Shown here: in pieces, positions 1-64,000 of the stretch | How the letters are laid out: each line of letters begins with the position of its first letter | How positions within the stretch are numbered: the first letter of the stretch is position 1 | IMG/VR virus record: IMGVR_UViG_3300030019_000007 | DNA: 64,000 nt | Source of the DNA: a virus | Lineage: Duplodnaviria > Heunggongvirae > Uroviricota > Caudoviricetes | Reading direction: 5' to 3' (one strand) | Position numbers and translations under genes: made by a program | The notes under the pieces: generated by a model | The model's database searches: none | What the model saw: the letters and a program-made list of their open reading frames with translations, nothing else | Told to the model about the DNA's origin: nothing

Positions 1-3000
1 TGCACTAGCCAAACTAGATTGATTTCTAGCGGCTACTTCTGCACGAGCTGCTGAATCACGTTGAGTATTTTCAGTTTGTTGACCTTGCGTATTTTGTCTC
101 ATTTGAGAATCTGCTTGGTCTCCTTGTTCTTCTAATTGAGAAGCTTGTGAATCAAGTTGTCTTTTCATCATTGCATTTCTAACTGGGTCAGAGCCAGCAA
201 CAAAAGATCCCCTAATTTTATTAGCTCGATCATAATAAGCAGATTTAGTTTGTAAATCTCCTCTTACTGAAGTAGATGTTGAGGCGGCAGGTTGTACTAA
301 GGGAGCTTCTACTCTAGTATCAATGTTTTGAGTAGCTTTATTTGCTAGTAAAGTTCTAAAAAATTCAGCTCCTTGTATTCCTGATTTACTTCCTAAACCT
401 GTTTGCATTTTTGATAAAAATCCAGTGCCTGCATTTTGTGCTCCTGCCTGTGCAACTTTTGTAGAACCTACTGGTGATTGTATAGGTTTTAACCTATTAA
501 AACTATTAGACATTGAAGAAATTGGATTTGCTATACGAGAAGCCCCATCAGGAATAGGTGCAACATATTTTGTAGAACCCATTGCTCTTTGAAACCAAGG
601 TAAATCAACCATTTCTTCAAAAGGATTTCTAGAAGATTCTGGAGTATACGGAGTTCCTAAAACTGCGCCACCATCTGCTTTTAATATTCCTCCTTTAAAT
701 TTCTTAGAAACTTTTTTCCATGAAGGAGTATTATTTTCAGAGAATTTGGGAGTTTTACTCTCCACTTTTTGAGGTTCTACTTTTGGCTCAGTAACTTTTG
801 CTACTATTTTAGGTCTTGTAGGATTTTTAGGGGTTGTAGTAACTTTAGCAACTTTTTTAGCTGGTACAGAAGTAGATGTAGGTATTGTCTCTACCTCTGG
901 AATAGAAATAGTACTTTTTCCTAAATTTGATGTAGTAGGAACAGTTTTACTTACTCTATCTAATATCTCTTGAATTTTTGGAGATAATGGCATTTGAGAA
1001 ATATCTTTAGCTAGTTCATCTGTAGTAGGAAATACTTTCTTTTCTGTAGGCAAAGGAGGTACATTTTTATTACTTCTAGTAATAGTAGGAGTAGATTTAT
1101 CTATAGGAGCTTTAGGTACAATAGGTTCTTTTAAAGGACTACTAGCAGTCATATTTGTAGGAGGAGGGCTTCCTGGAACTCTTTTAGTATTTAGAATCTC
1201 TAAATTTTTAGCTTGTCTAGACCCCATTAATTCATAAATTTCATTTAGTCTATCTTCTTTATTTAATCCCCATCTTAAAGAATTTCTACGTCTTTCTGCT
1301 GCATTTCCTAACATAGAAGTAGCAGTAGATTCTTCTGGAGTTGCAACAACTTCAGTACCTCCACTACCAATTATTTTTTTAGTAAAAGGACTAGTTAAAG
1401 TTCTTCCCATAACTGGTTTCATATTTGCTTGTGCTGCATCTTTTGGTGTATAACTTCCATCTTCTTGTTTTGCGAATGTAGCTGGAACTGCTTCGCCATC
1501 AGCATTAATTACTTTTCCTTGAAATTCAGAAACAGGTTGTGTTTTTACTGCTTTTCCAATAGTTTTCCCAGCGGATGCCATTCTAAGACCACCTACAATC
1601 ATACGTAAATCATTAGTATTTAAGTCAGTAATTGATTTATCTCCTGATACTAAATCTTCTACTAATTCTTTACCTCCAGCAGCCATTCCTGCATAACCAG
1701 TGTATTTTAAAATTTTTCCAATTTTAGGAAGTGCTTTTGCAATTTTCCAACCCTGAGCAGCTTCTCCTAAAAAAGGAACTAAAGTAGCAGCATCAGCTAA
1801 TCCTGATAATGCAGTGCGTCCTATATTTCCAGCAGTCATTTTTCCCTCTCTTAAATAATCTGCATAAGCACTTGCTCCTGTAGATCCAAATCCTAAAGCA
1901 GAAGAGACTATAGAACCACCTATTTCACCTGTAGTTAATCCAATACCTAACCCAGCAATATCAGCGGCCAAAGCGGCTGCATCAAGCTTATCAGAAGTAG
2001 ATAATTCTCCTTCTCCTTCCGCAGCATTGTATAATGTTTTAATAGATGGAGCTCCTTTTAAAGATTTACCCTGTACTCTCTCGACTACTTGAGAAGCAGG
2101 AGATTCAGAGTCTTTAAAAGTTTCAATAGGAGCCTCTGGAGTTTCTGAAGTTTGTTGTGATGCAACATATTTAGCATGATCAGCTAAACGTTTTTGTAAG
2201 TTTTCCTCAAAAGATCCTCCAGATTGCATAAAATCAATAGTTCCTCCTTTTTTTCTCATACCTAAAGCATTGTGAATACACGTATTCACCCAGTCATCTT
2301 TTCCTCCGATACGAGTTTCTTTCTTTACTGTAGGAGTAGGAGTTGAATCTTCTATAAATGGTACATTTTTAAGTGATGGAGCTATATTGGTTAAGGATTC
2401 AGCACCCACAAAAGAGGGTAAGGGCTGATTAATTTGTTTCTTATGTATCCCAGATCCAGTTGGTGGAATATGAATTATTTTACCAGTGGAATCTTTTAAA
2501 AGAATTTCTCCATTATCTCCAGGAATAACTTGTAATCTTGGGGCTTTATTTAATTCAGTAAACAATGCATCGGGTTTAGCACTTTCTAATTCTTCTGGGA
2601 GTCCCACATATTGAATTATTGATTTTCCTGTTTTAGGATCTATAGTATATTCTATATGATAGTTTATTCCATTATGGTTAAAATCTGGTTTCTTTGAAAT
2701 ATTATTATTTCCTACATTATAATAATTAGGATCCGCTATTTGATCATTTTTAATAGCTTCTAAAGATGCTTTATGTGCTTCGTCAGCTACTTTAGCTTCT
2801 TGTGTTTGTAGGGTATTACCAAAGTATTTTTGCATAAATACTCTACCAGGATCACCATATAATCTACCATAAAAATTAGTAAAGAAATCGGAATCCATTT
2901 TCCCTGAAGTTCTTTGTGTTTCTATATCAGAAAGATCTGTATTTTTAAATCTATCATATTTTTTTAAATCAGGATATACTTTATCAAAATAACCTTTAGC

Positions 3001-3676
3001 ATATTTTAATCTATCCTCAGGAGACATAGCTTTAACAACTTCGTCATTATCAGATACTCCACCAGTTTGATCATTAAAGTATCCTTGAAATTGTTCTATA
3101 TCTCCAGCATATTTTTTAGTTTGAGCATCTGCTAAAGCTTTAGCTTCTCCCTCAGTTTTTGCTTTTAAATCATCTGCTGTTTTTTGAACTTTTGCATTTT
3201 CCCCTAAAGCCATACCACCAATTCTGGCACCTAATACGTTATTAAGTCTAGCCATCATATTTTCTTCTTTAGGTTTAATAGCAGATTGTAGACCTTGTCT
3301 AGCTAGGAATCTACCTACACCAGTTCTTTGTGCTACTTCCCCATTTGAATCAAAACCTAAATCAGATTGACCTTTAACATTTGAACCCACTGTAGATCCA
3401 GGAGCTTCATATCCCATAGAAGTCAACATACCTGTCCCAGCTGTATCTAATTTATATTTACCTGTTTTAGCTTGATTTTTAAAAGTAGAATAAGTAGACA
3501 TAAATTTAGGTAAATCAGTTTGACGTAATTCTCCAGATTGTACTAGTTTATTTCCTTCTTCCGCAGCCATAGCATCAATAGTATTTTCATCTAAGTCAAT
3601 ATCTTTACCATCAACATTGAATCGTAATTTTGTACCAGCTTCTGCGTATATTATATTTTTTGGTATTTGTCCCATA
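1..3676 (-). CDS. giant virion protein, partial (over 1225 aa; runs off the window's left edge)
   Basis: Stop-free minus-strand frame from ATG at 3674-3676 (MGQIPKNIIYAEAGTKLRFNVDGKD...) to position 1. It is the third of three consecutive giant ORFs at the end of the structural block. Not in the ORF track because there is no in-window stop. Confidence 0.55.
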
Positions 3677-3694
3677 ATAAATTCTTTTTAATAG

Positions 3695-3730
3695 AAAAAA
3701 AGCAGAGATACTTCCCTGCCTTTTTTTCTT
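3695..3730. terminator. hairpin with flanking A-run and T-run
   Basis: AAAAAAAGCAGAGATACTTCCCTGCCTTTTTTT, sharing the AGAGATAC core with the hairpin at 4397. Confidence 0.35.
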
Positions 3731-3740
3731 GTTTTAATAA

Positions 3741-4220
3741 TTAGCACTTAGCTCCAATTTTCATTTTTCCACCTTTTTTAGCTTCTTCTACAGATTCCTC
3801 TGTTCCTTTAGCGATAGGTTTCTTTCCCTTAAGTTGAATTTTACCAAATTTTCCACCTGATTTATACACAGGTTGTTCTGTTGGGGGTGCTCCTTGTGCT
3901 CCGCCTCCGCCTTGCGCTTGGGAAATTAATTGTAAAAACATTTGTGCTCCTTGTGATAAAGCTGCACAATCTTGTGATTGTAAAGCTGTGGCAAACATTT
4001 GTGCAATTTGCATTAAAGGATCTTGTCCACCACCTTCTGCACCTGCAGGAGCAGGTTGTCCACCTTGGTCTCCACCTGGTGCCCCACCTTGTGATGCGTC
4101 TGGTGCTCCACCCGGAGCGCCTCCTTGTGATGGATCTGGGGCCATTTGCCCACCTTCCTGTAAGTACTTGACTTTGAATTTCATAATAATAAATAGTTTA
4201 ATTAAACATTTTGTTCGCAT
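3741..4220 (-). CDS. Gly/Pro/Ala-rich low-complexity protein (159 aa)
   Basis: ORF track entry with GGAPGGAPDASQGGAPGG repeats and a Lys-rich C-terminus. Lies between giant virion genes, so possibly structural. Confidence 0.5.
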   Translation of the reverse strand: MRTKCLIKLFIIMKFKVKYLQEGGQMAPDPSQGGAPGGAPDASQGGAPGGDQGGQPAPAGAEGGGQDPLMQIAQMFATALQSQDCAALSQGAQMFLQLISQAQGGGGAQGAPPTEQPVYKSGGKFGKIQLKGKKPIAKGTEESVEEAKKGGKMKIGAKC

Positions 4221-4396
4221 ATATACTCCTCAAAAGTAATCAATTTTTTGAAAAATACAGCATTAAAATAAATATAATTTTAGAGGAATTATTAAAAATT
4301 ATACTTATATTTGTAGGATAAACTTAGGGTTTAAACAGAAAGTAGGTATGTCTTTTATGACTCTCTTTAACCAATTTAAAATATCCTTATAAGTTA

Positions 4397-4430
4397 ATAA
4401 GCCAGAGATACTCTGGCTTTCTTTTTTATA
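4397..4430. terminator. hairpin with flanking A-run and T-run
   Basis: AGCCAGAG-ATA-CTCTGGCT followed by TTCTTTTTT. Confidence 0.4.
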
Positions 4431-5358
4431 TCTGTTTTTGTAATAGAAAATGAATTCTTGAAATTAGATCACTCATATCTTCTTTTGTGTAGTCATATTT
4501 TAGTTCATGCAATTCACAATTATTTTTTATACATTTTTCTTTTTTACTTTTATCTCTTTTTTGAGTAAGTTTAAACTTTTCAATTCCTCCCATAAATTCC
4601 ATACTTTCATAATGTTGTATTCCATTATATTCTATAGCTAAATTTAATATAGGAATGTATATATCAAATCTTTGACCTCTCAACCAAGATAATGCAGCTT
4701 CCCATCTTATTTCCAATTCTGGAAAATTAAGTGCTATAGCATCAAATACTTTAGCTTGTGCTTTTAAACTGCATTTTGGACATCCACTTCCTGCTAAATG
4801 AATAGAAGGAGTTTGCATAAAAATACCATGTTTTTTACATGTAATTTCTAAAGGTACTCCTTTACCTATATAAATAGCATTAGTGTAATCATATTTATTA
4901 TTGTGTTTTAATTTTGCCTGTTTAATAAAAACATCTACACTTTTTGTGTATCGTATAGAACGTTCTTCTGCTGCACATTTTGAACAAGTTGACTTTTTAA
5001 ATAAATGATTTCCAGGGTACGGATTAAATATTCCATGTTTAGAACAAATTACTGTAATTGGAGTTTTGTTATTAATATAATTTACTAAAGAATAATCATA
5101 TAAACCCCCATGCACTTTTTTTGCTTTCTCTATCCATTCTTCTGTAGAAGGTTTATTTTTATTAGAGCATTTACTACATCCATATCCTTTACTATGTTCC
5201 TTTGGTACTTGAAAAAATGATCCATGTTCAGGACATATTATTTCTATAGGTAATTTAGCATTAATATAAATTACTTTTGAGTAATCATATTTATTTTTAT
5301 GGGTGTTATTAGCTTTATCAATAAAATGAAGTTTATTTTCTAGAATTGTGTTTTTCAT
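4426..5358 (-). CDS. homing-endonuclease-like protein: three tandem KYDYS/zinc-ribbon repeats plus a C-terminal Vsr/DUF559-like PD-(D/E)xK domain
   Basis: Three ~95-aa repeats (KYDYSxVxYINxKxPIxIxCxxHGxFxQxPxxHxxGxGCxKC). C-terminus ...ELEIRWEAALSWLRGQRFDIYIPILNLAIEYNGIQH matches the DUF559/Vsr-like endonuclease pattern. Confidence 0.55.
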   Translation of the reverse strand: MKNTILENKLHFIDKANNTHKNKYDYSKVIYINAKLPIEIICPEHGSFFQVPKEHSKGYGCSKCSNKNKPSTEEWIEKAKKVHGGLYDYSLVNYINNKTPITVICSKHGIFNPYPGNHLFKKSTCSKCAAEERSIRYTKSVDVFIKQAKLKHNNKYDYTNAIYIGKGVPLEITCKKHGIFMQTPSIHLAGSGCPKCSLKAQAKVFDAIALNFPELEIRWEAALSWLRGQRFDIYIPILNLAIEYNGIQHYESMEFMGGIEKFKLTQKRDKSKKEKCIKNNCELHELKYDYTKEDMSDLISRIHFLLQKQI

Positions 5359-5417
5359 AAATTTGTAATTTTAATAACTACAAATATAATAAAAAATTCT
5401 TTCTCCTCCAAATAATT

Positions 5418-6047
5418 TTAAATAGAAGTATACTCCTGTTTCTGAGTGTCCTGAGTATGAATAAATTGAAAAACTTTTTTTCCTAATTTTTTATAATCAA
5501 TATCTTTTTTTGATTTAACTGCCTTTTTAGCGTAACTAATTAATACTCTGGTATTTTTACGACTAAATATCCTCTCTCCTCCATCCAATTCCATCTGAGT
5601 ATCTCCATTTTCAGCAAGTACATGCATTTTAGGAGTTTCTTTTCCAATTTCTCCACCTCTCTTATCTTCCTGTATATCTTCCTCTTCATCTTCTTCCTCA
5701 TACTCTTCATCTAGATCTGAGAGATCTACATCATCTCCTGAAGAAATTCCAGAATTAGCATTTACTTCCAAAACATAACTAACTCCAGTTTCTGTAATAG
5801 GTGTTTCATCGTCAGGTTTACCAGTAGTTACTGAAATAACTTCTCCGTCTTCATCTAAGAAAATAATATCTAAAGGAATAGGAGTATTTTTCATCCAGAA
5901 TGCCACTTCTTGTGGAGCATCATAGATAAAAAGCATTCCTTCATCTTCTTGTAGATCATCTACATTCATTAGGCCTTGTTCCTTTTCTTCTTCTGTGTAA
6001 GCTACCTCAACATTATATCGTTTATTGTTAACTGTTACTTCTGTCAT
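5418..6047 (-). CDS. DUF192-domain protein with poly-acidic C-terminal tail
   Basis: GMLFIYDAPQEVAFWMKNTPIPLDIIFLDEDGEV matches the DUF192 (COG1430) core motif. Followed by an EEYEEEDEEEDIQED tract. Confidence 0.5.
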   Translation of the reverse strand: MTEVTVNNKRYNVEVAYTEEEKEQGLMNVDDLQEDEGMLFIYDAPQEVAFWMKNTPIPLDIIFLDEDGEVISVTTGKPDDETPITETGVSYVLEVNANSGISSGDDVDLSDLDEEYEEEDEEEDIQEDKRGGEIGKETPKMHVLAENGDTQMELDGGERIFSRKNTRVLISYAKKAVKSKKDIDYKKLGKKVFQFIHTQDTQKQEYTSI

Positions 6048-7060
6048 TGTATATTTTTTAATAATTTACTTCTAGAATCTTTTGTATTTTTTAATATCTC
6101 TTTAGCAAGAATTTTACCTGCCTCAACCATACTTTCTTCTGTGTTTTCCTTTGACAATTCTTCTAATTTCTTAGTTAACTGTAAATGAAAGATAATTTCA
6201 TCACGTTCTAATTCAGCTGTTTGATCTCCTAAATCTCCACCTTCTCCCATAGCAAGTACAGGAATTCCTTTTCTAGTAATATCAGATTCAGTAATATCTT
6301 CCATATGATTTAATTCTTTATGAAGTTTACCATCGACTATTACATTTTGAGGGGACTCAATAGTTCCTCCTGCTTTAAATTTTCTAAATTCTTTTAGAAA
6401 AGTTGTATTTAAACCTTTTTTACCAACACGAACTTGATTTTGATCTGGATTATTGAAATCCAACATATTTTTATTTGATAGAGTTTGAGAGGCATTTCCT
6501 AAAGCAGCAAATTGATCTTTAGATTGATTTAAGATACCAGAAGTTTTAACTTGCATTGCTTTTAATTTTGCAGTTTGTGCATCTAAATCTTTTCTTCCCC
6601 CAAATAATTTAGCGAATCCTCCAGCATTTCTTTGAGTATTAGTATCAGTCATTTGATCTCCAATATTAGATGCTAATCCAGTGTATCCAGAAGAAGTTCC
6701 TACATTTCCTGCTAAACCTATTTTATCTGCTTTTTTACCAAGTTTTCCACCTAACCAATCTAATCCAGTTAAACTAGCAGAAAGAGCAGTACCTACCCCA
6801 GGTATAGCTCCAATACCTGCAGTAACTGCTCCAAATCCTGCACCAATAGTGTTCATTTTCTTTTGGTAAGCAGTTTTACCTCCAGTATTTCCCATAGCAT
6901 AAGACATAGCCCCTGCTCCAAGAGTATTTATACCATTATCTATTAAAGAAGATGTCTTAGCTCCTTTTGGAGTACCATCTCCAAAGATATTGCCTATACT
7001 GGCAATATCTGAGAGTTTAAATTGGTACGATTGTGGGTTTGATGTTTGTGTATCAGCCAT
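6044..7060 (-). CDS. Gly-rich virion protein (338 aa)
   Basis: ORF track. Gly/Ala/Thr-rich N-half. 4-nt start/stop overlap with the downstream gene. Confidence 0.5.
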   Translation of the reverse strand: MADTQTSNPQSYQFKLSDIASIGNIFGDGTPKGAKTSSLIDNGINTLGAGAMSYAMGNTGGKTAYQKKMNTIGAGFGAVTAGIGAIPGVGTALSASLTGLDWLGGKLGKKADKIGLAGNVGTSSGYTGLASNIGDQMTDTNTQRNAGGFAKLFGGRKDLDAQTAKLKAMQVKTSGILNQSKDQFAALGNASQTLSNKNMLDFNNPDQNQVRVGKKGLNTTFLKEFRKFKAGGTIESPQNVIVDGKLHKELNHMEDITESDITRKGIPVLAMGEGGDLGDQTAELERDEIIFHLQLTKKLEELSKENTEESMVEAGKILAKEILKNTKDSRSKLLKNIQ

Positions 7061-7072
7061 AAATTTAATTTA

Positions 7073-10000
7073 TTATGCGTAACTTAATGTGTATAATGTT
7101 TGAAGAGCTGTAATAATTGCTAATTGTTCACCTGAGTAAATAACTCTCACAGAACAATACTTATCTCTTATCTTTGATTCTACTATTTGATTGTTACTTT
7201 TCTTTTTAACTCTTATAGGTTGTATTTGAACTTCCCACATATCTTCTTTATAATAAATATTTCCTTTTCGTTGTCCTACTTTTTGTACATTTTTAGCTTC
7301 TTGAAAAGAAAGAATTCTATATTCTTTAGTCTTATCATAAACAGTTTGTTGTGAAGGAGGAAGTAATTCATAAGTATCTTTTATTCTACCACCAATCAAT
7401 CCTTCATCACTATATGTTGGAAAATCATCTGTGAAATCATAAGCATCACCTACAATTTCAAATTGAAATGATTCAGGTTCTGCTTTATTAGAGATAATCT
7501 TAAGATTATCAAACATTTTATGTATTCCTAATTCATTACCATTAACTACAAATTGAAATTCAAATTTATGCTGTTCACCATACCATAATGCAGGTTTAAA
7601 AGCACTTTCATGTTCAAAAATTCCAGATTGTCCATGTTTCCATAAATTAGTTGTAGTATTAGCAAGATATTTTGCAATAGTTAAATCTAATAGATTTACA
7701 ATTTGTATTCGTTGTCCTTCTGTAAGATAAACAGTTGGGTGATCTACATCCGTACCTACGCGTAATGGAGGACAATTTGTAAGATTATTAAAAATATTAT
7801 ATCTTAAATTGTTTAATGTTTCAATACTAGGTCTTATATAAAGAGAATCTTGAAATTGGTCTGTTCCTGATAATCCGGTTTGTGATGTTCCCAATACTAC
7901 ATCTAAATCTATTAAAAATGCAAAATAAATTCGACTTAAAACTTGAAGTATTCCATTAAATTTATCTGTAAGTGATAAAGCAGAGAAACTATCGGGATTT
8001 ATAGATATATAACTAGCAGTACCATCTACTAAATTCTTTGTAATCTTAAAAAATTGATTATCATATACAATAGGATCTGCTATTGAAGATAAAGCATAAT
8101 CATAAGTAGATACTTTACTATACAATTCTTGACCTTGCAAAGTTAAGAAATATTCTCTAGTATTCAATAGAGAAGCAGTATAAGTTACATTAGCTATAGA
8201 GAAATTCCATCCTTCTCTTGCCATAGAATCTGCAAGTTCTTGAGAAGCAACTGCTCCAACTGTAAATTTAATCTTTAAATTAGGTTTTAATAAAGTAGTT
8301 TGAATATCAGTAATAGTATCTCCATTTAATTTATTCAAAATAAATTCATCTCCACTAGAAATCTCATTATCATTATTTGCGGAACGATAAAATGATAATT
8401 TACTATTACTTGAGAGTGATAAAAATGCATTATTTTTATCATAAACTACTAATACTCTACCAGTTGTTGGATAAAAATTCCATGTATGAGTATATCCTTG
8501 TGTAGGTAATCCATCCTCATACATACGGTGTAAACTTGGGCCATCAGAAAATAATACTGGTGGAGTTACTAGAACAGGATAAGGAGATGATAAGGTTCCA
8601 GTTATTGGAACCCCGGCAACTGTAGGAAGTGTTTCCTCTAATTTACTCTCATAAAATAATGAGAGATAATCTCCCTCAGTTAAATAGTTTTCTTCTGGAG
8701 AATTAATATAAATACTTCCTAATCCATCAGCACTATCAATAGATTTAGCAATCATTGAGGTTACTTTACAAGTTCCTCTAGAGAAAGTAAAAAATGTATT
8801 GCTGATATTTTCTGAAAATGCTGGAACCCATGAAAATTTTGTTACCCAATTGTTTAATTGTTCATTATAACATAAATTCCATACTTTGTCTGGATCATTA
8901 AATGTCTGGTCGTAAAAGGTAAACATAATATCTTTTTTAAAGACATTAAAATGTGTTACTACATTACGAAGGCCAATCATAGGAGTTTTATCATACACAG
9001 TAAATGATATATTATCATTTAAGAATTTCTGTACTCTAAAGTCAGAGATAATATCAAATTTCTTTCCATCAGTTCTCCAGATTTTTTTGCTTACTGTATC
9101 TACTCCATAAATATAATTATCAGAAGTTCTAATAGAATCTGGCCATGCACTACCTATTCCGTGAGATACCATCATAGGTTTCTCTGGAAGTACTCCAGCA
9201 TTACGTAAAAATATATTTTCACCTTCAGATTGTCCTGCCATAGTTCTCTCATTAATAGGAAGAACACCTACACCACCCTCAAATATAACAATTAAATTTC
9301 CAAACCAGGAAATTACTTTAGTAATAGTGCCAAATTCAATAGTATAATCTTGATAATTAAGCCCTTCAAATATTCTAAATCCATTTTTAAATGCATCATT
9401 AACATGAGTTTCTGAATACATAACTCTATTAGTATAGTCATTTTTTATTGCAGGGATATCTGGAATAACATAATACTCTTTATCAGAAGTAGTAGAATTA
9501 TATCCAACATTCATAGCTCCAGAATCAGCGATTTTAGCTGATCCTGCAAGACTTCTACTATATAAAGGAGTAAATGATCTAGGTCTTCCTGCCAGAGCAT
9601 ATTCAGAGGTATATGTAGGATCCACACATCTAAAAGCAAAGTTAATATCACTACAAAATTTAAATGTGGCCCAATATCCTAGTCTAACTGCATTCACATC
9701 GCCTCTATTAATTTTTTCAAGATTTTCTTTATTTAACTCCAAAGTAGCAGTATCATTTGATCTATACCCTTTAAAATTATCCAAAGTATTAACATCAACA
9801 ATGATATCATTTATTGGTGCTTCAGGATCTTGAAAATTTCTTAACATTCTAATAGAAACTTGATTTATAAAGCAATCACCTCTATAGACATCTAAAGATT
9901 TATAGGCACTAGTACTAGATTGTTCTAAATTAAATCTTTCCCAATCATATCTATCTGATATAGCCATAAATGGAGAGTTATCATTATACCGTATATTAAA

Positions 10001-12424
10001 GTAATCTTTCACATTATTTTCCGAATATCCTAATGTTCTGATATTATAAAACCCACCAGAAGTTGCTGTATTTCCAACTACTCCAACAAATGGAGCAAAC
10101 ATTCCTCTAATTAAAGAGTTCTGTTTTTTACTTTGGGAAATATCGTCAATTATAATAGGAGTAATACTGTCAACTAATTGTAGTTCTTTCTTTAAAAATG
10201 CTGAAAAATGCCAAGGTTCCTCTGCAATACCGGCACGAGAAGAGAAATAAGTAGAATCTAAACTTGTAGAAGCTACATCTTCCGGAACTAATACTAATTT
10301 AACTTTTTGAGATAACTTTATAGTATTATGGTCATACTGATTTAAATAAAAATGAGTAGCATAATCATCAAGTTCTTCCAATGTTTTAGAAGAAGGTAAA
10401 TTATCTGGAAAAAAATCTCTAAGAAAACCTGAGGTATGTCCTTTAAAATTAGCTCCAGTTAAAGTAAAATCAGATCCACTAAATATTTGAACTAAATATT
10501 CAGAATTTAACAGAACATCTGGGACAAGTAAAGCTCCTCCAGAATTTATATTTGATTTAAAAGGTAATAACTCTGAAAAAGCATCATTTACAAATGAAAA
10601 GTAACTTTCTCCTTTCGAAGGTAACTTATAATAATGTTCTTCTCCTAAGGCTTGAGCTATGAATGAAGTATTTGATTGTATGCCTAATGCAGAATTAATA
10701 CTTCCATATGGTGTATTAGGATAAGTACCTGCTACTGGTTTATAAATATGAACTCCTTGAATAGTATGAACTAAATTTCCATTTATAGTTTCAGGAAGTA
10801 AAGGTAGTCCAGACATTTTGTCATGTCCTATGGAAAATGCCTGACATAAAATCGTAGGGATTCTTTTTTGACGAACTATAAAGAATCCTTTAGTATATTT
10901 TTGTAATTCCATTTGTACATCATTTGGAATAATAATCTTAAATGATATAGGAATAGTAGTATTTGTGTTGATTTGTGAAGTAATAGAAGCTCCACCAATT
11001 TTAATAACACCTTTAGTATTTTCTAATTTATAAGCAGAACCTACTATTAAATTATCCTCTTCTTGTATAAATACTCTATTCTTTTTATTATCATACAATG
11101 CTTGTGGAGTATAGACATTATAATAAGGATCTGTCATATTAATTGAGGGGGTAGGACTATCTGTAAAGTCTTTACCTCTAATACTATATGGGTCAGAAAG
11201 AGCAAAGTCATTCATAATATAGACGATAGCTAATCTATAAAGTTCTTCATCCCAATATCCTGTGTAAGAATATACATTATTACTATCAAAATATGCAACT
11301 TTTTTATCACTTGAAATAAAATTCTGTGATAAAACACCTATATTTTGAGAAGAATCTTGTTGAGGAAAAGGTAAAACTCTTAAAGATAAATCTTTTAATT
11401 CTCTATAAGGAACAGTAGTCTTATGAATATTTGCGAGAAATAATCTATTCTGCGCTTGAGCTACTGTTTTATTTCTATCAATAATATTATACTGAACATT
11501 TATTTTATCCTTAGTAATCGGAGAAGTAGCTTCATATCCAGTAATAGTGAGGTTAATAGTAGTTGACTTAATAGAGAATTTAGTCTCAATTTTAGCAAAC
11601 TCTGTAATTTCTTTTTCTGTGTAATCTGAGGTAGATCTAGAGTAGTATACACTTAAAAAGTTGTAATTACTATCTAAGTTACTTAAATTAAATATTACTG
11701 ATTTGCCAGAATTTTCTTGACCCATTCCTCCTCTTATTGATTGTGGATCATTTAAGTTACCTACATGGCAACTTACTATACTACTTTCTGTAATAATATC
11801 AGTCTCATTTCCATCAGCATCTACAAGTCTAAAATAAAAAACATAATTTCCAACTTTTAATCTTCCTCCATTATCAAGTCCTACTAACTCAAGTTTAGGT
11901 ATTCTGTTGATAGTTTTATATAAACGAGATTGTGGATCTATCCTATCATCATCATAAATGTTTGTATCTTTATTTCCTTCTCTATCAACTATATAAAATC
12001 TTCTTCCTTCAGTAACACTAAATCTAGAGTTGATTAATCGAGGTGGAGTATTATTATCTGAGAGTATTAAGTTAACAGTTCCATCGTATGAGGGTTGTAT
12101 TTCTATTTCAACTGGATAATTAATAGAAAAATTTAAATCCTTAGAAGTAAAATCCACTAATTCATTTGGTAAAATACCCGGAATAAGATCTTTATTTCCA
12201 GAGTATCTTACATTTTTAAAAGGTCTAAATACATAAGATAGATTTCCTTCTGTTGGATTTTTATTTAATAGAACATTAAACTCAAATTTAAAAGATTCAG
12301 ACAAGACTATTCCTGAGGAGAGTAATCTTGCTGTAAAATCTTGTAATAGAGTTAAATAATTTCCAATATTTGGATCGATGGTAGGAAGTTCTAATCCCGT
12401 ACTTGTATAATAAAGTTTTATCAT
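7073..12424 (-). CDS. giant virion protein (1783 aa), candidate ejected/cargo or tail protein
   Basis: Uninterrupted 5.35-kb ORF, co-directional and tightly packed with the structural block. No catalytic motif recognised by eye. Confidence 0.7.
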   Translation of the reverse strand: MIKLYYTSTGLELPTIDPNIGNYLTLLQDFTARLLSSGIVLSESFKFEFNVLLNKNPTEGNLSYVFRPFKNVRYSGNKDLIPGILPNELVDFTSKDLNFSINYPVEIEIQPSYDGTVNLILSDNNTPPRLINSRFSVTEGRRFYIVDREGNKDTNIYDDDRIDPQSRLYKTINRIPKLELVGLDNGGRLKVGNYVFYFRLVDADGNETDIITESSIVSCHVGNLNDPQSIRGGMGQENSGKSVIFNLSNLDSNYNFLSVYYSRSTSDYTEKEITEFAKIETKFSIKSTTINLTITGYEATSPITKDKINVQYNIIDRNKTVAQAQNRLFLANIHKTTVPYRELKDLSLRVLPFPQQDSSQNIGVLSQNFISSDKKVAYFDSNNVYSYTGYWDEELYRLAIVYIMNDFALSDPYSIRGKDFTDSPTPSINMTDPYYNVYTPQALYDNKKNRVFIQEEDNLIVGSAYKLENTKGVIKIGGASITSQINTNTTIPISFKIIIPNDVQMELQKYTKGFFIVRQKRIPTILCQAFSIGHDKMSGLPLLPETINGNLVHTIQGVHIYKPVAGTYPNTPYGSINSALGIQSNTSFIAQALGEEHYYKLPSKGESYFSFVNDAFSELLPFKSNINSGGALLVPDVLLNSEYLVQIFSGSDFTLTGANFKGHTSGFLRDFFPDNLPSSKTLEELDDYATHFYLNQYDHNTIKLSQKVKLVLVPEDVASTSLDSTYFSSRAGIAEEPWHFSAFLKKELQLVDSITPIIIDDISQSKKQNSLIRGMFAPFVGVVGNTATSGGFYNIRTLGYSENNVKDYFNIRYNDNSPFMAISDRYDWERFNLEQSSTSAYKSLDVYRGDCFINQVSIRMLRNFQDPEAPINDIIVDVNTLDNFKGYRSNDTATLELNKENLEKINRGDVNAVRLGYWATFKFCSDINFAFRCVDPTYTSEYALAGRPRSFTPLYSRSLAGSAKIADSGAMNVGYNSTTSDKEYYVIPDIPAIKNDYTNRVMYSETHVNDAFKNGFRIFEGLNYQDYTIEFGTITKVISWFGNLIVIFEGGVGVLPINERTMAGQSEGENIFLRNAGVLPEKPMMVSHGIGSAWPDSIRTSDNYIYGVDTVSKKIWRTDGKKFDIISDFRVQKFLNDNISFTVYDKTPMIGLRNVVTHFNVFKKDIMFTFYDQTFNDPDKVWNLCYNEQLNNWVTKFSWVPAFSENISNTFFTFSRGTCKVTSMIAKSIDSADGLGSIYINSPEENYLTEGDYLSLFYESKLEETLPTVAGVPITGTLSSPYPVLVTPPVLFSDGPSLHRMYEDGLPTQGYTHTWNFYPTTGRVLVVYDKNNAFLSLSSNSKLSFYRSANNDNEISSGDEFILNKLNGDTITDIQTTLLKPNLKIKFTVGAVASQELADSMAREGWNFSIANVTYTASLLNTREYFLTLQGQELYSKVSTYDYALSSIADPIVYDNQFFKITKNLVDGTASYISINPDSFSALSLTDKFNGILQVLSRIYFAFLIDLDVVLGTSQTGLSGTDQFQDSLYIRPSIETLNNLRYNIFNNLTNCPPLRVGTDVDHPTVYLTEGQRIQIVNLLDLTIAKYLANTTTNLWKHGQSGIFEHESAFKPALWYGEQHKFEFQFVVNGNELGIHKMFDNLKIISNKAEPESFQFEIVGDAYDFTDDFPTYSDEGLIGGRIKDTYELLPPSQQTVYDKTKEYRILSFQEAKNVQKVGQRKGNIYYKEDMWEVQIQPIRVKKKSNNQIVESKIRDKYCSVRVIYSGEQLAIITALQTLYTLSYA

Positions 12425-12437
12425 ATTTTTATTTTAA

Positions 12438-15400
12438 TTAAAATGAACGTATTGCTCTTAGATGGTAAGTATTATTTTTAAGATATGTTCCATTACCTCC
12501 ATCATTTAGATTTACTGCATAGGCTTTATCCCAACCAGATTCTGTTGAACTCCAGTAAACGTTTGTGGGATATCCAAGAACATTTCTATGTGCATACATT
12601 TGTAACATCTCATTTAAACTAGGTAAATACCAATCACTGTAATTATCAATGACATAATTATTTATTGTTTGTATAGCATGACCTTTTGAGCTACTAAGAG
12701 ACATTAAAGCACTATTAGTTTTACCAGTTCCAATTGCTGAACCACTAGCTCCTACAGTAAGAGGGTCATAATCACTTTTAAGTCCCCAAACATTTGGAGA
12801 TTGGTCTTTTAAAGATGCTATTAATCCATGTTGTACATTAGTATCAAATCCAATATCTCCTAATTGCAAAATATAGAAGATTACTCCTCCGCCAAATAAC
12901 ATACCTATAGTATAAGTAACTCCATCACGTATATCTTTTATACTTGGGGGATTCAAACAAAAAGTATCAATTCCATAAACTGGTGTATCTATAGTTGTTA
13001 ATCTTCCTCCTAGTAATGCTGGACTAAATCTAGGTATTTTTAAATCAGAATTATTAATATTACTTATGGCCAAACTATCTGTTAAATTTACAAATTCACT
13101 ACTTGCAGTAGTAATACTATTATCGTAAATTACTTTTACACTTGGTGTTACTCCAGTAGAAGAAACAAGATATGAAGAGGATTCCATAGTAGTTAAAGCG
13201 TTTGTAAACGTATCTCTTACTCCAGTAGGAGTTGAGGCACTTAGAACTATATTTATAGGATTTATTAATGGTTTACAGGATTCTTTACTAGAGAAATTCC
13301 AAGGAATATTTTTAGCTCCATCCGGAAACATAGAGGAATCCACAAAATTATATAATATTTTAGCTAAAGGATATACACCTTTCCAATTATCAATAATAAG
13401 TTTTACATTATTTATATTAAAAGGAGAGAGTGTTGAAGATCCAAAACAACTTTTAGTAATATACTTAAGTGTTCTATCTACAGATTGATCTAATAATGTA
13501 TAAGTTATTGAATTGCCTACTAATGCTAAAGTATTTACTCCAGAGGTTACATAATTAATTAAATCTTTATCTGCATATTGTGCTAAAATAACTTCACTAT
13601 ATTTTTGGTTAACAAGTAAATCTGTTAAATAAGTATTAGTTTGTTTAAATCCTATATATTTATTGTCAATTACATCTTGATGATGTAGAGGGTAATCTCC
13701 CGAGAACCATAAATTATTATAAGTAGTTAATAATGAAACTGCATCATTATATTTAATTTCTACATTAACTGGAATATCAGTCTTATAAGATTGATGAATA
13801 GTTTGCGGAATAGTATTTCCTGGACTTGAGTAGTTACATCCAATTACAAATCTACTACTATTTAAATGATTATCTCCAAGAGCTGAATTAAAAGTACCTA
13901 AAGTGCCATCATCAATGTTAGGAATAACTCCTCCAATATCTCTAATAGTTGTGAGGATTATTTGATTATTACCAGGTTCTAGCAATTCCCATTCTAATTT
14001 AAGATTCCCCCATAAATATGTTAAGAACTGAAAATGTTCTAAGGGAGTTCCTGATAGTGGAGTGAATAAACTTAAACTAAAGTCAACATCATCTGTCCCC
14101 ATTAAATCAAAAGAACTATAAGAACTTAAATCTCCAGTATTCTCAATGGATACTCTGGTGGATTTCACTACTTGAGAATGGGTCCAGGAGAAGTATTTAA
14201 AGGTTTTATTTCTTGCATAACTCCTAGTATAACTTTTAAATAAAGATGGGGCTATGGTAGGTCTCTGTGAAGATAATGCTATATTTGAGATAGTAAATGT
14301 ATCTAAAGCACTTGTAGATGTTAAATCTGCCTGTAGTGCAGCATTAGTACTTATATCACTATTAGGATTTCCAGAAAGCCAAGTATATTGTGAAGTTACT
14401 TGATCGGAAGTAAAATTCATAATATGAGAAAACTCATTTGTTGCAGAAGTATGCTCTGTAGATTTTAAGGTTAATTTCTTCTTAAATAAAGTATTATCAA
14501 TTTCTCCAAATAATAAAGGTTTGTTACTTGAACTTATAGGTAGTATCTTAATAGTACCAGTTTGAGAAGGAACTGTTAAAGTACAATCGCTAAATATAGC
14601 AAATTTAAAATCTTTTGCTCCATCTATAGCCGTGGATAAACTAGTAGTTAAGTATTTTTTATTTAGAGAGAAATAATCAGATGACATAGAAATATCTCCT
14701 CCTGTAATTCCTAGTTTAGTAGAAATTTCAGAAAAAGTATGGTATCCTATATTTTTTAAATTATCCTCTGATATATCATAAAATTCTCCAGTATATGCAT
14801 TTCTATAATATTTTTTAACACCTGTCCAATCAGATCTTTTAATAGTACTTCCTAATACAGATGCCTCACAAAATACTGGACCACCATATAACCTATATGC
14901 TTCTGTTAGAGAAGGAGAAGGATGACCTGTAATAGGTAAATAATTAGGATGATTATCACCAATCGTTATAGTACCAGAAGGTTGTATTGGAGTTAAAGTT
15001 TTATCTAAGATTCCTGTACCAGTATAATTTAAATCATACTTATCAAGAATTTCCATACCTTTCACAATATCAATCATACCATAATTTCTCATGTTGCTAT
15101 TTTTAAATTTAGCAATAGGAAGAGTATATAAAAGCTGAAAAATATTATAACTGATACCAGATTCAACTCCAAAGATTCTAACTAGATAACAATGATCTTT
15201 TCTTAAAGCTGCCCCATGCATGATTTTATTTGGAGATATTAGTTCAACACTTCCTGTGTAATTATCAATATCAGAAGTAGCTAATCCTCCTTTAAAACTT
15301 CCGTTGAAAATAGTGTCTCTATTAAATGTAGCCAGGGGTACTGTAATTGTAGCTTTTTGATCTATTAATGGAATATTTTCTTTTAAAAGACTAACATTAC

Positions 15401-16640
15401 TCCAAAAATCATAAAATTCTACATTTACTGTGGGCATAGAAGTCTGACCTTTATATAAATAATTAAATGTTACAGTCAAAATATCACCTGTGACATCATA
15501 TACAAAATTATCATGTGCATTTAAACCTAAAGGTAAATCACTAATCACATAATATTTAGTCTTAGCAAATTGAGTAAGTCTTCTTCCAAATTGGTCTATA
15601 GGAGTACATGTTATTGTTAATACTGTACCTACTTCAAAACTAACTGGAACTTCCCCGGAAGTTAATTTAGAAATCATTACATCTGAGTTTCCAATGTATG
15701 TTTGGTAGTCAAAAAATTTGTTTGCTACAGTTTCTCCATTTGAACTTATTGTCTTTATTTCTATAGTTTTAACTCTTATAGCTGAATTTGACACTATGTT
15801 ATCAGAAGTAAAAGTTACTTTAGCTTTTAAAATACCACCTGTATTATCCCCAACTAAACCAAAATCAAAACTTTGGATGGTTGAGGGAGACATAACTACA
15901 GTAATTACTCCTTTAGAGTCGCCATTATAAACTATATCCTTTCCATTATTTTCTCCTGTGATTCCAGTAGGTTCTGGAGAATAACTAACAGTAGAATAAT
16001 CTTCTGAATAGTTAGGTAATAGATTAAGAGGAATACTTGTTAAACCTCCATCAGTATTCATTGTGTAGTACTTAAAATCAAAGTATCCTTCACTACCAGT
16101 TCCATAATTATTAATAAACTTACTAAAAATTTGATTGGAGTCATTCCAGGTGTCAACACCAATTAAAGTAATAGCTATTTTAAATTTATCTCCGGGCGAT
16201 ATAAATGCATTTAATAGATTCATACCATGGTTAATTGAGTCTGATTGCATTAATTCAATACCTCCTTGTGAGGTTTCTGCAGAAATATCAGAAATGCTTT
16301 TAAGTGATTTGTTATCTCCATCAGCTATTGTTATATATCTTTGTGGAGAAGGTAAACTTCCTACACTAGTCTCTTTTGTAAATGGATTATGAGCTACAAT
16401 ATACATAATTCCATCAAATTCTTTTACTCCTAATGGAATAAAACCTTGAGGTAATGCATCTTCAGTTCCAGTAGTTTTGACTTTAACATTTCCTAATTCA
16501 GTTTGTAGATTAAATTCATCTCCATTATAAGTAATGATGGTCCCGTTTAAACAATCTGTTAGTACATCTTTTGGAGTAGATAATGGATTTAAATCCATAT
16601 TGAGTCCTTTTCCAAAATTATTTTGTGTTATCTTCTTCAT
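12438..16640 (-). CDS. giant virion protein (1400 aa), candidate cargo or tail-fibre-like protein
   Basis: Uninterrupted 4.2-kb ORF, Ser/Thr/Asn-rich with a beta-rich look. Sits in the structural block. Confidence 0.7.
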   Translation of the reverse strand: MKKITQNNFGKGLNMDLNPLSTPKDVLTDCLNGTIITYNGDEFNLQTELGNVKVKTTGTEDALPQGFIPLGVKEFDGIMYIVAHNPFTKETSVGSLPSPQRYITIADGDNKSLKSISDISAETSQGGIELMQSDSINHGMNLLNAFISPGDKFKIAITLIGVDTWNDSNQIFSKFINNYGTGSEGYFDFKYYTMNTDGGLTSIPLNLLPNYSEDYSTVSYSPEPTGITGENNGKDIVYNGDSKGVITVVMSPSTIQSFDFGLVGDNTGGILKAKVTFTSDNIVSNSAIRVKTIEIKTISSNGETVANKFFDYQTYIGNSDVMISKLTSGEVPVSFEVGTVLTITCTPIDQFGRRLTQFAKTKYYVISDLPLGLNAHDNFVYDVTGDILTVTFNYLYKGQTSMPTVNVEFYDFWSNVSLLKENIPLIDQKATITVPLATFNRDTIFNGSFKGGLATSDIDNYTGSVELISPNKIMHGAALRKDHCYLVRIFGVESGISYNIFQLLYTLPIAKFKNSNMRNYGMIDIVKGMEILDKYDLNYTGTGILDKTLTPIQPSGTITIGDNHPNYLPITGHPSPSLTEAYRLYGGPVFCEASVLGSTIKRSDWTGVKKYYRNAYTGEFYDISEDNLKNIGYHTFSEISTKLGITGGDISMSSDYFSLNKKYLTTSLSTAIDGAKDFKFAIFSDCTLTVPSQTGTIKILPISSSNKPLLFGEIDNTLFKKKLTLKSTEHTSATNEFSHIMNFTSDQVTSQYTWLSGNPNSDISTNAALQADLTSTSALDTFTISNIALSSQRPTIAPSLFKSYTRSYARNKTFKYFSWTHSQVVKSTRVSIENTGDLSSYSSFDLMGTDDVDFSLSLFTPLSGTPLEHFQFLTYLWGNLKLEWELLEPGNNQIILTTIRDIGGVIPNIDDGTLGTFNSALGDNHLNSSRFVIGCNYSSPGNTIPQTIHQSYKTDIPVNVEIKYNDAVSLLTTYNNLWFSGDYPLHHQDVIDNKYIGFKQTNTYLTDLLVNQKYSEVILAQYADKDLINYVTSGVNTLALVGNSITYTLLDQSVDRTLKYITKSCFGSSTLSPFNINNVKLIIDNWKGVYPLAKILYNFVDSSMFPDGAKNIPWNFSSKESCKPLINPINIVLSASTPTGVRDTFTNALTTMESSSYLVSSTGVTPSVKVIYDNSITTASSEFVNLTDSLAISNINNSDLKIPRFSPALLGGRLTTIDTPVYGIDTFCLNPPSIKDIRDGVTYTIGMLFGGGVIFYILQLGDIGFDTNVQHGLIASLKDQSPNVWGLKSDYDPLTVGASGSAIGTGKTNSALMSLSSSKGHAIQTINNYVIDNYSDWYLPSLNEMLQMYAHRNVLGYPTNVYWSSTESGWDKAYAVNLNDGGNGTYLKNNTYHLRAIRSF

Positions 16641-16642
16641 AT

Positions 16643-17188
16643 TTAAGTACTTTTAATTTTATTTCTCCTGTTTAACCAGACAGTTCCTTCTTCTGAGAGT
16701 TCACAATCTTCTTTTTTAATCTCTCGTTTTTCCATCCATAAGATTTCCTTTTCTGGAGTAGTATATCCTAACTTAGTTCTATATATAAACTTAATATCTT
16801 TTCTGATAACACTCTCTTTGAATAACTTATAGAGATTAACTTCAGGAAGTATGCTATTTTCTAAGAACTCTTCATTCTCCAATTGAGTAAGTCCTATATA
16901 ATGCCAACCATCCCAATTTTCTCCTTTTTCTTTGAACATTTTTCTACGTTTTGAATGTTCTTTAACTTTACTCTCAACCCATTGTGCTTCAGAATCTTTT
17001 TTACTTGCTCCTATAAATGTAAAAAAATGTGCATCTTTTAAAAAAACATCTTCTCCAGTTTTAGTGTAATGATAAATTCTCTTTAATCCATAATCTGCAA
17101 GAACATCTATTGCAGTTTCTTCTATATCAGGAAATTCTTTATAAAGCCTTTGAGCAAAATCCTCATATTTTCTTTGTGCCATTTTCAA
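16643..17188 (-). CDS. hypothetical protein (181 aa)
   Basis: ORF track. Overlaps the upstream ORF by 4 nt, suggesting translational coupling. Confidence 0.5.
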   Translation of the reverse strand: MKMAQRKYEDFAQRLYKEFPDIEETAIDVLADYGLKRIYHYTKTGEDVFLKDAHFFTFIGASKKDSEAQWVESKVKEHSKRRKMFKEKGENWDGWHYIGLTQLENEEFLENSILPEVNLYKLFKESVIRKDIKFIYRTKLGYTTPEKEILWMEKREIKKEDCELSEEGTVWLNRRNKIKST

Positions 17189-17634
17189 CAGTATTTAAAT
17201 CCTTTATTTGAGATCTCTGTGGTTCTCTCTTTCATCTCATCATTAAGTATGATGTCCTTTTCTTGAAATCTTTCTCGATAGTAATATTTAAATACAGGTA
17301 AATAAATAGTAAAATTAGTTTGTATAAAATCTACTTTATTAAATTTACCGGAATGATATGCCTTATAGAATTTATCTTCTTGCAACTTCTTCCAAGTAAA
17401 CATTGCTATTGTCTTAGTAGGTAAATGAAAAGTATTACCATTCTCAACCATATCTTCCACAATCATTTTCATCAAAGTTAAGAATATTTTAGCAATTAAG
17501 TCATTTTTACACCCATATTTATAAAGAGCCTTCATCTTTTTCTTATCCCCAGACTCTTTTTTAAATTTAAACTTCTTTAAATCATACACATGAAATAAAT
17601 CTCCTTGTGTAAAACTATGTGTTCCCCTAATCAT
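17185..17634 (-). CDS. hypothetical protein (149 aa)
   Basis: ORF track. Start/stop overlaps with both neighbours. Confidence 0.5.
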   Translation of the reverse strand: MIRGTHSFTQGDLFHVYDLKKFKFKKESGDKKKMKALYKYGCKNDLIAKIFLTLMKMIVEDMVENGNTFHLPTKTIAMFTWKKLQEDKFYKAYHSGKFNKVDFIQTNFTIYLPVFKYYYRERFQEKDIILNDEMKERTTEISNKGFKYC

Positions 17635-18320
17635 TATTTCAATGGTTTAAATGACTTACCAAATCGTTTACGATCCCAACTTCCTTGTACGTCAAGCATC
17701 TCATCCATAAAGTTTTGTGTAAGAGTAATAGGAGTACGTGCATCGTCACAAGTTCTTTTCCACTCAATTTGAATACTTTGTGACATCTGTATTAAATTTG
17801 CATTTTGAGTAATCATTCCTTTTTTACGTAGTTGTATAAAAGCACAATAATTAGTAATAGCATCTAATTCTTTAAAATTTAATAAAGGAAGACCATCTTC
17901 ATCTGAGATAATTCCTTTGTAAACTATTACAATCTGCGCAGTTGAATCATTTGGAAAATAAAGAGTATTTCCAACTAATTCATACTTTACAAAAGCACCT
18001 CTTTGATAAAAAGGAGATTGATTAGTTTTTCTACTTTCTACATAGGATTCTACAGTTAATGCAGAGTAATCTTCTCTAGTAATATTCTCAGGTTTATAAA
18101 AATCCTCAGTAGTAGAATGTACTGAGTCAATGATATCTACATTACATGGAAGATCTATTTTACCGTCAACTATATTAGTAATATATCTATAAAGTTTGGT
18201 ATTCTTATTACCTATATGATTCCAAGCATGCCAGGCAAGAGATTCAAATTCATCAGGATTTATAGTTATACCATAAATATCTTTTAAATGAGTAATTGCT
18301 GTGTAAAAAGGGTAGTTCAT
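17634..18320 (-). CDS. hypothetical virion-associated protein (228 aa)
   Basis: ORF track. Operon context only. Confidence 0.5.
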   Translation of the reverse strand: MNYPFYTAITHLKDIYGITINPDEFESLAWHAWNHIGNKNTKLYRYITNIVDGKIDLPCNVDIIDSVHSTTEDFYKPENITREDYSALTVESYVESRKTNQSPFYQRGAFVKYELVGNTLYFPNDSTAQIVIVYKGIISDEDGLPLLNFKELDAITNYCAFIQLRKKGMITQNANLIQMSQSIQIEWKRTCDDARTPITLTQNFMDEMLDVQGSWDRKRFGKSFKPLK

Positions 18321-18321
18321 A

Positions 18322-18996
18322 TTATGGTTTTATTGAGTTATCAGATGGTTGGTGCATATACATTATCTGTCTATGATATCTTAAGAATTTTTCAGAGACT
18401 CTTTTTTCTACATCAGAGGCAAAAAAAGAAAATGGATCTACTTCTGATGGGCAACAAGAGTACTCATTTATTTGTCTAGGATCTTTAGGAATAATTACCG
18501 CAGTTATTTCTTTTAACATTGGGGAATTGAATACATATCCATCATATCTATTCTCTGAGTTAGGTGTCATATCAATCCAAGCATAAGGTTTATTAGACCT
18601 TCTAGTGCGATATTGATTATACATAAAAGAATTGTCTACATATACCTTAAAAGGGTTTCTACGGTCTTTAGAACCTAAGTATTCAATAGCTTCTTCTGCA
18701 AAATCTTGTATAATTAAAGGAATGGTAAAATGAAGATAATCTGTCCCAGATTTTACACCACAATTCACTGGACATTTTTCAATTGGGTAGCAATCTAAGG
18801 TAATGCACGGAATAGATACTAAAAAATCTTTTCTAGGTAATAACCCCTTTGCCATATATTCCTTCATTATTAATAATCTCTCTGCAATTATTGCATCTTC
18901 AACTTGTTCATGTGTGATTGGAACATTTACGTTCATTCCTTTTAATCCAGAAACTATATTATTGAAGCAAGCTGAAGTCATTTGTTCAAGTGTCAT
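18322..18996 (-). CDS. hypothetical protein (224 aa), Cys-rich
   Basis: ORF track. Operon context only. Confidence 0.5.
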   Translation of the reverse strand: MTLEQMTSACFNNIVSGLKGMNVNVPITHEQVEDAIIAERLLIMKEYMAKGLLPRKDFLVSIPCITLDCYPIEKCPVNCGVKSGTDYLHFTIPLIIQDFAEEAIEYLGSKDRRNPFKVYVDNSFMYNQYRTRRSNKPYAWIDMTPNSENRYDGYVFNSPMLKEITAVIIPKDPRQINEYSCCPSEVDPFSFFASDVEKRVSEKFLRYHRQIMYMHQPSDNSIKP

Positions 18997-19064
18997 ATTA
19001 TTATATTAAAAAAGGTAGATAGGTTACCCTACCTACCTTTCGGTTAATTAGTAAAATTATAATC

Positions 19065-20039
19065 TTAGGCTTCTGTAACAACAGCAATACCAGCAGTAAC
19101 ATCCCCAGAGGTAATGTCAATTACTGTTAAACCAGCTGATTTTAACATTTCCTCAAAGTTATAAGAACCTGTAACTGTAGAAATTCCAGAAAGATGGCGA
19201 CTAACTCTAGCAGCAGTATTGTTCACATAGAATACATGAGTTGTTTTAGAAGTTGAAAGTCCTCCAACAACACTTGCATCCATACTTCCACGATCAGTAA
19301 CATACTCTAAAGTATATTGATTGTAGGTGGCTCCCATAACAGGTAGTTCTTCTTGGTTTTCACCAAATGGACGATTGTTATCAAGAGTGGGTAATCTATG
19401 ATTTTTAATAAGGTAAGTGAAATCACCAAATGATTCAAGACCAGCAGCCAATACAGTAACAGTAGGTGCTAAATCTGTAGGAGTTCCAGAGATAAGATCA
19501 ATTGATTCAAGAGTAATATTCTTGAAAGAAATAAATGGATTACCCACAGCAGTGAAAACTAAATTTGCCCCAGAAGAAGTAGCATTTACGAAGTTATCGT
19601 AAGTAATATAAGTTTTATTCCAAGCAGCTGCAATAGCAGCAGCAGCAGTTGTTGAACTTGTAGCAGTAGCCACTAATTCAATAAAGAAAGGTTTACCATA
19701 AGTAGTCCTATCACGAGCATATTGACCATCAGCATAGTTATTTGTATGAATATACAAACCAACTTTATACAAAGTACCTACAACTACAGTAGGGATAGTA
19801 ACTTGACTAGAAGCTAATACAGTAGCAGTGGCGGAACGTCTGTATACTTTTGAACCCTTGATACTATCTGAGGTACCACCAACAATAAATTTGTTGACTC
19901 TTTCTACTTGAAAAGCTTTTTTACCTGCTTCAATACCTGGATCCCAGCTTACTGCAGATGCAGGGGCACTTAATGCTCCTAATACGACTTTGACCTTAGA
20001 AAGGTCATTTAAAATTGTTTCGGTTGTAAAATCTAACAT
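19065..20039 (-). CDS. virion structural protein, possible tail tube/ring protein (324 aa)
   Basis: Ala/Thr/Val/Ser-rich, beta-like composition. Lies downstream of the capsid genes. Confidence 0.35.
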   Translation of the reverse strand: MLDFTTETILNDLSKVKVVLGALSAPASAVSWDPGIEAGKKAFQVERVNKFIVGGTSDSIKGSKVYRRSATATVLASSQVTIPTVVVGTLYKVGLYIHTNNYADGQYARDRTTYGKPFFIELVATATSSTTAAAAIAAAWNKTYITYDNFVNATSSGANLVFTAVGNPFISFKNITLESIDLISGTPTDLAPTVTVLAAGLESFGDFTYLIKNHRLPTLDNNRPFGENQEELPVMGATYNQYTLEYVTDRGSMDASVVGGLSTSKTTHVFYVNNTAARVSRHLSGISTVTGSYNFEEMLKSAGLTVIDITSGDVTAGIAVVTEA

Positions 20040-20078
20040 AATGTAAATTTTTTAAAATTAATAAAGCAATATCTATCC

Positions 20079-20876
20079 TTATCTTGATTGTGTTACTGGT
20101 GGTGTCATTGATTGATTCAATGGAATGACACTTTGTACTCTAGGATCTCCTGTTTGTTCCAAGACAAGTGCTGTTAATTTATTGATTATTTCATAACAAT
20201 AATTTTCTGGAAATTCTAAAGTTTGTGAAATATCTGTATCTGAATCTAACTCCTCGTAAGTGAGATAGATATTTTTTGCGTTCCCAACCTTATCAGTCTT
20301 ATTAGGAAGATAAGGTTTTTTTAAGTAATCTATTTTTAATGTAGTGGGTTTATAAATTGAATCATCTCCACTTTTAATTTCAACTTCATATGTAGTAATT
20401 ACTGTGGTACCTCCAGTGGTAACACTATGTTGGAACTCATGCATATAAAGATAAGGTCTTTTATAAGAAGGTCTTGTGTAGTAATCTATCATGATGCCTG
20501 AGTACATTGGGCTATCTAGTTTAATAGCTGGATATTCTAAAGTGGCTTTACATGGGAAAGATGCAGAAGTTACTTTTGTTAAAGTAACAGTATTACTTGG
20601 TAACATATGCCAGTAATCTTCAGGAAGTTTATAAAAATTTCCTAAAGATTTACCAGTATTATCTACAAGATTGGCATTTGTTAGTGTTGCAGTGCGAGTC
20701 AGCACTCTTAAGTTATCTGTAGTTAATTGGTTTTGTTCATATAAGGACCACCATTGATTACAGGTTTCATTTATAGTTTTACCAAATAAATAATTAAAGG
20801 ATTCTAGTAAAAGAGAGGGTGCTTCAACTTTATTAGTTTCCGTCAAAAGATAATCATATACTTCTCTTACTGTCAT
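20079..20876 (-). CDS. hypothetical structural protein (265 aa)
   Basis: ORF track. Position between capsid and tail genes. Confidence 0.45.
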   Translation of the reverse strand: MTVREVYDYLLTETNKVEAPSLLLESFNYLFGKTINETCNQWWSLYEQNQLTTDNLRVLTRTATLTNANLVDNTGKSLGNFYKLPEDYWHMLPSNTVTLTKVTSASFPCKATLEYPAIKLDSPMYSGIMIDYYTRPSYKRPYLYMHEFQHSVTTGGTTVITTYEVEIKSGDDSIYKPTTLKIDYLKKPYLPNKTDKVGNAKNIYLTYEELDSDTDISQTLEFPENYCYEIINKLTALVLEQTGDPRVQSVIPLNQSMTPPVTQSR

Positions 20877-20881
20877 ACTAT

Positions 20882-21736
20882 TTATTTTTTAAGTGGTTTA
20901 TTTACTGATGGTTTAGTTTCTACTGCGTCAGCTTTTTCTGCTTGAAAAACTGGTTTTTGATATGTGGAAACTATTAATTCTGGGTATGTTTCTGCTTTGA
21001 TTGTGTCAAAGATAATTTTATTAACAGGTTGTTTAAACCAATTAACTACAGCTGCTTCAGCACTTCCTAAAATAGTTTCTCCGTAATAAAATAGAGAATT
21101 TCTATTTACAATTATATGTTTATCTGTAGCATCTAAAAGGAAAATTCTTAATTGGGTGTCACCACCAGTATATAGATCAATAACTTTTTCAGGATCTTTG
21201 CCCGCAATAATTAATAGATAATCTTGTACATCACTTAAAGGAACACCCTTCATTTCATGTCCTAAAATTCTTACTTTTTGATAAGTTCCTTCAGCAGAAT
21301 CTCCCCAAATAAAACCTTCAGCAGTATGAACTAATTGTTTTCTATTAACACGATGTTTTGTTTCTAATCCTGGATGTTCTATATAAAATGTTGCATTTCC
21401 GTAACGTAAACCATTTCCATCAACAGTTAAATTTCCTAAAGCATCTTTCTCAGCTCTATCTTTTGCAATAGAAGGACTATTTTTAATAGCTTCCCACCAA
21501 GCAAAATCTACTTCGTCGTTTAAATTAAATTCCTTACCATCATAGATGTCAATAACATCATTTGCCTTGATAAAAAATTTATTGCTTTTTTTGTCTTCAT
21601 CTGAGAGAATCATATCTCCTTTAGAATCAATTTCCCTAACTGTTGGGCCAAAGCGATTGGTTTTAGGATCCTTAGCAGGTTCCATGTGGCATCTAGTAAT
21701 TTTCATTACCGCCCTAATAATAATTATATTTTCCAT
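20882..21736 (-). CDS. hypothetical structural protein (284 aa)
   Basis: ORF track. First gene after the promoter-like motif at 21762-21769 on the minus strand. Confidence 0.5.
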   Translation of the reverse strand: MENIIIIRAVMKITRCHMEPAKDPKTNRFGPTVREIDSKGDMILSDEDKKSNKFFIKANDVIDIYDGKEFNLNDEVDFAWWEAIKNSPSIAKDRAEKDALGNLTVDGNGLRYGNATFYIEHPGLETKHRVNRKQLVHTAEGFIWGDSAEGTYQKVRILGHEMKGVPLSDVQDYLLIIAGKDPEKVIDLYTGGDTQLRIFLLDATDKHIIVNRNSLFYYGETILGSAEAAVVNWFKQPVNKIIFDTIKAETYPELIVSTYQKPVFQAEKADAVETKPSVNKPLKK

Positions 21737-21761
21737 ATTAATTCATTAATTGATTATTTCG

Positions 21762-21769
21762 CAAATATA
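21762..21769 (-). promoter_or_regulatory. minus-strand -7 box TAtaTTTG(CG) upstream of 20882..21736
   Basis: Reverse complement of CGCAAATATATG. 25 nt upstream of the start at 21736. Confidence 0.4.
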
Positions 21770-21810
21770 TGAAATCTTTTTCAATTAGTTGCATGTTTTG
21801 TTAAAAATTT

Positions 21811-21850
21811 TTGACAAAAAAAATAAGGAGTATTTCTACTCCTTATTTTA
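21811..21850 (-). terminator. rho-independent terminator after the putative capsid gene
   Basis: Hairpin AAGGAGTA-TTTC-TACTCCTT (21825-21844). On the minus strand it is followed by the U-tract AUUUUUUUUG. Confidence 0.6.
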
Positions 21851-21866
21851 TATAGTTATCTAACGA

Positions 21867-23291
21867 TTACTGCTCTTTCATAATGAAACTTCTATACGGG
21901 TTGTAGAGTCCTATCCCTGCATAACCCATATGAATTATCTTACTACCTGCTACAGAAGTATTTACATCACCTGAAGTTACACCATCCATACCACCAACTC
22001 CTTTTAGTACGCCTCTGATGAATTCACCACCCTTAAGTGTGAACATCTGAGCTGCAGGAGTTCCTGTAGAAGCATCTGAAGTTAAGTCAACACAAATTCC
22101 ATATCCTTTGTCAGGGTACTCATAAGTTAAACTTCTATCAACATGGAAAGTTAATTGGTTACCACCGAAGTTATAAGTATCGAAGGTTGCCCCTACTTCT
22201 ACCATACCACCAGCTTTCTTCGAATAGAAGAATACACCATTTGTTTTCCAGTCTTTAAGATATTCTCTTAGAGTTCTTTGGATTTGTGACCACATTTTTT
22301 CATTACAAACGAATACCCATTGGTTACCAGTTGGTTCTTTTGCACGTTCACGCATTGTTTCGATCATAGTATCGAAAGCGTTGATAGTTAATCTAGCATA
22401 AGCATAGATATTTGCATATCTTTCAACTTGAGCAATAAGACCATCTCCCATTGGGATTGCACGACCAGTTTTAGGATCAGTAATAGTACATTTACCATTC
22501 TTGTCAAAGTTAGATTTACCAAAAAGTAATCCTTGGTTTCTAGCCAACATGAATGATTCAAGACATTCCTGTTCTTTTTTCTTCATCTTATAAACAACCT
22601 CTTTGAAGTTACCATTATTGGCACCATCAGGTTGACCAATTGAAATAAATACATCTTCTAGAGCTGCGAACTGACTAGAGAAAGATACATCATTTCTATG
22701 AAGAGAGATGTGATTTCTATGACGTTCAATGTTGCTTTGATATTTTGTAAAACCTTCTTCTGAAAGTTCAGGGTGATAATTAGAGATCCAACGAGTAGTA
22801 GAACCTACTTGTGTTGCAGTTGTATCTAAGATACTAGAGAAATCTGCATCAATCAATTGAACAATTACTTCCCAGTAATTATCAGATCTACGAATTGGAG
22901 AACTTTTTACAAAACACTGTTGACGAGATCCTTCAATACGGAAGGTATCATATTTTTCGTAGTATCTTTCTTTGAAGGCCATAATAATATCGGCACCATT
23001 AGCACCAACACCAACTGGAACAGCTGCGAATTCTACACGTTTAATGAAATTAACATCAATCTCCCATTCAAATACCATTGCATCAATGCTTTGAAATTTA
23101 GAAGCTTTGTTTTCATTGTAATAAACATTCAACAGAGATTCAGTTAAGAATGATGCTGTTAAATTAGGGTACATTTTTGAGACGATACCAAGTCTATGTG
23201 GGCGTAACCCCAAAAACTTTCCGAAATCTTCGTACGTTTTAGTCTGTCCCATTGAGGACTGTTGACTCGTAAAATTTGTTACTAAAGCCAT
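21867..23291 (-). CDS. putative major capsid protein (474 aa)
   Basis: Immediately follows the acidic scaffold-like gene. Followed by a strong hairpin plus U-tract terminator. Size and composition fit a major capsid protein. No direct motif proof. Confidence 0.45.
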   Translation of the reverse strand: MALVTNFTSQQSSMGQTKTYEDFGKFLGLRPHRLGIVSKMYPNLTASFLTESLLNVYYNENKASKFQSIDAMVFEWEIDVNFIKRVEFAAVPVGVGANGADIIMAFKERYYEKYDTFRIEGSRQQCFVKSSPIRRSDNYWEVIVQLIDADFSSILDTTATQVGSTTRWISNYHPELSEEGFTKYQSNIERHRNHISLHRNDVSFSSQFAALEDVFISIGQPDGANNGNFKEVVYKMKKKEQECLESFMLARNQGLLFGKSNFDKNGKCTITDPKTGRAIPMGDGLIAQVERYANIYAYARLTINAFDTMIETMRERAKEPTGNQWVFVCNEKMWSQIQRTLREYLKDWKTNGVFFYSKKAGGMVEVGATFDTYNFGGNQLTFHVDRSLTYEYPDKGYGICVDLTSDASTGTPAAQMFTLKGGEFIRGVLKGVGGMDGVTSGDVNTSVAGSKIIHMGYAGIGLYNPYRSFIMKEQ

Positions 23292-23311
23292 AATTTTAAA
23301 TTATTGGTGAA

Positions 23312-24439
23312 TTAATCATTTATATTGCGGTAAAGGTCATCTAGATGAAGTGGCTTATTTCCAGTTTGTTGTCTAGGTTGATCTCCTACGGGGATTCTAT
23401 TAATAGGTTTACTTGGTAAGCCTTTAACACCTTCGAGTTTTCCCTTTTGATATGCTGATTTTCCTACATTTTCAATTTCTTGTTTGTAGTAACTATGCAG
23501 AATATTAAAGGCCTCCTCTCCTTTAGAAATAAACCAAGCAGCTTTGAATAATTGAGCTGGGTCATCTAACGCTTTTACTAACGGAGTTACACCGTTTAAA
23601 TCTCTATCTACAATTAGATTTATAATATCTTCTTTATCCTGATCTTCTAATGTTATCCCAAACATCTCCTCTGTATTAGCGGCTACATCTGCTAGAACAT
23701 TAATTATCTGTGAGAATGCTGCATCTTGTGAAGCAATTTGTTCTTCTTTATCAGCTATTCTACTATTTTCCTCTAAGGTTTTATATTCACTCCTTATTTT
23801 ATCTGTTTTTTTCTTAAATAAATCTGGACTTTCTAGAGCTTTTGTCAATTCAATTTCTAATTCTTCATTAGTCAGTTCATCATACTTGGCTTTTAAATCT
23901 AAAACGTAAAGTTCTTCGTCGGTATAATTATCTATTTCAAAATCAGTTTGATTTGCACTTTGGTACTCATCAATTGCCTCTTTTTTATAATATTGAATTA
24001 ATTCGTCTAGAGTAACATTATTCTCTCTTAAAAAATTAATAGTTTCAATTTCATCACTTTCCAAACCGTAGTTAAGATAACTCTCATTAGATTCTAATAT
24101 TTCTAATTGTTCCTCACGAGTAAGTTCATAAAAATCTTTAGTAATTTCTAATCCATCCTCATCTTCAAAAAGAATAGCATGTGAGTCAATAATTCCCTTA
24201 TTTTTCAATAAGAGTTCTACTACATCTGTCTCTTGTGTTTGTGATTGTAATTGTTGGGATTGTAATTCTACCTGTTCAGGTATAATTTGTTTTACTGTGA
24301 GATCTGTGAGATCTCCTAAGCCATCCGCATTAGGATCCTCCATACCTTCTATAGGTATTAGTTCTCCGTTAATTTCTTCATTATCTCCATCATTATCAAA
24401 GTATGATGGGTCTACTATGTGCATATTTGCATTTTCCAT
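23312..24439 (-). CDS. putative scaffolding protein (375 aa, highly acidic, coiled-coil)
   Basis: Asp/Glu/Gln-rich sequence. Directly upstream of the capsid candidate. Promoter motif sits just upstream. Confidence 0.45.
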   Translation of the reverse strand: MENANMHIVDPSYFDNDGDNEEINGELIPIEGMEDPNADGLGDLTDLTVKQIIPEQVELQSQQLQSQTQETDVVELLLKNKGIIDSHAILFEDEDGLEITKDFYELTREEQLEILESNESYLNYGLESDEIETINFLRENNVTLDELIQYYKKEAIDEYQSANQTDFEIDNYTDEELYVLDLKAKYDELTNEELEIELTKALESPDLFKKKTDKIRSEYKTLEENSRIADKEEQIASQDAAFSQIINVLADVAANTEEMFGITLEDQDKEDIINLIVDRDLNGVTPLVKALDDPAQLFKAAWFISKGEEAFNILHSYYKQEIENVGKSAYQKGKLEGVKGLPSKPINRIPVGDQPRQQTGNKPLHLDDLYRNIND

Positions 24440-24464
24440 ATTATTTCATATTAATTAATTCCGC

Positions 24465-24472
24465 AAATGTAT
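24465..24472 (-). promoter_or_regulatory. minus-strand -7 box TAcaTTTG(CGG) upstream of the scaffold/capsid operon
   Basis: Reverse complement of CCGCAAATGTATA. 26 nt upstream of the start at 24439. Confidence 0.4.
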
Positions 24473-24503
24473 ATTTTTTAATTTACAAATACAAATTTTT
24501 TTA

Positions 24504-25064
24504 CTAAAATAATGGATTAAACCAATATTTTATTTCAGGATCATAGTAAAAAATTAAAAATCGACTCCTAACTTTTTGATTCTCAGAAAAAGCAATAACT
24601 ATAGGCATTGTTTCAAAACCAAAGGAAGCTTCTCCATCAATTGTAGTAAAGTTAATATTAATAGGTATACTAGAAATTTCTTCGGTATCATTAATAATAT
24701 TAAGATGTATTGTATTTAATTTATAGGGGTAAGCAGAAACTAATCTAATAGTTAAATTATAAGCTGATATAGTTGAATCTAATTGTGAAAGTTTCCAATT
24801 ACATGAGATACAATCAAATTTTTGCATATCAATATCATATGAATAATCTGTAATTCCTGAGATAAAGTCCATAGAAGAAATTGGAAATACTCTTGGCACT
24901 CCTATAGGTTGAGCAACTAAATTAGTTATATCCGTAAATTTTCTTCCCACCTGTATTGCTACTTTACCTTTTGATTGTATAATGGTGTCATACTCAGCAG
25001 AACCTAATATTAGTTGCTGTTTATTTTGAACTGTTTCTAATTTAACTACTTTGTTTAAATCCAT
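24504..25064 (-). CDS. hypothetical protein (186 aa)
   Basis: ORF track. Confidence 0.45.
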   Translation of the reverse strand: MDLNKVVKLETVQNKQQLILGSAEYDTIIQSKGKVAIQVGRKFTDITNLVAQPIGVPRVFPISSMDFISGITDYSYDIDMQKFDCISCNWKLSQLDSTISAYNLTIRLVSAYPYKLNTIHLNIINDTEEISSIPININFTTIDGEASFGFETMPIVIAFSENQKVRSRFLIFYYDPEIKYWFNPLF

Positions 25065-25385
25065 TTAAGTTGGTATTAAATCATTTGTTATATGTTCGGA
25101 GTTACAACATTTGCAACTACATTTACATTGATCTTTTGTTATAAATCCTGAATCATTCGTTAATTGTGAAGTCTTTGTAGAAATAATAGGTTTATTTAAA
25201 ATTTGTGCAGACCAGAAGTTGCATTCCAATCAGAATTAACTTGAAGTATATTTCCAATATTTAATATATTGGGTAATGTTAAAGCGTTGATTAAAAGAGT
25301 TTCCATAATTATTTAGTTTAAAATTAGTTAACCCTAAAGTTACATTTTTATTAAACTAAATAATTATAATTTTCTTTGTTGATAA

Positions 25386-26762
25386 CTATAAATTTTTAAT
25401 ATCATTATTGTAAATACATTGAGCCATAGTAGTCATTGCTGCCCATGTAGTATTATCTGTGACATTTGGAATTGGTGTTCCATCATTTAATTTGGTGCAT
25501 TTCCAATTCAATGCAGTCCATACCTGAGTTCCAATTTTAACCAAAGGATAAACATTCCCATCTGCATCGGTTACCGTATCTCCGGCAGTCCACTCCGAAT
25601 CATCCTTAATCATTCGGAGTGATGCACCTATTCGCTTGTCTATTTCATACCCGTTAGTATCGTCTGTTGCCGCCATTGTAGCATCGTTGTGGTATAATAG
25701 TGCGGCGGGTGCGTAGTTTAAATCCGCCCAATATTCCCCTCTGCTCCAAAATATAGAATAAAGTTTTAATGATGAAAATAACCCATCCATAAGCCTATAC
25801 CCTGAACCTACCGCATTGAAGTAAACCTCATTTGTTGCTCCTGTATTTGGACTATCCCAATGAGTTAAACCCACCTCTTTTAGTTTGCCACCCGCCGTAT
25901 TTACCGCCCCTGTCCCAGTCGGCTCAATTGCGTGTATTAAGTCCATCCACTCAGAAACAACTGGAAAATCATAAATTACGTTTGCAATGTGAAATCCCAC
26001 AGGTGCGATACTTGCCGTTTCAAATGCGTTTGCCTCGTCATTGTTATAGGCGCAATAACCACCTGTTGTTAATGCACTCCAAGCTGCATTGTCGGTTACT
26101 TTGGGGATTAAATCACCATTGCGATATTTTGTTTCGGCAAGGTTCTCGGCAGTGTACCATATCCCATTGATTAGACAGCATTTATAACGTCGAAGGTTGT
26201 TGCCAACGTAAATAGCTGAATTTCCGTTTATTTCAGTAGGGGAATCAACTATTAGGCGAATGGCGTTTCCCATTTTTATATCAATAGGTTGTAATAGACC
26301 CCACGTAGAATTATTGGAGAAGCCATACCCGTAAGAATTGGTCGCATCGTACATTTCTAATGCGATATAATTAGACCATTCATTCTTGCCTCCAAAACCC
26401 CATTCTATATCTGACCATTCAGACCTATCTCCAGACCCACGAGAACTAAACCCATATTGATTAGTTACTCCTGTATTAGGATTGTTCCAATGAGTTAATC
26501 CAACTTCTTTAAGCTCTCCACCCGCGTTCGGCCAATATCCACCGTCGGCATCATAGACGTCAACGTAATTTAAAAGAGTTTCCCACTCTGTACGACTTGG
26601 AACATGAGCATTACTCGCCGTGATATCCCTTACATCAGTTGCCGCATACCAATTATACAAATACCCATACTTAACCTTCGTTTGCGGTTGCGTACAGAAC
26701 CAATTATAAAGTCTTCCATAACCACCTATTATTTTTTTAGCCATTATATAAAGTAATCTCAT
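25386..26762 (-). CDS. Fibrobacter-succinogenes-major-paralogous (Fib_succ_major, TIGR02145-like) domain protein, probable receptor-binding or tail accessory protein
   Basis: Contains YGRLYNW and YGYLYNWYAA motifs with W/G/N-rich repeats, as in the FISUMP domain that is common in Bacteroidota. Confidence 0.55.
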   Translation of the reverse strand: MRLLYIMAKKIIGGYGRLYNWFCTQPQTKVKYGYLYNWYAATDVRDITASNAHVPSRTEWETLLNYVDVYDADGGYWPNAGGELKEVGLTHWNNPNTGVTNQYGFSSRGSGDRSEWSDIEWGFGGKNEWSNYIALEMYDATNSYGYGFSNNSTWGLLQPIDIKMGNAIRLIVDSPTEINGNSAIYVGNNLRRYKCCLINGIWYTAENLAETKYRNGDLIPKVTDNAAWSALTTGGYCAYNNDEANAFETASIAPVGFHIANVIYDFPVVSEWMDLIHAIEPTGTGAVNTAGGKLKEVGLTHWDSPNTGATNEVYFNAVGSGYRLMDGLFSSLKLYSIFWSRGEYWADLNYAPAALLYHNDATMAATDDTNGYEIDKRIGASLRMIKDDSEWTAGDTVTDADGNVYPLVKIGTQVWTALNWKCTKLNDGTPIPNVTDNTTWAAMTTMAQCIYNNDIKNL

Positions 26763-27838
26763 GTTCTTATAAGTTTAAGTTTACCTCGTAAAGTAGTTGG
26801 TGCACCTGTAAATCCTGTAGAAGTATTAATAGTAATTTGATTACCAGTGACAACAGTTTTTAATGCTGTACTTGTAGTTTCTGTTATAGTTGTAATTGTG
26901 ACAGAAGAAAGTGAAGTTACTGAAGTTGAATCTATTTTTATGGAAACTCCGGTTAAAGTACCTGTATCTGTTTCTGCAATTAATGCTTCTATAGTATAAC
27001 CAAAAGATGCTTTAATATCTAAGATATAAATCTGTGCAACTCCTGGAGTTATATCTCTAAATTCAAATGCTATTTCCTCAATAAGTCCAGCAAAAGAAGT
27101 TAGATAAGAACCAGCCGGTTGTTTAGAATTCCAATTAATAATATCAGAGGATGAAATACCATCCAACACACTTTTATTTGCATGAGCATGTGCACTATTA
27201 ACAGCTCCATCCCAAGCAGTAATTGAAGATTGAGTAATAGATTTAACCCATGATGGTACAGTAGGATCAGTTTCAATAAAGGTTGTAATAAAACCAGGAT
27301 CATTTGTAAATGAACTTAATGATGTAGGTTTACCATTCAATGATGTCCAAGTACCATCAAATAAAGAAGGTTTATTACTTAAAGAATTATAATTTCCATC
27401 AAATATTGATGGTTTATTTATTAAATCAGAATAATTGCCTGAAAATAAAGCTGGTTTGTTGAGTAAATCTGCGTAGCTTCCTGAAGTTGCTACAGTAGCA
27501 AAAGTAGGTTTTAATAATATTTCACTCCATGTAGGTACATAAGATAAAGGTTTGTATAAACCTGAGTGATCACCCCAACTATATGATAAATTCCAGTTAA
27601 TTATATCTTGTATAGCTATATTTAATATCGGAGAAGTCTGCCTCGGAATTAACACTATTTCTTTTGCAGCAAAATCAATTGGAGATATATTATCTTCATA
27701 AATGATGATAGGATCATCAAAATGAGAAGGAGATACATTTATTGCAGTAGGTACTATGAGTACAGTATCAGTATTTCTAGTAGGAGTATTTTCATCTTGG
27801 GTAATTATCTCTCCATTTAAAATTATAGGTTGTCCCAT
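26759..27838 (-). CDS. tail fibre protein with short collar-like repeats
   Basis: Tandem SGNYSDLINKPSIFDGNYNSLSNKPSLFDGTWTSLNGKP repeats. This xYxxLxNKP repeat is typical of phage tail fibres. Confidence 0.55.
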   Translation of the reverse strand: MGQPIILNGEIITQDENTPTRNTDTVLIVPTAINVSPSHFDDPIIIYEDNISPIDFAAKEIVLIPRQTSPILNIAIQDIINWNLSYSWGDHSGLYKPLSYVPTWSEILLKPTFATVATSGSYADLLNKPALFSGNYSDLINKPSIFDGNYNSLSNKPSLFDGTWTSLNGKPTSLSSFTNDPGFITTFIETDPTVPSWVKSITQSSITAWDGAVNSAHAHANKSVLDGISSSDIINWNSKQPAGSYLTSFAGLIEEIAFEFRDITPGVAQIYILDIKASFGYTIEALIAETDTGTLTGVSIKIDSTSVTSLSSVTITTITETTSTALKTVVTGNQITINTSTGFTGAPTTLRGKLKLIRT

Positions 27839-27982
27839 ATGAGTTCGTAATATTTTTGTGGTGAGAGTAAATTCATCTCAAAAGTTTCTATTGAGAACTT
27901 TAGATCCTTATAAGGTAGGGGATTACCCACCTCATAAGATTCTAATAATTTAATGAAACTCATAATTAATTTAAGTTGTAGT

Positions 27983-28564
27983 TCATTCATGGCATCCGCA
28001 GTTTACATTGTAAACACTTACTCCAGAGAAATTACATATACTACAAGAAGCTTTAATAGATTCTATAATCCTTTGAGCTTGATAAACTAAACCTAGTTCA
28101 GCTGAGAATTTAATAGAAGAGAGAGCCATCTGCAATAGATCACATACTTCCTTCTCATAAGCAGTAGTAGTACATTTTCTATATAATTTGTCATCTAAGA
28201 GTTTCTGAAGAATCTCTTGATAACAACGTTCTATATCAGTAATTACTATAATCTTTAATGAATCTTTAGTTAGTGCAGTATTAGTCAACATAGTAGTATA
28301 ATCTGTAACTAATACAGTATTATAGTATACTTTACCTGCTGTAGAATAATATCCTGTTGGGCCTACAATAGTGGAGAGTATCATTTGATCTATTTGAAAT
28401 ACACCATCTTGTAAAAAATCATAAGTGCTACTGGCATTAGTTAGAAATGATTGTACTAATACAGTTTTATCTAGACCTAAATAACTTACCGTAGTAAGTA
28501 CTATCTGATCTACCAAAGTAGAAGCATTTATGGTAAATCCCGTTTTATAATTTGTTATGTTCAT
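27983..28564 (-). CDS. hypothetical protein (193 aa)
   Basis: ORF track. 4-nt overlap with the upstream gene. Confidence 0.45.
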   Translation of the reverse strand: MNITNYKTGFTINASTLVDQIVLTTVSYLGLDKTVLVQSFLTNASSTYDFLQDGVFQIDQMILSTIVGPTGYYSTAGKVYYNTVLVTDYTTMLTNTALTKDSLKIIVITDIERCYQEILQKLLDDKLYRKCTTTAYEKEVCDLLQMALSSIKFSAELGLVYQAQRIIESIKASCSICNFSGVSVYNVNCGCHE

Positions 28565-30816
28565 GCTATATTTTTAATTTCATCATTTTTATTATTACTA
28601 TCTCCTAATTGTAGAACCTCTGCTTGAATTTGTTTTTCTTTTAAAGCAAGTTCTCTAGTTTTGTATTCTCTATCATCTTTAAGTTTAGTAGCCCCTTGTT
28701 CAGTCTTCATTTGCAATTCTCCTTGCTTAACTTGAATGTCTGTTTGATCTTGACTTTGAAGTTTAGTAGTAAGTTGTTGAATTTGACTTTGAGCTTCTTT
28801 CAGTTGTTGTGTTTGTTGTGCAACTTGTTGTTGAAGTTGTTGTGTAACACCTTGTTCTTCTTTTTGTTTCTTAATAGCATTAAGACCAGACTCTTTAAAT
28901 TCAGTTAAACTCTCTGTAGTAATAGTTTCAAAGAGAAGTTCAGGTTGTACTAAACCACCTTTCATTAGTTCCATAGTCATACTCTTAATTAACTCTATAT
29001 CTCTTGTAATTTGTTCACTATCTCCAATATGGATATCATGATCAGTAAAAGATAAGTGTTCTGGAAGCACTGTAAAAATTTTAGAGAGACGAGAACCTAA
29101 TATTAAAGAGCCTTTAAATTCTCCCTTTAAAGATTTTTTAGCCACATTCAACATATCTGTAAGAAGTTCTTTTACAACTCCATCTAATGTATTAAAGTAT
29201 TGCTTAGTAATAACTGCAGAATTTTTCATACCTACTGCAACATTTGTTACAGCATCTCTTTGTTCTATATCACCAAGTTTTTCTCTAAAGACTCCGGTAA
29301 TAGCTGAACATATATCTTCTGTTTGAGTTATAGCTAATTGTATAGCCTGAATAGATTGTCCTGAAACAGTGTCATCAAATCCAGCAAATGTAGTGTTCAT
29401 TGGTTGGCCTCTACCTTCTTGAGCCGAATTAAATAATGCTGTACCAGATTTTTTATAAGCTTTATATTTTAAAAGTCTTTCTTCTGGAGATGTTCCTAGA
29501 AACATTGGGAGAGTAGAGACATCCATAAAGTCCCCTTTAACACCAGAATTAGCAATTAAAGTATCACGATACCAATGTAATAAATCATATCTATCTTGTA
29601 AGTTAGCTGTGGATAATACCATGGAGAATGGTTTACCAGAACGTGAAGTCATTTGTATTCCATTAATAGTCAATGTACAACTATAAGGATCTTCCATACT
29701 ACGTACTACATCCTCATCTTTGCCCATATCTAAATAGATTTCTGAACCAATTCTAGCTCCTTTATATCTATCTAATTGATAATACTCTTCATCTCCTACC
29801 TCAATCTTATTATTTTCTAACCATTCCACATAATATACAGGATACCTATTGTTACTTGAAAAATTATCATTATAATAAGGGTAAGTTCCTGGAATAGTTG
29901 CTTCTACATTAGAAACAATACCTCCCGATTCTGCTCGTATATAATAAACATTATGAGAAAACGCTTCAAGGTTTACTCCTTGTAACATTTCTAATTCATC
30001 CTTGCTCATTTTATCTCCAAATTCAAAAATAATTTCTTCTTTAGACATGTATTTTACATACACTATTCTACGAGATTTATTTATATAGGGAGAGTTGGAA
30101 TTAATTTCAGGGAATACATCAAAGGGACTTAATACATCAACAGTTGGAATAGGAGATCCTTTTCTTTTAACTGTTTTATAGTAACACTGCCCTCCAATAA
30201 GTAAATCTTTAAAAAGATACTCTCTTTTTAAATTTAAATTGATTTCTCTAGATTGTAGGAAGAACTCAATCATATTTTGAGCCGCAATCTCAAATTCAGA
30301 AACAAAATCTCTCTTAGTAACTTCTTTTAATTTAGTAATCTCATCTTCTGTAGCATTATCTTCTGGAGGTGGTGTAGGATTATTAGGATCTTGAGGTCCT
30401 TGACCAAATATACCTTGAATATTTACAGATAATTGTTGTTTTAGTCTTCCTAATTCTGCTTGATATATTGCTTTTTGACTTTCTATTTCTATTTTAGAAA
30501 GAGTCTCAGAATCTTTACAAGTAATTTTAGGTTTAAGTTTTGATAATAGTAGTTCTCCTATTAAAGCATCCACATGTCTTTTAACTAAAGGTACAAACTC
30601 TATAGCAGTTGGTGTTCCTATACCAAAGTTTTCTTCTAGATGACGAAACTGATCCTTATCTCTAATACAATTATAGTAGTTATATGCTTTTCTTAAATAG
30701 TCTTTATCCATAACTAGTTCAGTAATAGCTTTATCTATAGTACTTTTTAAGTATTCTTCAGATTGTTTGTCCTTCTCAGATAATAATTCTGAGGAATTGT
30801 AGTTGAATATATTCAT
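28561..30816 (-). CDS. putative portal protein (751 aa) with a Gln-rich coiled-coil C-terminus
   Basis: Size and position (between the terminase and the scaffold/capsid genes) fit a portal. Call rests on inference only. Confidence 0.35.
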   Translation of the reverse strand: MNIFNYNSSELLSEKDKQSEEYLKSTIDKAITELVMDKDYLRKAYNYYNCIRDKDQFRHLEENFGIGTPTAIEFVPLVKRHVDALIGELLLSKLKPKITCKDSETLSKIEIESQKAIYQAELGRLKQQLSVNIQGIFGQGPQDPNNPTPPPEDNATEDEITKLKEVTKRDFVSEFEIAAQNMIEFFLQSREINLNLKREYLFKDLLIGGQCYYKTVKRKGSPIPTVDVLSPFDVFPEINSNSPYINKSRRIVYVKYMSKEEIIFEFGDKMSKDELEMLQGVNLEAFSHNVYYIRAESGGIVSNVEATIPGTYPYYNDNFSSNNRYPVYYVEWLENNKIEVGDEEYYQLDRYKGARIGSEIYLDMGKDEDVVRSMEDPYSCTLTINGIQMTSRSGKPFSMVLSTANLQDRYDLLHWYRDTLIANSGVKGDFMDVSTLPMFLGTSPEERLLKYKAYKKSGTALFNSAQEGRGQPMNTTFAGFDDTVSGQSIQAIQLAITQTEDICSAITGVFREKLGDIEQRDAVTNVAVGMKNSAVITKQYFNTLDGVVKELLTDMLNVAKKSLKGEFKGSLILGSRLSKIFTVLPEHLSFTDHDIHIGDSEQITRDIELIKSMTMELMKGGLVQPELLFETITTESLTEFKESGLNAIKKQKEEQGVTQQLQQQVAQQTQQLKEAQSQIQQLTTKLQSQDQTDIQVKQGELQMKTEQGATKLKDDREYKTRELALKEKQIQAEVLQLGDSNNKNDEIKNIA

Positions 30817-31343
30817 ACTTTAAATATTGTTGTATTAATTCTGTTGAACCAGCCTTTTTGAAATACTGTTAGTCTTGGATTTTTTGCTATGATTGAAAGA
30901 TAATATCCTTGTCTAGCTTCTTTATATTTTGCAATAATATCTCCAGGATAATTATTAGTTGTTTTAATAGTAATAGGTCCTATAGTTCCATCCTCAGTTA
31001 ATCCTAGGATTCTTTGTAGAAGTTTTACACCAGTTTTTACACCAGCATTTACGCCATGATCAAATATATGTAATTTAAGTTCTTCATTCACAAGTCCCTC
31101 AAAATGCAAAGGATCCCAAAAGAACTTTTTATAAAGTCCTTTGGAATCATTTACTGTAAGTGCTTTGATATCATCACCATCTATATCACCATCATGATCT
31201 ATATCGCCCTCTGCTAATACTAATCCTTTTAAAAATAAAAGTGAGATGCCATAATTGGTTTTACCACCTGGATCACTAGGATGGTCTACATAACCTCCCT
31301 CATGTCCTAATATAACTGCAAAGTAATCATCAAATTGTCTCAT
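30813..31343 (-). CDS. GH108-family lysozyme (peptidoglycan hydrolase)
   Basis: N-terminus FAVILGHEGGYVDHPSDPGGKTNYGIS matches the GH108 catalytic motif EGGYxxxxxDxGGxTxxGI. Confidence 0.65.
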   Translation of the reverse strand: MRQFDDYFAVILGHEGGYVDHPSDPGGKTNYGISLLFLKGLVLAEGDIDHDGDIDGDDIKALTVNDSKGLYKKFFWDPLHFEGLVNEELKLHIFDHGVNAGVKTGVKLLQRILGLTEDGTIGPITIKTTNNYPGDIIAKYKEARQGYYLSIIAKNPRLTVFQKGWFNRINTTIFKV

Positions 31344-31370
31344 TATTGATTAGTATTAGGTTATTAAAAT

Positions 31371-31799
31371 TTATTCTTTTATAAAATTTTCTAAGATACT
31401 AGAAGGTTGAAATTCCATCTCTGTATGTTTAACTTCTTCAAGGTCTAACATATATAGAGTAACGTCACTTTCTTTCTGTAAGAATTCATTATATTCTTTT
31501 GCTAATGTTGTATGTAATTCTTTTTCTTCTTCTGTTAGAGTTGCAAAGCCAAGTTGATAAGCATTGGTTTTATCTTCCAAATCTTTAACTAAGTCTTCTC
31601 CAGCACTATATGCTTTCTTTTCCAAAGCAATCAGTTCTTCAGAAATACTATCTTGAATAAGTTTAGTTGCTCTTTCCAATATACGAGCATTTTTCTTTAA
31701 GCCATAATTAAGATAAGTATTTTTTATCTTGTTTTTTGAAATATACTCAACTAGGATATTCAAACCTTCCCATAGGTTTTTAACTTCAATGTGTTTCAT
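31371..31799 (-). CDS. hypothetical protein (142 aa)
   Basis: ORF track. Confidence 0.45.
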   Translation of the reverse strand: MKHIEVKNLWEGLNILVEYISKNKIKNTYLNYGLKKNARILERATKLIQDSISEELIALEKKAYSAGEDLVKDLEDKTNAYQLGFATLTEEEKELHTTLAKEYNEFLQKESDVTLYMLDLEEVKHTEMEFQPSSILENFIKE

Positions 31800-31848
31800 A
31801 TTAAAAATTTATTAATTCATTTTACAAAAATACAAAATAATTTTATAA

Positions 31849-34086
31849 TTACCAAGTTGTTAAAGCACTTCTTACCCAAGTATTAGCATTTGTACAAACA
31901 TAAATGTAAGTTGCTGTTACTCTTATTTCACCTAATACTCCTGTTGCTGTTGCTGATGCTGGTGCTGTATTTAAAGCACTTATATTGTGTTGTGTTGCGG
32001 TAATCATACCAGAAATTGATTGACTTGTTGAAAAATTGTTGTTCTGATTTTTGTAGCATACATTAGTTAATATATTGGCTGTATTTATGTTATTAGCTCC
32101 AATATAAAATCCATTAGCTGATGTTACAGTACTTGCAGTAATAGGAACTGATGTTAAATTAAAATTCTTTTCAGTAAAAACCTTATACCAAGATGGTGAC
32201 CAATTTCCTGCGCTCTTATATCTCTGATAAATATCTCCATACCCTGAAAATCCTAATTGATGCGCATAATTAGAATCAGTGTATGTAGAAATTGTTAACA
32301 CACTATTTGCATTATTATCAACAGGAAATATATTTAAAGATGCTTGTAATATCTGTTTATAATTTAAGGTTAAAGCAACTGTATATGTGTTTAAATCAGG
32401 TTGTTGTTGAGTTGTTACTAAATCTTGATGCGTATGTGTTGTAACTGAATAAACTGTTGCATCACTTGAACCATCAGCTTTTAAAAATTGTGCTGCTGTA
32501 CCTCCCGTTTTTATAAATGAGGAAGTAGTTAAATTACCTAATACTGATACATTTCCTTCAAAATATGCAGCAGACATTCCAGTACGAGCAATTACATTTA
32601 ATTGATTTGTAGAACTTAATACATCGGTACCTATATTCACAGTTTGATTAGTATCGTTATTAATAACTAATCCTGAATTGTTTCCTATATATGTTTTTGT
32701 TGAAAACTTTAATGGAGTTCCTCCACCATTTCCGTTATTGCCTCCAACTGTTGCTATTGAAGCAAATGTTATAGAATCTTGAACTAAAACTAATGACCTA
32801 TAACCCGCATTTGTTGATACCTTATTATTATCAATTTGCATTAAGGTTCGTGTAAAGGTACTGGGTGCCCCAAAAGCAGGCGCAATTGAAAATCCTATAT
32901 TTACAGCTTGAAGATTATTATAGTCAATCAGCATTTGCCCCCTTGGATAACCATTCCCTGGACTATATGCTGTATAACTTACAGATGCAGATGTCACAGA
33001 ACTTTTTATTTCTCCATTAACAGTTAATGCACCTGTTAAAGTACCACCTGACAATGGTAAATAATTCAATGCTGGTATATCAGAACTTAATAATGCTTTA
33101 AAATTTAATCTTGTATTAGCTGAATCCCAGTATGCAAATTGGCCATTTGTCGGGGTTTCAATTCGCGTCGCGATCGGTTGCTCATTGCCTACATCACCAA
33201 CTCGCGCGATGCCGGCATTATCAAATACAAGGTGCCCGTCATTGACACCATCATACAGTTTCGCAAGAAATCCAGCATATGCCCCGTTTGCTAAACCTGC
33301 TATTGCACCATCCCTGAGAATTATATAATCCTTTTGTGTGTAAACCTGTTCGGCATGAGTTTCGTAATTAACCCCTGATTGAACTATACTTCCGTCAATA
33401 TGAAGTTTTCCGTCGTTGCTAGTGTAGACAAAAGGATTAGTCCCGTCTGGTTGGTATAGTTGATAATGCTTATGTCCTTTTAGAGAAATTACTTGTGGTT
33501 TAGTGATATCGCTATTATATAAAGATAGAGAATCTTCCTCTTTATTATAAAATACTCTACCTTCCATATAAGTTGGTAGTATATAAACTAATGGAATAGC
33601 ATTAGGGTTTTCTACTTGAGTTTGAAAATCAAGTGATATCATATGGGTTTCACCTTGAAAATCATTTAGACCTGTAAATAAGTTATCCTTTAAACCATAT
33701 ATTAAATCATCTACGGATATACCATGTACATCTCCAAATGTTATAATTGAGTGTTTATAAGCAGCATCCCAATAGGTATTATTGTATCCTACAATAGGAG
33801 TAATGCCTGAGAAAAAATTATCAATTTCCTTTTGAGTATATGAGGATGGACCTTCTAAATTACCCCAATATACAGTAAGACCATCTGTTAATAGTGATTT
33901 TCCTACATGTCCCTCAATTGAGGGGATAGGTGTAACTATAGATAGTTTTCCTTCTTTAATTATTAAAGATGGGTCTATTGTTAAAGAGATTTCTTTCGTC
34001 TCAATATTTATAAGTAATGGTAAAATAGCAGTTAACAACCCTGCTGGATTATCATTATTATTGTAGGATATAACTTGTAAACCCAT
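31849..34086 (-). CDS. putative tail fibre/spike protein (745 aa)
   Basis: Asn/Ser/Thr/Gly-rich, beta-rich C-half typical of receptor-binding fibres. Confidence 0.4.
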   Translation of the reverse strand: MGLQVISYNNNDNPAGLLTAILPLLINIETKEISLTIDPSLIIKEGKLSIVTPIPSIEGHVGKSLLTDGLTVYWGNLEGPSSYTQKEIDNFFSGITPIVGYNNTYWDAAYKHSIITFGDVHGISVDDLIYGLKDNLFTGLNDFQGETHMISLDFQTQVENPNAIPLVYILPTYMEGRVFYNKEEDSLSLYNSDITKPQVISLKGHKHYQLYQPDGTNPFVYTSNDGKLHIDGSIVQSGVNYETHAEQVYTQKDYIILRDGAIAGLANGAYAGFLAKLYDGVNDGHLVFDNAGIARVGDVGNEQPIATRIETPTNGQFAYWDSANTRLNFKALLSSDIPALNYLPLSGGTLTGALTVNGEIKSSVTSASVSYTAYSPGNGYPRGQMLIDYNNLQAVNIGFSIAPAFGAPSTFTRTLMQIDNNKVSTNAGYRSLVLVQDSITFASIATVGGNNGNGGGTPLKFSTKTYIGNNSGLVINNDTNQTVNIGTDVLSSTNQLNVIARTGMSAAYFEGNVSVLGNLTTSSFIKTGGTAAQFLKADGSSDATVYSVTTHTHQDLVTTQQQPDLNTYTVALTLNYKQILQASLNIFPVDNNANSVLTISTYTDSNYAHQLGFSGYGDIYQRYKSAGNWSPSWYKVFTEKNFNLTSVPITASTVTSANGFYIGANNINTANILTNVCYKNQNNNFSTSQSISGMITATQHNISALNTAPASATATGVLGEIRVTATYIYVCTNANTWVRSALTTW

Positions 34087-34099
34087 ATCATTTAATGTT

Positions 34100-34411
34100 T
34101 TAGTGTTGTTCTAGTTTTTCTTTAGCTTCTTTTTCCTCGGAACTTTCTGCATGAACTAGTTTAAAATAATCTATTGTGGGAAATCTTCTTTGTTTTAATT
34201 CTCTAATTGCAAAGTTAGTAAATTCTGTTAGAGTTAAGAATTGTCCTGAGATAGTAATAGGTTTATTTTCTTGGTTTAATACAAATTTACTTGTAAATCT
34301 AAAGATATCTCCATCATCATAATAGTCTATGGTAAAATCTGAGATATAATCTACATTAAAAGTATCTTTATAGAACTGTCTAATTGAGTCTTTAAAAGGT
34401 GTTGTGTCCAT
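34100..34411 (-). CDS. hypothetical protein (103 aa)
   Basis: ORF track. 20-nt overlap with the large-terminase ORF. Confidence 0.45.
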   Translation of the reverse strand: MDTTPFKDSIRQFYKDTFNVDYISDFTIDYYDDGDIFRFTSKFVLNQENKPITISGQFLTLTEFTNFAIRELKQRRFPTIDYFKLVHAESSEEKEAKEKLEQH

Positions 34412-36515
34412 ATAGTGCTGATTTTATAGCATCTTCTGCTTGTTTACTTTTTTGTATAATTCCGTATTGGCGTTTTCCATATTCATCAGTATAATAACCT
34501 ATGTCGTGCCATACATCTTCTTCTATCTTTTCTTGTTTAGGGGCAATTCCCATCATCTCTTCATCTCCAATCTCACACATAACCATAGAGGAAACAATAT
34601 CATAGTCTCCTTTCTTTTCCCAACTCCAATTTTGTAGTTGTTCAATTATCTGGATAAAATCTATAGTATGACAATAATCAATAATATAGTTTTCTATTAA
34701 TTCTATCCCATGCATAATCATTTTTTCAGTACCTTGTGTACCAAATGCATTAGGTGGATTTTTTATGTCACCTTGTAGAGCATATTGAGGACGTTTCATT
34801 AAGAGATGTATCCAATGTTTTTCTCTAAAATATCCAACAATTCCAATCTTTGTATCCTCTACATTAGCTTTACAATCATACATTATAAGTAATTGTGCTG
34901 CTTTAACATATGCTTCTCTAACGTCAAAGGGTCTATCCATATAAAAAGCAACATATTGATTACCCCCATTCATACCAAATGTTCTTTTCTTTATGGTAAT
35001 ACAAAACTTAGATCCATTTGTTACTATAGAATCTCCTGTACCTTTATCAATAGAGTCAATCCCAGCAACATATAAATCATGTATATGATTTCCCTTCTTA
35101 TCTTTAACAGGTTCCTCTACTATATAGGTAGTTCCTGTGGGATGTTCTATAAATTCAACTCCGATTATTTTAGTAGTTGCCATATTTTTAGCATCTTTCT
35201 CATAGGTCCATTTAGTATAACCGCGTTTTACTTTAGGAGTAGACTTATTAAATACTATTTCAGTATATTGATCTGCTAATTTTTCCTGATCAAAGTTATT
35301 ATTTCCTTGACGAGATAGAGCTTCTTCAGGATAGAAACAATATTCTGCACAATATTTTGAGTAGTCATTAAAATTCTTTATTTTAAGATCACGTGTTCTC
35401 TGATAATATGCTTTTCCTTGTTCTTCATTAGCTACTCCTCTACTATCCATAGCATCCATTACAGTGGCCCAAGCTGGTATAAAGTAACCAGTGTATGCTT
35501 CCTCTCCTTTCTTTGAGAAATGATGTCTATATGGAAGTACACTGTATGCTTTAGGATCAAGAAACATTCTTTCTAATCCCTCTAAATTTGGACCTTCAGA
35601 ACCTCCAGTTCCATAAGCTACACGAATACCATGTCGCCTACCATTAATAATTACAAGAGCTTCTCCTACAGTCCAAGAATCTGTAAGATATTTATTACTA
35701 CCAGATTCCTCATAAAACAATCTATCGACACGATCCCCTCTCAACTTATCAGGTTTATCTACAATCTGCCCTGAGAGTAGAGACATATGTCCATGAAGTT
35801 CACCGTTTCTATCTTTTAAAGCTGCTTGTTTTTGATAGGTTGTATCAGGTCCCATACGAACTCTTCTCATCCCACCATTTGTATTTAAGTTTAACCAGTC
35901 TAATTGTTTCCAACATTTTCCTAAAATACCCTTAGGTGGTTCAAGGAAACTATCAGCATAAGCTACATATAGAGCAGAGTAACCTTTAGTAGTTGTATAT
36001 GGGCGTACCCCTAAAGAAGCTGCAACCTCAGAGGCTCCAACTCCACGAGCTTTTAAAACAACTGCATCGTAGCCAAGTACTTCACAAAGTTCTATGTAGT
36101 GAAAAAACTCATAGTGACTTGCCCAGAAATCTGGACGTCCCTCAGCTCTACCAGCACCAGCTTTCTTAGTGTCTTTCGATTTTGGCATAGTGTAAAAGTT
36201 TAAGAAGAAATAATGGTCTCCTGTTACTCTATATCCATTTATTATTAGACCTTCATCTGAGATCTTATGTTGATTCAGCCACCAATCTCTATGTGCTTTA
36301 GATTGTGTTGGTAGTGTTGTGAATCTTTTAGTTGAATCATATGTTCTACCTACTTCTGTGAAAGGTGATGGATCAAAATCTAATCCTTGTGTTGCTGTGA
36401 TGGGACGGTAACCAGTAATTTGATAGGAAAGAGAAGCGTCAAAAAATGCATTTCCTTCCTTATGAAGTTTTAATATTTCTTCAGTGGTTATATCCCATTT
36501 TATTTTAGTAGCCAT
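34392..36515 (-). CDS. terL: terminase large subunit (T4-like / Terminase_6-like)
   Basis: Deviant Walker A LKARGVGASEV (compare T4 gp17 SRQLGKT). Walker B DRVDRLFYEESG. C-terminal nuclease-like acidic motifs LYVAGIDSIDKGTGDS and MVMCEIGDEE. Confidence 0.55.
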   Translation of the reverse strand: MATKIKWDITTEEILKLHKEGNAFFDASLSYQITGYRPITATQGLDFDPSPFTEVGRTYDSTKRFTTLPTQSKAHRDWWLNQHKISDEGLIINGYRVTGDHYFFLNFYTMPKSKDTKKAGAGRAEGRPDFWASHYEFFHYIELCEVLGYDAVVLKARGVGASEVAASLGVRPYTTTKGYSALYVAYADSFLEPPKGILGKCWKQLDWLNLNTNGGMRRVRMGPDTTYQKQAALKDRNGELHGHMSLLSGQIVDKPDKLRGDRVDRLFYEESGSNKYLTDSWTVGEALVIINGRRHGIRVAYGTGGSEGPNLEGLERMFLDPKAYSVLPYRHHFSKKGEEAYTGYFIPAWATVMDAMDSRGVANEEQGKAYYQRTRDLKIKNFNDYSKYCAEYCFYPEEALSRQGNNNFDQEKLADQYTEIVFNKSTPKVKRGYTKWTYEKDAKNMATTKIIGVEFIEHPTGTTYIVEEPVKDKKGNHIHDLYVAGIDSIDKGTGDSIVTNGSKFCITIKKRTFGMNGGNQYVAFYMDRPFDVREAYVKAAQLLIMYDCKANVEDTKIGIVGYFREKHWIHLLMKRPQYALQGDIKNPPNAFGTQGTEKMIMHGIELIENYIIDYCHTIDFIQIIEQLQNWSWEKKGDYDIVSSMVMCEIGDEEMMGIAPKQEKIEEDVWHDIGYYTDEYGKRQYGIIQKSKQAEDAIKSALYGHNTF

Positions 36516-36517
36516 AA

Positions 36518-37087
36518 TTAATAATCAAATAATCCGGGAACCGCATCCCCACGTAAATCCTTAGATTTTTCTCTCTCCTTCATAACCATGTATTGTAATT
36601 GTTGGAGTCCCTCAACAGTCTTACCTAATCCGGCTATCTCTGCCATGACATTCTTGGTCTGAAATATCGGTTTTCCCGCAAGATCTCTCTCAGTTAGATC
36701 CAAGGTATCAAAGTAAAGTCTAAGTTCATCTACGGCCTTGTATGCAGAGTTGAGCAACCTTAAAATTCTTGTGTCTTGCAGAGATTCATATTTTTCTATT
36801 GCTACTTTAACCAAGGGATCATTTGCCCACTCAGGTTTTATTTGACTATCTAATACAGCAGCCTCTTGTCTTTCCTTTAAAGAATACTCAGAGTAAGGAG
36901 TTTTCCAATCATATACTAAAAAGATATATGCTAACTCTCTTTGTGCCCGAATTTTATCAACTCCTTTGGTGTCCCCTGGCATCTTACAACGTTGTGTCTC
37001 AAACAAAGCCTTAAACTCTTTAATTAAAAAGACATCAGGTTTGTTGATTACTGGTTGCATATTTTCATTTATTGTAAATAATTCCAT
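36518..37087 (-). CDS. hypothetical protein, possible small terminase subunit (189 aa)
   Basis: Position immediately upstream of terL with a 3-nt gap. No motif evidence. Confidence 0.3.
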   Translation of the reverse strand: MELFTINENMQPVINKPDVFLIKEFKALFETQRCKMPGDTKGVDKIRAQRELAYIFLVYDWKTPYSEYSLKERQEAAVLDSQIKPEWANDPLVKVAIEKYESLQDTRILRLLNSAYKAVDELRLYFDTLDLTERDLAGKPIFQTKNVMAEIAGLGKTVEGLQQLQYMVMKEREKSKDLRGDAVPGLFDY

Positions 37088-37286
37088 ATTAATTCATTTA
37101 TTTTATTTCTCTATTTAGGGATACGAGTTGCACTTAATGCATCTTGGACGGTACGAAATTGTCTACCTCTCCAATTAAATTTCCGAACTCCCTTTAATTT
37201 ATTTTTGAGTAATGCTTGAGGATAAGATAGTTGATTATTTGAGGGTTCTTCCTCAGGTTTCATACTAAACTTTCCTCCTTGTTGCA

Positions 37287-38006
37287 TCACTTTTTTTTTG
37301 CTGATTTCTTTAAGTCTTTCAACTTTTTTAATTTACCTCCATCCTCAGAGTACATTGGTTTAGGTTGCCCAGGAGTAACTCCTGGTTGAGTACCTGTTGG
37401 AGTAAATGTTGGGATACTTTGCTTACCTAGTGTAGGAGTATTTTGCGCAGTTACTGGATTCATTGCTTGTGGAACTTGTGGATTTATTCCAACTTGTGCA
37501 GTCGGCATAGTCTGTGCAGTAGTTGTTGGGGCCATTAAAGATTTAGCAGTCCCAAGAATTTGAGATCCTGTATTAATTATATTACCAGCTTGTTGTATAC
37601 CTTTACCTATCTTCATAGCAGTTGAGGCACCCTGTGCAAGTTTGCCTGCTGTATTAGCACCAGCAAAAATTGCTTTAGCACCAGAAAGTATTGACCCTAA
37701 GAAAGCTTTAGGGACTGCTCCACCTTTTTCCATTTTCTTTCCACAACCACAGTTTACAACTCCACCTTTCTTTAAAAGATTAAGACATTTAAAGTAATCT
37801 AAAACTCCACCATCTTTATACTCAGATGTTTCACTTGAATAATTAGAATCTTCTACACCTCCACTTTGGTTTTTAAATTCTTGGTAAGCGGCTTTTAGTT
37901 TATCAGGTCCCATACCTGTGAGGGCTGCTTCTAAATCTTTTTGTGAACTCACTTTCAATTTCTTAGCCATGTACTGTAGAAATTCAGCACTCTCTTGTTT
38001 TTCCAT
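37287..38006 (-). CDS. low-complexity Gly/Ala/Thr/Pro/Gln-rich protein (239 aa)
   Basis: ORF track. Lys-rich C-terminus. Confidence 0.45.
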   Translation of the reverse strand: MEKQESAEFLQYMAKKLKVSSQKDLEAALTGMGPDKLKAAYQEFKNQSGGVEDSNYSSETSEYKDGGVLDYFKCLNLLKKGGVVNCGCGKKMEKGGAVPKAFLGSILSGAKAIFAGANTAGKLAQGASTAMKIGKGIQQAGNIINTGSQILGTAKSLMAPTTTAQTMPTAQVGINPQVPQAMNPVTAQNTPTLGKQSIPTFTPTGTQPGVTPGQPKPMYSEDGGKLKKLKDLKKSAKKK

Positions 38007-38073
38007 AATAATTGTTTATTTAAAATGACAAGAAAGGCCTAGATGAATCCAAACCTTTCTTTTTATATCTTGT

Positions 38074-38301
38074 TTATACTTTTCTCAAATCTTTTGTGGA
38101 GAAAACATTTTCTTGATATTCTCCTGTTGTGGTAAACCAATAACAGACAATACCTAAGAGAAAATCTTTCTTTAAATCTAATGGGTTAGGGCGAATCGTT
38201 TTAGAGTATTTCTTTTTAACCACCATAAGTGGTTTATTAGGAATGTCTTGTTTGATTTCGCAAATATCTCCTGGGAGATAATATACTTTAACTATTTCCA
38301 T
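38074..38301 (-). CDS. hypothetical small protein (75 aa)
   Basis: ORF track. Confidence 0.4.
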   Translation of the reverse strand: MEIVKVYYLPGDICEIKQDIPNKPLMVVKKKYSKTIRPNPLDLKKDFLLGIVCYWFTTTGEYQENVFSTKDLRKV

Positions 38302-38624
38302 TACTCAACTCCACATAGGACATTCTGTTCGTTTGTACAGAAGTAACCTCTACCATCAAATGGAATTGGGCGTAAACTTCTAGTATCAACATAAACATCA
38401 TCTCCGGTTACATAATACTTACACTCTGGTCCTACAGCAATAATTTCTGCGAGTGCTATAATTTCTTCTAAATTTTTTTCAACTTGCCCAGTCTCTTGTG
38501 AGAAATGTAAACCATCCTCGGGAAGAATAAGACCACTAGCGGTTACTTTTTTTCTGTACTTGTTGTCGACTACTTTAATCACTATATTGGAGTGATTAAC
38601 TTTTAACGTTCTTTCATTACTCAT
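38301..38624 (-). CDS. GroES-like co-chaperonin (Hsp10 / T4 gp31 analogue)
   Basis: LKVNHSNIVIKVVD...ASGLILPE...GEIIAVGPE...VTGDDVYVD aligns by eye with GroES IRPLHDRVIVKR...AGGIVL...GEVLAVGNG...VGDIVIF. Confidence 0.55.
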   Translation of the reverse strand: MSNERTLKVNHSNIVIKVVDNKYRKKVTASGLILPEDGLHFSQETGQVEKNLEEIIALAEIIAVGPECKYYVTGDDVYVDTRSLRPIPFDGRGYFCTNEQNVLCGVE

Positions 38625-38635
38625 AATTCATTATT

Positions 38636-39481
38636 TTAATTTATTACTCTATTACTTTTTATCATCCATCTATATAGAGTAGTATAGTGGATATTTAATT
38701 CGTTTGCTAAGTTAATAATATTTTCACCATTTTTTATCCTATTAATGATTATAATTTTATTTTCTTGTGCTATTTTCTTAGTATCTCTACTTTGTAAGGT
38801 AGAGATACTAACTATTTTATTTTGTTCTTGAAGTTTAGTAAATGTTTTATATTTTCTATTTAAATATATAGAAGATTCCTTATATAATTTTATAAGGAAT
38901 AGCTCTGTATTTAAATTTCCACTTATGTGGGTTTCATACACACTTCCTCTTTTTCTAATAGTTTTCTTTAAAGATAAATCATTAGTTATTAAATTGGCTG
39001 CAGAATTACAAAATTCTTCTGTACTAATTATTGACCACTCTGTATTTCTTATATAGCCATCTCCATCACTGTACCCTCTTAAGAAATGCCAAATAAATTT
39101 AATAGGGACTTGTTCTGCAGTCGGAAATTTTAAAGTGAAAGTTTTATTATTAGACATTCCTAATTTTTCTAAATCTTCACAAATCTTTTTAGAAGATATA
39201 TTTAATCTAACTAAAGGTTTACATATATAGGTTTTATTTTTTAGTTTACTATACATTATTCTTTCAGGAATATTATGTAAAGGCCCAGTATAATGAATAT
39301 CTTCTTTAAATCTTTCTATTATTTCTTTATCCGATTCTAATATTTGAATTTCAAATCTATTTCTTTTTCCTAAATAATTTGTACCATCTGCATATAATAA
39401 TCCTAAAAAATATGCTTTATACTCTGTATCTATTACAGAGAAGTAATTCTCATCTACTGTATATAATCTATTCATTACCAT
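38636..39481 (-). CDS. LAGLIDADG homing endonuclease (double-motif)
   Basis: Two LAGLIDADG motifs, AYFLGLLYADGT and FLRGYSDGDGYI. C-terminal HTH-like tail NIHYTTLYRWM. Confidence 0.75.
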   Translation of the reverse strand: MVMNRLYTVDENYFSVIDTEYKAYFLGLLYADGTNYLGKRNRFEIQILESDKEIIERFKEDIHYTGPLHNIPERIMYSKLKNKTYICKPLVRLNISSKKICEDLEKLGMSNNKTFTLKFPTAEQVPIKFIWHFLRGYSDGDGYIRNTEWSIISTEEFCNSAANLITNDLSLKKTIRKRGSVYETHISGNLNTELFLIKLYKESSIYLNRKYKTFTKLQEQNKIVSISTLQSRDTKKIAQENKIIIINRIKNGENIINLANELNIHYTTLYRWMIKSNRVIN

Positions 39482-39750
39482 TTATTTACAATGCATCTAG
39501 CATGTCTTAGTGCAGTTTTGGCATTTAATCTACAACCACAACCGCGAATAGCTCCTTCAAAAAATACATTAGAACTTTCATTCTCCTTGTTTATCCATTT
39601 GTCTGGATCACATAATGGTCCAGCTATTGTACTCTTATAGATTGGGCAGTTCATACAGATTGTTAAACGATGCTCACTTAGATCTTTATGATTACCTAGA
39701 AGTTCGTTGATATGCCCCTCTACTATGTCCTTAATTTGTTTCAATTTCAT
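39475..39750 (-). CDS. Cys-rich putative zinc-binding protein (91 aa)
   Basis: CMNCP...CDP...GCGCR...C cluster. Overlaps neighbours by 4-7 nt. Confidence 0.45.
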   Translation of the reverse strand: MKLKQIKDIVEGHINELLGNHKDLSEHRLTICMNCPIYKSTIAGPLCDPDKWINKENESSNVFFEGAIRGCGCRLNAKTALRHARCIVNKW

Positions 39751-40655
39751 CTTGATTTACTCCTTTCTCTCTCGATATAGTTTTTCTTTTTAATGTCCTT
39801 GATTATTTTATCAATTTCTCCAGGCATATAAGGAAGTTCTATATCAGTTTGTTTCCCATCTCTATCACAATGCTTAATTAAAAGTAATTTAATGTTGAAG
39901 TTTGGGTTAATTTTTTGTAGAAGTCTAGCATAAAAACTAAGTTGAAGAATATAATGACCTTTATCGCAATCCATTATAGTGTTTACTGGATACTTCATCA
40001 TCTTATAAGTCTTAGTGAAGTTATTGAAGTAAGATTTTTCTTCAACTCCTTTAGCATTTGTCTTGTAATCTATAAGATAAATGTTATTTCCTTCTTTTAT
40101 AAGTAGATCTATTTGTCCTGAGATACGTAAATCTTCTTCTTCCCATGAGATAAGATACTCTGGGTAAACTCCATACTCTAAATCCAACTCATAATTATCT
40201 CTTCTACAAACAAAGTCTCCTTGAAATCTCTTATCGTATTGATGAAGATTAATTGTGGGGGCATTATAAAATTTAAGTTCTTGTTGGAGATGGTATGCAG
40301 TACCATAGTCACATGCTTCCTTACTATTTTTCTTGTACCCCTCTGCTATAGTTCTAGCATTTTCTTCCACATCTATAGGATCAATTCCTAATTGTGTACA
40401 GTAAGAGTCTTTCCACACTTTAGTTTTAAGTAATTCAGTTTTAATTCTTGTTCCTTTAAAATTATCTATACCATATAAAGCTTCTAAAGCTTTATAGTGT
40501 GACCAAAATAAGTCATCAAATGGTTCATAATAATCAGCGATACAAGTTGTTACTGATACATATTTTTTCTTTGGGTCTCTGAGATCAAAGTATGTGTGAT
40601 CAGAATCTCTGAAGGCTACATTACCATTTCTCTTATCATATATTAATTCATTCAT
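39747..40655 (-). CDS. PD-(D/E)xK-family nuclease (phage exonuclease/recombination-type)
   Basis: GQIDLLIKEGNNIYLIDYKTN carries motif I (D), a hydrophobic stretch, and motif II (DYK) of PD-(D/E)xK nucleases. Confidence 0.45.
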   Translation of the reverse strand: MNELIYDKRNGNVAFRDSDHTYFDLRDPKKKYVSVTTCIADYYEPFDDLFWSHYKALEALYGIDNFKGTRIKTELLKTKVWKDSYCTQLGIDPIDVEENARTIAEGYKKNSKEACDYGTAYHLQQELKFYNAPTINLHQYDKRFQGDFVCRRDNYELDLEYGVYPEYLISWEEEDLRISGQIDLLIKEGNNIYLIDYKTNAKGVEEKSYFNNFTKTYKMMKYPVNTIMDCDKGHYILQLSFYARLLQKINPNFNIKLLLIKHCDRDGKQTDIELPYMPGEIDKIIKDIKKKNYIERERSKSR

Positions 40656-40684
40656 TTATTTATTTTTTATTCTTTTTATTCTTT

Positions 40685-41053
40685 TTATAATCCGAAAAGT
40701 GTAATTACTTTTCCTACTCCACCTGCTGCAATTAATGAGATTAAAATCATTCCTATAATTGTACTTGTCTTTGGGTACTTTCTCATAAAAGTAAAGAGAA
40801 ATAAATCTTCTCCCATTTGTAGTTTATAGTCATCAAGTTCCTTTTTAATAGGACACGATAAAATATGTGTACTATTACGAAGTTCGGTTTCTTCCATCTT
40901 TGCTTCTAGTTTATTTACTCTACCATTTGTTTTAGTAGTTTGCTCTTTTATAGCTCCTAATTGTAGATTCACGTTTGAAAATTTTTCGGTTAACACTTCA
41001 TTGTTCATGTCAAATTTCAAATCTAGGTAATCCTTAAGTTCGTGTAATTCCAT
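40685..41053 (-). CDS. coiled-coil protein with C-terminal transmembrane anchor (122 aa)
   Basis: Hydrophobic C-terminus IIGMILISLIAAGGVG. First gene of the minus-strand block. Divergent promoter region upstream. Confidence 0.5.
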   Translation of the reverse strand: MELHELKDYLDLKFDMNNEVLTEKFSNVNLQLGAIKEQTTKTNGRVNKLEAKMEETELRNSTHILSCPIKKELDDYKLQMGEDLFLFTFMRKYPKTSTIIGMILISLIAAGGVGKVITLFGL

Positions 41054-41089
41054 TTATCTATATTTAGTGTGAATTAATAATCTTTATCG

Positions 41090-41121
41090 TTTGCAAATGT
41101 ATAAAAAATACTTTAACTTTG
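41090..41121 (+). promoter_or_regulatory. Bacteroidetes-type promoter (-33 TTTG, -7 TAacTTTG) for the plus-strand block
   Basis: TTTG at 41090-93 and TAACTTTG at 41114-21, a 20-nt spacer. 33 nt upstream of the ATG at 41154. Confidence 0.4.
41094..41101 (-). promoter_or_regulatory. minus-strand -7 box TAcaTTTG (divergent promoter) upstream of 40685..41053
   Basis: Reverse complement of CAAATGTA. Same motif as at 24465 and 21762. Confidence 0.35.
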
Positions 41122-41153
41122 CAAATAAGTTTAACGTTAAATTTTAAAATATT

Positions 41154-41531
41154 ATGAGTGTAAAATTAATACCAAAGAATCAAAAGGGTGGAAAATTTGA
41201 GGAAAAAAATCCTGAAAAACAAACAGGTAAATCAAAAGTACAAGAAGCCATATCTTTAGCTAAAGTAAAGAAAAATCAAGATGGAAATAAAATAGAGGTT
41301 GTTAAAAAAAGACCACCTTTAAATGATCCTAAACAAATGACTAATGTACAACAATTTAGAAATGACTCTACTGCAAATCTAAAGACTCCTATTATGAATA
41401 CTACAAAATCTCAGAGAGAAGATTTGGACAAATCAAATGCTGAGATCGCTGCTAAAGAAAAGAAAGACAAAGAAGCTAGAGCATTTGAATCTAGACAATT
41501 GGCATCTAGTAGGAAAGAAAGAGGATATTAA
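41154..41531 (+). CDS. Lys-rich basic protein, member of an MxxLIPKNxKGG N-terminal motif family (125 aa)
   Basis: N-terminus MSVKLIPKNQKGGKF. Preceded by a Bacteroidetes-type promoter. Confidence 0.5.
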   Translation: MSVKLIPKNQKGGKFEEKNPEKQTGKSKVQEAISLAKVKKNQDGNKIEVVKKRPPLNDPKQMTNVQQFRNDSTANLKTPIMNTTKSQREDLDKSNAEIAAKEKKDKEARAFESRQLASSRKERGY

Positions 41532-41542
41532 TTTAATCTGCC

Positions 41543-41824
41543 ATGATCTTACTAATTCCTAAAAATAAAAAAGGAGGTTGGCTTAAGGGGGCAGTAAACC
41601 CAAAGCATGAGGGGTACTGTACACCAATGACTAAGCCCACCTGTACTCCTAGGAGAAAGGCCTTTGCGATGACTATGAAGAAACATCATGGTTTTCATAA
41701 GAAAGAAGATGGGGGAGAAATTGAGATGACTACTACTGGTGGGAAAGGTCCTAGGAAAGTTATTGTAGAGAAAAACGGCGGAGTACTTTATAGTCCTATG
41801 TTAGAAAAAATGCTACAGCATTAA
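41543..41824 (+). CDS. basic protein, paralogous N-terminus MILLIPKNKKGG (93 aa)
   Basis: Shares its N-terminal motif with 41154..41531. Followed by a bidirectional terminator. Confidence 0.5.
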   Translation: MILLIPKNKKGGWLKGAVNPKHEGYCTPMTKPTCTPRRKAFAMTMKKHHGFHKKEDGGEIEMTTTGGKGPRKVIVEKNGGVLYSPMLEKMLQH

Positions 41825-41826
41825 AA

Positions 41827-41856
41827 AAGCCCACTAAATGTGGGCTTTTCTTATTT
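41827..41856. terminator. bidirectional terminator between convergent genes
   Basis: AAGCCCAC-TAAAT-GTGGGCTT followed by TTCTTATTT. A-run on the other side. Confidence 0.6.
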
Positions 41857-42555
41857 GGCTATAAATACTCCACCAATAAAAGCAACTGTTCCCCATAACC
41901 AGGGTTTCATATACCATTTAGAAGTGGGTGTGATTATAATTTGAGATCCATTAGTTATTTTAGCAAGTGGATCTGAAAGAGAAGTGGTTACTATATATGA
42001 TTTTCCTTGTTTCTCTGTGACTGAATTAATTTTAGTTTGATACATATATGTGGCATCAAATTCTTTATTTTTTATTTGACCATTTAAAGTTAAAAATTTA
42101 TTACTCCAAAATATCTTTTGTAAAAGAATCGGTCCAACAATTGTGTCATGTATAATAGAGTCTTTAACATTTGTATGTATTTCTCCAGCAGCAGCTAATT
42201 CCATCTTTAAAGTTGAGACTACATCTCTCCATGCTACTTTTTCCGCTTTCAATTGTTTTAAATCAAATCCTTGGGCTTCTAATGATTTCTTTAGAGCATT
42301 TCTTTCTACTTCTATAGATTGAGTTTGGAAATAAGCTTCCCCAGCTTTAGTTTTATACATTACTGCAGAATCTGTCTGTGCCATAAGTGAGACTGCTTGT
42401 ATTTGATTCTTCTTATCTAAACTTTTATTCTGGTAATATAAAACTATTACAGTAATTAATAGAATCCCTACTAATATATATTTACCATATCCCAACCATT
42501 TTTGTAGTGTTGTTTTAACTATCAGGGCTTTATCCTGTATTACTTGTGTGTCCAT
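41851..42555 (-). CDS. membrane-anchored coiled-coil protein, spanin-like (234 aa)
   Basis: N-terminal TM helix (ILVGILLITVIVLYY), coiled-coil periplasmic part, C-terminal hydrophobic segment. Adjacent to a holin-like ORF. Confidence 0.4.
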   Translation of the reverse strand: MDTQVIQDKALIVKTTLQKWLGYGKYILVGILLITVIVLYYQNKSLDKKNQIQAVSLMAQTDSAVMYKTKAGEAYFQTQSIEVERNALKKSLEAQGFDLKQLKAEKVAWRDVVSTLKMELAAAGEIHTNVKDSIIHDTIVGPILLQKIFWSNKFLTLNGQIKNKEFDATYMYQTKINSVTEKQGKSYIVTTSLSDPLAKITNGSQIIITPTSKWYMKPWLWGTVAFIGGVFIAK

Positions 42556-42560
42556 ATTAT

Positions 42561-42956
42561 TTATTGTATTGGTGGCAACGGAGTTGTTGTTTGTGATTTA
42601 TCTATTGTGGTAGTTGTTACTGAACTTTCAGTTGTATCTTTTACTCCAGTCTTTGCTTCTGCAAATTTCTGTATTGCTTTAGGAACTACCGAGGCAATTA
42701 CTAAAATTACAAAGATATCCCAATCTATTCTTTTAAGTTGAGAGACTAACATATTGTAACTTTGTTCTGTTATACAGTTTGTTTTTAATAAAGTTGTGTA
42801 TTCTATTAGTTGAGCATTGTATGCCACAAAGGAAAAGAAAGTATAGGCACATAATAATATGAAGAATAGAAGTTCTAATAACCTCATAAAACTATTTGCT
42901 ACAGAACCATTTGCTTGTACTTCTTGAAAGAAACCTATTTTTGCTTGTGTACCCAT
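42561..42956 (-). CDS. two-TM small membrane protein, holin-like (131 aa)
   Basis: Two hydrophobic helices (LLELLFFILLCAYTFFSFVAY and IFVILVIASVV) and a Thr-rich tail. Confidence 0.4.
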   Translation of the reverse strand: MGTQAKIGFFQEVQANGSVANSFMRLLELLFFILLCAYTFFSFVAYNAQLIEYTTLLKTNCITEQSYNMLVSQLKRIDWDIFVILVIASVVPKAIQKFAEAKTGVKDTTESSVTTTTIDKSQTTTPLPPIQ

Positions 42957-42993
42957 ATTATATAGTTTAAAACTGCGAAGTTAATTAAAATAT

Positions 42994-44985
42994 TTGTACT
43001 TTTGTATGGTAAATCAAAATAAATTTTATATGAAAGTAACTCCAAAATATCAAACTGGTAATAAAATTACACAAGACCAAATAGATCAAGCTGATAAAAA
43101 TCGTACTTATTTAAATCCTTCTACTTTTAAAACTCCAGAGTTAAAGAAAGTTGAGAATGATGCTAGAACTGATGAGAAGACTACTAATTTTATTACTGAT
43201 ATGGGTACTGGTGCTTTAACTATGGGTAGCCAATTTAGATTTCCCTCTCAAGATGAACTAGAGAAAGGTAGAGCAGGTTGGAAAGGTAGAGTTCCTTTAC
43301 TAGCACAAGCAATTACTTATGGATTAGGTAATGAATTAATGGGTGGAACAGCTTATAAAACAGCTGAAGGTATAGGTAAAGTAGTTGGGGGAATTGAAGA
43401 TGCACTACCAAATATTACTAAGAAGTTAATGAATATTCCTGGAGTAACTGCAGATGCCCCTGAGAAAGGATACCATGCATTAAATTTGGATCACTGGGCT
43501 TTACATCCAGGCAAACTAGTAGAAAAGGTAGTTGACTCTGAAGTAGCAGTTCCTTTAAAAGATAAGTTATTACTATATGGAGAAGCTGCGGGAAATAGAA
43601 TTATGTCTCCATTAATGAGGACTCCTTTAAGTACTCCTATAAAAAAGCTAGCAGAAAAAGTAATGAATATTTCAGGGGGGTCTCCTACAATGTCCTTAAG
43701 TAAACTTAAAAATATATCATATGCAACTCCTGAATTTGGTAAATACGCCGGATCACTTGGTGGTGAGACAGATATAAATCGCAATTTAATTAGGACATAT
43801 TTATATGGAGAACCAGGTTCTATGGTTGAAGCTGGGAAAGATGTTGCTAATATTCCTTTAGGTGAGAGATTTGATAAACTATACCCTAAAGCTAAGACTT
43901 ATATGATGAATTCTAGTATAAAACATGGAGAACCAGTGTATTCAGACGCTTATGCCCTACCTACTGTTGAACAGGGTGCAGTAGGAAGAACCAGGTCCCC
44001 AGCAAGTCCTATAGATGATATTGGAGGCCACATGATTCAGAATAAAATAATTAATGGGAAGCCTACTTTAATCACACAAGACTTATGGAAATTTAACCCA
44101 AAAGATTATTCAGGTAGATGGGGAGGATGGGGAGGAGAATCAAATCCTTTTTTGAGATTAAAAGCAGAGAAGGAAGCAGGTATGTTAGATAAAGTAGGTA
44201 ATCCATTTTATCTATTACAAAACAATCCTATAGTTGAGGTTGGTCAAGGTACCCCTAAATCAACTAATAGATTTAATCTTAACCATTTTCAAGATATTGT
44301 ACCAAATTATTTAAAAGAACTTCCAAAAGAAATAATTTTTAAAAGAAGAGGTGGTAGATTAATTCCTAAACATCAGACTGGGAGTAAAATAACAGAACAA
44401 CAAGTATTAGGACAATTTCCTGGACTTAAGGCTATGCAAGGAAAGATAGTTCTACAACCTAATAGTAAAGGTGTGCATGGTGTAGAGTATATAGGACCTG
44501 ATACTCCATCTATTAACTATTCAGATTCTGTAAAGATACCCCATCCTCAACCTGGTAAACATGCTGATATTTATAATCCTGAGACAGAGACTCCACAAAC
44601 TTTAGCTTTAGATTTTGTATCTCATGGTCTCTCTAAAGAAGATCCAGCATTCAACTATCATAAGGAAGAGTTTAAAAAGAATTTCTTAGCAAGTCCTGCG
44701 GGTAAAGATGCTACTTATTGGGGAACAAAAAGATTTAATGAACAGCAAGGAGATTATAAAGATAGTAAAGATGAGTTGATACAGAATGAAGTAGATGGAG
44801 GATTGAGAAATCTTTTATTTAAAGGAGACTATAAAAAGTTTAGGTACTATGACAAACCACAGGAATGGCTGGCAGACCCTAAGTTAAAAGAATCCTTCCA
44901 GAGATTACAGGATTATCTACAAGTGCCTGGTTCAATTATGTTGCCAGAGGCTAGTGTTACTGCCAAGAGAATAATTAAAAAGTAG
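42994..44985 (+). CDS. large hypothetical protein (651-663 aa) with N-terminal and internal copies of the IPK-x-QTG-x-KIT motif
   Basis: Track ORF starts at TTG 42994. The ATG at 43030 gives MKVTPKYQTGNKITQDQ. Internal repeat RLIPKHQTGSKITEQQ. Confidence 0.55.
   Translation: MYFCMVNQNKFYMKVTPKYQTGNKITQDQIDQADKNRTYLNPSTFKTPELKKVENDARTDEKTTNFITDMGTGALTMGSQFRFPSQDELEKGRAGWKGRVPLLAQAITYGLGNELMGGTAYKTAEGIGKVVGGIEDALPNITKKLMNIPGVTADAPEKGYHALNLDHWALHPGKLVEKVVDSEVAVPLKDKLLLYGEAAGNRIMSPLMRTPLSTPIKKLAEKVMNISGGSPTMSLSKLKNISYATPEFGKYAGSLGGETDINRNLIRTYLYGEPGSMVEAGKDVANIPLGERFDKLYPKAKTYMMNSSIKHGEPVYSDAYALPTVEQGAVGRTRSPASPIDDIGGHMIQNKIINGKPTLITQDLWKFNPKDYSGRWGGWGGESNPFLRLKAEKEAGMLDKVGNPFYLLQNNPIVEVGQGTPKSTNRFNLNHFQDIVPNYLKELPKEIIFKRRGGRLIPKHQTGSKITEQQVLGQFPGLKAMQGKIVLQPNSKGVHGVEYIGPDTPSINYSDSVKIPHPQPGKHADIYNPETETPQTLALDFVSHGLSKEDPAFNYHKEEFKKNFLASPAGKDATYWGTKRFNEQQGDYKDSKDELIQNEVDGGLRNLLFKGDYKKFRYYDKPQEWLADPKLKESFQRLQDYLQVPGSIMLPEASVTAKRIIKK
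42997..43004 (+). promoter_or_regulatory. -7 box TActTTTG upstream of ATG 43030
   Basis: Motif lies 26 nt upstream of the ATG giving MKVTPKYQTG. Confidence 0.3.
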
Positions 44986-45126
44986 TAACTACAGAAATAT
45001 TGTTTTAAGTTTGTGTAGTAATACATAAGTTTGTGATTAACTAAATATATTTATTATGGAAACTATTTCAAAGAGTTGTTGTCCTACTCCTACTTTACCT
45101 CCTGTTAAATGGTAATAGGAAAAAGA

Positions 45127-45164
45127 AAACCCCAGGTACTAAGAGTACTTGGGGTTTTTATTTT
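45127..45164. terminator. bidirectional terminator between convergent genes 42994..44985 and 45163..45516
   Basis: 11-bp stem CCCCAGGTACT-AAG-AGTACTTGGGG followed by TTTTTATTTT. A-run upstream. Confidence 0.6.
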
Positions 45165-45516
45165 ATAAGAGTTTTCTCATCCATATATAATTTTCTTTCT
45201 CATGATCTTTGTAGTCTGTGTAGCCTCTTCTTAAATACCACTCATGCATCCATGAGTTTTTTTCTACCCAAAGATAAGAGTCTTTTTTACTTAATTCTCT
45301 TCCAAGATCCTCACATAAATCTAAGAGATTATTTCCTAAACCTTTCTTAGTATCTGTTACATATAGACTTGCTATATAAAAAGATAGAGGGTCATCATGA
45401 TACCAGTATACTTGAACAAAGCTCTTGCCTTCTTTCTCTATTATTGTGAGAGTGTCTTGTACATTATCGGGGGATAGATTAGCGGAGAACTTAGTTGGAA
45501 TATTAAATAGTTGCAT
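45163..45516 (-). CDS. GNAT-family acetyltransferase-like protein (117 aa)
   Basis: LGNNLLDLCEDLGRE...LWVEKNSWMHEWYLRRGY resembles the GNAT motif A/B region. Confidence 0.4.
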   Translation of the reverse strand: MQLFNIPTKFSANLSPDNVQDTLTIIEKEGKSFVQVYWYHDDPLSFYIASLYVTDTKKGLGNNLLDLCEDLGRELSKKDSYLWVEKNSWMHEWYLRRGYTDYKDHEKENYIWMRKLL

Positions 45517-46031
45517 TACTCTATGTTGTTATATAAATCATCAAGAGTCCCAACATTCTTCCAACCACCTTTATAGATGCCATTATCTTTAAAGTTCTTC
45601 CCAAAGGAACGTACTATACTAGCTATTCTATTCTCTTCTATTTTAATCTCTAAAATTTTAGCTAAACCAGGAAGTTCATTAAAGTTTAGAGTAAAATCTT
45701 CCTCAGAGTTTAGAGTACTTCTCCGTAATTTAAATCCCCCATAAATAGTTTCTTTTAAAACAATAGTTAAAGTAGGATCAAACTCTGCGGCTTTTCTCCA
45801 TAGTTCTTTAATAGGTTCTGTTTGAGTTATTGCTAAAGCAAGTTTCTCGATAGTCTCAGGAAGATAAAAATACTTTACTGCTTCTTCTAAAGTTCTTTGA
45901 CCTGTATGTAAGATAGGTCTATTATACATGAGGACAGATAGTTTATAGGACTCTGAGTACTTTCCTGTTATCTCTAGTTTTAGAGATAGATCCTTGTTGA
46001 TTCGAAACAAGTCATCAATTAATTTTTCCAT
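45516..46031 (-). CDS. hypothetical protein (171 aa)
   Basis: ORF track. Start/stop overlap with the downstream gene. Confidence 0.45.
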   Translation of the reverse strand: MEKLIDDLFRINKDLSLKLEITGKYSESYKLSVLMYNRPILHTGQRTLEEAVKYFYLPETIEKLALAITQTEPIKELWRKAAEFDPTLTIVLKETIYGGFKLRRSTLNSEEDFTLNFNELPGLAKILEIKIEENRIASIVRSFGKNFKDNGIYKGGWKNVGTLDDLYNNIE

Positions 46032-46127
46032 ATTAGTTCATTTAATTTCTCATTATTGAGCCAACAAAGATACGAATAATTATAATGATGAGGAAAAAAA
46101 TTTTTATATTTTTTAGATGAGAGGGAA

Positions 46128-47066
46128 TTAAGAAGCATCTTTTAGTATTGTTAAAAATTCTTCATTAGGTAAAGTGCCTTTCATCCTATTGTATACCATT
46201 CTAATAAATTGAAAATTATTTTTGACGTACCCTTTAGTGGAGTCTATTCTATCTATAGAGAGCATGTAATTTTCATCTCCCATAATAAATTCTTTCTTAC
46301 TAAAAGCACATACTTTATTCTGTTTCAAATATTGAGAAATTAAATCCTCCACAGTTAAATTAAATGCTAAATCTCTTTTAGTAGCAGATCCTCTAATACA
46401 ACTAAATTTATATTTAAAATATTTGGCAATATCTATAATTTTTGAATCATGTATTCCAGAAGTACAATGAGTACAACAACTTTTACTTTTCTTATTAAAC
46501 ATAGTTGGATCTGTAGTTCCACATACTTTACATAAATAATTTTTTGGTCTCCCAGTATCATGATATATATATTTTAAATAACCATTTGTATCTCTAACAG
46601 TATTTGATATAGTTCTATTTATATAGTTTTCATTAAATAATTTATCTGTAATACCTCCATAAGGTTCTAAGGATTTTAAAAAATTATTATATCCTAACCA
46701 AGTTGGGCAATTAAGTAATTTCATTTGTTTAGTTTTAGTAAATAAAAGATTGAATTCATTATAGTTAAGATAAATCCTACTTAAATATTCTTTAGTAATT
46801 CTAGGTAAAGGTAAACTAAGAAATTTAGGAGGAGATAGTTCCAAATTTAATAACACTTTATATTGATATACATACCCAGTTAATCTATGTACTTCAATAT
46901 ACTTTTTGTTTTCTAATTCTTTAATACATTTTCTTAAAGTATCATCATTACAACTCATAAGTTTTGATAATTCTTCTGCAGTTTTGTCGTCTCCTACTAT
47001 AGTTCTTAATGCTAGGATTGTTAATAATTCTCGATTGTTCATTTTTAATAATTTTGATGTATGCAA
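46128..47066 (-). CDS. winged-helix plus Cys-cluster plus HNH-like (AP2/HNH_3-type) endonuclease-like protein
   Basis: N-terminal HTH-like region. CKVCG...CCTHC cluster. C-terminal SIDRIDSTKGYVKNNFQFI resembles the HNH_3 motif DHIDxNKxNNxxxNL, with Arg in place of His. Confidence 0.4.
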   Translation of the reverse strand: MHTSKLLKMNNRELLTILALRTIVGDDKTAEELSKLMSCNDDTLRKCIKELENKKYIEVHRLTGYVYQYKVLLNLELSPPKFLSLPLPRITKEYLSRIYLNYNEFNLLFTKTKQMKLLNCPTWLGYNNFLKSLEPYGGITDKLFNENYINRTISNTVRDTNGYLKYIYHDTGRPKNYLCKVCGTTDPTMFNKKSKSCCTHCTSGIHDSKIIDIAKYFKYKFSCIRGSATKRDLAFNLTVEDLISQYLKQNKVCAFSKKEFIMGDENYMLSIDRIDSTKGYVKNNFQFIRMVYNRMKGTLPNEEFLTILKDAS

Positions 47067-47215
47067 ATATACGTATTATTTTCGTAGGGGGTTATTATTT
47101 TTAAATAAAATTTTAAAAATTTTTTAAAAAATTGATATATAGTATATTAACGCGAAGGGTCTATACTCTCAAGCCCCCTGCCGTGAGTTAGTGGTAAACT
47201 AAAAAATAAAAAGAC

Positions 47216-47725
47216 ATGCTGTTAAATTCAGAAGTAATCGAAAGAATGGTTGGTACTCCTAAAGCAATTGATATTGCTACCGCAGAACTTGGTGTTGTCC
47301 CTGGCGGAAACATCTGGTCATTTAATGAAGGAGATGAGTTGGTAATCGACAAGGCTAATTACGATGAAGCCGAAGCAACGATGGTAGATGGCAAACGCGT
47401 AACAACTGCGTTGACTCCAGCTCAGGAGAAGAAGGCTACTAAGACTACCTTTAAGTACATCAAAGTCGAAGGTGGTAAACTGTTGAGCCTAGGAACGTTA
47501 CTAAGGCGCGACCGTGAAGGTAAATTTCATCCGCAATCCAAAGATCTTCCAACAAGCATCAGCATAGCTGAGATACTTGACGAGATCGATGGGAAAACGA
47601 TTAAATGCGTAGCTGTTGGAAGCTTCAAAACTCCAACCTTCGGTACTGACCGTAAACCTGCACTTGACGAAAAAGGTCAACCGGTAATGCGTGATCAGAA
47701 ACATTACGCATGGGAAGTTGCATAA
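47216..47725 (+). CDS. hypothetical protein with atypically GC-rich codon usage (169 aa)
   Basis: ORF track. Clearly higher GC by eye than flanking phage genes, with codons such as GGC GCG ACC GTG. Confidence 0.5.
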   Translation: MLLNSEVIERMVGTPKAIDIATAELGVVPGGNIWSFNEGDELVIDKANYDEAEATMVDGKRVTTALTPAQEKKATKTTFKYIKVEGGKLLSLGTLLRRDREGKFHPQSKDLPTSISIAEILDEIDGKTIKCVAVGSFKTPTFGTDRKPALDEKGQPVMRDQKHYAWEVA

Positions 47726-48616
47726 CTCCCCAAAAATTAACGCTTGAGCTCCTAACGGAGCTTAAGCATTAATTTATGTATTAATTAAACTCAAAAGACA
47801 TTAGGCGAAATTCGCCTCTTTGCTCTGGCTACGCGAGGGGAAGCCGTGGCTATGCCTATTGGAATTCGTCATAAAGAATTAGGTAGAATGTAATGACTAA
47901 GCCCAACCTGAGCTAAAGTAGTGAATCAGGTTACGTATACTATGTATTGGCAAGACAACACAAGGAGGGATAATAGATCCTATGGAAGAGGAACATCTTT
48001 AGTGACAGTATTATCCAAGGTAACTATCTTGGAGAGCTATAGAATGTTCATAGAAGGAGAGGGATGGATAGCTCCAAATAGCTATACAAACTTGCCTTTG
48101 AATACAGAGATATTTTTAACCTTAGCTGAGAATGGAGATAGTAGATTCTTAGTTGATTGGTTATGGCCATAAGTGGAGGGTTAGTTCGATTCTAATAATG
48201 GTCACTTTAATCATGGTAAATTTCAAAATGTGTAATCCCGGAGAGTGAGAACTTCGGGGTTATATTTATTATATTTATTATGGTTATTATTCGTTCTTAT
48301 AATGATAAAATTCCCAAGAAAATCTATTGATATACTTGGGGATTAGTACTTATTTTAGTACTTATTCTAGAGAGATTTACCACGATATATCTTCTATAAG
48401 TAATTAAGGATTAAGGGTTGGGAGATGCCTCTGCCACTCTCCCACTCCCTATATTTCCACTATTTCCAGAATCTCTCTAAGCCCTAATTATGCAAGTAGG
48501 GGAATTCACAGATTTAATCAATTATCACTACTATAAATCATTAGTATGTGAATATAGATGTAAATCTAACTCAAAATGTTCCTTGGGATGAGTATAAATA
48601 TCCCTAAATACTCGGA

Positions 48617-49009
48617 GTGCATGGTAGCTCAAACTCAAAAAACACAATTCTCATGGAAAAGATAGACATTAATGGTCATATTGCCGTCAATTTTGGTAGT
48701 AATAATTATTCTCATGGAATGAAAGCAGTTATTTTTAATCCTGCTACAATTTCAGTAGAACAAGTAAAAGCTTTACCTTCCATATATTTGCATCCAACTC
48801 TAAAGCCAAACTCATTGGAAATCTTTGCTCTCATGGGCTCTGATAAACAGTTTGAGGAATTTTACAAGTCTGCCAAAGAAACCTATTGCTCTCAAAAGGC
48901 AGTAGAAAAGTTTGGAGGTATTCCTCAATACGATGATAAGGCTACATGGAAGCAAATACATGATGAAGAAGACAGACTATGGAATGATTTTCAACCATGG
49001 TACGAATAA
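48617..49009 (+). CDS. hypothetical protein (130 aa)
   Basis: ORF track. Confidence 0.45.
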   Translation: MHGSSNSKNTILMEKIDINGHIAVNFGSNNYSHGMKAVIFNPATISVEQVKALPSIYLHPTLKPNSLEIFALMGSDKQFEEFYKSAKETYCSQKAVEKFGGIPQYDDKATWKQIHDEEDRLWNDFQPWYE

Positions 49010-49263
49010 GAATAACCCCTGAAAAGAACGAAAGAACTCAAAACAACTTATATATGAATGAATTGATTAAGAATCTCCAGATGATTCAGGATCAAATTGA
49101 TCCTAATTTGTATGTCACTTTATTAGCTATGTTGAGGTCTAACGATCTAGACAGCGTAAAGAATATGATTGAAGCATGTTTAGACACTGAGTATTCTATG
49201 TCTTTAGACTGGTTTTATTCTATATTACCAGGACAAACTGTAGTTAAAGTATTAACCTTTTAA
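48997..49263 (+). CDS. hypothetical protein (88 aa)
   Basis: ORF track. Overlaps the upstream ORF. Confidence 0.4.
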   Translation: MVRIRITPEKNERTQNNLYMNELIKNLQMIQDQIDPNLYVTLLAMLRSNDLDSVKNMIEACLDTEYSMSLDWFYSILPGQTVVKVLTF

Positions 49264-49541
49264 ATTTCAGCAATGAAAGCATTAATAGCGTTTTATCGTG
49301 AATTACAAGCTGTTGGGATGGAAATACCTGCAGCTGGATTAATTATCATTATTATAACTTGTGTAATATTTTAAAGATGAGAAAGATATCGATTGAACAT
49401 TACGTAAGATTAATCAATTATTGAATGCTGATGTTTTGATTAAAGAAGCTGAAAAGTTCATGAAAGAGGACATATACTAAAAATCTTGAGTTTCCGAAAG
49501 CCTTGTAAAGGGTGAGTAGGAAACTTTAAAAACTCAAACAC

Positions 49542-50009
49542 ATGTTAGATATAATAATTTTTGGAATAGGATTAGCATTTGGTGTTTTAATTATACTTGT
49601 TTTTGCAAAAGCACCACAAAAAAAACTTGAAGAAGTTGATTCATTTCCTTCTAAGGTTTATCTTTCCCGTGAAATTATGCTTTGGCTAAAGCCGGAGAAT
49701 TTCAAAGTTGTGGGTTTTTACCCATATACAAGTATTGTTACAAATCGGATATTAAGTCAGGGACATAATCACAAAACTCCTGAACATGATTTTGTAGAAG
49801 AATTTGGATCAGCAATTAAAATGAAAGCTGAGGATCTTAAATGCCCTTGGGATAATAAGGTTGTTTGTGAAATTGCTTTAATTGACCACATGAAAAATTC
49901 CAACAATTCTAATCTATTTATCGGTTACAAAGATGGAATTATTTCAATTGGTTTAGGAATTTGGCAACCTGATTCATGGACAGCTAAAGAAAATAAGAAA
50001 TTTTTATAA
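49542..50009 (+). CDS. hypothetical protein with N-terminal TM helix (155 aa)
   Basis: ORF track. Confidence 0.45.
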   Translation: MLDIIIFGIGLAFGVLIILVFAKAPQKKLEEVDSFPSKVYLSREIMLWLKPENFKVVGFYPYTSIVTNRILSQGHNHKTPEHDFVEEFGSAIKMKAEDLKCPWDNKVVCEIALIDHMKNSNNSNLFIGYKDGIISIGLGIWQPDSWTAKENKKFL

Positions 50010-50029
50010 CGCTTGAAACATTTAATCCA

Positions 50030-50335
50030 ATGAAGAGAATTAGTTTTGTTATCATCATGCTATGTCTGATATTGGCATCGTGTGGATCAAAGTCTGGACG
50101 AAGAAGTATTGAAAGGACTACTGAAGTAACATTTCAAATTCCTACTGATCCCTCAATTGTTGAGGAAAAAGTGGTGATGTTGACTGTTAAACGTGAAACA
50201 TTCTTTGCAACTTCCCCCAATCTGTACACTTATAAGATTAAGAGGATTGCAAACAATACAGTGACTTTTATTCAAATTAAGTCAAGTGAGCCTTATCTCC
50301 CTAAAGACACAATTATGTGGAGATTTAATAAGTAA
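50030..50335 (+). CDS. small lipoprotein (101 aa)
   Basis: Signal peptide plus lipobox LILASCGS. Confidence 0.45.
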   Translation: MKRISFVIIMLCLILASCGSKSGRRSIERTTEVTFQIPTDPSIVEEKVVMLTVKRETFFATSPNLYTYKIKRIANNTVTFIQIKSSEPYLPKDTIMWRFNK

Positions 50336-50411
50336 AAATTAGTAAAGAATACAAACACCAAACTCCCAGCAAGTACTAATGTTGGGAGTTTACTCGTAAA
50401 AGTTCCGAGTA

Positions 50412-51011
50412 TCAATTTACTAATAAAGCTATTTCTTTACGCATTTTTTTAACTGGATATTTTAAGTAAACTTGTTGTAATTCTAATCTAGTTATTAAAT
50501 TTTTACGATAATCTCGTAATGCATTTTTACGGAGTCGTTTTCCTGTGTAATACTCATAATTAATACTTTTTGAATCATTTCTTAAAGTATATAAATGATT
50601 ATCAATAATAAGCCTTTTGATTTGGGCTTCAGTTAAATCAATGTATTTTGAAATCTCTTTATAAGATAATTTCTGTACATATAAAATATTAACTTGATCA
50701 ATTAAGTGTTGTGGAAACACTTTAAATCGAGTTTGTTCTTTTTTAGTAATTACAATATTCAAATGTAAATTACTTTTAATAAATTCTTTAATTTCTAAGG
50801 AATAGTTAAACCATTCATTTCGATGCAGTAAATTAATAAACTTAATGTGTAGAGCTGATTCTAAAGTTTCGTCTCCTTCAAGTAATAATATTAGTTCAAC
50901 ATCAAATGGCATTCCACGTGTTATTGCAGAAATTCTTTTTATAGGGTCTTTGTATTTAGTGTAACCAATTTTGATGTAATCTTGTTCTTTAATTTTTATA
51001 AAATATACCAT
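50412..51011 (-). CDS. T5orf172-domain (GIY-YIG superfamily) nuclease
   Basis: VYFIKIKEQDYIKIGYTKYKDPIKRI...ALHIKF...RNEWF matches the T5orf172 / MUG113 pattern. Confidence 0.6.
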   Translation of the reverse strand: MVYFIKIKEQDYIKIGYTKYKDPIKRISAITRGMPFDVELILLLEGDETLESALHIKFINLLHRNEWFNYSLEIKEFIKSNLHLNIVITKKEQTRFKVFPQHLIDQVNILYVQKLSYKEISKYIDLTEAQIKRLIIDNHLYTLRNDSKSINYEYYTGKRLRKNALRDYRKNLITRLELQQVYLKYPVKKMRKEIALLVN

Positions 51012-51116
51012 GTAATTATTTATTTAGTAATTTACAAAGATAATAATTATTTGGAGTTTAAATGCAATTTTACTAATTATTTAAATATATAAAGCTCAAA
51101 CTCTAAAAAAAAGATT

Positions 51117-51335
51117 ATGAAACGTATTTCAATTTTTGTGTACAATGTTACTAAATTGACAGTGCCCACACTTGATGATGTGATTAAGACAGTAGGATTA
51201 TCTGCGGAAAATTTCACGCTGATTCATTCAGGTAGTGATACACATCTTGGTTGTGAAGCCACTATGAAACAAGATAGCCTACCAATGGTTATGTTGAAAA
51301 ATCATTTATCAACGCTTGTTAAAGAATCAAAGTAA
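51117..51335 (+). CDS. hypothetical protein (72 aa)
   Basis: ORF track. Confidence 0.4.
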   Translation: MKRISIFVYNVTKLTVPTLDDVIKTVGLSAENFTLIHSGSDTHLGCEATMKQDSLPMVMLKNHLSTLVKESK

Positions 51336-51337
51336 AA

Positions 51338-51483
51338 ATGAAAAAACTTTATTGTGTCATCATGATATTATTAGTTGTAATAGTCATGAGTTCTTGTAAA
51401 GCTACTAAACTCGATAGGAAACGTAACAACATGATCCAAGAGAATTATAATCGTGGGTGTTATGTTCATAATCAGTACGCTTA
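51338..51483 (+). CDS. small lipoprotein ORF (48 aa)
   Basis: MKKLYCVIMILLVVIVMSSCKAT... has a signal peptide and lipobox. Too short for the track. Read directly from the sequence. Confidence 0.35.
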
Positions 51484-52040
51484 AAATGAGTAAACTATCC
51501 AAATTCCTTGAGTTACACGGAAGTGTGCTCAAGGAAAATGAGAGTGGTTCCTCATATTACCAAATATCTGACAGAAGAATCAGAGTACCTAATCATTTAA
51601 CTTCTAGTAATATCCCTGATCAACTTTCAATTCTTTTACCAGAGAATTCTAAGAAACAGTACATTGTAGTGTTGATGGGTAAATTATACATACATGATTC
51701 TTATACTTCGTTAAGAGTATTTTTAGAAACATGGATGGTAGTAGTAAAAGGATATGAATTCAAACAATCTGTTCTTCAAAACGATAAAATTGCAAAGTTA
51801 GAAGCTAAATTAATTGAATCTAATAAACTGATTGCAAAGCTAAAAAAAGAAATTATTTCACCAAAGTTTCAACCTCCTGTATATGATTTTACTAACTTTA
51901 ATGATCTTACAAAGAATCAAAAAGGTGCAGTTACAAGGACTATTAGTATAGGATTAGATCCTACAAAGCAAATTGCTGATTATCAAATAATAAATGAACA
52001 AAATCGTCTGATTAAATTAATAAAAAAGAAAAAGAAATGA
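51453..52040 (+). CDS. hypothetical protein (about 185-195 aa)
   Basis: ORF track. A likely start is the internal ATG giving MSKLSKF. Confidence 0.45.
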   Translation: MGVMFIISTLKMSKLSKFLELHGSVLKENESGSSYYQISDRRIRVPNHLTSSNIPDQLSILLPENSKKQYIVVLMGKLYIHDSYTSLRVFLETWMVVVKGYEFKQSVLQNDKIAKLEAKLIESNKLIAKLKKEIISPKFQPPVYDFTNFNDLTKNQKGAVTRTISIGLDPTKQIADYQIINEQNRLIKLIKKKKK

Positions 52041-52390
52041 AATTTTTATTGACTGGTATTTTAGTCCTATTCACAGGACTTATGTTAGCTGGAGCTAATA
52101 CGTCTGTATCTGTTTTTATAGGATTTATTGGCTTTAGTGCCGCTTGTACTTATGTGGTAATGCTAATTACTGAAGATCCAATGTTTGTTAAAGATTCTTC
52201 TGCAAAAAATGCTGCTTTCACTAAGATTATTAAATCGATTAATTCTTGTGTAACTACGAAACAATTGTCTTCTTGTAGTAAAATGGTAAGTAATTTTGAG
52301 AATCTTTTTAAAAAAGACTTTCCATTGATGAGCGAAAGTGATTCATTAACTTATTTAATAAAAGTACGTAATGGCTATTTACAGAGGTAA
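52037..52390 (+). CDS. membrane protein (117 aa, two TM segments)
   Basis: ORF track. Hydrophobic N-half. Confidence 0.45.
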   Translation: MKFLLTGILVLFTGLMLAGANTSVSVFIGFIGFSAACTYVVMLITEDPMFVKDSSAKNAAFTKIIKSINSCVTTKQLSSCSKMVSNFENLFKKDFPLMSESDSLTYLIKVRNGYLQR

Positions 52391-52546
52391 CGAAAGAGAA
52401 GTGGAACTTATCTATGATGATGAGTTAGAAGGAAAAAGAAATCAACAAATTTCTAAGAAAAAACAAGCACAATTTGAAAGATTTCTCGAACATCGTGATT
52501 CTTATAAGGCAAAGAAAGTACAAAGACGTAACAACGATAAATACCG

Positions 52547-52786
52547 ATGAAACAGGCTGATCATTTAAGGAAACTAGCTGAAGTCACATGGTCACATGCT
52601 TTAACAATTACATCTTTGCGTAAAGAGCATGATAATCTTGTTGCAGAAATGCGTAGAGATTTCAAAGAAGCACAAATTAAACGAGATGCCTATTACACTC
52701 AACAACTTGTTGATTGTCAGGAAACTATTACTCAACTAAATATTAAAGCTTCTAAACCATGGTGGAAGGGAAACTTTGTATGGTAA
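52547..52786 (+). CDS. hypothetical protein (79 aa)
   Basis: ORF track. Confidence 0.4.
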   Translation: MKQADHLRKLAEVTWSHALTITSLRKEHDNLVAEMRRDFKEAQIKRDAYYTQQLVDCQETITQLNIKASKPWWKGNFVW

Positions 52787-52950
52787 GTATTCAACTCGTT
52801 ATATTTATAGTAATACTATTAGTGTTGCTGTATCTTAGTTCCAAAAATTACGTAAAGGATTTCAATATCTTTGGTCCATTAATAAGTATCTTTTGGATAA
52901 TAATCACTATTTCATTTATCCTCATTTGGGGAGGAATATTTTGGTGGTAA
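52759..52950 (+). CDS. small membrane protein (63 aa)
   Basis: ORF track. Two hydrophobic stretches. Confidence 0.35.
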   Translation: MVEGKLCMVSIQLVIFIVILLVLLYLSSKNYVKDFNIFGPLISIFWIIITISFILIWGGIFWW

Positions 52951-53481
52951 AAATACAGGCTATTGGTTTGCACTATTAGCTTTGTGAAATTCAGAACTTC
53001 CGATTCATCTGCCGTCCGGCGAATGTGAATTGTTAGCCGTATAGTTGGCCATATAAAATGTACTAGTATAGTTTAGTCTATAGATGTAGCTTGTAACTTT
53101 TTGGGAGCAATCACCAAAAGCCAGGGAACGCACATTTCAACTCTGATAGCAACGTACATTTTTACCTTATAACTCTTTATAGAGTTAGGTTTCTAAGGAA
53201 ACCCTGGGCGTGTAATTCAAAACTTTTACCTGGTAGCCTTTAAGGACTTGGTACTATCCGTTACAGTCGGACCCATTGAGAACTGGACTAATCCACAAGT
53301 GCACAGAGTGGAGAGATAAATAGCTTACCTCTTAGGAGTCTGCTTACAGAGGTTCAATTCCTCTATCTCAGTATAATAAAGAATAGATATAGGAAGCAAA
53401 TCCCTATATCACTGAACTATTCTTTTAAAGGCTATTAGTTTACTAAGAGCCTTTCCAATTAATATCAAAAACCAATATATA

Positions 53482-54201
53482 ATGGAAGTCAAAATGGATG
53501 TCCTCGAATTCAAAGCTTTAGAGGACAAAATTGCTAAATTACAGGCAGATAAAGCTGATTTAATCAGCAAGCAGAAACAAGTGGTTGTGTACCATAAACA
53601 CTTTAATGGCACTGTTGTTATTAATAGAAGTGCTAAAGCTGGACAACCATTCTCTGTTTCAGGAGTTGCCAGAAAATTTGATTATGATCGTGCTTTTAAT
53701 GGAGGTATATTTAATGAATACCAAACTCATGATATAGATTTAGCTGATGCTGTAAGAAGAGGATGGTTAGAAATAGACATCAAAGAAGATTCTACTAAAA
53801 CAACTAAAGACTATGAGAATCTCTCTGAAATCGTTAAAGATATTCGTGAAGAAGAATTAGCTAAAGTTGAGATAGAATTATCAAAAGCTCAATTACGTGC
53901 ATCAATTGCAGAACAGTATACAACTACTGTAGAAGATAAATGCACTAAACAAATAATCTCTATTAGAGAAGCTCATAAAGATTTAGTTGATGGAATTAAC
54001 AAAGACCATCAAGAGCATGTAGCTAAATTAACTAAAAATGCTGAAACAGCTACATCATATATGGGAGAACAACTTAAAACTCTCTCACAAGAATTTGAAG
54101 ATTTTAAAGCTGATAAGAAACGTTTAACTCTTGAACAACAATTAGCTGAAGCAATTAAAACAATTGCGGAATTGAAAGCTAAGAAATGGTATAAATTTTA
54201 A
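53482..54201 (+). CDS. coiled-coil protein (239 aa)
   Basis: ORF track. Long heptad-like Lys/Glu-rich segments. Confidence 0.5.
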   Translation: MEVKMDVLEFKALEDKIAKLQADKADLISKQKQVVVYHKHFNGTVVINRSAKAGQPFSVSGVARKFDYDRAFNGGIFNEYQTHDIDLADAVRRGWLEIDIKEDSTKTTKDYENLSEIVKDIREEELAKVEIELSKAQLRASIAEQYTTTVEDKCTKQIISIREAHKDLVDGINKDHQEHVAKLTKNAETATSYMGEQLKTLSQEFEDFKADKKRLTLEQQLAEAIKTIAELKAKKWYKF

Positions 54202-54212
54202 AACTTAACTAT

Positions 54213-54557
54213 ATGTCTGTTATTCTTGTTGGGACCTCTGGTTTTGGATCTATCCAAATTGCTGAAAAATTTGATAATGCTCATATTGTTACCAGAACAG
54301 TAGGGTCAAGTATATTAGAATTTGCTCAAGAATTAAAAACAGCAATTCTAGAACATCCTGAAGCAGTGATTATAGCTGATGATTTGCCACATGAAGTAAT
54401 ACCTGGGATGGTTCAAGTAAGAGAGCCTATAAGAAATGTTGAACCTTTTCTGATAAGCAATACTTTTGAACCATTAATACAGGATACAACATACTATCGC
54501 GAACCTAAAAATACTTACAATAAGTATCAAAAGGGACGAGACAAAAGAAATAGGTAA
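54213..54557 (+). CDS. hypothetical protein (114 aa), Rossmann-like N-terminus
   Basis: N-terminus MSVILVGTSGFGS. Confidence 0.45.
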   Translation: MSVILVGTSGFGSIQIAEKFDNAHIVTRTVGSSILEFAQELKTAILEHPEAVIIADDLPHEVIPGMVQVREPIRNVEPFLISNTFEPLIQDTTYYREPKNTYNKYQKGRDKRNR

Positions 54558-54757
54558 CACTTAAACCAAGCTTTACTTAGGTAAAGTATAGTGACAGTGT
54601 TACTTTAACAATATTGCCTACCTGGGCAGTAAATGAGTGTATTCATTCAACCTTTCCTCGTTTCAAATGTAAACGGGCGCTGTAGTATCTTTGCACGTAT
54701 ATCAAAGACTCTTCCTTAGTTTATAAGGGGCGATGGGTTAGGTACCCAAAATAACAC

Positions 54758-54803
54758 GAACACCACATGCCAGAAGATCACTGGATAACATGTGGTGTTT
54801 TTA
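54758..54803 (+). terminator. rho-independent terminator with nested hairpin
   Basis: GAACACCACATG...CATGTGGTGTT followed by TTTTT. Inner CCAG-AAGATCA-CTGG. Confidence 0.55.
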
Positions 54804-54968
54804 AATGAAATCAACAATACATATATAATGACACCTGAAAAACAAACTAATTTACTCATTGAGTTTCTCAGAAATAATAGAGAAATATTAGTTTTGAGTA
54901 ATACCGAAATCTTAGATTTATTTAGAAAGCATATAATTGCAAACTTTAATTAAACTCATTTAAAAACA

Positions 54969-55178
54969 ATGGAAATTGCACCTCATACTATTTGGATGGT
55001 TTTATTAATTTTTATCATTCATGCATTAATTCATAATTTCTCTTACTGGTGGTATAGTAAAACAAAGACTTCTGAAGATTACTTTTTCATAGGATCTTTA
55101 ATGGTACTGGAGACTATTTTAGTGTGTGTAATAATTTTTACACTACTGTGTACTACTCCATTTGTAAGGAGTATGTAA
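54969..55178 (+). CDS. small membrane protein (69 aa)
   Basis: ORF track. Confidence 0.35.
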   Translation: MEIAPHTIWMVLLIFIIHALIHNFSYWWYSKTKTSEDYFFIGSLMVLETILVCVIIFTLLCTTPFVRSM

Positions 55179-55676
55179 ATCCTAAAACTCTGGATTTAAA
55201 AATAATGGTAGATTACTGATGAAGGTTAGGCCTGATTCCCATGAAGATGTAATCATAAAATAAAGAGTTTCAACATGAATCACAAAGCACAACTGGATGG
55301 TGCTGTTCCTCGCAGGGAAAAGGTTGAAGGTTCGAGGCCCACTTATGCGACTATACTTGACTGAGTATTAACTAAAAGGAGGATCGGCTATGAAAAAGCA
55401 CCTTTGACGAAAATTCTGATCCAATAATTCTGTACATGTTATAGAATCTTACTCAACACAAATAAAACTAATAGTAAGTAATTTGCAGCCGTTGATAATA
55501 TAATGGCTGGACGTGGGAAGGCGGTGTCCCAAAGATGAATGTATCATTTCAGTTTCCTAAGGACTGACAATTAGAGCAATGTTAGACCATACTAGACTAT
55601 ATGTCTAGGGCAATGTCACATTGTTCTAATTGAATACAGGAGGATCAAAAAATTTAAATCATTAAAATAAAATCTT

Positions 55677-55925
55677 ATGCTTACAAAAAGACAAAAATGG
55701 AGTATTCTCCTAATGATTTCAATAAGTTTTTTTCTTGCTGTAGTAATAGCAAGTTGTAGGATAGCCCCTGAATCTCCTAAACATTTTGATCCTACAGTAA
55801 ATTCTCGGATTAAACTTGTAGAAAGAACTGAACTTAGAAATCATGTTTATTATATCATCTCTGTAGATGGTGTTGAATATTTATATGTGGTTGAAGGTGG
55901 AATAATAAAACTTGAAAAGAAATAA
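55677..55925 (+). CDS. small membrane-anchored protein (82 aa)
   Basis: N-terminal TM helix and a Cys near the TM end. Confidence 0.4.
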   Translation: MLTKRQKWSILLMISISFFLAVVIASCRIAPESPKHFDPTVNSRIKLVERTELRNHVYYIISVDGVEYLYVVEGGIIKLEKK

Positions 55926-55966
55926 TTAAAATAATTTTACTTACGCGTAAAAAATTAATAAAAAAG

Positions 55967-56482
55967 ATGAAAAAATTTACTGATGGTATGTCCTTATCCG
56001 CAAAGATTAATATTTTGTGTGAAGGTGATGAAAATGTAAAGGCCTCTATTATTGCAGCAGCATTATCTATGGGTCCAAAATGTATTCCAATGTTTAATAA
56101 TTTGGATGAATTAGGAATTTATGGTAAAGATGTTACCGTGCTTCTGATCGGAGTATGTGAAGGTAGTATAAATACTGCTGAACTTGCCCTGGAAATTGAA
56201 ATGGAACTCAAACAAGGTGATTTGCAAAAGTTTATTGCTAAACGTAGAGCTATTGATCCAAATGAAGATTATATGGAAATTGCCGTTAAATTGCGAGATA
56301 AAAAACTTGCTGGATTAAAAGGTAATCCTCAAGTAATAGAAGGAATTCGCAATAAAATTACAAAAATATTGTCTATGTTAGGAGTTGATCCGGATCGTTT
56401 TAAAGAATCAATAGGTGTGCAAATTCCGAAATCAGAACCAGATATCCTTGCTTCTTTACCTAAAGCAAAGAGCATTAAGTAA
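55967..56482 (+). CDS. hypothetical protein (171 aa)
   Basis: ORF track. Confidence 0.45.
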   Translation: MKKFTDGMSLSAKINILCEGDENVKASIIAAALSMGPKCIPMFNNLDELGIYGKDVTVLLIGVCEGSINTAELALEIEMELKQGDLQKFIAKRRAIDPNEDYMEIAVKLRDKKLAGLKGNPQVIEGIRNKITKILSMLGVDPDRFKESIGVQIPKSEPDILASLPKAKSIK

Positions 56483-56715
56483 TGGCTATTGTAAGTGACC
56501 TCTCAAAATTCGACCATATCCCGCTCTCTGATATAGAGCGGGATATAGCTGATACACAGGTAGAACTCGATCAATATGAAAGAGAATTAACAGCTCTTGA
56601 AGGAGATCGAGTAAAGAATAGGCTATCAATTTATATGGCTGAGGGTCATATTTCTGGCCGTAAATCTTTTATAAAAAATCTTGAACAGATTGTAAAATAC
56701 AGAAAAAATAATTAA
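56482..56715 (+). CDS. hypothetical protein (77 aa)
   Basis: ORF track. ATGA overlap with the upstream gene. Confidence 0.4.
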   Translation: MAIVSDLSKFDHIPLSDIERDIADTQVELDQYERELTALEGDRVKNRLSIYMAEGHISGRKSFIKNLEQIVKYRKNN

Positions 56716-56771
56716 ATATTAGTTGCATATTATCTAATAATAACTACCTTTGTAGAAATAATTATTTTGAT

Positions 56772-57476
56772 ATGAATACAACTTTTATTTACGCTTTAAT
56801 TGATCCTAATACTCTAGAAACAAGATATGTAGGAAAATCTGATCATCCAAAATCTAGATTAAGTCATCATATAAATGATGCTAAGACTAAAACAAATTGT
56901 CATAGATTAGCCTGGATTAATAGCTTATGGAAATTGAATCAAAAGCCTATTTTACAAATTTTAGAAGAAGTTTCTATTGATGTTTGGGGAGAAAAAGAAA
57001 ACTATTGGATTAGTCAATTTGATAACCTTACTAATATGATTGATGGTGGAAAATTTTGTCCAATGTCAATTCCAGAAATTGTTGAAAAAATGAAAGCCAC
57101 TAAAAAGGCAAATCCACAACAATTTTCTGAAAAAACGAGAGCAAAGTTATCAAAAAGTACACAAAACCGTTGGAATGATGGAACATTAGTGTACAAAAAA
57201 AGATCTAAGGATTCTTATGAAACTCAATCAGAAACTTTAGTTAAGAAATGGGCAAAAAAAACAAAAAATGAAATTCAAAAGATAGGACAAAATATTACTA
57301 AAGGTAAGAATAAATCTATAGATCAATATGATATTGATATGAATTTTATAAAAACTTGGGAATCTATTGGTTCTGTGGAACTTTTCTTCTTTAAAAGAAA
57401 AAAGAGTTTATTAACTAAAGCTATTAAAGCTAATCAATTGTTCCAAGGATTCTATTGGAAATTTGCACAAAAATGA
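56772..57476 (+). CDS. GIY-YIG homing endonuclease
   Basis: FIYALIDPNTLETRYVGKSDHPKSRLSHH carries the GIY..YIG and conserved R..H motifs. Confidence 0.65.
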   Translation: MNTTFIYALIDPNTLETRYVGKSDHPKSRLSHHINDAKTKTNCHRLAWINSLWKLNQKPILQILEEVSIDVWGEKENYWISQFDNLTNMIDGGKFCPMSIPEIVEKMKATKKANPQQFSEKTRAKLSKSTQNRWNDGTLVYKKRSKDSYETQSETLVKKWAKKTKNEIQKIGQNITKGKNKSIDQYDIDMNFIKTWESIGSVELFFFKRKKSLLTKAIKANQLFQGFYWKFAQK

Positions 57477-57673
57477 ATTAAATATATATTTAGGCCATTT
57501 ATCAGTTACTTCTACGATATAACTTAGGCTTCGAAACCTGAGATTAACTACTGATAAAATTCCTTGATCATCACAAAGTGGCTACGTGATAGTTACTTCT
57601 ACAAACATTTGAGCCCCGTTAACGGGCCCGCCAGTTATTACTATCACAATTTCTCATTTTAAAAAAAATAAAC

Positions 57674-59770
57674 ATGAAACTTTCAAAAAATGTTATCTGT
57701 TTTCAAAAAGGGTTTATCCAGTTTAATGATGCTGGAGTAGACAATCGTTCAGTTGCTATGACTGTACAAGCAGAGTTAATGCATTTTGGCTATATGCTAG
57801 ATGACGATGCATTTGTTATGCTTGGTAAAGCTGATAAGGCTGATATTGTTGATTTTCACAATCAAATCATTGATTACCTCAATGATATGACTGGTGGAGG
57901 TAAAACATACAGATCTTTTTATCCCGGTTTTCCCGCCCAAGTTATGGATATGAATGCCACACAAATGTGGTGGGATCAAATTCATAATTACCATACCTAT
58001 GGAAAATGGACTCCATCTGATTGGACAAAAGAGTTTCCAACTGCTTTTGAAACTGTAAAATATAAGGAAATTACCCCAGGAACTCCTGAGAAATTCTTAG
58101 GTATTTTCACAGATCTTTGTAGTGTGAGTCAATCATTAACACCAACTGATCTTGCCACCATCAAATGGTTTGTGAGTACTGATCAAAAGTTAGTTTTTCC
58201 ATCGAGCATTCCTTTTAAGGAAAATCTTTGTACCCTTGCTGGTATGGGACTTGATGTCCCTGTAAAAACTACCACTGATGTTCTTCGTATTGCTGTATTT
58301 ATGTCGGGAGGTGACATCTCATTACCTGCTGTCCCTAAAGCCATGAAAAAGCAAAGAACTACTGTTCGTTATCGCCGTACTATTGAGACTGTAAAGAATC
58401 CTGAGAGGGAAGCTTTTATGTTCAAGAAATTCAAGAGAAGCGAAAGAAAGCATATCCTTGGTCTTCTTGAGAAGACCAATTGCGATGTACGTGACATGAA
58501 ACTGAAAGTTCAGAGATGGCTTCGTTTGGGTGAAATTATTCACCCAGGGGAATACAAATCTGAGTTTCCTAGGGCATATGCAGCCTTTGAGAGGATCAGA
58601 AATCATAAAGTAACCTCTTGGTATGGCCAAGTAGAAGAAGCCTTTAAAATAGGCTTTGGAGAAGGTTTACGTAAGACTGCTGAACGTCCTGGTGAGTTTC
58701 TTAGGAGACTTGATTGGTGGGTGAGAACAGGTGGAAAAGCAAATCTACCTTTAATCTTAGCATCACTTTTTGATATTGCTGTAAAAGCCTCAAACAAAGT
58801 AATCTTCGAAGTGTTTACTCATTTTGAAGGAAGAAATGTTCCCTTGGTTAATCGCACAATATTCATTAAAGGCGCAAGGAAGAAAACTCCTTTACCAAAT
58901 TTAAGTGCATTGCCTGCTGATGTGATTGCTGCTATTCAGGATACTATGTTTTTAGCTTTAAAAGAAAAGATTAAACAACTTGAACCAATTGGTGATTGTT
59001 GGGTTGATCCGGATCTGAAAAGAATCCCTCTTCCAACTAATATGCGTAGTATGAGTGAAGCTATTGTTCCGGTAATTAGAGGTCAAAGAGTTCCTATAGG
59101 TGATGTAACTAAAACCTTAAGAGCTTTTGTCCATATTCCTAATAAATCACGTAGTGAAATGACTATTGACCTCTCTACAATCGTAGTTGGCAATGGTAAA
59201 ACTGTTACAGTAGATTGGCATAATTTAAGAGAGAGAACCGGAATGATTCTACATTCAGGAGATTCTTATGGTAGGGTTGGAAATGTGTCCGAATATATTG
59301 ACTTTGATCTCGTTAAATTGAGAGAAACTGGGTTTAAATGGGCATTGATCCAAGTAAACAACTATAGCAGTTCTCCGGAATTAGTCACAGGTACTATCTT
59401 TGGATTTTGTGAAGTTGAATTTCCTAACGCTAATGCTAAATGGCAACCTGAAACTATCATCCTCTCGATGAAGCCTAAGATTCCCCATAAAGTAAATCTT
59501 CTATTAATAGATTTAGTCAATCTTGACTATATCTTGCTCGACGAAGATGGTGAAGGAAATGGATCGAAACTTAACAATATCTCTTCGCAAGATATCGAGA
59601 AAGTCATTGCTCAGTATTCTGAGTTTCCAAAGTTATCGGTCTATGATCTCCTCCAATGGCATTGCGAAGCTAGAGGTAGATTGGTAAGTAAAGAGACTGC
59701 TAATAAACACTTCCTTTATGAGGATTTTAGTACAAGTTACATAGAAACTCTCAAATACATGGGAATCTAA
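57674..59770 (+). CDS. large protein of unknown function (698 aa) with GC-elevated codon usage
   Basis: Uninterrupted 2.1-kb ORF with no motif recognisable by eye. Flanked on both sides by GIY-YIG endonuclease genes, and the tRNA-like cluster lies downstream. Confidence 0.6.
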   Translation: MKLSKNVICFQKGFIQFNDAGVDNRSVAMTVQAELMHFGYMLDDDAFVMLGKADKADIVDFHNQIIDYLNDMTGGGKTYRSFYPGFPAQVMDMNATQMWWDQIHNYHTYGKWTPSDWTKEFPTAFETVKYKEITPGTPEKFLGIFTDLCSVSQSLTPTDLATIKWFVSTDQKLVFPSSIPFKENLCTLAGMGLDVPVKTTTDVLRIAVFMSGGDISLPAVPKAMKKQRTTVRYRRTIETVKNPEREAFMFKKFKRSERKHILGLLEKTNCDVRDMKLKVQRWLRLGEIIHPGEYKSEFPRAYAAFERIRNHKVTSWYGQVEEAFKIGFGEGLRKTAERPGEFLRRLDWWVRTGGKANLPLILASLFDIAVKASNKVIFEVFTHFEGRNVPLVNRTIFIKGARKKTPLPNLSALPADVIAAIQDTMFLALKEKIKQLEPIGDCWVDPDLKRIPLPTNMRSMSEAIVPVIRGQRVPIGDVTKTLRAFVHIPNKSRSEMTIDLSTIVVGNGKTVTVDWHNLRERTGMILHSGDSYGRVGNVSEYIDFDLVKLRETGFKWALIQVNNYSSSPELVTGTIFGFCEVEFPNANAKWQPETIILSMKPKIPHKVNLLLIDLVNLDYILLDEDGEGNGSKLNNISSQDIEKVIAQYSEFPKLSVYDLLQWHCEARGRLVSKETANKHFLYEDFSTSYIETLKYMGI

Positions 59771-59806
59771 TTGTAAATTTCTCGCATTTTTTGTATCTTT
59801 GTTTTA

Positions 59807-60433
59807 ATGAAAACATATGATATGAAAAATGTGGGAATTTATAAATTAATTAGTCCTTCTGGAAAAGTGTATATAGGACAAAGTAAAAATCTTAAAGTAA
59901 GATTTCAAAGGTACAAAAGATTACATTGTAAAGGACAAGTCCATTTATATCATGCCTTACAAAAGTATAGTTTTGACTCTTTTAAAGTAATTACTTTAGT
60001 TTCTTTTTCAGAATATTCTCCATTTATACAGACTATACTGGATAAATTAGAAATTCATTTTATTAAATTATTTAAAAGTAATTTAAATGGATATAATTTA
60101 CAAGGAGGAGGTAAAAATGGGAGTCATGCTAAAGAAACTATACAAAAAATGAAACATGCCCAAAAGGGAAGAATATTTTCAGAACTACATAAAAAACATA
60201 TTTCTGATAGTAAAATAGGTATAAAACATAATTTAACTATAGAAAAAATGTTACAAGTAAAAATTTTACGATCTAAACCAGTGAAGCAATACAGTTTAGA
60301 AATGCATTTCTTAAAGCAGTGGAATACTATTACTGAAGCTTGTCAATTTCTTGGAGTTAATGGAAGAAAAACAATAGCAGCTTGTGCTAGAAAAAATTGC
60401 CCAACAGTCTACGGTTTTATTTGGCAATATTAA
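59807..60433 (+). CDS. GIY-YIG homing endonuclease
   Basis: VGIYKLISPSGKVYIGQSKNLKVRFQRYK matches the GIY-YIG motif. Confidence 0.65.
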   Translation: MKTYDMKNVGIYKLISPSGKVYIGQSKNLKVRFQRYKRLHCKGQVHLYHALQKYSFDSFKVITLVSFSEYSPFIQTILDKLEIHFIKLFKSNLNGYNLQGGGKNGSHAKETIQKMKHAQKGRIFSELHKKHISDSKIGIKHNLTIEKMLQVKILRSKPVKQYSLEMHFLKQWNTITEACQFLGVNGRKTIAACARKNCPTVYGFIWQY

Positions 60434-60504
60434 AAATATACAGGCTGGAGAGATTGATATCTCTTCAGCTTACTTTGGGGGCCATGAGTTAGTTACTTCT
60501 AATT

Positions 60505-60581
60505 AGAGGTGTAGCTCAATTGTCAGAGCACCTTGGTGAAAGCCAAGGAGGTTGTGGGTCAAAGTCCCGCCTCCCCTGCCA
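60505..60581 (+). ncRNA. tRNA-like element 1 (74 nt plus encoded CCA), atypical anticodon hairpin
   Basis: D-arm GCTC-AATTGTCA-GAGC. Hairpin CCTTGG-TGAAAG-CCAAGG is a 6-bp stem with a 6-nt loop (GAA in anticodon position). T-arm-like GTGGG-TCAAAGT-CCCGC. Acceptor pairing AGAGGTG / CTCCCCT has two mismatches. 3' end is GCCA. Confidence 0.3.
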
Positions 60582-60615
60582 AAATTTACTTAGGCAATTT
60601 CCAATTAAATCAAAG

Positions 60616-60687
60616 TTCCCATTAACTCAGTTGGTAGAGTACTCCAAAGTAAGGGAGGAGTCACAGGTTCGAGCCCTGTATGGGTAC
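60616..60687 (+). tRNA. tRNA-like gene 2 (72 nt), canonical D and T arms but aberrant anticodon arm
   Basis: Acceptor TTCCCAT / ATGGGTA. D-arm ACTC-AGTTGGTA-GAGT. T-arm ACAGG-TTCGAGC-CCTGT. The 27-43 region CTCCAAAGTAAGGGAGG cannot form a 5-bp stem with a 7-nt loop. Confidence 0.45.
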
Positions 60688-60717
60688 CAGTATTTTACAA
60701 ACCAATAAAAATAAGTA

Positions 60718-60951
60718 ATGAGTAAATCAAGTAAAGCAGTCTCAAAATTAAAAAGATTGGCCGCTAAAAGAGCCAGAAGAGCCACAAATCGTGCTCATTA
60801 TCAGGAATTAGCTCGTACTGGGCAAAACAGTAAAAGTAAAAGAGCATTGAATGCCAATTCAAAACGCAAAAAAGTTAATGTTTTTGGTCATTCCGCAGAA
60901 CCTTGTGGTAATATAGGTTGTATGAAATGTAACCCAAGGGTTGCAGCATAA
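60718..60951 (+). CDS. small highly basic protein with C-terminal Cys cluster (77 aa)
   Basis: KRLAAKRARRATNRAHYQELARTGQNSKSKRALNANSKRKK...PCGNIGCMKCNP. Embedded between tRNA-like genes. Confidence 0.45.
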   Translation: MSKSSKAVSKLKRLAAKRARRATNRAHYQELARTGQNSKSKRALNANSKRKKVNVFGHSAEPCGNIGCMKCNPRVAA

Positions 60952-60976
60952 AATATTTATGTGAGAATAAAAAAAG

Positions 60977-61120
60977 ACTCTCTTAGCTCAGTGGGTTAGA
61001 GTAGTAGGTAGACCTACCATCGAAGATATGTTGATTGAAATCCCAAAGTACAAGGGACTAGACAGACAATAGATGCGGACCAGAAGTCCGTTGTCCCAGG
61101 TTCGAATCCTGGAGGGAGTC
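60977..61120 (+). ncRNA. tRNA-like RNA 3 (144 nt): canonical acceptor, D and T arms with an insertion of about 75 nt replacing the anticodon arm
   Basis: Acceptor ACTCTCT (60977-83) pairs with AGGGAGT (61113-19). D-arm GCTC-AGTGGGTTA-GAGT. T-arm CCAGG-TTCGAAT-CCTGG (61096-61112). Tight hairpin GTAGG-TAGA-CCTAC sits where the anticodon arm should be. Confidence 0.4.
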
Positions 61121-61195
61121 CTTAATCGGCCACATATAAGTTACTTCTAAAATTTCTATATTTAACTTACTTGTATAATTTCCGATTTTTAAATG

Positions 61196-61316
61196 AAGGT
61201 TGTCGTCTAACGGTCAGGATACGAGCTTGTTTCTCTATGACAATTTCATTCCATGCTACGTTTTAGATACTTCTACTATGGCGCTCGGGGTTTGGGTTCG
61301 ATTCCCAACAACCTTC
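61196..61316 (+). ncRNA. tRNA-like RNA 4 (121 nt): acceptor and T arm canonical, anticodon-stem-like helix enclosing an insert of about 57 nt
   Basis: Acceptor AAGGTTG / CAACCTT. T-arm TTGGG-TTCGATT-CCCAA (61292-61308). Helix CGAGC...GCTCG encloses nested hairpins. Short D region with GG. Confidence 0.4.
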
Positions 61317-61356
61317 CTATTAGACAAAACAGTCTAATTAATTAACATTTTTCAAC

Positions 61357-61806
61357 ATGGAAGTAAAAACTCCTTTAACAAAAGAACAAATAATCGACGC
61401 ATTATTTGCCCAGCTAGAATTAAAAAAAGCTGAAGTTGCCCTTGCAAACAAACCAGTATACATTACAGGTGGTTCATTTCGGTACAGTGAAGGTATATCT
61501 AATCAACTGGATATCACCACAGCTCGTGAAGAAAGAAAACTTATTGAAGTAGTTGGATTCTTGAAAGAGAGATCCAGATCATATGCTGAAGCTGCTGCAG
61601 AATTAGGTTGTGATGCCAAGTTTACTTGGTTAGGTTTCTCTCCGGAGGAATGGCAGGCTGATTGTCAGACGCGTATAAATGTTCTGCAAATTGCTAAGAA
61701 AAAATCAGAGTTGGCTGCTCTCGAAATCCGTGTTAACAAGGTCGTACCTCAAGACATCCGTGATGCTCGTGAACTTGCTGCTTTGCAGAGAGAACTTGGC
61801 GCCTAA
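61357..61806 (+). CDS. hypothetical protein (149 aa), GC-elevated codon usage
   Basis: ORF track. Noticeably GC-richer than the phage backbone. Followed by its own terminator. Confidence 0.5.
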   Translation: MEVKTPLTKEQIIDALFAQLELKKAEVALANKPVYITGGSFRYSEGISNQLDITTAREERKLIEVVGFLKERSRSYAEAAAELGCDAKFTWLGFSPEEWQADCQTRINVLQIAKKKSELAALEIRVNKVVPQDIRDARELAALQRELGA

Positions 61807-61813
61807 AACTTTT

Positions 61814-61846
61814 AACTGCTGGTCGAAAGATCAGCAGTTTCTTTTG
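61814..61846 (+). terminator. rho-independent terminator after 61357..61806
   Basis: AACTGCTG-GTCGAAAGAT-CAGCAGTT followed by TCTTTTG. Confidence 0.55.
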
Positions 61847-61870
61847 AATTTTACAAACAAAATATATTAA

Positions 61871-62113
61871 ATGAAAAATTATTTATTTATTGCATCTTTA
61901 GTTATTATTTTGATAGCTAATATCTTTTTAGCTAAAGCTTATAATGAGCATTATGATGCTAAATTAAATGAATTAGGTGCTTTACAAAGACGTGCTGGTA
62001 TGTTAGAGTATAAACGTCAAGTTGTACTAGAACGTATGCGCACAGGAGATACTATTATAAGTATAGCAAGAATTGATACAGGTTATGTAAATAATTCTTA
62101 CTACTTAAAATAA
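61871..62113 (+). CDS. small membrane protein (80 aa)
   Basis: N-terminal TM helix. Confidence 0.4.
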   Translation: MKNYLFIASLVIILIANIFLAKAYNEHYDAKLNELGALQRRAGMLEYKRQVVLERMRTGDTIISIARIDTGYVNNSYYLK

Positions 62114-62520
62114 CTTTACAAGTAATACTCTACTTGATTACGCTCACCTGAAGTTTATTCTATTGCATTCGTACTATGCTGTCCGATATCGAGATAGTAC
62201 AAACTTAATGGCCCTAAAATGCGAGTATACATTCTATGGTCATTATTATAAAACGGAGATAGCACTTGGGTGCATTTGAGTACACACCTCAGAAGGTAAG
62301 GTTCAAATCCTCGATCCCCGACTATATTGATTTAGAATATGAATCATTTTCTAAATGCATCGCTAAAACTTTACAATCATAAAGTTCTTTCTCAAGTTCT
62401 TTGATTTTTTCAAGGAGTTGTTCATTTTCTTCTACTAAAAGAAGAATCTTCTGGAATAAGTTAGTTTGCTTGTTCATACGTAAATTTTAAAAATAAACAA
62501 AGATACAAAATTAAATTAAC

Positions 62521-62829
62521 ATGGGATTTTTATTTATTATCGTTGTAATGATTGTACTTACAGCAGTATTTGAGATTTCTACTTTTACTAGTGTATTTGG
62601 ATGGGTAAGGCCTTTACCTCCAATATTAAACACACAAGATTACACAGAGGATCCTTTAATTAAAGGGATGCTTACTCTTAAAGATAAAGATGTTGAAGGA
62701 TTTATATCCTGTGCAGCTTCTACAAATCTATTTAGATGGCATTGGTATTTGACTCCTGAAAATAAAGGGGTTATATTTCGTTGGAGTAAACAATCAAGAG
62801 AATTAGACAAACTTTACAAAAATTTATAA
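62521..62829 (+). CDS. small membrane protein (102 aa)
   Basis: N-terminal TM helix. Confidence 0.4.
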   Translation: MGFLFIIVVMIVLTAVFEISTFTSVFGWVRPLPPILNTQDYTEDPLIKGMLTLKDKDVEGFISCAASTNLFRWHWYLTPENKGVIFRWSKQSRELDKLYKNL

Positions 62830-62830
62830 A

Positions 62831-63043
62831 ATGAAAATCAGATACATTTATTTCTGGGTATTCCTTGCAGTAGTAATACTCTGCTTTGGATTTGCATTTC
62901 CTTACCTATTCTCGTCAAATACTGACTTAGGACTTATTGCCGGATATGTGCTTTTAGCCATGTTTATCTGGTATGTGATCTGGAATGTTACTATGATAAT
63001 CGGATGGATTGTCAGATGGCTTAATTACATTAATTCAAAATAG
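62831..63043 (+). CDS. small two-TM membrane protein (70 aa)
   Basis: Two hydrophobic helices. 1-nt gap after the upstream ORF. Confidence 0.4.
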   Translation: MKIRYIYFWVFLAVVILCFGFAFPYLFSSNTDLGLIAGYVLLAMFIWYVIWNVTMIIGWIVRWLNYINSK

Positions 63044-63079
63044 TTTCAATTATTAATTTTTATTAACAAATCAAGTTTT

Positions 63080-63943
63080 ATGAGATCATCATTTAAAATG
63101 TTTGCATTATTAGCCATGATGGTTATTGCTCTATCGAGCTGTGATAAAGTGCCTTACGGGCACGTAGGTGTTAAGGTATTTTTGCTTGGAGGTTCAAAGG
63201 GTGTTGACAGCCAGGTATTGCCAGTCGGAAGATACTGGATTGGTATCAATGAGGAATTGTACTTGTTTCCAACGTATCAGATTAACTATGTGTATACCGC
63301 AGATGCTACCGAAGGTTCCCCGACAAATGAACAATTTACATTTCAGACGAAAGAAGGAATGGAATGTTCTATGGATTTAGGTATTTCTATGCATTTTGAA
63401 AGCGATAAAATAAGTCAGATGTTTGCACAATATCATAAAGGTGAATCGGAAATACGAGATGTAGTTGTACGAAAATCTTTAAGAAATGCCTTAAATAAAG
63501 TAGCCGGTGCCATGCCAATTGAATCAATATATGGTGAAGGAAAAGGTCAGATGATTGATACAGTTCAAACTATTATAACAAAAGAATTGGCCGTAAATGG
63601 TATTATGATTGATAAGATCGATTTAATCGGATCTGTTCGAATACCACAATCTGTAAAAGATGCCCTGGATGCAAAAGTAACTGCTACTCAATTAGCTCAA
63701 AAGGCTGAAAATGAAGTACAAACAGCTACTGCACAAGCACAAATAGCAGTTGCTCAGGCACAAGGAAGAAGTGAGTCAGTATTAATAGAAGCAGAGGCAC
63801 AAGCTAAAGCTAATATACTACTATCCAAATCTATAACTCCCGTACTTGTCAACTATAAAGCTATTGAAAAATGGGATGGTGCGTTGCCTAACGTATCAGG
63901 AAGTAATACCCCGTTCATTAATTTGAGTGGGGTAGGAAAATAA
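63080..63943 (+). CDS. SPFH/Band-7 (HflK/C-prohibitin-like) domain lipoprotein
   Basis: Lipobox ALSSC. SPFH-like core. C-terminal Ala/Gln/Glu-rich coiled coil AQAQIAVAQAQGRSE...EAEAQAKA, typical of the family. Confidence 0.55.
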   Translation: MRSSFKMFALLAMMVIALSSCDKVPYGHVGVKVFLLGGSKGVDSQVLPVGRYWIGINEELYLFPTYQINYVYTADATEGSPTNEQFTFQTKEGMECSMDLGISMHFESDKISQMFAQYHKGESEIRDVVVRKSLRNALNKVAGAMPIESIYGEGKGQMIDTVQTIITKELAVNGIMIDKIDLIGSVRIPQSVKDALDAKVTATQLAQKAENEVQTATAQAQIAVAQAQGRSESVLIEAEAQAKANILLSKSITPVLVNYKAIEKWDGALPNVSGSNTPFINLSGVGK

Positions 63944-63960
63944 AATACAATAAAAAGAAT

Positions 63961-63985
63961 AAAGGTATCCCTAAGGGATACCTTT
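63961..63985 (+). terminator. hairpin after the SPFH gene
   Basis: AAAGGTATCCC-TAA-GGGATACCTTT followed by TAAAAAG. The T-tract is weak. Confidence 0.4.
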
Positions 63986-64000
63986 TAAAAAGCTTCTGGG

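Follow-up and report, generated by a model that had tools for sequence, protein, structure and literature searches.

A predicted split muzzle and fibre tail tip encoded by the distal virion genes of a distant crAss-like podophage

Do the three giant ORFs at the end of the virion genes of this phage encode cargo that is ejected into the host, a virion RNA polymerase included, as the first-pass annotation had proposed? The window (the whole stretch of DNA analysed, 64,000 nucleotides) carries all three on the minus strand: at 12438-16640 (1400 aa), at 7073-12424 (1783 aa) and at 1-3675, where the third ORF starts at 3675 (MGQIPKNII...) and runs off the left end after 1225 codons. The full length of the latter, 1387 aa, was taken from the parent contig (L002, 10546-14709). 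Judged by their sequences, all three are genuine genes, since 111 homologues were found for the 1400-aa protein and 66 for the third giant, and the 1783-aa protein passes the gathering score of the crAss_MUZ family. While the annotated lengths were correct, the ORFs are not consecutive as had been stated, because the second and the third are separated by four genes (338, 209, 310 and 159 aa). The best explanation of the locus as a whole, to which we assign a probability of about 0.68, is a tail tip made of a split muzzle and a fibre, followed by the start of an internal-protein module, with no RNA polymerase in the window.

By gene content, the virion block of a distant crAss-like podophage appears to have its distal end at positions 1-16640. 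The gene order given for the upstream region was broadly right: it comprises TerL (34392-36515), a GH108 lysozyme (30813-31343), a weak match to P22-type portals (28561-30816), the major capsid protein (21867-23291; Pfam Crass_capsid PF23898, E 8e-15) and the 228-aa tail ring protein 1 (17634-18320, minus strand; CrAss_Ring_1 PF24228, 28.6 bits versus a cut-off of 27). The capsid and ring families, a muzzle of family PF25731 and the TerL comparison also bear out the proposed crAss-like organisation. TerL gave 149 tblastn matches, mainly to crAss-like phages or Flavobacterium, Cellulophaga and Azobacteroides relatives, at 25-28% identity. Ring protein 1 weakly matched gp43 of crAss001 and g072 of phi14:2, and the order of ring protein, muzzle and post-muzzle proteins parallels crAss001 gp43-gp50 and phi14:2 g072-g065. 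Two small genes (149 and 181 aa) between ring protein 1 and the 1400-aa gene are a feature of this clade that crAss001 lacks.

The closest records in the phage collection were MT835470 and MT835492, unannotated GenBank entries ('Bacteriophage sp.') from human gut. They share with the window the split muzzle described below, the downstream gene order and protein identities of 53-55% (capsid protein), 45% (ring protein 1), 41% (TerL) and 37-38% (muzzle); nucleotide-level similarity to the window was not found. Their genomes measure 117-122 kb as compared to 148-167 kb for the parent contigs, which stem from environmental metagenomes, and their fibre body is unrelated past residue ~160.

The 1783-aa protein (7073-12424) matched crAss_MUZ (PF25731) with an E value of 1e-28 and 100.5 bits versus a cut-off of 27. 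It is thus predicted to be the muzzle, i.e. the gate at the tail tip, as a homologue of crAss001 gp44 without the N-terminal domain. [quoted passage not shown] Via that description the T7 nozzle gp12 and P22 gp10 fill the same role, the distal gate of a podovirus tail, whereas T7 has no counterpart of the crass domain, the Ig-like domains or the split. Colinearity with gp44 extends over the immunoglobulin-like domain IG1 and the propeller blades at the C-terminus, and the gene of the 1783-aa protein holds the same place as those of gp44 and phi14:2 g071, between ring protein 1 and the post-muzzle proteins; sequence identity with gp44 amounts to only ~24%, in short stretches. Residues 172-260 align to IG1 of gp44 (residues 165-246; hhalign probability 93%, E 2.4e-7). 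The sequence VDADGNETD, previously named as the nearest approach to a polymerase catalytic motif, lies within this segment (residues 201-209) opposite YNKYGKETN of gp44 and is therefore no catalytic motif.

The first ~100 positions of the PF25731 model are missing from the 1783-aa protein, whose share of the muzzle begins at about model position 108; in the MT835470 homologue, too, the match starts at position 108. Unlike in crAss001 gp44, the missing positions are found here at the head of the preceding gene. Residues 2-100 of the 1400-aa protein (16341-16640, minus strand) share 55% identity with residues 3-97 of muzzles that are encoded by a single gene, for instance P0078 (1522 aa; PF25731 plus PF25729). 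In the 1783-aa protein, residues 56-1248 correspond to P0078 residues 99-1330 and residues 1585-1783 to residues 1309-1522, with identities of 33-38%. On P0078 the two pieces (3-97 and 99-1522) abut with neither gap nor overlap. The alignments indicate that the muzzle of this phage is divided between two adjacent genes, the first encoding its N-terminus and the second its body. Loci of the P0078 type (muzzles of ~1520 aa) have the same neighbours, namely ring protein 1, two small genes, muzzle, post-muzzle protein, DUF192 gene and giants. Their muzzle is one polypeptide and there is no fibre gene, whereas here a beta-sandwich/lectin body of ~1300 residues and a stop/start junction come between the two pieces. 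The 1783-aa protein also carries an insertion of ~340 residues (about residues 1250-1585) relative to its fused relatives.

Both arrangements recur among the 111 homologues of the N-domain: 98 are fibre-type proteins (892-1420 aa, no PF25731), and the other 13 are fused muzzles that form one tight group (81-88% identity in the pairs compared). In all six split loci inspected (the window, L001, L010, L014, L015 and L016) the gene in muzzle position comes immediately after the N-domain gene; a PF25731 match was recorded in five of them, the gene of L014 being truncated by the contig end. No separate N-domain fibre gene precedes the muzzle in the fused locus L009. The occurrence of fused and split forms points, by the Rosetta-stone argument, to a physical interaction of N-domain and muzzle body. 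The 1783-aa gene begins 13 nt past the stop codon of the 1400-aa gene (0-4 nt gap or overlap in relatives), and the two are probably co-translated. The N-domain is the most conserved part of its family, with 17 invariant columns. For three N-domain sequences taken in isolation, PF25731 was the sole family hit (profile positions 2-86; E 0.009-0.17). These hits all stayed below threshold, and hhalign against gp44 gave a match of only seven columns, likewise below threshold, which speaks against docking of the N-domain on the muzzle in trans. AlphaFold2 modelled the domain with low confidence when the chain was folded alone, which would fit a segment that folds only against a partner.

Past residue ~100, profile comparison revealed no homology between the 1400-aa protein and the muzzle body. 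In its AlphaFold2 model (mean pLDDT 62), confident beta-rich blocks at residues 150-560, 680-810 and 1010-1160 belong to a string of Ig/FN3/macroglobulin-like beta-sandwiches (12681-16340, minus strand), the putative fibre shaft. A Foldseek search of the PDB gave 54 hits at E<=1e-3; the matches were to tandem FnIII domains and to MG domains of complement C3, and neither nozzle nor polymerase folds were among them. At the C-terminus lies an Lcl_C/DUF1566-like lectin-type domain (12447-12680, minus strand), recognized by (i) PF07603 on residues 1321-1398 (E 4e-8; 34.0 bits, 0.9 short of the cut-off of 34.9); (ii) phrog_4245 on residues 1239-1400 (E 9e-15); (iii) PDB entry 8q4e (HbP1; E 0.0017). 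Given this tandem beta-sandwich architecture with a lectin-like end, the 1400-aa protein is predicted to be a fibre with a muzzle-type N-terminus, and no cargo. The N-domain is taken to be its anchor and the lectin-like domain likely its receptor-binding tip.

N-terminal adaptor domains are commonly shared among phage fibres. The 1400-aa protein might accordingly be an independent tail fibre whose N-domain is a generic docking module, bound to the last tail ring or to the small upstream proteins, and no missing piece of the muzzle; the fused muzzles would merely share the adaptor. The fibre gp22 of crAss001 docks in a comparable manner, via its N-terminal residues 1-26 (PMC10172136), and the two extra small genes next to the N-domain gene, as well as 55-95 residues of its own that the muzzle body retains ahead of the first Pfam-aligned position, agree with such a module. 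We nevertheless regard it as rather unlikely in view of the colinearity of N-domain and body with the muzzle model (positions 2-86, then from ~108), the contiguous break at residue 97/99 of the fused protein, and the adjacency of the two genes in all six split loci. Within the split-muzzle reading, a faint resemblance of residues 1-55 of the 1783-aa protein to the second half of the N-domain means that the history may be one of partial duplication and not of clean fission, in which case the body might be self-sufficient.

Downstream of the muzzle, the gene block is syntenic with crAss001 gp45-gp50 and phi14:2 g070-g065. Its first product, the 338-aa protein (6044-7060, minus strand), forms a family (w338) with L011-347, r568 and L010-771 and is, by sequence, a candidate analogue of cargo protein 1. 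Residues 295-344 of L010-771 are 50% identical to residues 370-423 of crAss001 gp45 (C1; pairwise E 2e-8). The profile link to gp45 is weak (E 0.054). PF25725 gave no match with the 338-aa protein, and the glycine-zipper hydrophobic segment of the latter (residues 72-90) resembles gp45 residues 140-158. Next follows a 209-aa DUF192 protein (5418-6047, minus strand; PF02643, E 2e-27), whose gene comes after the post-muzzle protein in L001, L009, L010, L011, L015 and L016, a position conserved across the clade. The 310-aa HNH homing endonuclease (4426-5358, minus strand; phrog_559, E 9e-58) is missing at the equivalent position in L011 and appears from its sequence to be a mobile insertion outside the virion module. 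The small 159-aa Lys-rich protein (3741-4220, minus strand) matched no family; its C-terminal KKGGK motif recurs at the end of the small proteins that L009, L010 and L011 encode there. For the positions of the DUF192 protein and of a 602-aa protein, crAss001 has no counterpart.

The third giant had 66 homologues among 1.84 billion cluster representatives; these relatives measure 1150-1700 aa and have residues ~550-715 in common. By synteny, its gene corresponds to the 1554-aa gene of MT835470. The AlphaFold2 model consists of a folded N-domain (residues 15-405), helical hairpins (545-711; pLDDT 70-86), a long disordered Pro/Lys-rich stretch (750-1085) and a C-terminal coiled coil. The hairpin region (1543-2043, minus strand), which is the part matched in most of the 66 homologues, is rich in Gly and Ala, hydrophobic and putatively membrane-inserting, with invariant residues G595, D628, P634 and K644. 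Weak similarity to the transmembrane region of gp45 and the N-terminal hydrophobic regions of gp47 and g067 (E 0.016-0.6, below significance) is confined to this region. Gly-rich hydrophobic segments of this kind lie near gp45 residues 140-158, gp47 residues 106-124 and g067 residues 91-190. PDB, BFVD, Pfam (including the cargo families PF25725 and PF25712) and PHROG gave no match. The post-muzzle proteins share with C1 gp45 (PF25725), C2 gp46 (PF25712) and gp47/gp49/gp50 of crAss001 and with g067/g066/g065 of phi14:2 their position behind the muzzle, large size, fast divergence, and helical and disordered predictions. Alpha-helical predictions were reported for the crAss001 cargo proteins, which the helical and disordered architecture of the third giant resembles (PMC10172136). 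Unlike that cargo, the 338-aa and 1387-aa proteins have no Pfam, BLAST, profile or fold match and no DFDxD motif, and comparison with the crAss001 and phi14:2 cargo proteins revealed no significant profile or fold similarity.

From the synteny, the link between L010-771 and gp45, the Gly-zipper segments and the helical and disordered third giant we infer that the downstream block encodes cargo. For the third giant itself, position and composition make ejection plausible, the one part of the three-cargo proposal that stands. Long disordered and coiled-coil regions are typical also of scaffolds and tape-measure proteins, and the third giant, having no homology to any known cargo protein, could instead be an assembly or scaffolding factor, a retained tape-measure-like internal tail protein or a non-virion protein. 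These alternatives seem rather unlikely: to our knowledge, podovirus tails have no tape measure and known scaffolds are far smaller than 1387 aa. In addition, the gene follows that of the muzzle within the late virion operon, in the place that the virion-packaged giants take in crAss001 and phi14:2, and the conserved hairpin region is like the membrane-active segments of gp45, gp47 and g067.

The proposal that the giants are ejected cargo, one of them being or contributing to a virion-packaged two-barrel RNA polymerase, had some basis. The phage does have a crAss-like context, in crAss001 and phi14:2 the tail genes are followed by those of giant virion proteins, the polymerase among them (PMC10172136), and phi14:2 g067/g066/g065, like crAss001 gp47/gp49/gp50, are RNA-polymerase-associated (Drobysheva et al., bioRxiv 10.1101/2020.03.07.982082); the third giant sits in this post-tail block without an assigned family. 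However, muzzle match and fibre architecture refute a cargo role of the 1783-aa and 1400-aa proteins, respectively, and ordinary tail-protein folds are what two of the three giants display. Comparisons by sequence, profile and fold linked the third giant to none of gp47, gp49, gp50, g065, g066 and g067, and it shows no double-psi beta-barrel (DPBB) fold. The window and the next ~10.5 kb are free of DFDxD motifs, and a scan of the large ORFs of the window, L001, L002 and L011 for D[FY]D[IV]D found none. The giant two genes downstream also lacks DFDxD in the 2725 of its 2789 residues that were covered, and its GDDDVDK sequence falls within a non-conserved indel. In MT835470 the only polymerase-like traces were found 2-3 genes past its 2967-aa giant. 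We thus consider this reading of the three giants highly improbable; the window appears to encode no RNA polymerase, and that of the phage, if present, would lie at least two giant genes further downstream.

Region 1-16640 would thus hold a tail-tip module first and then the beginning of an internal-protein module. The 338-aa, DUF192, Lys-rich and 1387-aa proteins, which occupy the position of the crAss001 cargo genes, are most likely internal to the particle and leave it before the DNA does, and a trans-envelope channel would be formed in part by the helical Gly/Ala-rich hairpins of the third giant. At the tail tip, the detached N-domain would dock in trans on the muzzle body, at the same place that it takes in cis in single-gene muzzles. 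A tail tip so equipped would carry fibre arms, presumably one per muzzle subunit, which may bind a host surface glycan, and glycan binding could be coupled to the opening of the gate.

Three consecutive giant ORFs had been described in the first-pass annotation at the left end of the window (1-16640, minus strand). All three are present with the lengths reported, encoding proteins of 1400 aa (12438-16640) and 1783 aa (7073-12424) and a third giant which starts at 3675 and leaves the window at its left end after 1225 visible codons. They are not consecutive, as the 1783-aa gene is separated from the third giant by four ORFs, likewise on the minus strand. These encode a 338-aa post-muzzle protein (6044-7060), a 209-aa DUF192 protein (5418-6047; PF02643, E 2e-27), a 310-aa HNH homing endonuclease (4426-5358; phrog_559, E 9e-58) and a 159-aa protein (3741-4220). 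On the parent contigs Ga0311351_10000023 and Ga0311364_10000078 (both JGI) and k141_816881 (ENA), metagenome contigs of 148-167 kb, the third giant is complete with 1387 aa, and two further genes come after it, of 602 and 2789 aa. The metagenome scan yielded a single 43%-identical relative (L011), and a 7.6-kb fragment was recovered from IMG/VR. No paralogues were detected by BLASTP inside the virion block of the window.

The proposed crAss-like nature of the virion block was confirmed by matches to Crass_capsid, CrAss_Ring_1 and crAss_MUZ and by the relatives of TerL. In Pfam searches the 474-aa protein at 21867-23291 matched PF23898 (Crass_capsid; 54.7 bits where the cut-off is 27, E 7.8e-15), and the 228-aa protein at 17634-18320 matched PF24228 (CrAss_Ring_1) marginally, with 28.6 bits against a cut-off of 27. 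TerL (34392-36515) retrieved 149 phage records by tblastn, chiefly crAss-like phages or relatives from Flavobacterium, Cellulophaga and Azobacteroides, with identities of 23-29% to crAss-like records and 41% to MT835470. The nearest phage records were MT835470 and MT835492, both unannotated and from human gut (capsid 53-55%, TerL 41% and muzzle 37-38% identity). Megablast of 25 kb gave no nucleotide-level match to the phage collection. The phage therefore belongs to the crAss-like assemblage as a distant relative, outside the families represented in that collection. An IHF/HU gene in the structural block is a genomic signature of crAss-like phages (Yutin 2021, PMC7886860); no Bac_DNA_binding match at E<=0.01 was obtained among the 27 virion-block ORFs scanned, all of 150 aa or longer.

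Several further features of the window were recorded. The 64 kb hold four genes of homing-endonuclease type, one HNH at 4426-5358 (-), one LAGLIDADG-like at 38636-39481 (-) and two GIY-YIG at 56772-57476 (+) and 59807-60433 (+). The first of these interrupts the post-muzzle block, and L011 has no HNH gene at that site. Around 42555-42994 the coding strand switches, with every large gene to the left on the minus strand and every one to the right on the plus strand, and the sign of the GC skew flips at the same place (cumulative minimum at about 38-42 kb); this is a point of divergent transcription and possibly an origin of replication. Most plus-strand ORFs between 43 and 64 kb have no Pfam match, the exceptions being the GIY-YIG domains and an SPFH/Band 7 protein (63080-63943). 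ARAGORN detected no tRNA or tmRNA genes across 1-64000, and promoter and terminator scans came out at or below shuffle expectation.

The 1783-aa protein is a muzzle protein and not a cargo protein. It matched PF25731, the Crassvirus muzzle family, with E 1e-28 (100.5 bits where the cut-off is 27), and is colinear with gp44 of crAss001, which closes the far end of the tail there as a gate of six subunits (Bayfield et al. 2023, PMC10172136). Residues 172-260 aligned to the IG1 domain of gp44 with an hhalign probability of 93%. The string VDADGNETD, considered in the first-pass annotation as the nearest approach to a catalytic polymerase motif, occupies residues 201-209 of this segment, where it is aligned with gp44 YNKYGKETN, and is not catalytic. 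Compared with the PF25731 family, the first ~100 model positions are missing from the 1783-aa protein: the model did not match its N-terminal 170 or 340 residues even at E<=10. In the muzzle body of MT835470, too, the PF25731 match begins at model position 108.

A counterpart of the missing segment is found at the N-terminus of the 1400-aa protein. Of 111 homologues of this protein, 11 were full-length, and most others shared the first ~100 residues (the N-domain) alone. In most homologues only 7-39% of the query length was aligned, with an invariant N-domain and a divergent body. Thirteen of the 111, of about 1520 aa, carry PF25731 and PF25729 and are thus single-gene muzzles. In pairwise comparison with one such fused muzzle (P0078), residues 2-100 of the 1400-aa protein were 55% identical to residues 3-97, and residues 56-1783 of the 1783-aa protein were 33-38% identical to residues 99-1522. 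Together the two proteins therefore cover successive parts of a single-gene muzzle and meet at residue 97/99. In agreement with this, when sequences of the isolated N-domain were searched against 24,736 Pfam families, PF25731 was the sole match (positions 2-86), below threshold with E 0.009-0.17; an N-domain profile did not find gp44 or a nozzle protein among PDB sequences.

The 1400-aa protein has a fibre-type architecture, with a conserved N-terminal anchor, a variable beta-rich shaft and a putative C-terminal carbohydrate-binding-type domain. An AlphaFold2 model of residues 1-1200 (mean pLDDT 62) contained confident beta-rich blocks, which Foldseek related to FnIII domains in tandem and to MG domains of complement (54 matches at E<=1e-3); the shaft is modelled as tandem Ig/FN3-like sandwiches. 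The C-terminus resembles a lectin-like domain of the Lcl_C/DUF1566 type, just under the Pfam cut-off. The N-domain was of low confidence in the model of the isolated chain, as expected of a segment which folds against a partner.

In six of six split loci (the window, MT835470 and four relatives, L010, L014, L015 and L016) the N-domain gene directly adjoins the gene in muzzle position, with a gap or overlap of 0-13 nt. A PF25731 match was recorded in five of them, the muzzle-position gene of L014 running into the contig end. All six share the same neighbours, namely ring protein 1, two small genes, fibre, muzzle, post-muzzle protein and DUF192 protein, and the locus with the fused muzzle (L009) has the same neighbours without the fibre gene. 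The fused forms constitute one tight group (81-88% identity in compared pairs). The split forms are much more diverse and numerous: the arrangement recurs across about 100 clusters of proteins, and membership of some of these runs to hundreds or thousands of sequences (up to 1974). In the window, 13 nt (TTAAAATAAAAAT; 12425-12437) lie between the stop codon of the 1400-aa gene and the ATG of the muzzle body, and the corresponding genes of relatives either abut or share 1-4 nt, a spacing which suggests that the pair is translationally coupled.

Ring protein 1 is separated from the fibre/muzzle pair by two small genes on the minus strand (181 aa, 16643-17188; 149 aa, 17185-17634). They are kept throughout the clade (144-198 aa) and their products match no family; crAss001, by contrast, has no counterpart between gp43 and gp44. 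In the fused-muzzle locus (Logan SRR33880976_8791), called genes contain in-frame standard stops, e.g. the gene at 14572-15669, and translation of the locus does not reproduce the query. Stop-codon reassignment has been reported for some crAss-like groups (PMC7886860) and is suggested for this relative.

That the 1400-aa protein is a full-length paralogue of the muzzle was ruled out, since profile-profile comparison revealed no detectable muzzle similarity past residue ~100 of its family and the model shows beta-sandwiches instead of a propeller. An alternative history of the split is partial duplication followed by decay, since the N-terminal 55 residues of the muzzle body are faintly similar to the second half of the N-domain. 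Since N-domain and muzzle body are fused in one lineage and split in others, a Rosetta-stone argument predicts that they interact physically. If so, the N-domain would dock on the muzzle body in trans and anchor lectin-tipped arms to the tail tip. A more far-reaching reading, which we regard as tentative with a probability of about 0.3, is that the muzzle of a large and widespread crAss-like clade is a two-gene, trans-complemented assembly, in which a ~100-residue piece of nozzle-type fold has been transferred to a lectin-tipped fibre of 1000-1400 residues. The receptor-binding arm would therefore be structurally part of the DNA/protein gate, and a receptor bound by the lectin domain could pull the gate directly and thereby trigger ejection. 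No description of a split muzzle was found in the passages on the muzzle protein in the open literature searched, and as far as checked this form of a known structure has not been described before.

The view that all three giants are ejected cargo did not hold for the 1400-aa and 1783-aa proteins, which belong to the tail tip (fibre and split muzzle); the third giant is an unassignable protein and a candidate internal protein. It matched no Pfam, PHROG or PDB sequence, and PDB single-sequence searches with it, the 1400-aa and 1783-aa proteins and a 2967-aa giant of MT835470 returned hits at chance level only. A word-indexed search retrieved the third giant itself and one close relative, and HMMER, run over all 1.84 billion representatives, retrieved 66 relatives, most of 1150-1700 aa, which for the most part share a Gly/Ala-rich, hydrophobic stretch (residues ~550-715). 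Its AlphaFold2 model (mean pLDDT 63) comprised a confident N-terminal domain (15-405), helical hairpins (545-711), a long disordered Pro/Lys-rich region and, at the C-terminus, a coiled coil. Foldseek searches with this model stayed without significant match (best E 0.37 in PDB and 0.028 in BFVD). There was no significant profile match to crAss001 gp45-gp50 or phi14:2 g065-g070; the best alignments, not significant, fell on hydrophobic regions of gp45, gp47 and g067.

The models of cargo proteins C1 (PF25725) and C2 (PF25712) matched no product of the seven genes in 1-16640 at E<=0.01, while crAss001 gp45 and gp46 matched them at E 2e-66 and 6e-219, respectively. The 338-aa protein has a glycine-zipper segment resembling that of gp45, and in a member of its family (L010-771) a 54-residue segment is 50% identical to gp45 (residues 370-423), which is the sole, and indirect, connection to the cargo families. 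The label "cargo" for the post-muzzle block is thus based on synteny with crAss001 and phi14:2, composition and predicted architecture, and not on homology. In all relatives examined a DUF192 protein is encoded directly after the post-muzzle protein, and in several DUF192 forms the C-terminal domain of a longer protein (330-524 aa). At this position crAss001 differs in having no DUF192 match, and no support was obtained for the DUF192 protein being a homologue of cargo protein 2.

A motif, [KR][KRFALMQ]x(0-3)GGx[ILVM], occurs in every post-muzzle protein (e.g. KKFKGGILKADGG, RKFKAGGTIESP, QKLQIGGVVYKP and AKKGGKMKIGAKC). Sites are located on the minus strand at 6385, 3779, 2256, 705 and 681 and, on the parent contig, at the N-terminus of the protein encoded at L002 14710-16518; further ones are at 37739 and 37772 (ORF 37287-38006) and at 44341 (ORF 42994-44985). 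Six sites were counted against 0.93 expected, a number reached in none of 2000 shuffles with a pattern that was defined post hoc. In several relatives the motif, also written K-x-GG-x-[IV], often lies right at the N- or C-terminal end of post-muzzle proteins, and it is found at the C-terminus of crAss001 gp45 as well. As a weaker lead, it might be a signal for cargo sorting or for Gly-Gly protease processing.

The crAss polymerase is marked by the motif DFD[IV]D (Drobysheva et al., bioRxiv 10.1101/2020.03.07.982082), which was confirmed in the sequences of phi14:2 g066 and crAss001 gp50. It was absent from all large ORFs of the window, of the parent-contig locus L002, of L011 and of the MT835470 locus L001. 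Within the 2789-aa giant it was absent from 2725 of the 2789 residues, the motif scan covering the window and about 10.5 kb past its left end. The expectation of a virion RNA polymerase among the giants found no support; in the third giant, neither the polymerase motif nor any sequence, profile or fold similarity was found. BLASTP and phmmer detected no similarity to phi14:2 gp66 or crAss001 gp50, and its family profile matched nothing in PDB. Searches by hhalign and AlphaFold2/Foldseek likewise gave no significant similarity to gp47, gp49, gp50, g065, g066, g067 or a double-psi beta-barrel. Two other strings were rejected: DIDLD (residues 25-29 of the third giant), whose triad is not conserved and which lies in a beta-hairpin of a domain without polymerase-like fold, and GDDDVDK in the 2789-aa giant, which falls within a non-conserved indel.

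The 2789-aa giant is encoded beyond the left end of the window, two genes after the third giant (L002 16535-20480; L018 15990-24164). Like its 2967-aa homologue in MT835470 (L001 34756-43659), it carries an SF1-helicase-like AAA_30/AAA_19 domain and hydrophobic segments near the N-terminus; a word-indexed search gave five relatives but not the giant itself, and there are no known relatives outside the clade. Four more large ORFs follow the 2967-aa giant on the minus strand of MT835470 (L013 43005-49847, 2281 aa; 38993-41965, 991 aa; 36577-39003, 809 aa; 32006-36592, 1529 aa). The 991-aa ORF gave weak, colinear BLAST matches to the post-catalytic region of the polymerase (gp50 residues 1621-1819; g066 residues 1602-1662) and carries the string GQSDYDLD, and the 1529-aa ORF is weakly similar to gp49. 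These ORFs possibly represent a fragmented virion polymerase block. As such traces, the only ones found in MT835470, lie two to four genes past the 2967-aa giant, a crAss polymerase gene would be well outside the window if the clade has one.

For the annotation of this clade, these results remove a trap: the first two giant genes past the ring proteins encode parts of the tail tip and neither cargo nor a polymerase. The true block of internal proteins begins after fibre and muzzle and is not recognised by current family models. The natural split between fibre and gate body offers a genetic handle for asking what portion of the muzzle attachment requires and in what way the gate's opening may be linked to receptor binding.

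What the first reader, a model, noticed from the sequence alone, without database searches (positions are those of the whole stretch)
60505..61316. Cluster of four tRNA-like genes, none with a canonical anticodon arm; two are 121 and 144 nt long (tRNA mimics or Y-RNA-like?)
Elements 3 (60977-61120) and 4 (61196-61316) have textbook acceptor stems, D arms and T arms (CCAGG-TTCGAAT-CCTGG; TTGGG-TTCGATT-CCCAA). Where the anticodon arm should be, they carry inserts of about 75 nt and 57 nt. Element 3 has a tight GTAGG-TAGA-CCTAC hairpin; element 4 has a CGAGC/GCTCG helix enclosing nested hairpins. Element 2 (72 nt) has perfect D and T arms, but its 27-43 region cannot form a 5-bp/7-nt arm. Element 1 has a 6-bp stem with a 6-nt loop and an encoded CCA. 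Four tRNA-shaped RNAs that apparently cannot decode is a coherent pattern, not a single oddity. Possible explanations include phage tRNA mimics or decoys against host anticodon nucleases and tRNA-targeting defences, Y-RNA/YrlA-like tRNA mimics, or tRNAs carrying unusually short introns. The inserts are far too short for group I introns. They sit in a GC-shifted island next to an unknown 698-aa ORF.
Basis: seen in the sequence. Interest (0 to 1): 0.8.

Follow-up and report, generated by a model that had tools for sequence, protein, structure and literature searches.

The report
Phage tRNA mimics and promoter-split tRNA
A large crAss-like phage carries four real tRNA-shaped genes that cannot decode as written: two conserved tRNA mimics, one decaying copy, and a tRNA-His gene split by a copy of a phage promoter-like signal, all next to a protein whose predicted fold resembles the Ro60 RNA-binding ring.

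Summary
Four tRNA-shaped genes lie at 60505-61316 (+), and none has a canonical anticodon arm.

- Element 1 belongs to a conserved family (3 phages, 11/23 pairs compensatory). Its "anticodon arm" is a 6-7 bp stem capped by GAAA.
- Element 2 has an 8-nt loop and shows signs of decay.
- Element 3 is a tRNA-Arg(UCU) derivative. A conserved 71-nt insert sits at position 26/27, and the loop (CCAGAAG) is non-canonical and looks inverted.
- Element 4 is a tRNA-His gene (G-1:C73). Deleting 49 nt restores a GUG loop.

The 49-nt insert carries a 22-nt motif, GGCTAY-N8-TACTTCTA. The same motif lies upstream of genes and 3-4 nt before uninterrupted tRNA-like genes, so it is promoter-like. Promoter-bearing interrupted tRNAs recur in about 20 genes across a large clade of tRNA-rich phages, and their acceptor stems co-vary across the insert.

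The neighbouring 698-aa protein models as a TROVE(Ro60)-like helical domain plus a TerD-like domain. Its homologues sit next to tRNA arrays, YrlA-like RNAs and, in two phages, RtcB ligase.

Best reading: a phage Ro/Y-RNA-like module plus promoter-carrying tRNA introns. How or whether the inserts are spliced out is unknown. No BHB or group I features were found.

The parts
57493..57514 (+). Copy of the 22-nt promoter-like motif (GGCCAT-N8-TACTTCTA), first of a tandem pair upstream of the 698-aa ORF
   Evidence: PWM score 31.6. It is one of only 5 hits above 14 bits in the 64-kb window, all on the + strand.
57580..57601 (+). Promoter-like motif copy 72 nt upstream of the 698-aa ORF. The leader that follows contains the hairpin GAGCCCCGTTAACGGGCCC, which is conserved in L017.
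   Evidence: PWM score 31.2. The same motif and leader occur in L017 at 2081 and L001 at 5927, upstream of the homologous gene.
57674..59770 (+). 698-aa protein with an N-terminal helical TROVE(Ro60)-like domain and a C-terminal TerD-like beta-sandwich. It is a core gene of a large clade of tRNA-rich phages.
60480..60501 (+). Promoter-like motif copy ending 3 nt before element 1
   Evidence: PWM score 28.8. The same arrangement (motif, then 3-4 nt, then the gene) is seen for the orthologues L017 7520 and L021 1462.
60505..60581 (+). Element 1: a conserved tRNA mimic. It has acceptor, D and T arms, G73 and an encoded CCA. The anticodon arm is replaced by CCUUGGU-GAAA-GCCAAGG, a 7-bp stem with a GNRA tetraloop.
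   Evidence: Rfam tRNA 39.1 bits. The MFE fold closes the loop. Family of three with 11/23 compensatory pairs and 93% of cells paired against 36-58% for slid controls. The dedicated covariance model scores the three members at 89-94 bits and other tRNAs at 44 bits or less.
60615..60687 (+). Element 2: a tRNA-like gene with G-1:C73, a 4-bp (plus A.G) anticodon stem and an 8-nt loop AAAGUAAG. No orthologue was found, and it is polymorphic or deleted in strain variants.
   Evidence: Rfam tRNA 37.4 bits. ARAGORN calls anticodon (agta). C60675A breaks the G53:C61 pair in 4 variants, and L005 deletes 60548-60670.
60976..61120 (+). Element 3: a 144-nt tRNA-Arg(UCU)-derived tRNA-like RNA with G-1:C73. 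It carries a 71-nt insert (61004-61074) at position 26/27, followed by the hairpin GCGGA-CCAGAAG-TCCGT (61075-61091), which has a C32-G38 pair and C33.
   Evidence: Deletion scan. Orthologue L023 13-156 has an identical arm, conserved insert blocks and a compensatory T stem. The insert-free body is 78% identical to phage tRNA-Arg(tct) genes.
61128..61149 (+). Promoter-like motif copy between elements 3 and 4
   Evidence: PWM score 35.1, the best in the window. Conserved at the same position in L017 (7765) and L023 (163).
61195..61316 (+). Element 4: a tRNA-His gene (G-1 at 61195, C73 at 61316) interrupted in the anticodon. Exon 1 ends ...CGAGC-UUGU at 61230, and exon 2 starts GGC-GCUCG at 61280.
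   Evidence: Rfam tRNA 44.0 bits. The highest-scoring deletions are exactly 49 nt and give His GUG/AUG or Asn GUU. The orthologue L034 keeps TTGT...GGT.
61231..61279 (+). The 49-nt insert of element 4. It consists of an AT-rich 5' part (with a weak hairpin UUGUU..GACAA), then a promoter-like motif copy at 61254-61275 (TGCTAC-N8-TACTTCTA), then 4 nt.
   Evidence: PWM score 18.2. The same anatomy is seen in about 20 interrupted tRNA genes of related phages.
61357..61806 (+). 149-aa ORF (phrog_2574, unknown function) immediately downstream. It is the likely target of the promoter inside element 4. Homologues in other phages are also preceded by interrupted tRNAs, and in L042 the homologue is followed by RtcB.

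Best explanation
The locus is part of a conserved small-RNA module found in a large clade of tRNA-rich phages. The window itself is a roughly 148-kb, distantly crAss-like phage, probably with a Bacteroidota host.

Components of the module:
(i) A 698-aa protein with a TROVE(Ro60)-like helical domain and a TerD-like domain.
(ii) A phage-specific promoter-like signal, GGCTAY-N8-TACTTCTA.
(iii) Several tRNA-derived genes driven by that signal.

Elements 1 and 3 are dedicated non-decoding tRNA mimics. They keep the acceptor/T/D L-shape, so RNase P, RNase Z and the CCA-adding enzyme should process and stabilise them. In both, the anticodon loop is closed: a GAAA tetraloop in element 1, and a 5-nt loop in element 3, which also carries a 71-nt extra domain. 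I infer they act as Y-RNA-like partners or substrates of the Ro-like protein in tRNA quality control or repair. Element 2 is a decaying paralogue.

Element 4 is a tRNA-His(GUG) gene whose anticodon is interrupted by a 49-nt cassette that is a copy of the phage promoter. The cassette probably fires into the downstream 149-aa operon. Read-through transcripts still fold as a tRNA with the cassette looped out. To decode, the cassette would have to be cut out and the halves ligated, and an RtcB-type ligase is the candidate because it is encoded nearby in two related phages.

Shown: the folds, covariation, motif distribution, isotype-consistent exon junctions, fold similarity and gene linkage.
Inferred: promoter activity, the protein-RNA partnership, and any splicing.
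For: tRNA-like nature.

Element-1 family: covariation and a closed GAAA loop. The closing pair switches between U.G and C-G.

Element 3: orthologue and tRNA-Arg origin. Its loop closes through a C32-G38 pair.

Element 4: a 49-nt deletion gives His GUG, which is consistent with G-1:C73, and this is preserved in L034.

Motif: 5 sites in the 64-kb window, all on the + strand and all intergenic or inside the insert. It has fixed spacing, lies upstream of orthologous genes, and ends 3-4 nt before the element-1 orthologues.

Motif inside inserts: seen in L017b, L017c, L022d, L025, L030, L034 and two genes in L036, and in about 12 more IMG/VR genes from phages whose marker protein is only 27-48% identical.

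Isotype-consistent reconstitutions: Leu UAG in class II bodies, Asn GUU, Tyr GUA and Arg UCU.

Covariation across the insert: acceptor stem 3/7 double changes, T stem 2/5. The insert shows conserved blocks with variable fixed-length spacers.

Protein.

Linkage: 480 tRNAs in the 80 loci around homologues. Weasels2 has a tRNA array, then the homologue, then a YrlA-like hit, then RtcB. L042 has the homologue, promoter copies, an interrupted tRNA, a 148-aa ORF and RtcB. YrlA-like RNA and tmRNA genes occur in close relatives.

Precedents: crAss-like phi14:2 has a tripartite middle-promoter motif that is often upstream of tRNA genes (10.1101/2020.03.07.982082). Lak phages have enigmatic tRNA introns (PMC6784885).
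Against: There are no expression data. Promoter function, RNA ends and splicing are all unverified.

The YrlA hits are below Rfam's gathering score (39.9 and 26.4 against 69) and are not in the window.

No RtcB, RNA ligase or splicing endonuclease was found in the 64-kb window, and RtcB occurs in only 1 of about 80 related loci.

No BHB motif lies at the junctions.

One strain variant (L005) deletes parts of elements 1 and 2, so they are dispensable at least in some settings.

In the L046/L054/L063 family the motif overlaps the first bases of the anticodon stem, so an internal transcript could not carry an intact arm.

G-1:C73 is enriched in the aberrant genes of the close relatives, but only 2 of 12 in the wider set have it. 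Its meaning is unexplained.
Confidence: 0.5

Rival explanations
1. Relics. The four elements are tRNA pseudogenes. A mobile or duplicating terminator-promoter cassette (comparable to T4 PeSL elements, which I recall from memory), or scars of homing-endonuclease insertions, disrupted the tRNA genes. The anticodon-loop indels are simple decay. Only the promoters matter.
For: Element 2 carries a T-stem-breaking SNP in 4 variants, and L005 has a 123-nt deletion fusing elements 1 and 2. GIY-YIG and HNH endonuclease genes flank or replace these genes. Short direct repeats flank many inserts. Element 1 has two acceptor mismatches.
Against: Compensatory changes keep the acceptor and T stems paired in the element-1 family and across the inserts. 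Elements 3 and 4 show no SNP in 12 strain variants. The element-3 arm is identical in a phage whose flanking protein is only 65% identical. Exon junctions repeatedly reconstitute anticodons that match the body's isotype.
Confidence: 0.12
2. Split tRNA genes. The insert is a boundary between two transcription units. The 5' half ends at the hairpin and U-rich tract. The 3' half starts at the internal promoter, right at the exon boundary. The two RNAs then anneal through the acceptor and anticodon stems and are sealed by an RNA ligase.
For: In element 4 the motif ends 4 nt before GGC-GCUCG, the same spacing as between the motif and the 5' end of uninterrupted tRNA-like genes. Hairpins followed by U-rich tracts precede the motif in L017b and L017c. 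Acceptor covariation fits either cis or trans pairing. RtcB is nearby in L042 and Weasels2.
Against: No terminator is predicted on the + strand in the window copy. In L046/L054/L063 the motif overlaps the anticodon stem, so the 3' transcript would lack part of it. A triphosphate 5' end is not an RtcB substrate (established enzymology). There are no complementary leader and trailer sequences as in Nanoarchaeum.
Confidence: 0.1
3. Decoys or antidotes. The tRNA-shaped RNAs exist to soak up, or be resistant substitutes for, host tRNA-targeting defence nucleases or toxins. They act independently of the 698-aa protein.
For: Phage tRNAs that evade anticodon nucleases are known from the literature (from memory). 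The closed or altered anticodon loops would resist loop cleavage. Dedicated strong promoter-like signals drive them.
Against: A mimic without an anticodon loop is a poor decoy for loop-specific nucleases. No defence or anti-defence gene was identified. This idea does not explain the promoter cassette inside tRNA genes.
Confidence: 0.12
4. Elements 1 and 2 are natural quadruplet-decoding (+1 frameshift suppressor) tRNAs with 8-nt anticodon loops.
For: ARAGORN reads 4-base anticodons GAAA and AGUA. U33-GAA-A37 is present in 2 of the 3 element-1 orthologues.
Against: The loop is predicted to close to a GAAA tetraloop, and the closing pair co-varies between U.G and C-G, replacing U33 with C in L017a. 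The long ORFs in the window read through in the standard frame. Element 2 lacks U33 and is decaying.
Confidence: 0.03

Closest known systems
Lak megaphage tRNA 'enigmatic introns' (Devoto et al. 2019, PMC6784885)
   Same: These are short, non-group-I inserts (79-114 nt) in the anticodon loops of tRNA genes from large phages of Bacteroidota. They are highly conserved, missed by bacterial tRNA finders, and have no known splicing mechanism.
   Different: Each Lak intron contains its own mini-tRNA-like acceptor and T-arm helix and sits near position 37/38. The inserts here are 46-71 nt, contain a promoter-like motif instead, and occur at positions 26/27, 28/29, 31/32, 35/36 and 37/38. No sequence similarity is evident.
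Bacterial Ro60 (Rsr) with YrlA Y-RNA and the rsr-yrlBA-rtcBA operon
   Same: An RNA-binding ring protein is encoded beside tRNA-mimicking ncRNAs and an RtcB ligase. The 698-aa neighbour has a TROVE-like predicted fold. YrlA-like hits lie next to its homologue in Weasels2 and in L021. RtcB is nearby in Weasels2 and L042.
   Different: The second domain is TerD-like, not vWA. There is no sequence-level TROVE match. The window's RNAs are collinear tRNAs with their ends at the acceptor stem, not permuted tRNA-like domains on a Ro-binding stem. There is no Rfam YrlA hit in the window.
T4 tRNA-cluster stable RNAs rnaC and rnaD (species 1 and 2)
   Same: Two stable RNAs of 139 and 119 nt with unknown function are encoded in a phage tRNA cluster beside a GIY-YIG endonuclease (segB). 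The sizes are close to those of elements 3 and 4.
   Different: rnaC has only a T arm and an acceptor-like stem, and rnaD has neither. They have no D arm and no tRNA model hit.
Archaeal BHB introns and split tRNAs (Nanoarchaeum, Caldivirga)
   Same: The inserts occur at canonical and non-canonical positions of tRNA genes. The halves are held together by acceptor pairing, and RtcB is the ligase.
   Different: No bulge-helix-bulge motif lies at the junctions. The host is bacterial. The two halves are adjacent in a single gene, and there are no complementary leader and trailer sequences.
Intron-embedded promoters of phage T4 group I introns, and T4-type PeSL promoter/stem-loop cassettes (from memory)
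   Same: Phage regulatory cassettes (a promoter with or without a stem-loop) lie inside introns or spread between genes and drive genome shuffling.
   Different: Here the host gene is a tRNA, there is no ribozyme and no intron ORF, and the cassette is only about 50 nt.

Membership tests
Canonical tRNA (Rfam RF00005) | Cloverleaf with acceptor, D and T arms that scores above the gathering threshold (29 bits) | tested here: met
   Element 1 scores 39.1, element 2 scores 37.4 and element 4 scores 44.0 bits. Element 3 is found only by ARAGORN with intron search, or after the insert is removed.
Canonical tRNA (Rfam RF00005) | 5-bp anticodon stem with an open 7-nt loop, U33 and a purine at 37 | tested here: not met
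   Element 1 has a 7-bp stem with GAAA. Element 2 has a 4-bp stem with an 8-nt loop and A33. Element 3 has C33 and a C32-G38 pair. Element 4 meets the feature only after a 49-nt deletion.
Bacterial tRNA-His (element 4) | G-1:C73 extra base pair and a GUG anticodon | tested here: met
   G61195 and C61316. UUGU^GGC gives the loop UUGUGGC once the 49-nt insert is removed. Among 308 canonical tRNAs of related phages, only true tRNA-His genes have G-1:C73.
YrlA / bacterial Y RNA (Rfam RF02553) | Covariance-model match at or above the gathering score | tested here: not met
   No hit at E<=10 in 60400-61400. The relatives L021 (39.9 bits) and Weasels2 (26.4 bits) are below the 69-bit threshold.
YrlA / bacterial Y RNA (Rfam RF02553) | Permuted tRNA-like domain on a Ro-binding stem formed by the 5' and 3' ends | tested here: not met
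   All four window elements are collinear tRNAs with their 5' and 3' ends in the acceptor stem.
YrlA / bacterial Y RNA (Rfam RF02553) | Encoded next to a Ro60/Rsr (TROVE) protein | tested here: inconclusive
Group I intron in a tRNA | Catalytic core (P3-P9) of roughly 200 nt or more, detectable by Rfam | tested here: not met
   The inserts are 49 and 71 nt, and no intron family matches at E<=10.
Archaeal/eukaryotic BHB tRNA intron | Bulge-helix-bulge motif (3-4-3) with cleavage sites at the exon junctions | tested here: not met
   BHB-like configurations are no more frequent than in shuffled sequences, and none coincide with the inferred junctions in 11 genes.
Lak-type phage tRNA intron | Insert in the anticodon loop that itself contains an acceptor-like stem and a GGTTCGAWTCC T-arm | tested here: not met
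   The Lak introns were read from Table S6. The window's inserts have no T-arm-like element.
Ro60/Rsr (TROVE) protein family (698-aa neighbour) | TROVE HEAT-repeat ring plus a vWA domain, with a Pfam PF05731 match | tested here: inconclusive
   Fold-level similarity over 237-270 residues to 2nvo and 1yvp, and to a phage TROVE protein. No Pfam hit in 25 members. The C-terminal domain is TerD-like rather than vWA.
Phage promoter (the 22-nt motif) | Transcription starts at a fixed distance downstream | not testable with these tools
   Only positional evidence is available: coding strand only, intergenic, fixed bipartite spacing, 3-4 nt before small-RNA genes, and conserved upstream of orthologous genes.

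The most novel reading that the evidence does not exclude
A widespread clade of large phages runs its own tRNA-centred RNP system: a Ro60-like (TROVE-TerD) protein with tRNA-shaped 'Y-RNA' partners. These phages also carry tRNA genes whose introns are promoter cassettes, removed by a protein-based cut-and-RtcB-ligate pathway. That would be the first non-ribozyme tRNA splicing described for bacteria or their viruses. It would tie tRNA maturation to the transcriptional programme of infection.
Probability: 0.25. Interest if true: 0.9.

Novelty: new variant of a known kind. Interest (0 to 1): 0.78.

Why it matters
Bacterial and phage tRNA genes are generally thought to be uninterrupted, apart from self-splicing group I introns. 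The only reported exception, the Lak megaphage introns, has remained unexplained.

This finding extends the phenomenon to a large, environmentally widespread clade of tRNA-rich phages. More than 900 homologues of the marker protein were found, and about 20 interrupted genes were seen in the loci examined.

It also gives the inserts a recognisable content, a conserved promoter-like signal, and shows that selection keeps the interrupted genes foldable as tRNAs.

Finally, it links them physically to a candidate Ro60-like RNA-binding protein, to Y-RNA-like tRNA mimics and to RtcB. Each of these links can be tested directly by RNA-seq, tRNA-seq, pull-downs and in-vitro ligation.

There is a practical point too. 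Standard annotation finds zero tRNAs in this window, so the tRNA content of such phages is systematically under-counted.

Tried and rejected
- ARAGORN default and Rfam gathering mode on the whole window found almost nothing.
- Exact-match probes for tRNA pieces in IMG/VR found nothing. The single metagenome scan returned only the same phage plus a chance hit in a high-GC bacterial gene.
- The 149-aa ORF has no relatives in IMG/VR by peptide patterns. L001 has no tRNAs.
- T4 rnaC and rnaD share only size and context, not architecture.
- BHB splice motifs are absent. Group I and small self-cleaving ribozyme families are absent.
- No canonical intrinsic terminator is predicted inside element 4, so the terminator part of the cassette reading was dropped for the window copy.
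- No RNA ligase, kinase or endonuclease domains were found among about 25 ORFs of the window.
- An archaeal host was considered because of the non-canonical insert positions. It was rejected because TerL relatives are crAss-like phages of Bacteroides, Flavobacterium and Cellulophaga, and because lipobox-type signal peptides are present (my reading of the ORFs).
- An alternative genetic code or suppressor-tRNA role is unlikely, because the long ORFs read through in the standard code.
- Covariation in the element-3 insert could not be tested because only two sequences are available.
- AFDB Foldseek was unavailable.
- Literature searches for split tRNAs, promoter-bearing tRNAs or tRNA mimics in phages found no prior description.
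Full report

Yes. The region 60505-61316 (+) holds four tRNA-shaped genes (sequence). Default ARAGORN reports no tRNA anywhere in the 64-kb window. Rfam at gathering settings reports only element 2.

A permissive Rfam scan of 60400-61400 matches the tRNA model to three elements:
- element 4 (61196-61316): 44.0 bits, with 52 nt inserted in the anticodon loop
- element 1 (60505-60578): 39.1 bits
- element 2 (60616-60687): 37.4 bits

ARAGORN with intron search adds element 3 (60977-61121) and element 4. At relaxed stringency it reads elements 1 and 2 as 8-nt-loop tRNAs with 4-base anticodons GAAA and AGUA.

**2. What kind of genome is it?**

The window has a portal and a large terminase. By tblastn, the closest TerL relatives are uncultured gut phages (about 40% identity), followed by crAss-like phages of Bacteroides, Flavobacterium, Azobacteroides and Cellulophaga. 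GC content is about 31%, and no close GenBank relative exists.

The same phage occurs at about 99% identity in peat, bog and fen metagenomes, including a 148-kb contig. Among 12 strain variants:
- there is no substitution in 60961-61357, which covers elements 3 and 4
- element 2 carries C60675A, which breaks the G53:C61 pair, in four variants
- one variant (L005) deletes 60548-60670, fusing elements 1 and 2

**3. Element 1 is a conserved tRNA mimic.**

Orthologues exist in L017 (7520-7596) and L021 (1462-1537), phages whose flanking protein is 76% and 56% identical. On the three-sequence alignment, 23 proposed pairs are 93% paired, against 36-58% for slid controls. Eleven pairs show compensatory double changes.

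The "anticodon arm" is CCUUGGU-GAAA-GCCAAGG in the window and CCGUAGC-GAAA-GCUAGGG in L017. The pair that closes the GAAA changes from U.G to C-G, and MFE folds close the loop. That fits a GNRA-capped helix better than an open loop with U33. A covariance model built from the family scores its three members at 89-94 bits and all other tRNAs at 44 bits or less. All three have G73 and CCA or UCA.

**4. Element 3 is a tRNA-Arg(UCU) derivative.**

An exhaustive deletion scan places the best deletion (70-71 nt) right after the D arm. It leaves the hairpin GCGGA-CCAGAAG-TCCGT, a 4-nt variable loop and a normal T arm.

L023 carries a 144-nt orthologue with the identical hairpin, conserved insert blocks (CATCGA, GTTGNTTGAAATC, ACTAGACANACAATAGAT), a compensatory T-stem change, and a different hairpin sequence at the same insert position.

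With the insert removed, the body is 78% identical over 72 nt to annotated phage tRNA-Arg(tct) genes. The canonical loop CTTCTAA is replaced by CCAGAAG. This matches the reverse complement of the canonical arm at 5 of 7 loop positions, against 2 of 7 in the direct orientation, which suggests the hairpin was flipped. With C33 and a Watson-Crick C32-G38 pair, the loop is predicted to close to 5 nt. It therefore would not decode even without the insert.

**5. Element 4 is an interrupted tRNA-His.**

It has G-1 (61195) opposite C73 (61316). The only deletions that ARAGORN accepts at its highest stringency are exactly 49 nt. They give His GUG (UUGU^GGC), His AUG or Asn GUU. GUG is the one consistent with G-1:C73.

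In L034 (flanking protein 80% identical) all stems are identical. The 3' junction differs (CTATGGGT against CTATGGC), yet TTGT+GGT still yields a GUG loop.

**6. The key new point: the inserts carry a promoter-like signal.**

A 22-nt motif, GGCTAY-N8-TACTTCTA, occurs five times in the window: at 57493, 57580, 60480, 61128 and 61254. All five are on the + strand. A PWM built from 19 instances finds no other site above 14 bits on either strand.

The motif lies:
- 50-100 nt upstream of protein genes, including the 698-aa ORF and its homologues in L001 and L017
- 3-4 nt upstream of all three element-1 orthologues
- just after element 3 and its orthologues
- inside element 4's insert, ending 4 nt before exon 2

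It has two conserved blocks at fixed spacing, and sometimes a third block, TTAATTTCYG, upstream. The spacers vary in sequence but not in length. That is the pattern expected of a protein-recognised DNA signal. Because the element-1 genes have no room for any other promoter, I read it as a phage-specific promoter. This is an inference, with no expression data behind it. A tripartite middle-promoter motif, often upstream of tRNA genes, is documented for the crAss-like phage phi14:2.

**7. Promoter-bearing interrupted tRNAs are a clade-wide feature.**

Relatives reached through the 149-aa ORF carry them in L017 (7631-7757 and 7840-7960), L022 (7764-7881), L025/L026, L030/L031, L034 and L036 (two in tandem).

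Through the 698-aa protein I fetched 80 IMG/VR loci. They contain 480 tRNA genes, 34 with inserts by default ARAGORN. About 12 distinct genes carry the TTACTTCT core at the 3' end of the insert, in phages whose marker protein is only 27-48% identical to the window's.

Insert positions vary: 26/27 (L041 family), 28/29 (L050, L022), 31/32 (L062), within the anticodon (element 4), and 37/38 (L064). Where the body's isotype can be recognised, the exons rebuild a matching anticodon:
- His GUG with G-1:C73
- Leu UAG in two class II bodies
- Asn GUU (TTAGG-CTGTTAA-CCTCG)
- Tyr GUA
- Arg UCU

In the L041/L046/L054/L063 family the acceptor stem, which spans the 53-nt insert, is 100% paired with 3 of 7 compensatory pairs, and the T stem has 2 of 5. 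Slid controls show none. These genes are therefore under selection to fold as tRNAs.

**8. Which splicing mechanisms are excluded?**

No group I or small-ribozyme family matches. BHB-like configurations are at background frequency and never fall at the junctions. The Lak megaphage introns, the only published precedent, differ because each contains a mini-tRNA-like helix. No canonical terminator is predicted in the window copy.

**9. G-1:C73.**

In the window's close relatives, 9 aberrant or interrupted genes have it, and none of about 27 canonical tRNAs do. In the wider IMG/VR set, the only canonical tRNAs with it are genuine tRNA-His genes (4 of 308), and 2 of 12 interrupted genes have it. 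The enrichment is real but not universal, and I cannot explain it. It predicts 8-bp acceptor stems and possibly recognition by HisRS (established identity rule; not tested here).

**10. The neighbouring 698-aa ORF.**

It has more than 900 homologues, typically 47-50% identical, on contigs of 150-400 kb. No Pfam, PHROG-annotated or PDB sequence match exists.

An alignment-based AF2 model (pLDDT 81, pTM 0.70) shows:

Foldseek against viral models also returns a "TROVE domain-containing protein" of a crAss-like phage (E 3e-3, probability 1.0), besides full-length two-domain relatives. The scores are modest, so the TROVE assignment is a supported lead and not a demonstration.

The genomic context agrees with it. 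Homologues are embedded in tRNA arrays. In Rhodococcus phage Weasels2 the homologue follows five tRNA genes, is followed within 200 nt by a YrlA-like hit (26.4 bits, E 0.003), and lies 3 kb from an annotated RtcB. In L042, from the window's own clade, the order is: homologue, five motif copies, an interrupted tRNA with a sixth copy inside, a 148-aa ORF, then RtcB. L021 has a YrlA-like hit (39.9 bits) right after a motif copy, and L021 and L022 encode tmRNAs.

**11. Synthesis.**

The most economical reading is a phage Ro/Y-RNA-like module, consisting of a TROVE-like protein plus promoter-driven tRNA-shaped RNAs (elements 1 and 3, with element 2 decaying). This is combined with tRNA genes that host a promoter cassette (element 4).

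The L-shape would secure processing by RNase P, RNase Z and the CCA-adding enzyme, and so stability. The cassette would drive the downstream operon. Decoding by element 4 would need excision and ligation, with RtcB as the candidate ligase.

Promoter activity, the protein-RNA partnership and splicing are all inferred. Rival readings (relics of mobile cassettes, split genes with two transcripts, nuclease decoys, quadruplet decoders) are listed with their evidence.

**12. Post-hoc observation, flagged as such.**

The loops of element 2 (AAAGUAAG) and element 3 (CCAGAAGU) each contain a 6-nt complement to the motif core GTTACTTCTA. The chance probability is about 0.006-0.015 per loop. The core also contains CTTCTAA, the exact anticodon loop of tRNA-Arg(UCU). 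I cannot say whether this reflects RNA-RNA pairing, promoter mimicry or common descent.

Noticed in passing
window 60646-60653 (element 2 loop) and 61080-61087 (element 3 loop), against motif cores at 60491-60501, 61139-61149 and 61265-61275: Both loops contain a 6-nt Watson-Crick complement to the promoter-like core GTTACTTCTA (AAGUAA x TTACTT, and AGAAGU x ACTTCT). The core itself contains CTTCTAA, the exact anticodon loop of tRNA-Arg(UCU).
   Followed up: partly
window 60548-60670 and 60675; loci L005, L002, L003, L007, L011: Strain polymorphism. L005 has a 123-nt microhomology deletion that fuses the 5' part of element 1 to the 3' part of element 2. C60675A breaks the G53:C61 pair of element 2 in four variants. 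Elements 3 and 4 are invariant in all 12 variants.
   Followed up: partly
window 60763-60775 (inside the 77-aa basic ORF 60718-60951): Nine clustered substitutions (GCT..AGAG.CA to CTA..CAGC.AT) distinguish two haplotype groups. This looks like a patch replacement or a flipped segment rather than independent SNPs.
   Followed up: no
window 62254-62324 (+): A weak, degenerate tRNA-like remnant: ARAGORN only at relaxed threshold, 19.5 bits with model R1, no Rfam hit. It sits at the position where L017, L023 and L028 have an intact tRNA after the 79-80-aa gene.
   Followed up: partly
window 60598-60604 and 61180-61186; also L017, L022, L025, L036: A second conserved element, AATTTCC(G/A)A, lies 6-17 nt upstream of several tRNA-like genes. 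A related block, TTAATTTCYG, lies 7 nt upstream of GGCTAT inside many inserts. It may be a third promoter block or a host-type promoter box.
   Followed up: no
window 57612-57632; L017 about 2110-2130: The palindromic hairpin GAGCCCCGTTAACGGGCCC in the 5' leader of the 698-aa ORF is conserved together with the upstream motif in L017. It could be an operator or an RNA stability element.
   Followed up: no
L001 5998-9073; L017 2176-5256: In these relatives the 698-aa gene is split into parts of about 156-159 aa and 540 aa by an inserted 258-279-aa ORF. This could be a homing-endonuclease, intron or intein insertion in the Ro-like gene.
   Followed up: no
window 56772-57476, 59807-60433 (+), 50412-51011 (-), 46128-47066 (-): There are many free-standing endonuclease-like genes around the module: two GIY-YIG ORFs, one T5orf172/MUG113 and one HNH/EndoVII-like. 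In L023 and L028 an HNH gene occupies the place of element 4.
   Followed up: no
L021 1331-1394 and 6427-6761; L022 32-405; L121 7294-7361: Relatives encode YrlA-like permuted tRNA-like domains (sub-threshold hits) and full tmRNA genes (77.9-89.9 bits). L021 has an array of at least 6 motif copies within 1.1 kb, each followed by a small RNA-like unit.
   Followed up: partly
L042 5016-5462 and 5514-6698; window 61357-61806: In L042, a 148-aa ORF in the same position as the window's 149-aa ORF (just after the interrupted tRNA; homology not tested) is immediately followed by RtcB. The size and position recall archease, the RtcB cofactor, but there is no Pfam hit.
   Followed up: no
H4 = MT835539.1 30009-34280: The TerL of the second-closest GenBank relative is split into three pieces over 4.3 kb, so introns or inteins are present in this phage lineage.
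   Followed up: no
L064 6328-6457; L065/L066: Interrupted tRNAs in which both ends of the insert offer an anticodon-loop-like heptamer (5' CTGTAAT for Tyr, against 3' TTGAAAA for Phe or ATTTGGA). Many inserts start with a partial copy of the motif core (TTACT or TTCAC), which hints at an origin by duplication.
   Followed up: no
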